Made by a program: the position numbers and the translations under genes. Shown here one piece after another: positions 1 through 41,014 of a stretch of 41,014 bases of DNA. This stretch comes from a virus (Duplodnaviria > Caudoviricetes): positions 1 to 41,014 of the IMG/VR virus record IMGVR_UViG_3300005805_000171; one strand, written 5' to 3'. The stretch's first letter is position 1. Each line of letters starts with the position of its first letter. The notes below the pieces were generated by a model. It searched no databases, was not told the origin of the DNA, and saw nothing but the letters and a program-made list of their open reading frames with translations.

Positions 1-1526
1 TCTTGTTCAATCTGATTCTTCTGTTCTTCATAAATTCTCTTACGGACATCATTATCCGTCATTTCTTTGAAGTATGGTTGCATAACCAACCATGCAAATA
101 TAACTAAACACATTGCAAGGTCATCATTGCATCCATCTTCAGCCTCAAATGAATTTGCCTTTTGAATAAAGGTCGTCAGTTCACTAATTACATCATAATC
201 TTTAATAAGTAATTTATCATCTTCAATTAATGTCTTGAGATTCATGCATCCAATCTTTTTGACATTCTTGGACATTTTGACTCCCATCTGAGATTTCTTT
301 CCAGAAAATCCTTGACCTACAAGTTGACCAGCACGGCCTCGCATCGTACACATGAGAACATTATCATATTCCAAATCCATGTGTAGAATCTGTCCCACTT
401 GTTCGCCAATATCATTAACTTCAACTAAAATATAAGCCTTATTGTAAGCCATCGCAAGATCTTTGATGATACTTGGAAATAACATCGGTTTTATCTGATT
501 ATTTCTATACTTTCCAACTAATCTATATGGAAAAGTAGTTGTATCACAAATAGTAAATGCAGAATAATCTTTTTCTACTCCACGAGCCACGTCAACTGTA
601 ATTACATAATTGTGGTCTTTTTGTGGTTCTTCATAGATATCCAATCCCGCATTACGTTTGATTGGATCATCATAAACTAAGGATCTGAGTTTAGCTGCAG
701 ATACAAGAGTATCAACAGATCCTAAGAATTCACACTCAAACTCAACTTTGAATTGTTGTTCGGAAGTATTTGCAATAGTCTGTTTCTTCCAGTTTTCATC
801 TCTACCTGGAACTTCAGACCAATGTACGTCTGTGGGTACATACTCGTTCTTACCTCTCTCCGCATCATGCCAAATGCGGTAGAAGTGATTCATACCCTTA
901 GGGGTAGAAACGATTAAGACTTTCGTGCTTTTACCTGACGAAATAGTAGGATATACAGAGGCAAAGAATTCGTCAGCAATGTGATTCGGGATGAATGCGA
1001 ACTCGTCCAAAAAGATGACATTGTACGATCCGCCTCGAACAGCAGATGCAGAAGTAGACGCGGCGATAATCTTGGAACCATTTTCTAGCTCTAAGGAACG
1101 TTTATTCCATGATACGATACCTTGTTGCATCCACTTTGGCAGTTTCTCGTATGCAAACTGTAACCTACTTAAGAGATCCTGTGCAGTTGATGCCTTGTTG
1201 GCTAGAATAGCTATGTTAACATTGTCGTTAAATACCGCATAATGTAACAAATATGAAACACAAGTCGTAGATTTACCTGTCTGACGAGGCATTCTACAAA
1301 TGTTGAATCGGTTTCCATGAAAGTTATTGATCAACTTTTCCTGGAATGGGTACATCTTGAATGGTATCTCACCATAGTCAAGAGAAACAATCTTGATGTA
1401 GTTCTTAGCAAAATACACGGGATCCTGTTTACACTTGATAAACTCAAGTACCTGATCCTGCGAGAATTCTACGGCTACATTAGCCTTCTTAAGGTTGGGA
1501 TTACCAAGATATACCTGATCACTCAT
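1..1526 (-). CDS. gp17: Terminase large subunit (T4 gp17-like), 3' end runs off the window
   Basis: Absent from the ORF track, translated by hand from ATG at 1526: MSDQVYLGNPNLKKANV..., Walker A RMPRQTGKST (~1266-1295), Walker B VIFLDEFAF, STPKGMNHFY, nuclease motifs VDVARG and DDLAM. The frame stays open to position 1. Confidence 0.97.
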   Translation of the reverse strand, partial: MSDQVYLGNPNLKKANVAVEFSQDQVLEFIKCKQDPVYFAKNYIKIVSLDYGEIPFKMYPFQEKLINNFHGNRFNICRMPRQTGKSTTCVSYLLHYAVFNDNVNIAILANKASTAQDLLSRLQFAYEKLPKWMQQGIVSWNKRSLELENGSKIIAASTSASAVRGGSYNVIFLDEFAFIPNHIADEFFASVYPTISSGKSTKVLIVSTPKGMNHFYRIWHDAERGKNEYVPTDVHWSEVPGRDENWKKQTIANTSEQQFKVEFECEFLGSVDTLVSAAKLRSLVYDDPIKRNAGLDIYEEPQKDHNYVITVDVARGVEKDYSAFTICDTTTFPYRLVGKYRNNQIKPMLFPSIIKDLAMAYNKAYILVEVNDIGEQVGQILHMDLEYDNVLMCTMRGRAGQLVGQGFSGKKSQMGVKMSKNVKKIGCMNLKTLIEDDKLLIKDYDVISELTTFIQKANSFEAEDGCNDDLAMCLVIFAWLVMQPYFKEMTDNDVRKRIYEEQKNQIEQ

Positions 1527-1533
1527 AAAAAAA

Positions 1534-1710
1534 TTAAATTTTTGCTAAACTTGCTACGACTTCTTGTTGTTTGAGATAAAGTTTAAAATAAGCTTTTGCA
1601 AACTCTATTGCTTCTTCTCTATCTAATTTATCTATGACCCTTGACTGCTGTTCATAGATCAACATTTTATTGATATCTTCAAGTACAATTTCAGAAGGGT
1701 CAATGTTCAT
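1534..1710 (-). CDS. 58-aa helical protein, candidate NblA-like (phycobilisome degradation adaptor fold)
   Basis: Hand translation: MNIDPSEIVLEDINKMLIYEQQSRVIDKLDREEAIEFAKAYFKLYLKQQEVVASLAKI*. It fills the gap between the 668-aa ORF stop (1712) and the gp17 start (1526). The ORF itself is well supported; the NblA assignment is by-eye pattern only. Confidence 0.7.
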   Translation of the reverse strand: MNIDPSEIVLEDINKMLIYEQQSRVIDKLDREEAIEFAKAYFKLYLKQQEVVASLAKI

Positions 1711-1711
1711 T

Positions 1712-3718
1712 TTACTTACCTTGAATAACTACGATTGGTTTAGATGGATCAGTAGGACTTGGATACCACTGCATTATAACTGCGCCTGGATAGAACTTCT
1801 CAATTTCCTTTTTGACTTCATCTTTTGATGGTCTCTTCATATTTGGGAAAAAGAGTTGAAGACTCATCATTGATCTTCCTCTCCAGGAGAATAGTATAGT
1901 ATAAACATTTCCTGTAGATTGTAGTCTTTGATAGTCTTCGGTTCTCAATTGTCCTGGTTGGATGACAGAATCAGCAAGTGGCAGAGATGGGCCACTCAAC
2001 TTCTTCATTGCAGCAGCCTTTTCTCCTGCATTAGTTGTACCCTTTGCAAGGTTTCTAATTTTTGCAGTTCTTTGTGCTTGTCTGTGACCACCGCCGATCT
2101 CAAAACTTACATTCTCATTTGCTGGATGAACTTCATTGGGATCGTAAGCTCCACCGCCACCTAATGATGCAGGTAGAGAGAACATTGTCCAATACTTCTC
2201 TCCATATCTACATTCTCTTTTCTTCTCATTCTTTTTGCACTTTGGACAATATCTAATCTCCTCACTTTCTTTTAGAGGAGTTGGTTCAACAATATTGAAG
2301 GACTCATACTCAGTTGCTTTGAAGTCATCTCTCCAATTTGAAAACTTATAAGATTCTTTGGTAAATTTACCCAATTTACTAGATAATTCTTTATTCTTTA
2401 TTTCCGGTTTTACTTTCTGTTCTGGGTTTACATTTGAATTTGAAGAAGGTGTAGGAGAAGGTGTATTCGATTTACCAGGAGCTCCTGAATAAGAAATACT
2501 TCCACTACCAGTAACACCAGTCTTACCGGTTTCTGAAGATGCAGAATGAAAAGTTTTCGGTTCTACTAGTGATTTATTTACCGCACTCGATACAGATGCA
2601 TCTGTGGATTTTGCTGGAGTAGATCCATAACGAAAATTAAATTTTGTAGAAAGTTCTTCTTTCTGTACTTTATTTCCCCAATTAGCAGCGCCAACTTTAC
2701 GGCACTTAACTAATGCACCAGAAGCATATGCAGAAGGCCAAACCTTATAACGAGATTTTACCTTTGAGTAACATGCGTCTTTCTCTTCAGTCGCAACCAT
2801 CTTAGCCTTACCCTCTCTGTCAGGATTTGGGTCTTCCTGATTCTTACGACGGAATGCTCTTTCCTCTTCCTTATCGGAGAGGTCTGCCTTCATTTTGCTG
2901 GAACCACACTTTGGTTTGGTTGTTTGTCCTGGTTGTTTTGCACAGGGTTTTCCTGCGTATTTACCGCCCAGTTGAACCCAACCAGGGGTGCCATCAGAAG
3001 CGCGACTCTTAGTAAACCAGTCACGCAAAGAACTATCACCACTCTTGTTTTCATCAATCAAATCCTCCTTCACACAATTGGGAACTACCTTCTTCCCCTT
3101 CTTTTTCATTCCAAGTTGTTTATATCCATCCCAACATTTTTCTTCAATTTTTTTCTTGCGGCCTTGACAATGAGCTCTCTGAGAAAATCCTTTTGGATTA
3201 TCACAATCAATTGACTTCTTATATTTCTCAGACCAATCTTCTTTTACTTTTTCTACTTTCTTTAGTTTAGAATAGTAGTTTGGAAGTTCGTCAAGATGTT
3301 GAAGTGCAATCTCTTTGGCTACTTGACTATCGGTAGTATGTTCTTTCTCTACCTTCATTCCCATTTCAAGTTGCTTTTCAATTTCCTCTTCGGACACCTT
3401 ATGCTTTTTTGATATTTCTTCTACTGACTTATATGACTTGAATGCTTCTTTTACTTCCTTTTTCCTTTCAGTGTCATCTTCTCCATGAGATAGATGATCA
3501 GCTACGGTATCAAGATATTCTGCAGCTTTTGTGATCTTTGATTGTACCCAAGCTTCAAGATCTCCTTCACCCTTAAGTTTAGTCATCAATCTAGTGATTG
3601 CAGCCTGTGCAGTCTTAAGTTCTCCACGAGCCATGGAAAACTCAAAGTCTTCTACGAGTGGTGCAATTGTTTCTAGGTCTGCGAGAATAGACCATTCCTT
3701 AAAGGTGAGTTTGTCCAT
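1712..3718 (-). CDS. Modular Lys/Glu-rich cyanophage protein, probable internal head polyprotein
   Basis: 668 aa of short modules (LEAWVQSKITKAA; DUF5661-like EKEHT..IALQHLDELPNYYSKL; WSEKYKKSIDCDNPKGFSQRAHC; CWDGYK..VPNCV; DACYSKVKSRYKVWPSAYASG), several ending in hydrophobic-x-E. Confidence 0.75.
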   Translation of the reverse strand: MDKLTFKEWSILADLETIAPLVEDFEFSMARGELKTAQAAITRLMTKLKGEGDLEAWVQSKITKAAEYLDTVADHLSHGEDDTERKKEVKEAFKSYKSVEEISKKHKVSEEEIEKQLEMGMKVEKEHTTDSQVAKEIALQHLDELPNYYSKLKKVEKVKEDWSEKYKKSIDCDNPKGFSQRAHCQGRKKKIEEKCWDGYKQLGMKKKGKKVVPNCVKEDLIDENKSGDSSLRDWFTKSRASDGTPGWVQLGGKYAGKPCAKQPGQTTKPKCGSSKMKADLSDKEEERAFRRKNQEDPNPDREGKAKMVATEEKDACYSKVKSRYKVWPSAYASGALVKCRKVGAANWGNKVQKEELSTKFNFRYGSTPAKSTDASVSSAVNKSLVEPKTFHSASSETGKTGVTGSGSISYSGAPGKSNTPSPTPSSNSNVNPEQKVKPEIKNKELSSKLGKFTKESYKFSNWRDDFKATEYESFNIVEPTPLKESEEIRYCPKCKKNEKKRECRYGEKYWTMFSLPASLGGGGAYDPNEVHPANENVSFEIGGGHRQAQRTAKIRNLAKGTTNAGEKAAAMKKLSGPSLPLADSVIQPGQLRTEDYQRLQSTGNVYTILFSWRGRSMMSLQLFFPNMKRPSKDEVKKEIEKFYPGAVIMQWYPSPTDPSKPIVVIQGK

Positions 3719-3722
3719 TTTA

Positions 3723-4181
3723 CTATTGATTGGCTAAGTTTTTCTTACCTTGTGCAATTACCTGGTCTCTAGTCATACCAGTCTTCTTCATTTTTGCCTC
3801 GCCACCACCAGCAGCAAAGCTATCCATTGGTTTTTTGGCCGTTGTTTCTCTTCTTAATTTCTCTGCTTGAGCATTCATTAAGTTTGTTCTTGCTTTAGAT
3901 TCTGGAGAAATGTATGGGCCTTCCTTTTGTTGAGTAGCTCTCTTACCCGCATGAAGAACATCACTTACACTCCTTCCAGCGTTCAATGCTGCTTGACCAC
4001 CACCTGCTTTGAGTGCGGCATAACCACCTCTGTCGGAAAATGATTTAGAACCAATTTTATTAGCTTCCTTTTCTTTATTCAGTCTAGTTTGATTAGCAAT
4101 TACAGATTTGGGAACTTTACTCTGTTTCCAATCCTCATCAATAAAATATGCTTCCGCACAGAAGTCTTTGAAGGATTTCAT
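3723..4181 (-). CDS. Probable internal head protein with capsid-targeting-like N-terminus
   Basis: N-terminus MKSFKDFCAE resembles the T4 internal-protein targeting sequence MKTYQEFIAE. The rest is basic and Gly/Ala-rich with repeated AAGGG/KAGGG. A late promoter core lies upstream. Confidence 0.7.
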   Translation of the reverse strand: MKSFKDFCAEAYFIDEDWKQSKVPKSVIANQTRLNKEKEANKIGSKSFSDRGGYAALKAGGGQAALNAGRSVSDVLHAGKRATQQKEGPYISPESKARTNLMNAQAEKLRRETTAKKPMDSFAAGGGEAKMKKTGMTRDQVIAQGKKNLANQ

Positions 4182-4203
4182 ATTACTTTTAGTGGTCTAT
4201 ATT

Positions 4204-4635
4204 TTATTTAGGGAGATCCCCACCCATAGACCCTTTGAGAAACTTTTGTAATTCTGCAGTAGATCCTAAGAACACTGCGTTATTAGTGACACTAGTGGGC
4301 GCAGAAGACTTTTGTTCCTGGTTGATATCTTTCATTTTCTTTTGAAGATCAACCAATTTATCTGTAACATCTCCAACATTCTTAATCAGTTGTCCTGCGA
4401 CTTCATACGCTCTTGGAGAGTCGGATTCTTGTGCAAGTTCTAGAATACCATTAATGGCTTCTTGACCTTTCTCAATAATTGAGTAGAGTTGTCCTCTAGA
4501 ATACTCATAGTCTTTTTGGAGTTGATCTACAGCATCTGCAGGTTTTTTTATTTCAGAAGGCTCTGTCTTGACAATCTCTGATTTGATCGGAGTTGTCTCA
4601 ATATCTAGAGCCTTATCAATGTCTTCAAAACTCAT
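4204..4635 (-). CDS. gp16: Terminase small subunit (gp16-like)
   Basis: DYEYSRGQLYSIIEKGQEAINGILELA..SDSPRAYEVAGQLIK..NNAVFLGSTAELQK is typical of cyanomyovirus gp16. It lies between gp15 and gp17. Confidence 0.9.
   Translation of the reverse strand: MSFEDIDKALDIETTPIKSEIVKTEPSEIKKPADAVDQLQKDYEYSRGQLYSIIEKGQEAINGILELAQESDSPRAYEVAGQLIKNVGDVTDKLVDLQKKMKDINQEQKSSAPTSVTNNAVFLGSTAELQKFLKGSMGGDLPK
4205..4211 (-). promoter_or_regulatory. T4-type late promoter core (CTAAATA)
   Basis: TAAATA overlapping the gp16 stop, 24 nt upstream of the ATG at 4181. Confidence 0.55.
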
Positions 4636-5681
4636 ATATCAGTTCCTTTGGTGGTACTATAGATCTTGCCATCAGAAAAATCATAACGAGATTCACTAAA
4701 TCCAAAATCATCATCAAGATCAATCAACTCGTCATCTGCATCATTAATTACATTAACAGCCGTTCCGGATGCATGTGTAGTAATTACTGATCCGTCTTGA
4801 CCTCTATTTACTAACAAAGTGTTGCCAGTAATCTTGCGAATATACATGGATTCGTCATCAATTTGAATGTAAGAATTAACAACTAAAGCCGTCGCATCAG
4901 AAACATTAAATTGTGTTTTTTCATCATCAAGATCATCTGCAATTACTGTGATTTCATCATTATTATAGTCTTTAATTGCTCTTGGTTCTACAACATATCT
5001 AAGTTGTCTTGAAGCATTTACTCTATTAGTATCCGTATAATAATCGACCTGAACTTGTTTAATAAGGGTATCATTGTTGTTTCCTACTGGACCAAACAGA
5101 TAGGTTTTTGCTACGAAATCTAAAGTATAAATTAAAATTCTTCTAGTTGTAAAATCTCCCTCATATTGATCATCCATTGATATTCGTTCCAAAATCATTG
5201 GAATATCTCTTTTTTCTCCAATACTAGAAACCAGATCTACAGTTAAGTTTAAATGTGGTTGAAAATAGGGCAATATTTGTTCAACAATTTGTAAAGCATC
5301 TTCATTCAATTTAGACATAATGGATAGTCTAATATTAACATTATATGGAACTGGCATAAAAACTTTAGACATTTCATTATTTGTTTTGTCTAAAGCTTTA
5401 AAAGTTTGCATAGTAGAAGACTTTCTACTCGAATCATATTGAATACCTGTCATTTCAAATGACATTCTTGGAAGAGTTATGGCTACTCTTTTCTTTAAAT
5501 CCGGAACTTGTTCAATTCTAGCTAAAAACTTTTGAACTGGACCATAAGCTATCGGCACAGTTAAGATACTAAAATCATCTCCTGCATTATCTTTATGTTT
5601 AATTTTAATATCATTAAATAGTGTGCCGAAAGATACAATCGTCTTTCTCAATATTTCGTGATAAAAATAATTTGATATCAT
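4632..5681 (-). CDS. gp15: Tail sheath stabiliser / tail completion protein (gp15-like)
   Basis: YFYHEILRKTIVSFGTLFNDI, VPIAYGP, LPRMSFE, QIVEQILPYFQP; synteny after gp14. Confidence 0.93.
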   Translation of the reverse strand: MISNYFYHEILRKTIVSFGTLFNDIKIKHKDNAGDDFSILTVPIAYGPVQKFLARIEQVPDLKKRVAITLPRMSFEMTGIQYDSSRKSSTMQTFKALDKTNNEMSKVFMPVPYNVNIRLSIMSKLNEDALQIVEQILPYFQPHLNLTVDLVSSIGEKRDIPMILERISMDDQYEGDFTTRRILIYTLDFVAKTYLFGPVGNNNDTLIKQVQVDYYTDTNRVNASRQLRYVVEPRAIKDYNNDEITVIADDLDDEKTQFNVSDATALVVNSYIQIDDESMYIRKITGNTLLVNRGQDGSVITTHASGTAVNVINDADDELIDLDDDFGFSESRYDFSDGKIYSTTKGTDI

Positions 5682-5706
5682 TACAAGTTTCTTAAAACGT
5701 ATTAAC

Positions 5707-5713
5707 TATTTAG
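5707..5713 (-). promoter_or_regulatory. T4-type late promoter core (CTAAATA) for gp15
   Basis: TAAATA shares its TAA with the gp14 stop, 26 nt upstream of the gp15 ATG. Confidence 0.6.
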
Positions 5714-7140
5714 AATTCGCCAAATGGGTTCTTTTGACTAAAATCAAGAATTTGGTCAGCAGCCATTTCTATTTCGATATTTTCGGCATATAGATCTAAG
5801 AATTCATTTGTTTGTACTGTTGAAACTTTATAACTTCCTGCGGCACCAACAATAGATTCACCTCTTGCAAAATTTCCATCAACAATAGCAACCTTAAGAA
5901 CTCGGTTTACATAGTCCCAACTCTTAACATATCCAGTAGTTCCGGTTCTAGTTCCGGTAACAACTTCATTATAATCATAATCTCCAAATGTAGTAGAAGT
6001 AGGATCAGTAAAAGATATTGTCGGTGTAAATGTATATCCGGCACCAGCATTAGAATAACGAACGGAGACTACTTGTCCATTAGAGTTTACAACTGCTTCA
6101 GCTTGTGCGTTATTAATGTTAGAAGATATTCCAGTACTTGTTGGAATAAAGATTCTTTGAATCGTTACTTGTGGCGTTGTAGTATATCCAACTCCACCAG
6201 AAGATAGTCCGATTGTTCCAAGAACTCTGGTATTAATAACAGCAGTTGCAATTCCTCCACTTCCTCCGCCTCCAGAAATAGTTACGATAGGAGGTTCTGT
6301 ATATCCAAATCCAGGATTTGTAATAAGAATTCTATCAATAGATAATTTTTGGTTAGATGATCTACTTGTCATAATCGCAACAGCTGTTGCAGTCAATCCG
6401 CCGCCTGGTGCAGTGGAAATTGAAACTATAGGAGCCGAGGTATATCCATAACCATCATTGATAAGATCCAAGTATTGAACTGATTTGGAATATGGATCTG
6501 TTGTTGCAAATCCTACTGAAGCTACTGCAGTTGTTGCACCAGAACCAACCATTTGGATAGTATAAACATTTCCAAGATCCTTAATAGATTCATTAATTTC
6601 AATTCCTGCAGAATCAACTTCTGGGACATCAATAATTTCATCTTCATATTCAAATCTTTCACATCTCAGTTCATAAACATATAGATTATTGAGTTGATAA
6701 AATGGTTTTTTACCTTCAACATATTTGATTTCAAATAAAGATTCGTCAAGAGGAAACCAAATCAAGTCTCCTTCTTGAGGTCTATAAGCAACCTTTCTTT
6801 CATCCTCTGGCCATAATTTCAATAAGGGTGAAATGAAATCATCATATCTTTCTTTAGAAATTATAAGGTTAATCTCATCATTGCTTCTAACACCAAATTT
6901 AGTAAGTAAATCTCCATTGCCACTAAATCCTTCAAAATTCATTAAGTAAGCTTCAATACGAAAACTATCGTCAAATTTAGATGCAGTGATTTCTTTGATT
7001 ACCGTATTTTCTCCAATAATCTTTCTAGGCATGTATAGAACATCTTGCCCATACATTTTGAGTTGTTCGTTAATTAGATCTTGAATAAGTCTTTGCTCAC
7101 TCGGAGATCCTTGTAAAAAATAGGAATTTAGTGGTGACAT
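5710..7140 (-). CDS. gp14: Neck protein (gp14-like) with internal G-x-G-Y repeat insert
   Basis: EQRLIQDLINEQLKMYGQDVLYMPR, RPQEGDLIWFP, FYQLNNLYVYELRCERFEY, C-terminal DFSQKNPFGEF. Confidence 0.93.
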   Translation of the reverse strand: MSPLNSYFLQGSPSEQRLIQDLINEQLKMYGQDVLYMPRKIIGENTVIKEITASKFDDSFRIEAYLMNFEGFSGNGDLLTKFGVRSNDEINLIISKERYDDFISPLLKLWPEDERKVAYRPQEGDLIWFPLDESLFEIKYVEGKKPFYQLNNLYVYELRCERFEYEDEIIDVPEVDSAGIEINESIKDLGNVYTIQMVGSGATTAVASVGFATTDPYSKSVQYLDLINDGYGYTSAPIVSISTAPGGGLTATAVAIMTSRSSNQKLSIDRILITNPGFGYTEPPIVTISGGGGSGGIATAVINTRVLGTIGLSSGGVGYTTTPQVTIQRIFIPTSTGISSNINNAQAEAVVNSNGQVVSVRYSNAGAGYTFTPTISFTDPTSTTFGDYDYNEVVTGTRTGTTGYVKSWDYVNRVLKVAIVDGNFARGESIVGAAGSYKVSTVQTNEFLDLYAENIEIEMAADQILDFSQKNPFGEF

Positions 7141-7141
7141 A

Positions 7142-7972
7142 TCAACCTATGAGATCCATTGGTGGTAATTCGTACTCATCCTTAAGTTGTTGTTCCAATT
7201 TCTCTACCTCTTGAACACCATCGTCATAAATTTGTCTACCATTAAGTTGAACTCCACCAGGAAGTAACACTCCTTGAAATTTGATCATATTTTGTCCCCA
7301 TTGTTTCTTGATTAGGGCTGTTAAATACTTCTTCAACCACCAATCATTATAGAGTTTTGGTGCGTCTGATGGATCAACAATTCTATAACAATCAATAATT
7401 ACATATTCATTTTCACCTACTTCAGACCAATCAATATCTAGATATAACTTGTGATTTTTCTTGTTAAAACGAATCTGTGCATGAGGATTTAAGAGGAAAT
7501 CTAGATCTTCCAGGTATCTCTTAACCATTGCATAATTGAGAAGATCTAATGCGCCATAGTAATAAACATCATTCAAAAATAGTTGGTACTTAATATTAAA
7601 TAAACCATCTGAAACCGTACTCGAATTTATTTTGAGAATATTATTGACGCCAATGATCGAATCTGGAAGTGGAAGATAGTTCACTCCTTCAACATAAGTA
7701 AGAGAAGTCAATCCAGCACCAACAACTGCACCAGATGTTGTTGAAGTTCCTACAGGACCAGGTTGCGAAAGAGTCCCTTTAGTTGCAGGAGTAAGTTTAT
7801 GTTTTAGAAATACACGATCAATACCATCATAGTGACGTTCGTGATAATATTGAATCGCATCATCAATTAAATTGTCAATTTGATCGTCGTCTACATTTAT
7901 TTCTAAAACTGGCTTACCTAGTTGTTTGAGGCAGTAATCTTTCAATTCCGCTCTACTAGATGGTTGCGCCAT
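7142..7972 (-). CDS. gp13: Neck protein (gp13-like)
   Basis: PSSRAELKDYCLKQLGKPVLEINVDDDQI, WLKKYLTALIKKQWGQNMIKFQGVLLPGGVQLNG. Confidence 0.95.
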   Translation of the reverse strand: MAQPSSRAELKDYCLKQLGKPVLEINVDDDQIDNLIDDAIQYYHERHYDGIDRVFLKHKLTPATKGTLSQPGPVGTSTTSGAVVGAGLTSLTYVEGVNYLPLPDSIIGVNNILKINSSTVSDGLFNIKYQLFLNDVYYYGALDLLNYAMVKRYLEDLDFLLNPHAQIRFNKKNHKLYLDIDWSEVGENEYVIIDCYRIVDPSDAPKLYNDWWLKKYLTALIKKQWGQNMIKFQGVLLPGGVQLNGRQIYDDGVQEVEKLEQQLKDEYELPPMDLIG

Positions 7973-8002
7973 AAAAAAATACCCCTAGTTTCCTAGAGGT
8001 AT
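7973..8002 (-). terminator. Intrinsic terminator-like hairpin after the tail fibre gene
   Basis: Minus strand reads ATACCTCTAG-GAAA-CTAGGGGTAT followed by a T run: 10-bp stem with one G.U pair and a GNRA loop. Confidence 0.8.
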
Positions 8003-8007
8003 TTATA
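8000..8007 (-). promoter_or_regulatory. T4 late promoter TATAAATA for gp13
   Basis: Perfect gp55 consensus 28 nt upstream of the gp13 ATG. Confidence 0.85.
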
Positions 8008-8024
8008 ATTTATGGGTTGAGTTT

Positions 8025-8309
8025 TCACTCGACCTTTAGTTTTTTGATTTCGTCACGGAGTTCATTGATTTGAACTTGTTGTTCCTTGATTGCTTCAATT
8101 AGAACAGCAACCATGTTTGAGTAAGCAACTGACTTGGTTCCATCGTTTTCATGTACTAATTCTGGGAGAACTGCTTCAACTTCTTGTGCAATAACACCGA
8201 TTTGACGCTCGCCAGAATCAATTCTATCGTAGATTACACCGCGTAGATTTAGTACCTTATTGAGAGCATCAGAGATTGTCTCAATGTTTGTCTTAAGTCT
8301 AATATCAGA
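8025..8309 (-). other. Peptidase S74 intramolecular chaperone domain of the tail fibre
   Basis: SDIRLKTNI..ALNKVLNLRGV..GVIAQEVE.VLPELV..VAY..LIEAIKE plus a terminal coiled coil. Confidence 0.92.
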
Positions 8310-11300
8310 GTTTGCTGTAACTGTACCTGCAACCGTTAAGTTTGATCTTGTAATGCTGACAGCACCAGCTTCACTGATTGACATTGCAACTCGGGAACCA
8401 GTTGCATAAGAATCAGTGGTTGCGAAGTACATTCTGGTTCCATAAGAACCATCAGAGTTGATGTAAATACCCGCCTGTGCGTTTCCACCAGAAGAAGCAT
8501 CTCTTGCACCAAATGTGATCGCAGGACCAGCGTTAGATGTTCCAGACGCGGCGCCTAGATGTACTCCACCAACACCTGTTCCAGGAGTTGTGGTATTCCA
8601 TGCGGAAAGATTTCCAGTTACTGTATGTGCTGATGCAGTGATTGTGCCAGCGCTAAAGTTACCAGAAGCGTCACGTCTTACAACAGTACTTACGGTGTTT
8701 GCAGTTGCTGATGCAAATCCATTTAATAAAGCAGCATTTAAGTTTGCAACTTCAGTTGTTGAAGTAACTGATAATGGGGCAGTACCAGTGGCAACATTAG
8801 AGATTAATCTAGTAGCAGTAACAGTTGAGGACGCAGTTAATGTACCACCGTTGCCGATAGTTACTGGAGTTGCTGTATTTCCACCACCATAAAGTCTTGT
8901 ATCACCAGAGTTGGCATTTCCATAACCAATGTACATACCATCACGGTTACTTACAGAGTTATTGTTTCTCATAACTCTGAAGTTCATGTAATCATCATTA
9001 TTGTCAAGCATACCGAAGGTAACATAATTTGATCTCAAATTAGTTACAGTGGTTGTTGAGGTTACTGATAGTGGTGCAGTTCCAGTTGCAATGTTGGAAA
9101 TTAACTGCGTACCAGTAACAGTTCCAGTAGCAGCAAAGTTACCAGCACCCGTTAAAGTCGCTGAAACAGTTGTTCCACCATACCAGTTGAATTGTGCAGC
9201 TGTATTCTGAACCGAATACCACATTGTAGCTGCTTGAACACCTATCGCAAAATCAACAGTAGATGCACTAATATTTGGATATAGGACAATTTTAGTTCCT
9301 AAACTTCTTGTAGTAAATGAAGGTGCTGCAACCCCATTAGTACCAAAGTCAATCCAGTTATTTGTTGCACCATTGATTCTTAACTGTGCATCAGTTGTAG
9401 AACCACTGCCATTCAGAGTTAAAGTGGTAGATGCTAGTGTTCCATTGAATGTGGCATTACCAGTATTACCAAGAGTGAATACGTTTGTTCCACTTGCATT
9501 TCTACCAATTAAACTGGTGGTAAATTGTAAGTATAAACTGTTGCTAGCAAACTGGATCTTACCCGCTCTTTCTGCACCAAACGCACCACTATTGAAGTAA
9601 ATTTCTTGGTTTGCCGCAACCAGAATTGATTGAGTAGTTAATAATCCTTGCAGTGTTGGAGTAGTTGTGAGAGTGTATGCACTACCATTACCAACAAGTA
9701 GAGCACCATTACTTGGCGCTCCAGTTAGTCCGGTACCACCTCTATTAACTGGAATAGTTCCAGTATGGTTAGTAACATCCAAATGGTATGCAGAGTTGTT
9801 TCCACCAAGAGTTGTGGCGTCAACATCCCCACCAGATGCGGAGTTTTTAATTTGAATTGCACCATCAGATCCAACATCAAATGTAGAGTTCTTAAACCTA
9901 GAGATACCTAGTGTGGAATATGCGTCAACAGTGCTTTGAACTCTGTTTAGTCCAAGTTTAACAATTCCATAATATGTTGTAAATCCAACCCCATCTGCAG
10001 GGAAATCTGCTGAGGTATATCCTTGAACATCAAATGGTTGGGTAGTTCCAATTCCAATCGCAGTTACAACCTTTTGATAAGAAGAATCACCTCTTAAGAA
10101 TGTTTGGTTATTTGCGGATCCAGAACCAAGTCTGGTTGGTGAAATAGTACCGGATACAATGTTGGCAGCATCTAAACTATTTGTCGATAAGAGTGAGAAG
10201 TTATTTTCATCATTTGAAGAAGTATTTACGGTAGCAGAATAAGTAACATTCTGCTCTGTAAATGTCATTGTTCCAACTGGATTTGTAGCCTCTGATAAAT
10301 CTATAGTACTCAATAATAATCCATTAACAGATGTAAGGGCCTCAGATCTAGTTTCATGGAGAGTAAATGAGTTTTGTGTTACAGAACCAGTGAAGTAGAA
10401 GTTTCCAGTTGTTACGCCAGTTGGAGTACTTCCAGTGATTTTTACCGGATCTCCAGTTGTAAATCCATGATTTACAAATACAATTTGGTCAGTTGAAGTA
10501 ACAATTCCGGATCTAGTTAAAGTATGAGTTCCAGTTCCACTACTTTCTAAATCTTTAATAGTAGATAATGCATATGTAGTATAAAGTGATATGGATGTGA
10601 GTCCTACTCTCTTAGCATAATAAACTGCGTTATTCTCTAGAGGCGATATTACTGTACCTGCAGTTACATTATAGATTACAGGATCTCCGTCCTGTAAAGT
10701 ATGACCAACGCCAAGTACAATTCTATCATTGGCAAAGTCAACGTTTCCTCCAACCCCAATATCCGTAGGAGTGAATGAGAATGTAGTTCCAATTCCAATA
10801 TTCGTTGAAACTCCTGATGCGTTTCTATCAGAAACATAGTCTGGGAGTGCAGAGGATCCTGGGAATTTCTGCTGATTTGTAAGTTTTAGATAGAGTCTAG
10901 TCTCTACAGTATTAACTTGAACTGTGAAGTTTGATCCACCAGATCTACCTCCAACTGGAGTAGGATCATTAAGTGTAAGAATGTCATTTGTTGCAAATTT
11001 AAATCCACCTGTATTAATAGCAACATTCGATACTGTACCAGCAGCACTAACGGTAATAGTTGCGGTAAGTCCAGTACCAATACCACTAGATGTGTCAAGT
11101 CTTACCCCAGTATAAATTCCAGCGGCACTATATCCAGAACCACCTGAAAGTGATTTGAGAGTGAGTGCAACACCTCTAACTAGACCAGTAGTACCATATC
11201 CAACGTTAGGGAAGGAAAGAGTGGTTGTGTTAACTCCAATCGTTGGTGGACTGGTAACAATACCAATTGCACCTCCAGCGGAAACAGTACTTACTACTTC

Positions 11301-14300
11301 ATCTCCATTTTGGAAATTGTAAATAGATGAATTATTTAAAATTAGATATTGGCCAATAAGATCACTAACCAGAACAAAAGAATCAACAGGTTCAGAAACA
11401 ACGTCTCCAGAAGAAAGATTTGTTGCAGGAATTAAGTTTACTAATTGAGTTCTTCCACCAACGTTAGCCGCTCTATAGTAATTTACAGTTTTGGGTGGAA
11501 TTAAGTCAGCGTTAATTTGACCGATAGAGTTCAATTGAACAATAGCGTTTGGAATTGCATTTGTTGATACTAACTTATCAATAAAGTTGCCAAGTCTGTT
11601 GTTTAAGAAACTTCTAACTGCAAGTTGAGTGGAAACTCTCTTGTTTAATGGACCTCCAGTTTCATTATCACCCAAATCACCATCAGTAGAGAATTCTTCA
11701 ACCGCAACACCGCCAGATAGAGATAATCTAATAGAATCAAGAGTACCAATTGTTACAGTATTATTAAAGATAATGTTACCAGTTCTGTTATATGCGGTAA
11801 TAAAGTCACCAATTTTAAAGTCACCAAGTTCGTTAGTACCAGATGTAAATACTCTACCGCCACGTTCGGAAACTTGTTCAGATTTCGAATTAGTTTTTCC
11901 TCCATTTTGTGGTAAAGCATTATAATCAATACCAGATCCAGAGAATTCCCATGTGTGCGAAGATGAGTTGATGATCGAAGGTCTATGGAAATGGAGTCTA
12001 TAATTTTCCGGTAAGTTTGATATACCCTGAATAGTTCCACCAGCTAGAGTAGAATCAACTTTAAATTGAACTGACCAGTAAGTGCTAAGTCCAGCAACAG
12101 CGCTAATTGATGTTGAAATTGGACTTCCACTATGATCATCAATCGTTAAATTTAATCCTCCAGTAGCTGCAAAGTTTCTCCTGACTCCTTCGGAAAGTTC
12201 TACAGAAACTATAAGTTGTCTTGTATCATTACTCCATGTGTATGCATATCCTACGGCAGTTCCACCAGATACCTCTTGACTTACTGCTCTACCAGAAACA
12301 AAGTTAAGTGTTTGTGTTCCTGGAATAGTCAAACGTTGATATATGCTATGTCTATCAATAATTTCTTTTGCAAAAAATTCTTGAGTGTTTTTCTGTAGTG
12401 TGTGAATACCAGTTGATGCTGAAGTCAAATCAACTATTCTAGATAAAGAATCATCTTCAGCAAGTTGGAAAGATCCAGAGTCAACATATTTTACATAATA
12501 TTGGTTTTGGTTAACCAATCCACCAATAATTCTGCTAGGAATTACTCCCTCATCTCCAAGATAGACTAAACTATCTCCATTTTGGAATGGATGTAGAGCA
12601 ATATTAATGGTATCATTAGAAGTATTAACTACCCCTCCGGCTGTTACTGCTGTTCCAATAAACTCTTGTACAATTGGTGCTGGTTTAAAGTTTGCAGTTT
12701 GATCATTTCCGGTATTGTCAAAGAATCTTAAAACATATAAATCTTGTTCTGATCTACCTAATCCAACTACTTTTAGAGTGGTTAGTCCACCAGAAGTTCC
12801 AGTCGCTGCGATCCGTCCCCTGTCAAATCTGAATGAATTTGGACTGAATCCAACAGATCTTAGAGCATATAATCCAAAGTTTGTTGCAGAGTTGGTAATT
12901 GATAGGTAACCACCAGACTGAGTTAAAGATCCATAACGACAGAAGATTTGGAAGCAAGAAACGACCTGTGCATATCCATCATTAATTGTTCTCCAACCAA
13001 TGCCACCAAAAGAAACCATGGTAAATGTTGCAGCAACCATGGACTTACCTTGTTCTGGTTGTTCATCAAGAACAGGAATTTCAGCTTCTTGTGCAATAAC
13101 TGGAATGTTTGGTGATAATACTTTAGAACCATCAACTAAAATTCCATTTCCACCTAAGAATGAAAGAATAGAACAGTTTTGAATGTATGGTGATCTTGTA
13201 ATAGTCGGTTTATCGGTCTTTGTTGCATATCCAGATCTAGATGTTAGAGTATCTGTAGGATCATCAAAAGCAATTGCATAGTCAAATGTTGACTGAGGAA
13301 TACCAGCGGCATCAACCGCATCCTTCATTGCAAAACCTGTTACGTAAACACCATTTCTAACTCTAAAGAGGTCTTTACCGGCATTTAGAGGTCTGATAAT
13401 AGTATTTCTGAGGTTATCGCCAACAACTGCAACGTCATCATAAAGGAGAATTGGGTTATCTTCGGTATAATCTCCAGCCTCAACAACAATACAAACAGGA
13501 TTAGATTTTGTTTGTGGTAAAGATAGAGCTGGGCCGGCTTCTGTGCCAAATCCAATAATAGTAGTAACAATACCTGTATAATTAACAATTGCAGATCTTA
13601 CATCAGCACAATCAGTTCCACCAATGCTTGTTGAAGCAATACCAACTAAACTTCCACTTAATAAAGCGGTAGTAAGAATACCAACGAGACTATCAATAGT
13701 AGATCTTGTGTTTGAGCATACGTTTGGATTCTTATTAGTTGATCCTACAGAAACATCATTTTGAATTGTAAGATCTTGATAATTCAACCAGTTTGTAACT
13801 GCTTGTTTTGCATATGTTCCTACACTTCTGAATGCATAAACAGAAGCAGTTTCTTCTCCAAGAACACCATTTGATAGAAGTGTTCCTGCGCCATTAAAAT
13901 ATTTTTTAGTCGCATATATTGTATGTTGGTTTGTTCCGTAAGAAACATCCTGTGCAATAGCGTCTACAATGTATCCCAAGTCTCTCGCACACTTACGTCC
14001 ACCAACTACAGTTGTAGTTCCAATACCAACCGAACTGACTCCAATGCCAAGAGTACTAATTCCTGTAAGGTTTCTTACATTATAAGTAGGATTGACAAGG
14101 AAATATCCATAGTTAGTCGTAGTTCCAATACCTGCTGTACTTCCTGCAGAAACTACTGTAGTAACAATGCCTGCAAGGGAGGCAATTGTTGATCTAACAT
14201 TTGCACAAGAATTTGGACTTGTATTGAATCCTGTCTCAGAATCAGCAGTAATAGTTAAATCTCTAGAATTTAACTGATTTGTTACCGCAGAAGACATCAA

Positions 14301-17300
14301 ATCTTTTGCACTAGTGAAGACATAATTTGATTGAGCTTCTTCACCATTCAATCCATTTGGAATTGGGGATCCAACATTATTGAAGTAGAATCCAGCAAAT
14401 CTTCTGCTGTAATTATTACCACCAGTAAATACGTCCGTTGATACTGCATCTACAAAGAATGCAGTATCTCTAGCACACTTCCAAATTCCTGCAGTAGTTC
14501 CAAATCCAATTACACTAAGATTAAAGTTTCCAAGGTTAAGTGCAGGTAGTCCACTAGTATTTCCAGCGCCAACTGCAGCCGTAACAACTCCAACAAGAGA
14601 AGTAATAGTGTTCTGTACATCGGTACAGGATGTAGTGCTGGTAACTTCTACTGCACCAATTTTAGTTCCTGTATAAGATGTCGGTCCACTTGAAATGCCT
14701 AGATTTTTTTGGGTAAGTTGGTTTGTAATTGCATTTCGCATTTGAATTCCAGCTTGCTGGAATCCATAAATGCTTTGTTGTTCTTCGCCAATTAAACTAG
14801 TAGTTCCAACACCTACGAAGTAGAAACCAGTAAAGGCTCTTGCATAGTTATTACCGCCAGTAAATACGTCGGTTGAAACTGCATCTACAAAATACCCAAG
14901 ATCTCTCTGACACTTAGCTGAAGATATTCCAGAAGACCAAAGGGTAGGATACTGAACATTAATTGCTGTCATTGCAGTGGCAACAATTTCATCCTTATTA
15001 ATTTGAATCAGTCTATAAGCATCATAATACCTGGAGTCCTTAGTTGTAGAGCCAATACCAGGACCAGGTACATAAAATCCAGTTGGGAATCCAATGGCAA
15101 GAGATGCCATTGACTTATCAACGATTTCTTGTTTATTGATTGTGATTAACTTATAAGAGTCATAATATCTGGATCTAGGATTAGTTTCAACTTCACCTGG
15201 GAAGAAGAATGTAGATCCAACTCCAACTGCAACAGAAGCCAGAGACTTATCAATAATTTCTTGCCTATTTCCAACAATAAGATTTCTAGCGTCCTTGGAT
15301 CTATGGAAATAATTTGTGTTATTATTTTCTGGATCATCAATAATGGTAAAATCAAATGTCTGCGAAACTGAAGTTTGATACAAAGTCGGTGGACTTTGAT
15401 TGTTAATTACGTATTGTCCAAGGAATTTTACATAATCTATTGCAAAAGTAAATGGAACTTCTTCTCCAGTATATGTTCCAGAATTTCTAAGTACTGATGC
15501 AACATTTATAGACTTAGAATTTCCACCAAATCTGACATCATACGTAATAGCATCTACGATTGAACTTATGCCAGACTTCCAAGTATTTGCTTCAAAGTCT
15601 GGGAATATTGTAGCAACACCAATATTTTCATAATTAAATTGAACATAAGCTATTGATTCTTCTTTGATGAACTCTTTGTTCGCTTCCAGTAAATCTCCAG
15701 CATCCAAATATCTTTGACCAGGAATTTGGAAACTATCAAATGAAGCTAATTGAGCTGCCCTCTTAATAGTTTTAACTGGCAAAGACTTACCATTATAAGA
15801 ATCATCTCCGTTCTGAGCGGAAACATAATATCTACTTTCGAATAGTCCAGCACCATTTGTGGTGAATCCTAATGTACCATCAGGGTTTAATCCCAATAAT
15901 TGTCCAGCACTACCGATTTTATCAGGCAAAATTAATGTGTAATCTGAAGCAATACCAGAATTTGAAAGTTGAATTCTTACAGTTTTATCCTGAGCCCCTA
16001 CAGTATTAAATCCAACAAGAGATAATGTGGCACCAATACCAACTTGACTGAATGTAGAAATTCCAGTGTACTTTACATTTTCTCCAACAAGATTTGTAAT
16101 TGTTCCAGCTGTAGCAACTAACCTGTCAATTCCAGTAATTGAAGCTTGTATACCATCTACAGTAATAGAACCAGAACCAATCGTAAGAATTCCGGTAATT
16201 CTAGCACTACCATCAACAAATAAAGCAGTAGTTCCAATACCAATAATAACGGTTCCTACACCTGTTGTAGATCCGAAAGTGCTGACACCGGAATAATTTA
16301 AATTAGTTCCAGTAAGATCTGTGATTAATCCAACATTGGATTGTAAAGTCTCAGTAGTTGTTAAATCTGAAACAACTAAATCTGTCGCAAATCCTACGTT
16401 TAGATAAACATTGGAAGCAGCAATTCCTGGTGAACTGAGAGTTGATGCAACGGAAACACTTCCTACTAATGTAGAAACTCCAGATACATTTAAAGTAGTT
16501 ACTATTCCGGAATTAATATATGCAGTGACGATATCAAAACTTGTAGCAAATCCAGAATTTACGTATTGCTGATTAACGTAAGAAGTACTTATACTCGCCG
16601 ATGTAATTCCAACTGAAGTGATAATTCCAGTATTGATATAACCTTCATTTGCATATATGAAAGTAGAGAATCCAATATTAGTATATGTAGTATCAAGATA
16701 TGACGTTTCTGCAGTTAAAGTTGTTACTACTCCAGAATTTGCATAGAAATCATTTACTCTTGCACTAGAAATTCCTGTGGTTGTTATAATACCAGAATTA
16801 ATATATGCTGTTGTTATAATACCCGTATTTACAAATGACTGACCTACATATTGAGCACCTACAGCTATTGTAGTTCCAATACCAACATTAATATATGATG
16901 TATTTGCGTATAGTGTGGTTGTATAGAGATCTGTAACTACACCAGCTGCAATAAATGCGTTTGTTATGACACCAACATTGACAAATGATGTATTTGCATA
17001 TCCAGCTTCCGAATTAATAGTAGTTACAATACCGGAAGTTATATAAGCTGTTGGCGTGGAGAATGTATCTGCATAAAGATCTGTTATATTAGCAAGATCA
17101 ATACTTGATGTCTGTGCAGATAGTGTTGTTGTAGTAAGATCCGTTATTATTCCAGTTACTACGTATGCTGTACTTGCGGTTAATGACGTTATTCCTGCGG
17201 TAGTTAAAATACCCGAATTTACATAAAGATCCTGTACATATGCTGTAGTAATACCAATATTTGTTACTATTCCAGCCTTAATATAAAGATCTTCAATAGC

Positions 17301-17975
17301 TGCTGTCTGAATGCCAACAGCAGTCATAATACCACTATTTGCATAGAAAAGGTCTACTCTACCACTACCAATACCTATTTCTTGTATTACAGCCTGATAA
17401 CCAACAGATAAATTATTGGCAATAGCTACATCATGAAGATTGGTTTGGCCAGCAAGAGGATTTGTGTAGGTAAGTGTAGTTGTGGCTGCACCCGTTATAA
17501 AAGCAGGAAGATCTATACCAACTTCCTCAATACCAATAGAGGTAATAATAGTTCCCGAAGCAATATACCCTTCTCCATTATCATTAACGTTATAGCCAAG
17601 TCTTAAATTCTCAGTAGTGACTCCAATAACATTTAAATTGGAGTCACTTATTGTCGATTCTCTTTGTATGATGGGATCATAGATCACATCTAAACTTCTT
17701 GCGATTATATTTCCCGCAAATAAAGAATTTCCATTTACAAAAAGCTTAAATTCATCACATGATGTGGTTCCTATTCCAACAAAAGATTTATTTACAAGGC
17801 CCTGAGATACCGTAGCACCAAAACCAGTTCCAACCAAGTAATGGCCACCAGGGGTAGACCCATCATGAACCACAGCTACATCTAGTGTAGTGTCAATTGT
17901 TAATTCTCCAACTGCTCCCGTAAAAACCTGGTGTTCTGAAGATGTTCCCCTTCTAAGCTGTACCTGCTTGGTCAT
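8025..17975 (-). CDS. Giant tail fibre / receptor-binding protein (3316 aa)
   Basis: Mtd_N-like start (QVQLRRGT..GELTIDT..HDG.TPGG); long (S/T)GIxT repeats; beta-helix cap YYVS..NGDD..TIKRA / IVVEAGDYTE split by a helical insert; three H-x-[FL]-x-x-G-D repeats; C-terminal S74 chaperone. Confidence 0.9.
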   Translation of the reverse strand: MTKQVQLRRGTSSEHQVFTGAVGELTIDTTLDVAVVHDGSTPGGHYLVGTGFGATVSQGLVNKSFVGIGTTSCDEFKLFVNGNSLFAGNIIARSLDVIYDPIIQRESTISDSNLNVIGVTTENLRLGYNVNDNGEGYIASGTIITSIGIEEVGIDLPAFITGAATTTLTYTNPLAGQTNLHDVAIANNLSVGYQAVIQEIGIGSGRVDLFYANSGIMTAVGIQTAAIEDLYIKAGIVTNIGITTAYVQDLYVNSGILTTAGITSLTASTAYVVTGIITDLTTTTLSAQTSSIDLANITDLYADTFSTPTAYITSGIVTTINSEAGYANTSFVNVGVITNAFIAAGVVTDLYTTTLYANTSYINVGIGTTIAVGAQYVGQSFVNTGIITTAYINSGIITTTGISSARVNDFYANSGVVTTLTAETSYLDTTYTNIGFSTFIYANEGYINTGIITSVGITSASISTSYVNQQYVNSGFATSFDIVTAYINSGIVTTLNVSGVSTLVGSVSVASTLSSPGIAASNVYLNVGFATDLVVSDLTTTETLQSNVGLITDLTGTNLNYSGVSTFGSTTGVGTVIIGIGTTALFVDGSARITGILTIGSGSITVDGIQASITGIDRLVATAGTITNLVGENVKYTGISTFSQVGIGATLSLVGFNTVGAQDKTVRIQLSNSGIASDYTLILPDKIGSAGQLLGLNPDGTLGFTTNGAGLFESRYYVSAQNGDDSYNGKSLPVKTIKRAAQLASFDSFQIPGQRYLDAGDLLEANKEFIKEESIAYVQFNYENIGVATIFPDFEANTWKSGISSIVDAITYDVRFGGNSKSINVASVLRNSGTYTGEEVPFTFAIDYVKFLGQYVINNQSPPTLYQTSVSQTFDFTIIDDPENNNTNYFHRSKDARNLIVGNRQEIIDKSLASVAVGVGSTFFFPGEVETNPRSRYYDSYKLITINKQEIVDKSMASLAIGFPTGFYVPGPGIGSTTKDSRYYDAYRLIQINKDEIVATAMTAINVQYPTLWSSGISSAKCQRDLGYFVDAVSTDVFTGGNNYARAFTGFYFVGVGTTSLIGEEQQSIYGFQQAGIQMRNAITNQLTQKNLGISSGPTSYTGTKIGAVEVTSTTSCTDVQNTITSLVGVVTAAVGAGNTSGLPALNLGNFNLSVIGFGTTAGIWKCARDTAFFVDAVSTDVFTGGNNYSRRFAGFYFNNVGSPIPNGLNGEEAQSNYVFTSAKDLMSSAVTNQLNSRDLTITADSETGFNTSPNSCANVRSTIASLAGIVTTVVSAGSTAGIGTTTNYGYFLVNPTYNVRNLTGISTLGIGVSSVGIGTTTVVGGRKCARDLGYIVDAIAQDVSYGTNQHTIYATKKYFNGAGTLLSNGVLGEETASVYAFRSVGTYAKQAVTNWLNYQDLTIQNDVSVGSTNKNPNVCSNTRSTIDSLVGILTTALLSGSLVGIASTSIGGTDCADVRSAIVNYTGIVTTIIGFGTEAGPALSLPQTKSNPVCIVVEAGDYTEDNPILLYDDVAVVGDNLRNTIIRPLNAGKDLFRVRNGVYVTGFAMKDAVDAAGIPQSTFDYAIAFDDPTDTLTSRSGYATKTDKPTITRSPYIQNCSILSFLGGNGILVDGSKVLSPNIPVIAQEAEIPVLDEQPEQGKSMVAATFTMVSFGGIGWRTINDGYAQVVSCFQIFCRYGSLTQSGGYLSITNSATNFGLYALRSVGFSPNSFRFDRGRIAATGTSGGLTTLKVVGLGRSEQDLYVLRFFDNTGNDQTANFKPAPIVQEFIGTAVTAGGVVNTSNDTINIALHPFQNGDSLVYLGDEGVIPSRIIGGLVNQNQYYVKYVDSGSFQLAEDDSLSRIVDLTSASTGIHTLQKNTQEFFAKEIIDRHSIYQRLTIPGTQTLNFVSGRAVSQEVSGGTAVGYAYTWSNDTRQLIVSVELSEGVRRNFAATGGLNLTIDDHSGSPISTSISAVAGLSTYWSVQFKVDSTLAGGTIQGISNLPENYRLHFHRPSIINSSSHTWEFSGSGIDYNALPQNGGKTNSKSEQVSERGGRVFTSGTNELGDFKIGDFITAYNRTGNIIFNNTVTIGTLDSIRLSLSGGVAVEEFSTDGDLGDNETGGPLNKRVSTQLAVRSFLNNRLGNFIDKLVSTNAIPNAIVQLNSIGQINADLIPPKTVNYYRAANVGGRTQLVNLIPATNLSSGDVVSEPVDSFVLVSDLIGQYLILNNSSIYNFQNGDEVVSTVSAGGAIGIVTSPPTIGVNTTTLSFPNVGYGTTGLVRGVALTLKSLSGGSGYSAAGIYTGVRLDTSSGIGTGLTATITVSAAGTVSNVAINTGGFKFATNDILTLNDPTPVGGRSGGSNFTVQVNTVETRLYLKLTNQQKFPGSSALPDYVSDRNASGVSTNIGIGTTFSFTPTDIGVGGNVDFANDRIVLGVGHTLQDGDPVIYNVTAGTVISPLENNAVYYAKRVGLTSISLYTTYALSTIKDLESSGTGTHTLTRSGIVTSTDQIVFVNHGFTTGDPVKITGSTPTGVTTGNFYFTGSVTQNSFTLHETRSEALTSVNGLLLSTIDLSEATNPVGTMTFTEQNVTYSATVNTSSNDENNFSLLSTNSLDAANIVSGTISPTRLGSGSANNQTFLRGDSSYQKVVTAIGIGTTQPFDVQGYTSADFPADGVGFTTYYGIVKLGLNRVQSTVDAYSTLGISRFKNSTFDVGSDGAIQIKNSASGGDVDATTLGGNNSAYHLDVTNHTGTIPVNRGGTGLTGAPSNGALLVGNGSAYTLTTTPTLQGLLTTQSILVAANQEIYFNSGAFGAERAGKIQFASNSLYLQFTTSLIGRNASGTNVFTLGNTGNATFNGTLASTTLTLNGSGSTTDAQLRINGATNNWIDFGTNGVAAPSFTTRSLGTKIVLYPNISASTVDFAIGVQAATMWYSVQNTAAQFNWYGGTTVSATLTGAGNFAATGTVTGTQLISNIATGTAPLSVTSTTTVTNLRSNYVTFGMLDNNDDYMNFRVMRNNNSVSNRDGMYIGYGNANSGDTRLYGGGNTATPVTIGNGGTLTASSTVTATRLISNVATGTAPLSVTSTTEVANLNAALLNGFASATANTVSTVVRRDASGNFSAGTITASAHTVTGNLSAWNTTTPGTGVGGVHLGAASGTSNAGPAITFGARDASSGGNAQAGIYINSDGSYGTRMYFATTDSYATGSRVAMSISEAGAVSITRSNLTVAGTVTANSDIRLKTNIETISDALNKVLNLRGVIYDRIDSGERQIGVIAQEVEAVLPELVHENDGTKSVAYSNMVAVLIEAIKEQQVQINELRDEIKKLKVE
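13545..15713 (-). repeat. Four nested phycobiliprotein-like helical domains inside the tail fibre
   Basis: Four R-x-x-D-x-x-x-L-x-x-x-N starts; cores WKSGISSIVDA, KCQRDLGYFVDA, KCARDTAFFVDA, KCARDLGYIVDA; four closing helices SCTDVQ, SCANVR, VCSNTR, DCADVR. Confidence 0.7.
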
Positions 17976-18011
17976 AGTACTATACGACTCAAATTACTAT
18001 TTCTTCTGATT

Positions 18012-18018
18012 TATTTAT
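18012..18018 (-). promoter_or_regulatory. Late promoter core (ATAAATA) for the tail fibre gene
   Basis: Intergenic, 37 nt upstream of the ATG at 17975. Confidence 0.7.
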
Positions 18019-18023
18019 CAGAA

Positions 18024-21000
18024 TTAAATGATAACAACATACGTTCTTGGAATTTGGAATGGATTATTAATAGTTGATCCAGAAACTTCTTGGATATAAA
18101 TTGTACCAACTCCAATATAAGTAGATTTTGTAAATGACTCAAGGCCAGAAGAGAATGCAAATAGACTTCCTCCAATTTGATTATATGTCTTCGTGAGAGA
18201 ATTATTGGAAGATCCGAGAACATTAATTGTTCCAGATCCATCTGGTGATGGTATATAAACAACATCTGGATAAACAAGTTCACCGGAAAGAGTTATAGCT
18301 CCGGAACCTATTTGTGTGTAAGTTGCAATTTCGGAAGTTATTGCAGATCCACTTAATGCAAATAATCCAATACCAACAACTGAATAATCAAATTCTACAG
18401 ATGTTGCAGAGGATCCAGAAATTTGGAAGAGTTGTGTATTTTCTGGGGTTTGTGCAGAGTATGATTCGGATGCTCCAGATGTTGCAAATAGATTTCCAGA
18501 TCCAATATAAACATCAGTTTGAATTTCTGAAGCAATATTTCCTGTAAATATTGTTCCAATTCCACTTTCAGAATATACGAACTTGATGTTATCAGAAGTT
18601 CCAGATATTGTATAGAGTCCAGATGTAGTTCCAGTATATACTGCTATTTCAGTAGTAACTGCAGTTCCATCTAAATTAAATGAAATTGTATTTTCTGGCG
18701 GATTAACTGCAAAACTTACATTTGCGGAATTTTGATCATCACATGTAATTTCTTCATTATCGCATGTATCATAGTCATTATCTGTATTATGACGTATAAA
18801 TCTAAGAGTTCCTCGTGCTGGATAATTTGGAACATAGAATGTACTTGAATTTCCACTAAGATTTGCGGATCCAGATCCTTCATAATTATTAGTGATCGAC
18901 TCATCGATGAATCCATTGATAACATAAAGTACTTCTGTTTCTGGAGTTTGTGCAGAGTATACTTCAAGACTTGAACCAGAAATAGTAAAGAGTTGAATAT
19001 TTTCTGGAGTTTGTGCAGAGAATGACTCTAGAGCAGTTCCAGAGAATTGAGCAATACCCAATCCTAAGAAAGAATTTCTAATTAATACACTAACATCACC
19101 ACTAATAGTTAATTGTCCAGATCCAACATAAGATTCCGTGTTCTTTTCAATTGATGGTTTTGTTTGTTGAGATATGAATATTGTTCCGGATGTTCCTGGA
19201 TTGTTATCATCTCCATAATAACCATAGACATTAATTTCACGGCTAGACGCAATTCCAGAAATTGTAGATATTCCGAATCCGTCATAATTCGCCTTACTGA
19301 AAGATTCTCTTAATCCATCATATAAAGAAATAGATCCTTGTGCAAAATATGGTAGAGCTAGTCTTGTTCTAGCAATTCCTCGTGTTCTTATTGTTCCTAT
19401 TCCGGAACCAAGGTTGAAATCGCCAATTTGGAATCCATACCTGTTAGAGTATGTCTTGGCATCACGAAGATTTCCATCACCATCTGGTGCAAATCCAACT
19501 CCAGGAACAAAACCGAAAGATCCAAGACCAACATAAGCCTCTGTATTCTTCTCTACGAGAGATCCAGAGAAGGTATAGAGAATAGTTTCGTCTGGAGTTT
19601 GTACAGAGAATGACTCTAGAGCCGTATTAGATAATGTTATGGATCCAAGACCAACATAAACCTCTGTGTTCTTCTCTACGAGAGATCCTGAGAAGGTATA
19701 GAGAATAGTTTCGTCTGGGGTATCTGCGGAGAATGTCTCTAGAGAAGTTCCTGAAATAACAAAGAGAGCAGTTTCTCCAGGAATATTTGGAGAGAATTTC
19801 TCAACAACGACTCCAGAAATACTAAAGAGTTGAGTATTATCTGGAGTATCTGCAGTGAAAGATTCTACACTTGATCCGGAAATACTGAATAGTTGAGTAT
19901 TTGTAGGAGGACTTGCAGTGAAAGAAACTATGGCATCATATCTTAACTCAGTAGTATCAAAGTAAATGTAATCCGAATCAAAAGTTACTTTCTTATTATC
20001 AATTGTCAGTGGAACGTTGAAAATACCAACATCAAAGAGATGGGTTCCAAGACCAACATAAGCCTCTGTATTCTTCTCTACGAGAGATCCAGAAATACTA
20101 AAGAGTTGAGTATTATCTGGAGTATCTGAAGAGAATGACTCTAGAGCAGTTCCAGAAAGATATGTTGAACCAAAAGGACAAATAGTAATTAATGGCTCTG
20201 TTATCCACCCAGAATCATCTGGAATATTGCCAGTTTCTTCTTCAGATACTAAACCATGATCGAAGAAATCTGCATTAGGTGAAGTTATTGGAATTATTGG
20301 TGTTCCAGTTAATAATCCAAAATCAAGAGATTCTGCAATGGAATCATAACAAGGAGAGTTCTCATTGTATGAGAAAGTAAATCTTTCTGGGAATACTCTA
20401 GATCCAAATTTGATACCAGTTGTACCAACACCGATATTTTGATCTATACCATAATGTGGAGTATAATCTATAAATGGATGTACAAGTTCTCCAAAAATAG
20501 AGAATAGTTGTATGTCTTCTGGAGTTTGTGCAGAGAATGACTCTAAAGTTGTTCCAGAGAATGTATAGAGAATAGTTTGAGCTGGAACATTTGCAGTGAA
20601 ATTTACAATTGCCGAAGTTTGACTGTCACATGAAATTTCACTGTCACATGTATGGTAATCATTATCTACAGTATTACTTACAAACCTTAATGGCCCAAAT
20701 GGTCGTAATGGATATTGGGTTGCTGGATCGGATACCAATCCAAAATCATCATATGGGAAGCTTCCTGATGGTTGTTCTGTTATTAATCCTATATCATCAC
20801 CACCAAGAACATAGGAAGTTACACTTCCATAATCTAAAGGAGGATTATAAATTGAAGATATATTATATGACTTAGTTACTTTTTCAATTGCAGTGCCAGC
20901 GGCACTGGCATCCATTCGCAGAGTACCAGAAGCAATATATGGCTTAACTGTTCTTTCTAGTCCACTTCCTATTTCAAATACAGTACCATTTCCAACCCAA

Positions 21001-21443
21001 ACAAAAGTAACATTTTCATCCAGAACTCCAACACTAAACAGAGTTCCAGAAGCAACATATACTTCGGTTTCACTAATAGCTCCACTTGTTAATTCAAGTT
21101 CTAGAGATCCAAATGGAGTTAATGTGGAGTTGTCGTAAATATTTCCAAAATTTTCATAAGTTTCGGAATCAAAACCTTCTCCCTGATTTATTAATGTGGT
21201 TGTTGATGAAAATTCAATATTTGTACTACTAAAGTTTCTATCTTCATCGAATGTCTTAATCGTGGATGAGAAATCAGGCTTAGGTACATAAAGATATGAT
21301 GTATAATCTACTATCGGTTGTGCGGGTAATAATGAGCCGGCAGAATAATCTACACCTATGTCAACAGAAGAGGAAATGCTTCCATAGTCTTCCGTAGAAT
21401 AGGTGTTTGTGCTTATTGTAGAATTATATACATAAGTACTCAT
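18024..21443 (-). CDS. Acidic, repeat-rich putative virion structural protein (1139 aa)
   Basis: Many ~20-aa units (ESFSAQTPE/D..LF.ISG; EKNTEAYVGLG), D-[YF]-G motifs, few basic residues; lies within the structural module. Confidence 0.75.
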   Translation of the reverse strand: MSTYVYNSTISTNTYSTEDYGSISSSVDIGVDYSAGSLLPAQPIVDYTSYLYVPKPDFSSTIKTFDEDRNFSSTNIEFSSTTTLINQGEGFDSETYENFGNIYDNSTLTPFGSLELELTSGAISETEVYVASGTLFSVGVLDENVTFVWVGNGTVFEIGSGLERTVKPYIASGTLRMDASAAGTAIEKVTKSYNISSIYNPPLDYGSVTSYVLGGDDIGLITEQPSGSFPYDDFGLVSDPATQYPLRPFGPLRFVSNTVDNDYHTCDSEISCDSQTSAIVNFTANVPAQTILYTFSGTTLESFSAQTPEDIQLFSIFGELVHPFIDYTPHYGIDQNIGVGTTGIKFGSRVFPERFTFSYNENSPCYDSIAESLDFGLLTGTPIIPITSPNADFFDHGLVSEEETGNIPDDSGWITEPLITICPFGSTYLSGTALESFSSDTPDNTQLFSISGSLVEKNTEAYVGLGTHLFDVGIFNVPLTIDNKKVTFDSDYIYFDTTELRYDAIVSFTASPPTNTQLFSISGSSVESFTADTPDNTQLFSISGVVVEKFSPNIPGETALFVISGTSLETFSADTPDETILYTFSGSLVEKNTEVYVGLGSITLSNTALESFSVQTPDETILYTFSGSLVEKNTEAYVGLGSFGFVPGVGFAPDGDGNLRDAKTYSNRYGFQIGDFNLGSGIGTIRTRGIARTRLALPYFAQGSISLYDGLRESFSKANYDGFGISTISGIASSREINVYGYYGDDNNPGTSGTIFISQQTKPSIEKNTESYVGSGQLTISGDVSVLIRNSFLGLGIAQFSGTALESFSAQTPENIQLFTISGSSLEVYSAQTPETEVLYVINGFIDESITNNYEGSGSANLSGNSSTFYVPNYPARGTLRFIRHNTDNDYDTCDNEEITCDDQNSANVSFAVNPPENTISFNLDGTAVTTEIAVYTGTTSGLYTISGTSDNIKFVYSESGIGTIFTGNIASEIQTDVYIGSGNLFATSGASESYSAQTPENTQLFQISGSSATSVEFDYSVVGIGLFALSGSAITSEIATYTQIGSGAITLSGELVYPDVVYIPSPDGSGTINVLGSSNNSLTKTYNQIGGSLFAFSSGLESFTKSTYIGVGTIYIQEVSGSTINNPFQIPRTYVVII
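18930..20590 (-). repeat. Dispersed near-exact DNA repeats inside the 1139-aa gene
   Basis: 19519-19595 vs 19642-19718 (3 mismatches in 77 nt); 19521-19568 = 20046-20093; 19812-19852 = 20088-20128; 19017-19043 = 20130-20156. Confidence 0.9.
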
Positions 21444-21476
21444 TTGTAATCTCTACCGACACTTGTAGGTATTCGC

Positions 21477-21509
21477 AAAAAAGAGGATCGCCATAAAATA
21501 GCAATCCTC
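21477..21509 (-). terminator. Intrinsic terminator after the 335-aa gene
   Basis: Minus strand reads GAGGATTGCTAT-TTT-ATGGCGATCCTC followed by TTTTTT. Confidence 0.8.
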
Positions 21510-21547
21510 CCATTCACAATTAAAATTATTAAATTTTTAGTCAAGTA

Positions 21548-22555
21548 TCAATCAAGAGCAACGTTTAATGTAATCTTGATTTGGTCTCCATTATTTTGAA
21601 CTGCGTATGGACCATTTGTGAACCTTTCAGCATACATGATAGAACTGTAAAGAGTCGCAGTGCTCAATCCAGCGGTAGCGTTTGGTGTAGGGGTGATTGC
21701 AGGTGTGGTTAAAAATTCATTTGCATTTGGTACAGAGAATACTGTATATACATTAGATGTTAAAGTTGTGTTTCCAGCTCCTGCAGCAATATAAAGAATA
21801 TCTCCAGCGACTAGTTGGTGACCAACTGCTGAAATTTTGCCAAAACTGAAAGTTACACTTGGGTCAGTAGCAACTTGAATGTTATCAATAAGTGCTTTAT
21901 CTAGATAAACAACCTTGAGAGCTCTATCAACTCCAATAACTTTAGTTCCTGTTTGAATTCCTGCATTTCCACCAACGGTCATTCCTAAAGTGAGGTCATC
22001 TACACTAATATCTGGATCGATAGTGATGTAAGAGTTACCAATAACGCCAATGGTTGGATCTACAGCATCTCCTTTTGAAACTGTAGTTCCAATACCAACA
22101 GAAGCGTAGTGAACAACACCTTGTACTGAAACTGGCATGTTGTTTGCACGAGTTACATAATAACCATATACATCCCCAGCATCACCAGTAAATGTAAAAG
22201 TCTGTTCAGGATATGTTGCAGTAGTTCCAGAACCCACCTGATTAATTCTCCAACGAGAACCGTTAAGAAGAATTCCGGTTTGAGAAGTATAACTTTGATC
22301 GTTTCTATTATTTACACAATATGGATAACCTGTGGTTGGTGCAAATCCATAAGCATTAGTATTACCAATGCCATATGGTTCATAATATTCAGTCGCAGAA
22401 GGAACATCAGACTCGGCTGGAGTCGTGTTACTTGTAAAAAGTTTTAAAACTAGATTTCTGGGAGACTGGTCAGCAAGACTTGCAGTGTGGTTGTTCTGTG
22501 CAACCAAGTATCTGAGTGACTCAAGTTCTCCAATATTTGGAACTAATAGTGCCAT
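21548..22555 (-). CDS. Putative virion structural / fibre-associated protein (335 aa)
   Basis: Own perfect late promoter and strong Shine-Dalgarno (AGGGGAG). Beta-rich sequence with LVLKLFTSNTTP, YPEQTFTF, VYGYYVT, YAERF..GDQIKIT. Confidence 0.75.
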   Translation of the reverse strand: MALLVPNIGELESLRYLVAQNNHTASLADQSPRNLVLKLFTSNTTPAESDVPSATEYYEPYGIGNTNAYGFAPTTGYPYCVNNRNDQSYTSQTGILLNGSRWRINQVGSGTTATYPEQTFTFTGDAGDVYGYYVTRANNMPVSVQGVVHYASVGIGTTVSKGDAVDPTIGVIGNSYITIDPDISVDDLTLGMTVGGNAGIQTGTKVIGVDRALKVVYLDKALIDNIQVATDPSVTFSFGKISAVGHQLVAGDILYIAAGAGNTTLTSNVYTVFSVPNANEFLTTPAITPTPNATAGLSTATLYSSIMYAERFTNGPYAVQNNGDQIKITLNVALD

Positions 22556-22598
22556 TTAAACAACTCCCCTACAGGTTATGATTTTTAATAACTATCTT

Positions 22599-22606
22599 TA
22601 TTTATA
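22599..22606 (-). promoter_or_regulatory. T4 late promoter TATAAATA
   Basis: Perfect consensus overlapping the stop of the 225-aa ORF, upstream of the 335-aa gene. Confidence 0.85.
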
Positions 22607-23279
22607 ATTTTAATTTTAAAGAAACTAGAAAACGATTTATATTATTCACAGCAATGACATCAAAAGTCAAAATGTCTCCAGCCACTAATGTAGTATCCCA
22701 AGTTACCAAGTCATCATCACGAACTTTTCTGGAGTTGGTCATTTGTGGATAAACTCCACCAACTATTGAAGTAAAAATTGGAAATGTAGAATAATTCGAT
22801 TTTTTTATATCCAGTGTCAGATCTCCTTGTTGATCAGCAAGAATTACCAAAGATTCTATGACTCCACTCACATCTAAAGTTACAGATCCTTTGTTTCCAG
22901 ATAACATTGCAATTGAACCACTATCAATAACATAATTGATTGTTCTTGTCAAATCTGCTGTTGTCGATAAAGCAATAATAAAGACATCATCTCCAGGATT
23001 AGGAGCCACTGTAAAAATAATATTATTTGTTGAAGTGGTATAGTCTTCAATTGGTTCCATTACGAGATTGTTTTTAACAACAATCAATTGTTGATCGTTG
23101 ATTGGAACATAAGAACTTCCACTTACATTTAGTCCAAAAGTATGAGCAACTCCCGTAAATTGCGAATTTATATTATCAAGAATTATATTCCCATATTGAA
23201 TAGATTTGGTGGGAATTTCGTAATCAACACCAATTCTATAAGGACCAGGCTCGTTTAGCGTTACTAAGTAATCTGTCAT
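22602..23279 (-). CDS. Putative baseplate/fibre accessory protein (225 aa)
   Basis: The N-half (ILDNINSQFTG..F.L..IIFTVAP) is the same module that is repeated in gp7. Start overlaps the upstream stop codon. Confidence 0.75.
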   Translation of the reverse strand: MTDYLVTLNEPGPYRIGVDYEIPTKSIQYGNIILDNINSQFTGVAHTFGLNVSGSSYVPINDQQLIVVKNNLVMEPIEDYTTSTNNIIFTVAPNPGDDVFIIALSTTADLTRTINYVIDSGSIAMLSGNKGSVTLDVSGVIESLVILADQQGDLTLDIKKSNYSTFPIFTSIVGGVYPQMTNSRKVRDDDLVTWDTTLVAGDILTFDVIAVNNINRFLVSLKLKL

Positions 23280-23611
23280 TATGATACTCCTGGAGTTACC
23301 AAAACATTTCCTTGAACTGCTCTGGTTCTGTACGAATTTGGAGAAATGAGAATAACATCATAAACATATCTACCACCCTCAATAGAGTCAGTTGCAGTAA
23401 ACCCCATTGAAACGGAGATTTTTCCATTTAATCTATCGACAAAAGAAAGAGTTAGAGGGTATGCAGTAGAAGATGTTGGATGTTTTCTTATTGAAGAAAT
23501 ACCAGTATACCCCGTTAAATTTAATGGTGCGTTATTAGTGTTCCTGATTGTAAAGGTGGCTTGAAAGTCAACCCCTTGTTCAAGAACTAAGTTTACATTC
23601 CTTGCCGCCAT
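23279..23611 (-). CDS. Small structural protein, Ig-like/BppU-N-like pattern (110 aa)
   Basis: NLVLEQGVDF..F..LNLTGY..GRYVYDV..QGNVLVTPGV pattern, common in T4-like cyanophage structural regions. Confidence 0.75.
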   Translation of the reverse strand: MAARNVNLVLEQGVDFQATFTIRNTNNAPLNLTGYTGISSIRKHPTSSTAYPLTLSFVDRLNGKISVSMGFTATDSIEGGRYVYDVILISPNSYRTRAVQGNVLVTPGVS

Positions 23612-23631
23612 TATTAGAACCTGTTTTTAAG

Positions 23632-23638
23632 TATTTAT
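23632..23638 (-). promoter_or_regulatory. Late promoter core (ATAAATA)
   Basis: Shares TAA with the 71-aa ORF stop, 21 nt upstream of the ATG at 23611. Confidence 0.65.
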
Positions 23639-23850
23639 GAGTTGGAGTCTAATTTTGAAAGAATCAATCTCATCATATCTTTAATCTCATTAACCTCTGT
23701 TTTTAACATTTGTATTTCATTTTGTTTTTCTAATAAAGAATTTTTATGTACTAAGTATGATTCATAATCAGATGAAGAACAGTTTATAACTGCTCCGGAA
23801 TTAGGATCCCTATATAGAGATTTATTATTTTCTATTGGTATCAAATCCAT
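23635..23850 (-). CDS. Small coiled-coil hypothetical protein (71 aa)
   Basis: LYRDPNSGAVIN followed by heptads LKTEVNEIKDMMRLIL; starts 1 nt after the VrlC-like stop. Confidence 0.8.
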   Translation of the reverse strand: MDLIPIENNKSLYRDPNSGAVINCSSSDYESYLVHKNSLLEKQNEIQMLKTEVNEIKDMMRLILSKLDSNS

Positions 23851-23851
23851 T

Positions 23852-26800
23852 TTATATTGTTGCCAAAGCTCTAAAGTCTTTTATTAAAGGCACATATGAA
23901 GAATTAGTTCCGGTCATTAGAATTTTAATCTGGAATCCTTGGAATTGTGGCAAATTTTTAACATTATATTCGTAAGATCCAAATTCACCAAGAGAGTTGG
24001 ATGGCAATACATTAGTATCCGATAAACCATTATTCAAAGAAGAACTTATTATATTTTTATTGACATCTAAATTAGTATAACCAGGGAACAATTCCCACAA
24101 TGGATTGGAATTTTGGTCTGTTCTAAACAATCTATATAAAACTCTTATATCATTTGTAGAGTGTCTATATGCATCAAATAATACTTTTAGACTATCTGCA
24201 GATTGTTCTAAGGTCACTATCTTACTTATATAAATTGCCGCTGTTGGATCAGAACTTGTTGTATTAACTCTAAAATCAGAAGCATAATTTGTTACTTTCG
24301 AGTTAATTCTATTAGATATTGTAATTAAATTAACTCTATCCAAATCAATAACTGGAGATACCAAACTATTTCTAGTAGTAAGATCAATTTCTAATGTGAA
24401 TGACTTTCCTCCAGGGAAATTAGATAGATAAGCAAGTTCATTTACTTTAGAAGCAATAATTCTTGGAGATTCAAAATAGTTTGTTTCATTCAAGGCAACA
24501 GTTTCAAATCCTTGATCCAAGAAAGGAGTTAGTGATGAGTCTGGTGTAGAACCAGTAAATGTTCTTGCTCTAGCTGAAACAGAAGTTCCGGCTGGCAACA
24601 TTAGTTGGATATTTGGTCTAATTGCATTGAATGGTATATTTTGTGTGGCTTTTGGACCTCTTCTAGAAGAAACTAAAGGAACAATATCATAAGAACCACA
24701 TGATTTAGTAGAAGAGAAGTATAGTGATGGGAAAGAATTGACATTTACTGGTCCCCTATCAGTAATTGCCACTCCAGCTATTCCGCCTTGATTTATTTTA
24801 ATATAATAGTAATCAAGATCATTTGGATATCTAGATTGATCTGCATCTGCTAAATTGTGAGTTTTGTTAATTCTATTCAAAGAAATTCCGGACAACTCAT
24901 ACTTATAAACAAGGTTTCCACTATCATATGTTCCAGAGATGGAACCACCTATATTTCTTTGAATTCCGGTAATAGAATTTGTAGAAGTAACTACTCCTGT
25001 ATACTTGATAATCTCATCTTCTATTAGAATATATCCAGGATTCAAAGAACTGACTGGGAGATTTTCAAAGGTCGTAAGTATACCGACAGAACTTACTACA
25101 ATTGAATTGGTAGAAGAAGGGGATATCGAAGCAGTTAGTGTAACTGGTCTAGCATCTGGTTCTATACCACTCAGAGTTACATAATCATTATCTGCATACA
25201 TGCCATGATTATTATGAGAAACTCTAAAATGTAATCCATCCGACTTTACATCGGAATATCTCACAGTTGCTCCAGATAAATTAGTTGTACCACCACTTCC
25301 AACATAATATAATGAATCTGTAGAATTTTGAGTTATGTCGCCTTGAATATTTTCTAAAACTAAAGAATTAAAGGCAGATATAATACCAATATTATTAGGA
25401 ATAGTTAAAACTAGATTTTTTCCTCTATTATCAGTATCGGAATAATCAATACTCAATGCATCTCCATAGTTATAACCAGTTCCTCCAATAGAAACAGTAG
25501 CCGCTATAGCAACCCCACCACTGATAGTTAAATCGACTTTTGCACCTACACCAGTACCTGTCAAAGAAACTAAATCAACATTGGAATAAACTTTAGAAGA
25601 AGAAGTGAACGCCGTTCCAACATTTGTTATAGTTAAATCACTCCCCAATCCAATAGCTCCACTAAGATTTCTAAGTTTTGAGGAAAACTTTGTATTAGCA
25701 TTTTGCAATATGGTTGTACCAGGAACTAGGGCACTTTGTTCTGCAGAAGTAAGACTTCTAGCAATACCAACTAATAAAGATCTAGAAATAGTATCAATAG
25801 GATTTGGTCTCAAAGTTGCAATTTGTCTATTTCCAATATCTAATTGTGGATTATAGAATCTTATTGTGGAAGTTCCTCTATAAAAATCCGCTCTATAAAT
25901 TTTTAATTTAAGGTCTTCAAGTTGACTTGGATCCCAGGTAGCACCATTTTGAGATTTAAATAGAGATCCCAATAATGGTTGTTGGGAAACTACAACTCTT
26001 TCAGCTTCTACTCTATTTACAGTGGTAATATCCTGTTCTCCCATCCTAGAAATCCAAACCGTATATTCATCAGATGCAGATAACAAGACAACGCAATAAG
26101 CTTGTCCACCTTGACAATAAACTGGAGATGGGAATGTGAATGTTGTAGGAGTAGTTCCATCAGCCGAAACACTGACTTCGGAAGGATCTAATATTACTTC
26201 TCCAAAGGGAAGTATTTCTTGTGTAGGCAAGCCAGTTTGCATTGTTCTGACTTGCATTGTAATTGGTAAATTTCTTTGGTCTTTAGTTCTAAAATATACA
26301 TCAACTTTAGTAATAAAGATTCCTGGTCTATCAGTAACTTCAAATGATTGTGCTAAAGGATCTATCCACCTTGTCTGCTGAACAGTCCTATCACTAAATG
26401 AAGTTGAAGCAACCGTGTTTGTTTCCTCTTGTGTTGTTGTTCTTGTATCAGATCTTGGAACTCTTTGAATAGTTGCATTCCTAACTCTTAGAGTTGCCTC
26501 TTCAACATTATTAATAGTTCCTGCTGCAGTATAAGTTGCCTCTCCAGTACTTTCACTTGTACCACCGACAGTCGCATTCTGAGGACTTGTAGTCAAAACA
26601 AACGTTTTTGATCCCGTTTCAAAAGATGGTGTGGAAGGTAATGTTGCGTCTGGGATATGGAAAGAACCGATTAGGGTTCCGGCCTCATCACTAATAAGTC
26701 TTAAATTACTAATTCTAGCAACAGCGCCACTAGTTTCGCCACGAAGTTGCATTCCATTAACAATATAACCAAAAAATCCAGATGCAGCTTGAAGTTCCAA

Positions 26801-29800
26801 ACTCGCAGTATCAACATTCAATAAGGACGATGTACTTGAGTATGAAGTGGGAATTGTTTCATTTGTATTATATGGATTAGTAACAAAAACTTGTGTAGGA
26901 TTGTTATATGGTCCATATTTGTGGTTCAACTTAGCTAGTCTAAATCTTACAGAAACTGTACCCAAGGTTCCAGAGATAGTTTCTCCTAAAGTGAAAGTTC
27001 CACTCTGCATTTGGATTTCTATCAATTTTGGAATTATGTAATTTGTTATAGCTACGTTATCAAAAAACGCATATAATCTAGTTCTTGGTTTCAATCTCCT
27101 ACCAATAAATTCTATATTTCTAGAACGCATGGTATGAATAATATCAGTGGAAACAACCCTATCTCCAAGATTTGTTGTGTCAACTCTTTCACCAACTCTA
27201 TATTGAATTCCTTGTCTACTTTGATTGGTAGTAGTTAAGGTAGTTACATTGTTAAAGTTTATAAAATTATCTCTTAATCTTGTTGTATTGGTAATTGGAA
27301 TTCCTCTTCCATGTTGGAATCCCCCTCTACTTTCTGAACTAGAAAGAGTTTGTGTTCCAGTTTGAATTCTACCAACAAATGAAGTATTCGTTGTCGTTGT
27401 TCCCGTCCATGTAGTTTCCCACGAACCCCAATCAATCGGAGATAATCCAGTATTGGTATCTACTCCCAACTGTTGAATTGCACTAGTGTAACTGCCTTCT
27501 AAATCTATACTTCTTCTACTTCTTCTGGTTTCTATCCAGGTATCAGTTGCCGGATTTAATTCAATAACACCAATCCAATTTACAACATTGAAAGGATTTA
27601 CATTCTCAGATCTAGTAGCGAATCTGTTTTCTAACCAAACAGAATCCGTGTATCTAAGACAAACAACATCTCCGACCTTTACAGAATTTGGTGATCCCAG
27701 ATCACGAACAAATCTCAAATCTGCATTTGGATTGGATGTATTAGCAGCACCAACAACAGCTTCAGATCCAAGTAATAAATCAATAGAACTAGTATAATGT
27801 TGTGGTCTGGCTACTCCTTCAACAGTATCAATACTACATCTATGAAGTGGATCACCTAAAGAACCAGACAAATTAGATTTGAAATTATCTACTAAAAATC
27901 CAGACTTAAATCTATCCAATCCAGTGGTAGCGTCTCTTACCACTAGATTTCTAGTTTCAACCTCTAGTAAACTCAAAGAGCTATAATATTCTACATTTTT
28001 TAACCTATCTTCCAATAGAGATATATCTTTCATTCTATATCTCTTATGACTTACCAGCTTAACTTTAATTTGATCCATATTATATACATACGGATCTAAA
28101 GTTATAGTAGCAACTTCCATTCCACCATCTACTGGATCGGGAGTAACTGGACTTATAGAAGGTACGCCTTTTGTTAATATAAATTGTCCAGTTCTATCCA
28201 AATAAAGTCTATCAATTCTTCCAAGATAATAGTTATAAGATATATTTAAATTTTTATTTTTAGCTAAAATATATGAAGATGAATTAGTGACTGCAGAAAA
28301 ATTCCTTGCGTTCCATTCAAATGGAGAGTATGTAGATGTACCCGAATCATATGGAACTACTCTTGGACGCAAATCAATTAAGTCTTTGACATTATTTCCA
28401 TCAAAAGAAATGTTATCGTTAGTAAATCTATTAGTGTCGTAAGAATTCGATACAACTACATTACCATCATCAGAAGGATTTATATAATAGTAATTATATA
28501 CTATCTTTAATTTTCTAGATGGTGATGTTGAAGAAGATTTTCTTTCAATATATGAATAATTTACAATATCCTGTTCTTGTCCATTATTGAAAATGAAATC
28601 ATTTCTAATATCTCTATCACCTTCTATTAAATAATCAACGTTTGCTGTTAGGTTTGATTCCAAAAATGTAACTTCTTCATCTTTTATAAAAGAATTTTCA
28701 TTTACATAAACAAAATCAACTCTATTACTACCATTATTAGATACTAACATTGCTCTAGCATTACTAGAGGATCCGTATATAATCTCACCCGTTATTGTAT
28801 TTAAAATATTAGTATTTAAATTTTTTATTTGTAATTTTGGTAGATCTGGTTCATTTGTATCATTTGACTCAAATATTCCAATAATTTCAGTAACATCTGG
28901 AACTTGTAAAGAAATTTTATCATCCTGAACTCTTGTTCCGTAAATATTACTATAAGTTAGTCCATCGTTTAAGGTTGTATTACCAATACCTGATCCTACC
29001 AATAAAGACCTATTGAGATTTAAAATTCCAGCCCTCTTGTGTATTTTTCTTCTTGGTTTTAAATCTTGTTTTTTCAGAGTGGCTATTAAAGTTGCAGAAC
29101 CACTAGATACATTCAAATCTACAAATGTTACAGTTCTTCCAGAAGTAATAGTAAATTTAGTTTCATCTAAAGGTTCAATAGTTCCATCAGAATGAATTAG
29201 TGTATAATCTTCTTCATCAAAAGGTTCTGCTGTTATTGTAGTATCGGACTCTAATGTTATAGTAAAACTATTTGATGATATGGTTACTGGATATGATTTT
29301 CTAAATACTAAACTTCCAGAACTGAGATCGACTGAAGAAATATTTTTATGTTCTAGTTTTTCATATAAGTAAGCTTCTCTAGAGTTCAATATTCTAGGAA
29401 TAACTTTAAATACTTCATTGGAAGTAATTTGAGTAGCTGGAAGAGTTCCAGAACAAACGTTAGTAACATTTGCAGCCGCTTCAATAACAATAGATCTAGA
29501 AGATGTATTTACAACTTTTACTTTATTGTAGGTTGGTAGAATTTCTCCTGGTTTGGTATAAGAAATTATATCTCCTGTTTGAATTCCAACACCAAAATTT
29601 ATATTAGATGTTGTTATAGTGCTTATTCCAGCGCTAGTAGCGGATATAGTAAATCCAGATGTTACTGGTGCTAACAGAACATTTTGACTTAATATTGGAT
29701 CTGCAGTGAAAATATTGCCTGTTAATCCAGTTCCGGCTATTTGGTGAACGTCGGATATAGAATAATCTCTTACTTTATTAACTACTCTTGTATTTTCAAC

Positions 29801-31378
29801 TCCATTAATTATTATAGCTTCTTGTAAAGAAAAAGTTCCCGTAGTTTGATACAGTACCAATTCATTAGTATTCGAAGCATTTTTAGCTAAAAATCCAGTT
29901 GCACCACTATTTTTACCTTCAATATAAGCTGGTGTCGATAGTGTAATTGTAGTATTTAAATTTAAGTATGTATAAGTTTGAATATCATACAAGACCGTTT
30001 CGAAAACTGATCCACTATTTTCATAGGCAGAGGTTTTTAATTTTAAATCATAAACTCTTGCAACACCGACTTGAATTCCGGATGATGTTCCTGGAGTAGT
30101 TGTTCTGTCAGAAAATAGTCTTACTTGGCTTGTAGTGCCAAACCCAACATTTGTTGTAGAATATACATTATTCAATTCTAACTGATTGCCTAGATTTATT
30201 GTTACAGAAGTATTATTGTTTGTTGCAGTTGTTCTTGGTTTCTCTACATCAAGATTTACTGTGCTTATGGTCTCTACTTCATATCCTTTGACATAGGCTT
30301 TACCTGGAGAAATTTGTAAGTTAAACAAATCATCATTAGGAATATTACCCTGTGATGTTAATTGAGTAAAATTAAATACTCCATTATTACCTATTCCGTT
30401 ATTTAAAGATTCCTTGGCTATAACGCTAAATGGTTTTGTATAGTAATCACCAGATTCATCATATGTTCTTCTGGCCATTATATCGGTTATTAGTTTATCT
30501 AATTCAACTTTTTTAATAAATCTCGATAAAATGCCATCTTCAATTCTCATCAATTCAACAAAACTTTCATCATTAAAATCATTCAAAGATTTTTTAACTA
30601 ACGTTGCTGATATTTTTAATCTATCTGCACCTGGAGCTGCAAAATTAGAAAATCCTCTTGCATTATCAAAAAGATCCTGATTAGCTTGTGAAGCTACAGA
30701 TATTTCTTCATTTACATTAAGTCCAATTCTATATGACGGTGTATTTGTATACTGGTCAAGTATTAAAGTTTCTGCAAAAACATCAACAAAAAAACCTCTT
30801 AGAAAATAAACTCCATTTTCTATTTTAGCTGCAGATCCAGTTGCTGATGCATTATTAATAATACAAGTTGCAAAAGTGGAGTCTTGACGTATACTACCAA
30901 TACCGTAATCAATTGTTTCTACAGAAACTAAATCTTCTCCATCCTGGAATACTGAAGTTGCAAAATCTCCTTCACCAGAACTTTGATATTTTACATATAA
31001 AGTATAGTTATTATTATCAGATTCTAAGTCAGTAAGTATACGTTCTACTTTTGCTATAACTCCACTAGAAGACCCTTTTATTTGTTTTCCAATAAAATTC
31101 GAAAGATAAACAGATACAGACAATCCCAAATGAGTTGGGTCTATCTGCACACAAGTATACTCAGAATCATAAGCGATATTACCTGGAATGACAACAGCTC
31201 CCTCTTTTAGGAAATGTTTTCCAAATTTTTCAACTTGATCTTGTAAAATTGTTTGTAAAGTTGTTAGTTCTCTTGCTTGTATAGGAGTTCCTGGCTTAAA
31301 CAATACCTTTTGATAATTTTTAGTTCTATCAAAATCATCAAAGTATGGTGATGTGTTTAGGTTAGTATTTTGTGCCAT
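23852..31378 (-). CDS. VrlC-like / DUF4815 large virion structural protein (2508 aa)
   Basis: NLNTSPYFDDFD..KVLFKPG.PIQARELTTLQ, APGADRLKI, ARRTYDESGDY, RFKSGFLVDNF, DPLAQSF; follows gp8. Confidence 0.88.
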   Translation of the reverse strand: MAQNTNLNTSPYFDDFDRTKNYQKVLFKPGTPIQARELTTLQTILQDQVEKFGKHFLKEGAVVIPGNIAYDSEYTCVQIDPTHLGLSVSVYLSNFIGKQIKGSSSGVIAKVERILTDLESDNNNYTLYVKYQSSGEGDFATSVFQDGEDLVSVETIDYGIGSIRQDSTFATCIINNASATGSAAKIENGVYFLRGFFVDVFAETLILDQYTNTPSYRIGLNVNEEISVASQANQDLFDNARGFSNFAAPGADRLKISATLVKKSLNDFNDESFVELMRIEDGILSRFIKKVELDKLITDIMARRTYDESGDYYTKPFSVIAKESLNNGIGNNGVFNFTQLTSQGNIPNDDLFNLQISPGKAYVKGYEVETISTVNLDVEKPRTTATNNNTSVTINLGNQLELNNVYSTTNVGFGTTSQVRLFSDRTTTPGTSSGIQVGVARVYDLKLKTSAYENSGSVFETVLYDIQTYTYLNLNTTITLSTPAYIEGKNSGATGFLAKNASNTNELVLYQTTGTFSLQEAIIINGVENTRVVNKVRDYSISDVHQIAGTGLTGNIFTADPILSQNVLLAPVTSGFTISATSAGISTITTSNINFGVGIQTGDIISYTKPGEILPTYNKVKVVNTSSRSIVIEAAANVTNVCSGTLPATQITSNEVFKVIPRILNSREAYLYEKLEHKNISSVDLSSGSLVFRKSYPVTISSNSFTITLESDTTITAEPFDEEDYTLIHSDGTIEPLDETKFTITSGRTVTFVDLNVSSGSATLIATLKKQDLKPRRKIHKRAGILNLNRSLLVGSGIGNTTLNDGLTYSNIYGTRVQDDKISLQVPDVTEIIGIFESNDTNEPDLPKLQIKNLNTNILNTITGEIIYGSSSNARAMLVSNNGSNRVDFVYVNENSFIKDEEVTFLESNLTANVDYLIEGDRDIRNDFIFNNGQEQDIVNYSYIERKSSSTSPSRKLKIVYNYYYINPSDDGNVVVSNSYDTNRFTNDNISFDGNNVKDLIDLRPRVVPYDSGTSTYSPFEWNARNFSAVTNSSSYILAKNKNLNISYNYYLGRIDRLYLDRTGQFILTKGVPSISPVTPDPVDGGMEVATITLDPYVYNMDQIKVKLVSHKRYRMKDISLLEDRLKNVEYYSSLSLLEVETRNLVVRDATTGLDRFKSGFLVDNFKSNLSGSLGDPLHRCSIDTVEGVARPQHYTSSIDLLLGSEAVVGAANTSNPNADLRFVRDLGSPNSVKVGDVVCLRYTDSVWLENRFATRSENVNPFNVVNWIGVIELNPATDTWIETRRSRRSIDLEGSYTSAIQQLGVDTNTGLSPIDWGSWETTWTGTTTTNTSFVGRIQTGTQTLSSSESRGGFQHGRGIPITNTTRLRDNFINFNNVTTLTTTNQSRQGIQYRVGERVDTTNLGDRVVSTDIIHTMRSRNIEFIGRRLKPRTRLYAFFDNVAITNYIIPKLIEIQMQSGTFTLGETISGTLGTVSVRFRLAKLNHKYGPYNNPTQVFVTNPYNTNETIPTSYSSTSSLLNVDTASLELQAASGFFGYIVNGMQLRGETSGAVARISNLRLISDEAGTLIGSFHIPDATLPSTPSFETGSKTFVLTTSPQNATVGGTSESTGEATYTAAGTINNVEEATLRVRNATIQRVPRSDTRTTTQEETNTVASTSFSDRTVQQTRWIDPLAQSFEVTDRPGIFITKVDVYFRTKDQRNLPITMQVRTMQTGLPTQEILPFGEVILDPSEVSVSADGTTPTTFTFPSPVYCQGGQAYCVVLLSASDEYTVWISRMGEQDITTVNRVEAERVVVSQQPLLGSLFKSQNGATWDPSQLEDLKLKIYRADFYRGTSTIRFYNPQLDIGNRQIATLRPNPIDTISRSLLVGIARSLTSAEQSALVPGTTILQNANTKFSSKLRNLSGAIGLGSDLTITNVGTAFTSSSKVYSNVDLVSLTGTGVGAKVDLTISGGVAIAATVSIGGTGYNYGDALSIDYSDTDNRGKNLVLTIPNNIGIISAFNSLVLENIQGDITQNSTDSLYYVGSGGTTNLSGATVRYSDVKSDGLHFRVSHNNHGMYADNDYVTLSGIEPDARPVTLTASISPSSTNSIVVSSVGILTTFENLPVSSLNPGYILIEDEIIKYTGVVTSTNSITGIQRNIGGSISGTYDSGNLVYKYELSGISLNRINKTHNLADADQSRYPNDLDYYYIKINQGGIAGVAITDRGPVNVNSFPSLYFSSTKSCGSYDIVPLVSSRRGPKATQNIPFNAIRPNIQLMLPAGTSVSARARTFTGSTPDSSLTPFLDQGFETVALNETNYFESPRIIASKVNELAYLSNFPGGKSFTLEIDLTTRNSLVSPVIDLDRVNLITISNRINSKVTNYASDFRVNTTSSDPTAAIYISKIVTLEQSADSLKVLFDAYRHSTNDIRVLYRLFRTDQNSNPLWELFPGYTNLDVNKNIISSSLNNGLSDTNVLPSNSLGEFGSYEYNVKNLPQFQGFQIKILMTGTNSSYVPLIKDFRALATI

Positions 31379-31384
31379 TTTATT

Positions 31385-32980
31385 TTAGAACTCCAGTATA
31401 ACTTTAATGTCTTCCTTTTGGTTTGCAGATCTTGGAATTGGTGCCCTGTTGTCTATGTAGATTATTTCTCCCGATTTTACGTTATATTCTGCAGAAGAAA
31501 TTCCGGAAACAAAGTTCAAACCTAACTGATATATTCTATTATTTATTGTAGTAGTAATACCATTAAATCCAGTGTCTATAGATAAAGCGGGACCAGTAAT
31601 GGAACTACAATTAATAGTAACTCCATATCCAGAAGTTGGGTTTGACGTAAATGGAATTATTTTAAATCCGGATTCACTTGAAGCTAGTCCTGTTGGTTGA
31701 TAATATTTTAAAACTCCAGTAACTGGATCCCAAGAGGCTACATATCCAATAGCTGTGGATCCAACTCCAACGGTTTGTTTAATGATAGAATCTACAGCAT
31801 AAATTGTATTTGTAGTTACTCCTGACATCTTCAGTCCCTTAAGTCCACTTACTAATGAAGTATTCAAAAGTTCTGTACTACTATCAATTACTGTTGGGTT
31901 TCTAATTATTCCTACCCTAGCAAAATCATTTCCAATAATAATATCTGGATTTGAGTCCAAAGTTTCATATCTAGAATATAAAAGAACTCTATAAGCTCCC
32001 AACTCTCTATAGACATCATATCCATGACCACCCTTAGGTGGAATAATGACATTAAAACTAGCTTTTGATGTAGTCCCAATACCAGTATTACTTAATTTAC
32101 TCAAAGGTCCATTTATATCAGTTCCTGGAGCTCCAGGAAAAAATTCTATAGTACCATAGGTATAATCTGTTCCACCTTCAGTAACAAAAATTTCAGAAAC
32201 TTTACCAAAAGAGTCAATAGTAATAGTAGCCTTACCGTCTTTTCCATCTCCCAATATTGGGACATTAGAAAATGAAGTTGAAATTGGTTGATAATTACTT
32301 CCTCTATTGGATATTAAGATAACTTCAATTTTACCGTCAATAGAATTATTTTTTGTAGAAACGGTTTCTCCCACATTTCCCCAATCCTCAGGAACTGGAA
32401 TATATTCAATAGAATCAAACTTTATTATTTCCGATGGTTTTATTGTATAAAGATATTTCCAAAGGTATCCATCACCACTTGAACCTGCAGTTCTTGGTTC
32501 AAGATCTATAAATGTTGGTTGATCATATGATGGTCTACCTTTTGGGTTTTCAGGATCTGTTCCATTTTGCAAACAAACATATACCCGAAGATCTTCATTT
32601 ACTACATAATAATTTGCTTCATATAAACTAGAGTTTCCCGTAACTGGGGTGGGATTGTAAACACTATAGTCATGTCTATACATTTCATAAGTATTGCCGC
32701 TTACCCACTGAACTTTTCTTACCAATCTCCTAACATCTTGACTAGTAATCTGTTTCATTGCAATGATACTTTCTTTTATCTGATTTTCTTCTTTAAAACC
32801 ATCTAAAGGAGAAGGAGTATTATTAATCCAAATTGGAGATCCACCAGATTGAACGCTGGTGGAATTGGGAAGTCCAATGAAAGTATAATACTTGTTACTA
32901 GTATCTCCCACACCAGAAACACTTTTTACAAAGTTTTCGGCATTTAAAATTCTAAACTGATCAGATATGATGGCAGGCAT
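31385..32980 (-). CDS. gp8: Baseplate wedge subunit (gp8-like)
   Basis: AIISDQFRILNAENF, RVYVCLQNG, DGYLWKYLYTI, PKGGHG, SGEIIYIDNR.PI.R..NQKEDIKVILEF. Confidence 0.93.
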   Translation of the reverse strand: MPAIISDQFRILNAENFVKSVSGVGDTSNKYYTFIGLPNSTSVQSGGSPIWINNTPSPLDGFKEENQIKESIIAMKQITSQDVRRLVRKVQWVSGNTYEMYRHDYSVYNPTPVTGNSSLYEANYYVVNEDLRVYVCLQNGTDPENPKGRPSYDQPTFIDLEPRTAGSSGDGYLWKYLYTIKPSEIIKFDSIEYIPVPEDWGNVGETVSTKNNSIDGKIEVILISNRGSNYQPISTSFSNVPILGDGKDGKATITIDSFGKVSEIFVTEGGTDYTYGTIEFFPGAPGTDINGPLSKLSNTGIGTTSKASFNVIIPPKGGHGYDVYRELGAYRVLLYSRYETLDSNPDIIIGNDFARVGIIRNPTVIDSSTELLNTSLVSGLKGLKMSGVTTNTIYAVDSIIKQTVGVGSTAIGYVASWDPVTGVLKYYQPTGLASSESGFKIIPFTSNPTSGYGVTINCSSITGPALSIDTGFNGITTTINNRIYQLGLNFVSGISSAEYNVKSGEIIYIDNRAPIPRSANQKEDIKVILEF

Positions 32981-33000
32981 TTTTAATTTAGACTTTTTTT

Positions 33001-33007
33001 TATTTAG
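33001..33007 (-). promoter_or_regulatory. Late promoter core (CTAAATA) for gp8
   Basis: Shares TAA with the gp7 stop, 21 nt upstream of the gp8 ATG. Confidence 0.6.
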
Positions 33008-36000
33008 TTACTTAAGTTAGGTCTTGTTCTTACAATCTTTGGAGAAGTTGATAATCCAGTTAATCCATTGTCAGTATATACATCGAAAGATTTTGAGCCA
33101 GTTAAAGATAATGACCTATTTTGGAAGTCATATATCTTAGACCAACTATATCTACCATAGAAACCATTAGTATTAATACCAGAGAAAGTCAAAGTCCCAG
33201 TATCGTAAGTTCCTCTATTGGAAACGGAAACTGATGTCCCGTAATCTGGAGCAAAGTGACAAGTAACCGTAACTATTCCAGAGAAAGGAGCAGTTACATC
33301 TTCTACAATATAAACACCATCTAAGAAATTAGTCGCTACTCCAATCTTAGAATTTGGATAGTTGGACATTCCACCTAAGAATGTGGAAATTCCTATTAAA
33401 CTTCCATCGGTCTGAACGTTACTTTGACTTATTACAAAATAATCGCCCTTTTCAAGTTGAGAATTTGTTACACCAAAAGTATTTGGCGAAGAATATCCAA
33501 TACCAAGAGTACTATTATCATAAGTTTCAGATTTTAATACAAATTCAATTTTAGGAGACACTGTTCCAATTCCAGGAGTTCCAGGTAAAAATGTTGTTAC
33601 CCCAACTATATCCCCATAATCACCCACAACTTTAAATGATTTCACCAATTCCGTCTTAAATGAATCGGGTTCTATTATAATGCTTGGGATCTTGGAGTTG
33701 AAATATCCAAATCCACCATCAATAACATTAATGCTAGAAACTTGTCCATCAGTGACAATAGATTCGGCAGTAGCTCTATGATAAACAGGTGTAGATTTTA
33801 TAATTGTAGCACCATATCCAACGGCTACGAAAGTACCTTCAATGCCCAAAGTTTCCACAAATGTTAAGTCAGTCAAGTTATTTGATTGTAAGGTATCTCT
33901 GAATGTCCAATTAGATAGATCGTATGAGTAATACATCTTATTCATAGATGTAATACCAACATATAAACCATCAAAATAAGTTATATTTACAATATCCTCA
34001 GAGGAATTAATATTATTTGGAATTGGTTCATATAAATTACGATTGATAGACTTCAATATAGTTCCACTATTTCCAACAACAATAAATCTATTACCATCAT
34101 ATATCACTTTATTATACTTTTGAAGTAGTACGCCATTTTGATTAATATCCCAGGTAAGACCTTGGTCGGAAGAAATTACAGTTCCATTATTACCAACTGC
34201 AACATAGTAATTATTTCCATAAGCAACAGAATTTAGATCTTGAAGAACTCCCGAGAATCTACTGATGAATCTTGAAGTAACTATTCCAGAAGCGGTAAAT
34301 ATTGATCCACCGGCTCCAACTACAACCCAACCATTATTGCCAGCACATATCGAATTAAATGTTCCTGAATAAGTTGTTGGATTATACCCCACAACTCCAA
34401 CTCCAACTAATGTTATTTCCTCTAAACAAGGAATTTCAGTCCAAGAAGTAATAGTGGAACTATATCCTACAGCTTGTGCTATTTTAGCACTTGATCCTGT
34501 TGTTAAAATTATATCGGATGACCCAACACTAACTTTTTTAACAGATTTTAAATTAACTGTACTGCCAACACCAACATTGCCAGTAATCCAAGTTTCGCCA
34601 TCAAAACTATACGCATAAAGAGAACTATTACCAACTGCCACAAATTGATTTCCATAAGATAATTCATTGAATACCGATAATGTAGTAATTCCACTTAGAT
34701 TTACATATTGCCAGTTATAAATTGGATCTTTTTTCTGTATAGCGGATGAAGATATCCTAACTTTTGGTGATAATGTATTTGCATAGCCAACTCCAGGGTT
34801 GGTTATTACTATTGATCCAACAGTTGATGCTCCGGAAACGACTGCTGTCGCTACTGCTGAGAAAACTTCTTTATCCTCAGTGATTATAATATCTCTAATA
34901 TTTTCATTCAATTGATCAAGATCAGAGAATAGTGGGAAGGCATTGTCAACATAAATCACATCATCTGATGGCAAGATCTTCTTAATTACTGTTGCTGTTG
35001 GAGTTATGTTGGCCTGAACATTTGGTCTAGATTTTGAGAATAAAGTTCCGGAAATAATTCTATCTTGTTTTTGTTTCTTCCAAGTTAAAGGTCTAAGTTT
35101 TGCAGAATCTGTATTTATTCCTATGCTAGAGTAGACAAAAGTTTCTAGTTGATCAGAAGAAGTTAAAGTTTTAACAACTCTATCGGATTGTTCAATATCA
35201 AAAATATCAATATTACTTTCTTGAACTCTAATTAAGTCCCCTTCTTTTATTGTTTTTGGTGGAATAATTTCAGAAACATCCACAGAAGAACCTCTATAAT
35301 ATAGAATTACGCACTTGGAATTTTCTATAGGAGCTTCAGTAAATACTACTCTACTTCCCTGGAATGTATATGCATAGGTAGGATCTTGTAAAATATCATT
35401 TATGAATATGAATATATTATTTGTTATATCCAAATCTGTTCCAGGAGGTGTTCTCAAATTAAGAATTTGATTTTCACCATTAATTTCTGCAGATAAAGTA
35501 AATTTCTTTCTAAACCCATTGAAGGAAGAACTAATATCATTAAATACTATAAATTGTCCAGGATAAAATCCACTGAAAGAATCAGTTTCTACAGAGTCTA
35601 CAGTTAAGACAAACTCCTCTACTGTGGTTCCAGGAATTGTAGGTACTCCCACTACTTTCAGTTTATCTCCAACTTTATATCCAATTCCAGGTTCATCGAA
35701 TTTAAAGTTAGTTATACTTGACCCAGAACCAACTTCAATAGTTATTTTGGCTTTTTGGCCAACTCCAGAAGTTCCCCCAGTATAAGCCAAACCAAGATTA
35801 CTATATCCTGTTGGAATTCCAATTACAACTTTTGGAGGAGATGTTACAGTATAACCAACTCCAGGAGAAACAACTTGTATAGAAGTTATAATTCCCAATG
35901 TTGTTCCACTAGTGCCGACAAGAGCTACTAAACTTGCTCCATATCCAATTGTAGAAGCCAAGCTAACTGGTGGAGGATTTCTATATCCAGATCCTCCACC

Positions 36001-39000
36001 AGTTACTGTAATAGATGATATCGTACCTCCAATAGAAACTACTGCATCTGCAGAAGCAACTAGTCTAGGTTGATATCCAAACGAAGTACTTATGGAAACT
36101 GCTGATATTCTTCCTGCAGCTGGAGTTCCACTTAAGAATACTAAAGAGTTACTTACAGGATTTTCTACTGTTACATCACTTATTGGAGACTGAAATACTC
36201 CATTTATGAATATTAATGGAATATTATTAATATCTGTAGTATTATTGACATTATTGAATAATGTCGTGGTAGTTTCACCATCAACTTTTACCGTAAACTG
36301 AGTAGCAGCTATACCTGTAAATGAATCGGAAATATCATCTAGTATAATATTTCTATCTCTAGGTTCGGCAGAATTAATCTGTCTAGAGAAGACTCTTCCA
36401 GAGAATGAAGATCTAGTTTCAACGCCAACGGGTCCAGTTGGACCATATGGAGCTGTGGCAAAAAATATAGTATCTCCAACTATATTAAACTTACCCTTAA
36501 ATATCGATGCGGTTGTTGCAGAACTGTGTATTCCTGCAGTAGATCCAAAAGATCCTCTTTCAACATCAATATTATTCTGACTCAATAAAATATTTTTAAT
36601 TTCCAAATATTCATCATTCAACTTGATGATATCACCAACAATTACCGATGTTATTCCAGAAGTAACGGGTAATATTGTTGTAGTTGCGGTAGAAACCGAT
36701 GACCCAAGACTAATAGTTAATGGAGTCCTAGAAAGTGGTGGTTGAACAACATTATCAACAGAAATAAATGCACTTGAATTGGGATTTTTGAGGCTTAGAC
36801 TATGTAAACCAATTCCCAATGAGTTAATGTCTAAGAATATTGGACTGGTAGATAATCCCAATAATCCAAATTGATTATCATTTAGTTTGTATACAAATAC
36901 AGTTTCTGGTAGTTTATTTGATCCAATTTCGGAAGGAGTAAAGGATACATAATCATCCGTAGATCCACCAAGATATGTCCCAGCTACAGATACAACTGAA
37001 GTTGAATTGTATCCAACTCCACCATTAATAACATCGACAACAGAAATATAACCAGAAGAATCCCTAGAAATGTTAAATATTGCTCCGTTAGAATCATCTG
37101 ATGGAACATCAATATAGACTTCATTAGCTCTTGTTTGAATTCCAGTTGGGCCAGTCTTGGAGATGACAAAGGTTAAATCGTTTGTGGGAGACAAACCGCC
37201 AATATAAGTTCCAGCGATAGAAACTGTCTGACCAACTACATACCCACTGCCACCTTTAGTAGGTAATATTGAAGTAGAAAGTGGTTGTCCCGTTGATGGT
37301 GAATAAGTTATTAATACTGTAAATTCAGCACCAGTTCCAGTAGTTGTTAATCCAACAGATTGGACGTATGATTTGGATATTGGTCCTACTGGACTTAAAA
37401 TTGTGGATATACCTGATACTGAAGTACTAATAGAAACGGAATATCCATTTTCAAAAACGGCAGTTCCATCCAACTCATGAACATTCATTAAAATACTAGC
37501 ACCAACTCCAACATATGATGTTGTTGCAATTCCTATTGGACTTCCAGTTCCAAAATCATATATTAATTCTTGACCGGTTTGATAATTATGATTAAAAATA
37601 GTAATAACATTTTGTGAAACAGAAACGATATTAGAATCATTAGAATCAAATTCATGTTTAAATAGACTAATGCCTTTATTTTTCAATTTAAACGTTGTTA
37701 ATCCAACAACAGCTCCACCTAAAGATAATGATGCATATGTCAATGGAGGTGCGAAATCAGTACCAAGACCAATAATAGTTGTTATAATACCAACATAGTT
37801 GCCCAAAGACGTTCTAACATCAGCACAGTCGGTTGTACCATAACTTTCTGTGGGGATTCCAGAGAGACTACTATTACCTATAGCAACTGTCAAAATACCA
37901 ACTAAAGTATCAATGTTTGTTTGGATATCAATAAAAGAGGATGTACTTGTATTAACACCAGTCAATGGATCAACCTCAATGGTTAAATCTCTGGCATATA
38001 ACTGATTAGTTATTGCTTGCTTCATAAAGTATTTGGAGGTTTCAAATACTAAAATTGATTGCGATTCTTCTCCAACAAGACCATTGGTTATTGCAATACC
38101 AACTCCATCAAAATATTTTTTAGTATTATAAATTGTATGCTGATTAGTTCCATAAGAAATATCTTGAGCAACACCGTCGATAATGTATCCCAAATCTCTA
38201 AAACATTTCAATCCACCAGTAGTATATGTACCAGGATTTGCAAAAGGTAAAGTAGAGGTTGATCCTAAAGAAATAATAGCTGTGACAATACCAGATAGAC
38301 TGATAATACTATTTTGGACATCAGTACAAGCAGTTAATGATGTATTTGAAACTGTTACACCTATTCCATAAACTGGTGGACCAGCAGTAACTGTCAGATC
38401 TTTTATTGTTAGTTCATTTCTTACAGCCTTCCGCATCATTGTTGCGGCTTCACCAAAAGCAAAAATAGACTCCAATATTTCACCAGCTAATCCATTCGAA
38501 ATGGGTAAACCATTGTCAAAATATTTCAATACAAATTCTCTTGAATATGCATTTCCACCAGTAAATATGTCTAAAGAAACGGCATCAACAAAATATCCAA
38601 GATCTCGTTTGCATTTTGTTTCAGTTGAAATAACTCCAGGATATGTAGCAATAGTATTAGTCCAAGCAGTATCAACAATTTCTGTTCTATTTTGTTGGAT
38701 TAATCTATAACCATCATAATATCTTGATCTAGAATTTGTTGGAGAGTCGCCTGGGAAATAAAAATCGGAGTGGGCTACTGCTACTGAGGCTAGAGATCTG
38801 TCTTGAATTTCTCTCTTATTGAGTAAAATTAATGATCTGGCGTTTTTATATTTACTTGTACCATCATTTAATGGATCTTGAAGTATATCAAAATTAAATT
38901 GTTGTGCAATTGAAGTTTGGTATAGTGTTGGTGGAGTTTGATTATTAATTACATACTGACCAATGAATTTTACATAATTGTATGCAAATAAAGTTTCTTC

Positions 39001-41014
39001 AGTTTCATTAGTAACATATGATGACCCCGCATCCCAATAAGCAAGTCCCGCTTCTACGGAACGATTGTTGGAAGCATATTTCAAATCATAAGAGACTGCA
39101 TCAACAATATAACCAACATCTCTCTTACACTTGGTAGAATCATATGTTGTACTCAATCCAATATTTGGATAGTTGAATTCAACGAAAGCTACAACTTCTT
39201 CTTGAATAAATTCTCTATTCAACTCTAAAAGTTCCGATGCATCACTATATCTACCCACTAAAGGAACTGATGTTGTGCCAGTAAATTGTGGGCTAATATC
39301 ATCTATTCGGATGACTTTATTTGTTTGATTTAGAATATATGGTCTAAGTTCTACACCTTCAGTAAAGAAGATTTTATCTGTAGATCCGTCTGGATATGGT
39401 TCGTCTTCATATACTAAAGCATAATTTTTCCTAGTTGACATATCAACTTCACTATCAATATTAAAGAAGAGATCGGAAGATCCACCCAAAAGTTTTGGTT
39501 TCATATTTTGGGATCTTGCAATACCAACTAAAACTTCTTCGGAAGTTGGTTGAGTAAACAAAGTATAATCTGAAAATTCTTGGAATCCCGATGGATGAAC
39601 TATAGATCTTACCGATTCTCTCCATGTAGAATATGGTACATTAGTTCTTAAAGAATATGAAAACTTTTGATAATAGAAATTGTCAGAAATTCTTTGTTGG
39701 AAATCATTTAAAATTCCATCAGTGTTTGTGGAAGAAGTATTGTCTCTAGTTGCGGATAAAGTGGAATCAATCTCAAATGAATTAAAATATTCAACAACAC
39801 CAGAAACTTTTGAGTATTCACCAAATAAAACATCACCAATTTGAAGATCCCCAACAGAATCGGTTATTCTCATTTGATTTAATTTATTGTCCCACCCACT
39901 TTCCATTATTTTTCCACTAAATTTTGGAGATGTGACTTTTTCAGCAGATTGGTAGTTGACATCATCTTTCAATACCATTCTAAAAGAAGACATGTCTTTC
40001 TTATTAATGACAACTCCTCTTCTGTCACTATTATAAGTACCGAAACCACCTGTAGCTATTCCAGACATACTATAAGTTATAGTATTGTTTGAAGTGCTTA
40101 CACCAGTAACTGTAAAAAATCTATAATCATATGAAGATGAATTGTAGTTTGCCAATGAACTTGTTTCATCTATTAACAAACATTTTTCTATAAAAATTTC
40201 ATCTCCAATTGAAAATGGAAATACAGTTATAGTTGATCCATATCCAGAATTTATGAGTGGATATGAAGTTGGTGTATTAAATAACTCTATAGTTACATCA
40301 CTACCAGCAACACTAAATGCATCTATTTCATAACCATTAGAATTATAAATCGGAATAATATCTAATGGTGAACTAAGAGATCTAGAATTTTTTATTATAT
40401 CTACAGATACAACAGATCCCCCACTAATATTTGATTTTAATTCAATATCTTCACCATTTTTTACAAACAATATGGGTGGGGTATTATATTTTGATCCTGC
40501 ATTTATAATTTCAACTCTATCTATTGTTCTGATGTCTTTTATTCCACAAACTATTGTAGTACTAAGTTGTGCCGACAATGTTGGATCAGTTGGATAATCG
40601 AATCCATCTTTTATCCTTTTGAGAGATTCGATTTTTCCGATATCATCAGATATTAATTTAAGAACAGCATTATCCCCATTTTCAGATTGGATATCTAAAA
40701 TAGAAGGAATCTTTTTGTATCCTCTACCACCAAAATTTATTTTTATATTTTCAATAGGACCATCAGCAGTTTCAGAAGTTGTAGTATAAGTTATTCTTGA
40801 TGTTGGTAGTATATTTATTTCGGTTGGAGTTAACTGTTTTGTCGAATTAAAAGAAAAAACATTATCATCAATAACTAAATCTATTTTTATTTTAGTATTC
40901 AATTGATGATCGATAATATTAATCTTATTAAATGAATCGACTTCTTTATCTACAGATACTTGATATTTACTCTGATCTAGTGGGCTTATTGGATTTAATT
41001 TATAATATAAAACT
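33004..41014 (-). CDS. gp7: Baseplate wedge initiator (gp7-like), 5' end outside the window
   Basis: QRISDNFYYQKFSYSL..W...V...VHPSG motif and position upstream of gp8. The frame has no stop between 40902 and 41014 (VLYYKLNPISPLDQSKYQ...), so the track's TTG start is an edge artefact. Confidence 0.85.
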   Translation of the reverse strand, partial: VLYYKLNPISPLDQSKYQVSVDKEVDSFNKINIIDHQLNTKIKIDLVIDDNVFSFNSTKQLTPTEINILPTSRITYTTTSETADGPIENIKINFGGRGYKKIPSILDIQSENGDNAVLKLISDDIGKIESLKRIKDGFDYPTDPTLSAQLSTTIVCGIKDIRTIDRVEIINAGSKYNTPPILFVKNGEDIELKSNISGGSVVSVDIIKNSRSLSSPLDIIPIYNSNGYEIDAFSVAGSDVTIELFNTPTSYPLINSGYGSTITVFPFSIGDEIFIEKCLLIDETSSLANYNSSSYDYRFFTVTGVSTSNNTITYSMSGIATGGFGTYNSDRRGVVINKKDMSSFRMVLKDDVNYQSAEKVTSPKFSGKIMESGWDNKLNQMRITDSVGDLQIGDVLFGEYSKVSGVVEYFNSFEIDSTLSATRDNTSSTNTDGILNDFQQRISDNFYYQKFSYSLRTNVPYSTWRESVRSIVHPSGFQEFSDYTLFTQPTSEEVLVGIARSQNMKPKLLGGSSDLFFNIDSEVDMSTRKNYALVYEDEPYPDGSTDKIFFTEGVELRPYILNQTNKVIRIDDISPQFTGTTSVPLVGRYSDASELLELNREFIQEEVVAFVEFNYPNIGLSTTYDSTKCKRDVGYIVDAVSYDLKYASNNRSVEAGLAYWDAGSSYVTNETEETLFAYNYVKFIGQYVINNQTPPTLYQTSIAQQFNFDILQDPLNDGTSKYKNARSLILLNKREIQDRSLASVAVAHSDFYFPGDSPTNSRSRYYDGYRLIQQNRTEIVDTAWTNTIATYPGVISTETKCKRDLGYFVDAVSLDIFTGGNAYSREFVLKYFDNGLPISNGLAGEILESIFAFGEAATMMRKAVRNELTIKDLTVTAGPPVYGIGVTVSNTSLTACTDVQNSIISLSGIVTAIISLGSTSTLPFANPGTYTTGGLKCFRDLGYIIDGVAQDISYGTNQHTIYNTKKYFDGVGIAITNGLVGEESQSILVFETSKYFMKQAITNQLYARDLTIEVDPLTGVNTSTSSFIDIQTNIDTLVGILTVAIGNSSLSGIPTESYGTTDCADVRTSLGNYVGIITTIIGLGTDFAPPLTYASLSLGGAVVGLTTFKLKNKGISLFKHEFDSNDSNIVSVSQNVITIFNHNYQTGQELIYDFGTGSPIGIATTSYVGVGASILMNVHELDGTAVFENGYSVSISTSVSGISTILSPVGPISKSYVQSVGLTTTGTGAEFTVLITYSPSTGQPLSTSILPTKGGSGYVVGQTVSIAGTYIGGLSPTNDLTFVISKTGPTGIQTRANEVYIDVPSDDSNGAIFNISRDSSGYISVVDVINGGVGYNSTSVVSVAGTYLGGSTDDYVSFTPSEIGSNKLPETVFVYKLNDNQFGLLGLSTSPIFLDINSLGIGLHSLSLKNPNSSAFISVDNVVQPPLSRTPLTISLGSSVSTATTTILPVTSGITSVIVGDIIKLNDEYLEIKNILLSQNNIDVERGSFGSTAGIHSSATTASIFKGKFNIVGDTIFFATAPYGPTGPVGVETRSSFSGRVFSRQINSAEPRDRNIILDDISDSFTGIAATQFTVKVDGETTTTLFNNVNNTTDINNIPLIFINGVFQSPISDVTVENPVSNSLVFLSGTPAAGRISAVSISTSFGYQPRLVASADAVVSIGGTISSITVTGGGSGYRNPPPVSLASTIGYGASLVALVGTSGTTLGIITSIQVVSPGVGYTVTSPPKVVIGIPTGYSNLGLAYTGGTSGVGQKAKITIEVGSGSSITNFKFDEPGIGYKVGDKLKVVGVPTIPGTTVEEFVLTVDSVETDSFSGFYPGQFIVFNDISSSFNGFRKKFTLSAEINGENQILNLRTPPGTDLDITNNIFIFINDILQDPTYAYTFQGSRVVFTEAPIENSKCVILYYRGSSVDVSEIIPPKTIKEGDLIRVQESNIDIFDIEQSDRVVKTLTSSDQLETFVYSSIGINTDSAKLRPLTWKKQKQDRIISGTLFSKSRPNVQANITPTATVIKKILPSDDVIYVDNAFPLFSDLDQLNENIRDIIITEDKEVFSAVATAVVSGASTVGSIVITNPGVGYANTLSPKVRISSSAIQKKDPIYNWQYVNLSGITTLSVFNELSYGNQFVAVGNSSLYAYSFDGETWITGNVGVGSTVNLKSVKKVSVGSSDIILTTGSSAKIAQAVGYSSTITSWTEIPCLEEITLVGVGVVGYNPTTYSGTFNSICAGNNGWVVVGAGGSIFTASGIVTSRFISRFSGVLQDLNSVAYGNNYYVAVGNNGTVISSDQGLTWDINQNGVLLQKYNKVIYDGNRFIVVGNSGTILKSINRNLYEPIPNNINSSEDIVNITYFDGLYVGITSMNKMYYSYDLSNWTFRDTLQSNNLTDLTFVETLGIEGTFVAVGYGATIIKSTPVYHRATAESIVTDGQVSSINVIDGGFGYFNSKIPSIIIEPDSFKTELVKSFKVVGDYGDIVGVTTFLPGTPGIGTVSPKIEFVLKSETYDNSTLGIGYSSPNTFGVTNSQLEKGDYFVISQSNVQTDGSLIGISTFLGGMSNYPNSKIGVATNFLDGVYIVEDVTAPFSGIVTVTCHFAPDYGTSVSVSNRGTYDTGTLTFSGINTNGFYGRYSWSKIYDFQNRSLSLTGSKSFDVYTDNGLTGLSTSPKIVRTRPNLSN
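37762..39252 (-). repeat. Three nested phycobiliprotein-like helical domains inside gp7
   Basis: KCKRDVGYIVDA (Cys 39127-39129), KCKRDLGYFVDA (38611-38613), KCFRDLGYIIDG (38203-38205); closing helices ACTDVQ, SFIDIQ, DCADVR. Confidence 0.7.

What the first reader, a model, noticed from the sequence alone, without database searches (positions are those of the whole stretch)
37762..39252. The same nested phycobiliprotein-like cassette is inserted separately in baseplate gp7
Seen: clear paralogy with the fibre insert (YVKF[IL]GQYVINNQ[TS]PPTLYQTS; SLASVAV; RSRYYD; QD[IV]SYGTNQHTIY.TKKYF; DCADVR), with three domains rather than four. It interrupts a different host module (IDDISPQFTG..[insert]..TTFKL). 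All three cores keep K-C-x-R-D-x-G-Y. Inference: a mobile cassette placed on both the receptor-binding fibre and the contraction-triggering baseplate, pointing to a selected function at the infection apparatus.
Basis: partly seen in the sequence, partly recalled or inferred. Interest (0 to 1): 0.85.

Follow-up and report, generated by a model that had tools for sequence, protein, structure and literature searches.

The report
Pigment-binding-type domains nested in phage baseplate
A giant baseplate protein of this likely cyanobacterial virus contains three nested domains that keep the pigment-attachment residues of the host's light-harvesting proteins and are predicted to fold like them, and related phages of likely non-photosynthetic bacteria pair such domains with their own pigment-making genes, so the virus tail likely carries bilin pigment and may use light to time attachment.

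Summary
Confirmed. Bases 37762-39252 encode three nested domains inserted into one loop of the gp7 orthologue. The site is empty in S-SSM7 and holds one domain in DSL-LC03. The fibre cassette is 43% identical, and domains group by cassette position, so a pre-assembled unit was copied long ago. The AlphaFold model (pLDDT 87) best matches phycoerythrin beta (Z 16.0). All three CxRD motifs are kept; two domains keep a second Cys in the beta-155 register.

The family is not cyanophage-only. Uncultured large phages without psbA carry giant proteins with up to about 25 single-Cys repeats. All 5 near-complete genomes of that kind encode a bilin reductase, and the 4 tested have heme oxygenase beside it. 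Among cyanophages, cpeT occurred only with the domain (6 of 8 carriers, 0 of 5 non-carriers). Exceptions exist: Mosig, P-SSM2 and S-SSM7 have a reductase but no domain; DSL-LC03 and B3 have domains but no cpeT.

Covalent bilin is about 70% likely; light-coupled attachment about 40%. Neither is shown. The scan noted this family before on other DNA; my paper searches found no description in print.

The parts
33004..41013 (-). gp7-like giant baseplate wedge initiator, C-terminal 2,669 aa; 5' end cut by the contig end
   Evidence: PHROG 2885 E 4e-241; upstream of gp8; 51% identical to S-SCSM2R ORF104 from its aa 1956, which PMC12801897 lists in the virion proteome (passages)
37762..39252 (-). Three-domain nested phycobiliprotein-fold insert (497 aa)
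   Evidence: Pfam PF00502 E 2e-4, 21.8 bits against a 22.2 cut-off; model pLDDT 87, pTM 0.84; VIA Z 16.0 to 5aqd_M
38947..39252 (-). Outer domain, N-terminal part (insert aa 1-102) with KCKRDVGY, Cys codon at 39129
   Evidence: 1b8d_A aligns to model 1..495, Z 12.8
37762..37833 (-). Outer domain, last helix with DCADVR (second Cys, insert aa 476), in the register of beta-phycocyanin GDC...Y
   Evidence: Cys in 43 of 43 rows; beta-phycocyanin sequences
38773..38856 (-). Middle domain, N-terminal helices (insert aa 133-160)
   Evidence: model helices H133-144 and H146-160; assignment to the middle domain is inferred from the repeat order
37873..38220 (-). Middle domain core and last helix, KCFRDLGY (Cys codon at 38205); second Cys replaced by Phe in this copy
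38266..38727 (-). Inner, uninterrupted domain (insert aa 176-329) with KCKRDLGY (Cys codon at 38613) and ACTDVQ (second Cys codon at 38328)
   Evidence: VIA matches over model 172-329 to allophycocyanin and ApcE, Z 14.4 and 14.3; second Cys in 46 of 46 rows
39277..39306 (-). Host module, left side (IDDISPQFTG)
37684..37698 (-). Host module, right side (TTFKL)
   Evidence: follows the left side after a short loop in S-SSM7 gp7
13545..15713 (-). Paralogous four-domain cassette in the tail fibre gene 8025-17975 (Mtd_N N-terminus, Peptidase_S74 chaperone C-terminus)

Best explanation
The insert is three nested domains that are predicted to have the phycobiliprotein globin fold, keep the bilin-attachment CxRD motif, and likely carry covalently bound bilin pigment on the virion's baseplate, where absorbed light would influence attachment to the host. 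Shown here: the insertion, the nesting order, residue conservation, and the co-occurrence with bilin genes. Step 1 (inferred): during assembly, bilin from the host, or from the phage's own hemO plus reductase in phages of non-photosynthetic hosts, is joined to the CxRD Cys, possibly without a lyase as in BBAG globins. Step 2 (inferred): the helix-H Cys is a beta-155-type site served by phage CpeT or host CpcT. Step 3 (least certain): arrays of pigment on fibre and gp7 couple light to fibre or baseplate conformation and so favour adsorption in daylight. Odds: about 0.7 for bound bilin, about 0.4 for the whole chain.
For: Fold: the top 8 VIA rows are phycobiliproteins or ApcE (Z 16.0-12.5), above photocobilin (11.8) and sensor globins (11.0 or less). 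Profile match to phycocyanin alpha: probability 93.5, E 2e-7. Among 1,787 core cells from 263 proteins, Cys is kept in 1,754, Arg in 1,713 and Asp in 1,776 (rows were picked by the profile). CXRD is the covalent site of phycobiliproteins and of BBAG-1/3, which bind bilin without lyases (PMC10151467 passages). In five many-repeat proteins most Cys lie in CxRD: 24 of 26, 22 of 26, 15 of 28, 22 of 27, 25 of 30. Four of four near-complete genomes picked by the domain lack psbA/D and cpeT, yet have adjacent hemO and bilin reductase. Of 3 near-complete genomes picked only by capsid protein, one has both domain and reductase and two have neither. In cyanophages cpeT occurred in 6 of 8 domain carriers and 0 of 5 non-carriers. 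The single-Cys class lacks cpeT in 5 of 5 genomes, as expected if T-type lyases serve Cys-155 (PMC2327270 passages). P-HM1 and P-HM2 carry the domain in gp7 and do not adsorb in the dark. P-SSM2 lacks it and does adsorb in the dark. S-PM2 carries it, and its light-dependent adsorption does not need host photosynthesis (PMC6628666 passages).
Against: No pigment binding is shown. Foldseek E-values were all 0.07 or higher, and Pfam falls just under its cut-off. The second Cys aligns with beta Cys153 only in a forced global alignment of probability 0.3. Pelagibacter phage Mosig has hemO and reductase but no domain, even in a sensitive scan. P-SSM2 and S-SSM7 have a reductase but no domain. DSL-LC03 and B3 have domains but no cpeT. 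CxRD decays in some copies: the inner Cys is kept in only 35 of 46 rows, and S-SCSM2R gp7 keeps 1 of 3. P-SSM2 adsorption is still enhanced by light without the domain. Tested BBAGs were photoinert. The genome counts are small, hand-picked and include close kin.
Confidence: 0.4

Rival explanations
1. The domains do carry bilin, but passively: the pigment shields or stabilises the tail (photoprotection, quenching of reactive oxygen, or bilin-dependent folding) and does not gate attachment.
For: The same fold, motif and co-occurrence evidence applies. Copy number runs from 1 to about 25 per protein, which fits a bulk property better than a switch. Tested BBAGs are photoinert with low fluorescence. 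The family occurs in phages of likely heterotrophs, where daylight gating is less obviously useful.
Against: All hits I inspected are in tail, baseplate or unassigned structural proteins, so shading of the packaged DNA is not the obvious gain. The domain is present in the phages with strict light-dependent adsorption.
Confidence: 0.3
2. The domains carry no pigment and act as helical spacer or scaffold modules, with the cysteines forming disulfides.
For: Nested and tandem amplification is typical of structural modules (inference). Motifs decay in some copies. The inner and outer second cysteines are both invariant (46 of 46, 43 of 43), and I could not measure distances in the model.
Against: The two Cys of a domain are not lost together: the inner CxRD Cys is missing in 11 rows that keep the second Cys, and the middle second Cys is missing in 9 rows that keep the first. 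The many-repeat class has about one Cys per domain. Arg and Asp are kept along with Cys. This reading does not explain the link to hemO, reductase and cpeT.
Confidence: 0.15
3. The domains bind a host ligand or mimic host phycobiliproteins during recognition or after infection.
For: They sit on the fibre and the baseplate. The best structural match also covers the N-terminal helices of phycoerythrin beta (model 148-328 against chain 1-184).
Against: Phycobiliproteins are intracellular (established knowledge). The family occurs in phages whose closest cultured capsid relatives infect Proteobacteria or Flavobacterium.
Confidence: 0.1

Closest known systems
Phycobiliprotein subunits (Pfam PF00502): phycoerythrin and phycocyanin beta by fold, phycocyanin alpha by motif
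   Same: Globin core (VIA Z 16.0 to 5aqd_M, rmsd 3.9 over 149 residues; Z 14.4 to 8or7_A, rmsd 2.1 over 122), K-C-x-R-D-[IL]-G-Y as in CpcA, and a Cys at the start of the last helix as in CpcB
   Different: The domains are fused and nested inside a virion structural protein, share only 10-19% identity, have no free N-terminal X/Y arm per domain, and are not alpha/beta heterodimers. Pigment is not shown.
Bilin biosynthesis-associated globins BBAG-1/BBAG-3 (PMC10151467)
   Same: CXRD globins linked to heme oxygenase and a bilin reductase in non-photosynthetic settings
   Different: BBAGs are small bacterial globins clustered with pre-PcyA genes. These domains are repeats in phage tail proteins, far from the bilin genes in the four genomes examined. 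I made no direct comparison with BBAG sequences.
Phage hemO-pcyA/X cassettes (PMC11480375) and cyanophage CpeT
   Same: These phage bilin-supply and T-type lyase genes co-occur with the domain
   Different: The papers read assign them to host metabolism or leave their purpose open. Here the virion itself is the proposed sink, but Mosig shows that it cannot be the only one.
T4-like cyanophage giant virion proteins (PHROG 4527, 5342, 701, 18802, 3442)
   Same: The insert matches all five families
   Different: They are annotated only as tail fibre, structural protein or unknown, with no note of the globin domain in the records seen.

Membership tests
Phycobiliproteins (PF00502) | Globin-type helical core | tested here: met
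   VIA Z 16.0, 14.4 and 14.3, above other globins; Foldseek TM by target 0.5-0.75 with probability 1.0 but E 0.07 or higher
Phycobiliproteins (PF00502) | Sequence score over the Pfam cut-off | tested here: inconclusive
   21.8 bits against 22.2, E 2e-4; hhalign probability 93.5 to CpcA
Phycobiliproteins (PF00502) | Cys84-Arg86-Asp87 (CxRD) attachment motif | tested here: met
   3 of 3 domains in the window; aligned with CpcA and CpcB CxRD
Phycobiliprotein beta subunits | Second attachment Cys (beta-155) at the start of helix H | tested here: inconclusive
   Cys at the start of the last helix in 2 of 3 domains; aligned to Cys153 only in a forced global alignment, probability 0.3
Phycobiliproteins (PF00502) | Free 160-185 aa subunit with X/Y helices forming alpha/beta dimers in a phycobilisome | tested here: not met
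   The domains are nested inside a gp7 frame of more than 2,669 aa
Phycobiliproteins (PF00502) | Covalently bound bilin | not testable with these tools
   Needs co-expression or virion mass spectrometry
BBAG-1/3 globins | Association with heme oxygenase and a bilin reductase | tested here: inconclusive
   Met at genome level in 4 of 4 non-cyanophage carriers tested for both genes, but not as a gene cluster. The window's contig is 21% complete.
BBAG-1/3 globins | Phylogenetic placement in the BBAG clade | not tested
   No BBAG sequences were fetched
T4-like gp7 baseplate wedge initiator | Position between gp6 and gp8, and homology to annotated gp7 | tested here: met
   Upstream of gp8 here; the orthologue lies between gp6 and gp8 in S-SCSM2R, P-SSM2, S-CAM9 and DSL-LC03

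The most novel reading that the evidence does not exclude
Many aquatic T4-like phages, of cyanobacteria and of heterotrophs alike, build pigmented virions. Phage-encoded heme oxygenase, bilin reductase and CpeT load bilins onto arrays of globin domains in fibres and baseplates, which act as a light antenna that lets the free particle sense daylight and decide when to attach.
Probability: 0.3. Interest if true: 0.97.

Novelty: new variant of a known kind. Interest (0 to 1): 0.8.

Why it matters
It offers one testable substrate for three open items. The first is the purpose of hemO plus bilin reductase in phages of non-photosynthetic bacteria, left open in PMC11480375. The second is the target of cyanophage CpeT. 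The third is light-dependent adsorption, which PMC6628666 attributes to unidentified light-sensitive receptors or fibres. Cultured carriers exist (S-SCSM2R, P-HM2, S-PM2), so a zinc blot or mass spectrum of purified virions can decide the first step. A pigment-bearing or light-sensing virion is not described in the papers I found.

Tried and rejected
Single-sequence AlphaFold failed (pLDDT 33). phmmer against PDB found nothing. Profiles gave only weak phycobiliprotein hits, E 0.13 or higher. hhalign to phycocyanin beta gave probabilities of 3-4. No cellular homologue was confirmed in genome contigs: 0 of 35 pattern hits (low sensitivity). The ESM Atlas gave unnamed viral clusters and weak phage-tail hits. 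An apparent domain in S-SSM7 gp7, suggested by a PHROG length, was not there. An intradomain disulfide was rejected on uncoupled Cys loss. 'Domain occurs exactly with cpeT' was rejected (DSL-LC03, B3). 'Every hemO-reductase phage has the domain' was rejected (Mosig). 'Cyanophage-only' holds for cultured records (387 of 387, 269 of 269 and 296 of 296 carry cyanophage or marine-virus names) but not for uncultured phages. In the tree, 4 domain hits lacked an anchor and were dropped, and the row PHM2gp7b_1 is mis-anchored and should be ignored. Paper searches that found no description of the domain: (0 papers); the library lacks most subscription journals. I opened no supplements; the globin tree of PMC10151467 (Fig. 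S11) and the S-SCSM2R proteome tables may bear on novelty.

Full report
Context. The window is a 41-kb structural region of a T4-like phage. All identified genes are on the minus strand: terminase, neck, fibre, gp8 and a 5'-open frame at 33004-41013. The record is a single contig, 21% complete. The frame is 51% identical to ORF104 of Synechococcus phage S-SCSM2R, which lies between gp6 and gp8 and was detected in virions (PMC12801897, passages). The cyanobacterial host is inferred from these relatives.

Observation. Bases 37762-39252 give 497 aa with three K-C-x-R-D-x-G-Y cores, 43% identical to fibre aa 755-1477. At the same gp7 site S-SSM7 has no insert, DSL-LC03 has one domain and S-SCSM2R has three; S-CAM9 and P-SSM2 gp7 have none. 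In a tree of 60 cores (75 columns, many forks unresolved; 4 hits dropped, 1 row mis-anchored), outer domains of gp7 and fibre group together (16 rows, 100/99). The domains with the last core form a further group (17 rows, 93/87), and inner-type domains are separated from both (98/92). So a pre-assembled cassette was copied between genes, and the fibre's fourth domain is an extra inner-type copy. The copying is old: DNA identity is 67-85% in short stretches only, and GC matches the host gene. The direction of copying was not tested.

Fold. With 55 aligned relatives AlphaFold gave pLDDT 87 and pTM 0.84. The wide structural search ranks phycoerythrin beta first (Z 16.0, rmsd 3.9, 149 aligned), then allophycocyanin (14.4) and ApcE (14.3), above photocobilin (11.8) and sensor globins. 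The tool warns that Z under about 13 can be generic for helical bundles; the best rows exceed this. Single chains aligning to model 1..495 confirm that the outer domain is closed by the final helix. Foldseek agrees in rank, but without significant E-values. Profiles match phycocyanin alpha (probability 93.5) and beta only weakly. The second Cys starts the last helix, like the GDC of CpcB, but this alignment is low-confidence. The idea that it is the beta-155 site, and the cpeT link, came from earlier AI notes and were tested here.

Family. The insert matches 387 cultured phage records, all with cyanophage or marine-virus names, and 904 cluster representatives. Proteins carry from one to more than twenty repeats. 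CxRD is complete in 1,694 of 1,787 core cells (a profile-selected set). A second class of giant proteins has many repeats and no second Cys, with most of their cysteines in the motif. Capsid proteins from two such loci are closest to jumbo phages of Proteobacteria (about 70%) and to an uncultured phage and Flavobacterium phage immuto (52-56%); a record named Microcystis phage is also at 52%. Heterotrophic hosts are therefore likely, not shown.

Bilin genes, non-cyanophages. Of 14 contigs picked through the second class, 4 are at least 97% complete. All 4 lack psbA/D and cpeT and encode a bilin reductase with heme oxygenase adjacent; the 10 partial ones showed no reductase. Of 18 long contigs picked only by capsid protein, 8 have the domain and 2 have the reductase, both among the 8. 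The 3 near-complete ones are concordant: G026 has both, G036 and G037 have neither. Of 18 contigs picked by reductase (19-58% complete), 5 have the domain. Among four cultured controls, HTVC008M, immuto and Phosso have neither, and Mosig has hemO and reductase but no domain. For complete or near-complete genomes the tally is 5 both, 0 domain only, 1 reductase only, 5 neither (Fisher p 0.015). The picks are not random and G002 and G003 are close kin.

Bilin genes, cyanophages. Six genomes have domain and cpeT (S-SCSM2R, Syn1, P-HM2, S-CAM7, ACG-2014f, G015). Two have the domain only (DSL-LC03, B3), none has cpeT only, and five have neither (S-SSM7, S-CAM9, P-SSM2, P-TIM68, S-SRM01) (p 0.021 with the same caveats; G016 at 77% complete left out). 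B3, P-TIM68 and S-SRM01 had only the tool's loose look. In Syn1, cpeT lies about 700 bases before the domain-rich gene; in S-PM2 it is far away. The pattern is one-directional: each near-complete carrier examined either infects a cyanobacterium, which supplies bilin, or encodes a bilin reductase, but bilin genes also occur without the domain.

Mechanism. CXRD globins bind bilin covalently, BBAG-1/3 without lyases, and tested BBAGs are photoinert (PMC10151467, passages). T-type lyases serve Cys-155 (PMC2327270, passages; PMC10452541, passages). The purpose of hemO-pcyA/X in phages of heterotrophs is left open, with a BBAG-type partner named as one possibility (PMC11480375, passages). I put covalent bilin at about 0.7. 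For its role, P-HM1 and P-HM2 carry gp7 domains (in P-HM2 with both cysteines) and do not adsorb in the dark, while domain-free P-SSM2 does, though less than in light (PMC6628666, passages; PMC2984593, passages, adds only that adsorption is light-dependent in several myoviruses). This is three carriers against one non-carrier. It favours light-coupled attachment (0.4) only slightly over a passive protective role (0.3). An intradomain disulfide is unlikely because the two cysteines are lost independently.

Novelty. The fold and motif are known; their use as nested repeats in virion proteins, tied to phage bilin genes, did not appear in my paper searches. PMC10665884 was read in passages and does not mention it there; the other listed papers were seen only as search listings. 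The scan itself has noted the family on other genomes (15 notes), and one note proposes the hemO link. These are unchecked AI notes, not support. This report adds the empty/one/three-domain series at one gp7 site, the position-wise tree, the single-Cys class with controls, and counter-examples to both co-occurrence claims.

Noticed in passing
window 8025-17975: The fibre cassette interrupts a module reading YYVSAQNGDDS...KTIKRAAQLA [insert] IVVEAGDYTE, which resembles the start of a pectin-lyase-like beta-helix (label recalled, not from a call).
   Followed up: no
L121 (S-SSM7) 12846-31940: gp7 is split into two genes of about 3,000 aa with a small gene between them; the window's frame matches parts of both.
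   Followed up: partly
L187 (Syn1) 9007-10252: cpeT, tRNA-Leu and a 2OG-Fe(II) oxygenase lie directly before the domain-rich giant gene. cpeT is within about 5 kb of the domain in S-CAM1, S-CAM3, S-CAM4, S-RIM44, S-RSM4 and others.
   Followed up: partly
L132 2807-15307; L163 2-14323: Proteins of 4,200-4,800 aa with 22-24 CxRD repeats, many as 108-aa units without the last helix; the small gene just downstream in G001-G003 also has a weak domain match.
   Followed up: partly
L615 (Mosig) 16258-20585: Ferrochelatase, heme oxygenase and bilin reductase sit between tail fibre and neck genes, yet no globin domain was found, so another bilin sink may exist there.
   Followed up: partly
L020 (S-SCSM2R) 20001-21503; L085, L079: One gp7 lineage has lost CxRD in the outer and inner domains but keeps the helix-H cysteines; S-SCSM2R has cpcT.
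   Followed up: partly
window 18024-21443: A 1,139-aa repeat-rich protein (PHROG 11522, unknown function) beside the fibre.
   Followed up: no
G049 (L222): A contig with two bilin reductase genes; G058 and G059 have a reductase match with an internal TAA.
   Followed up: no
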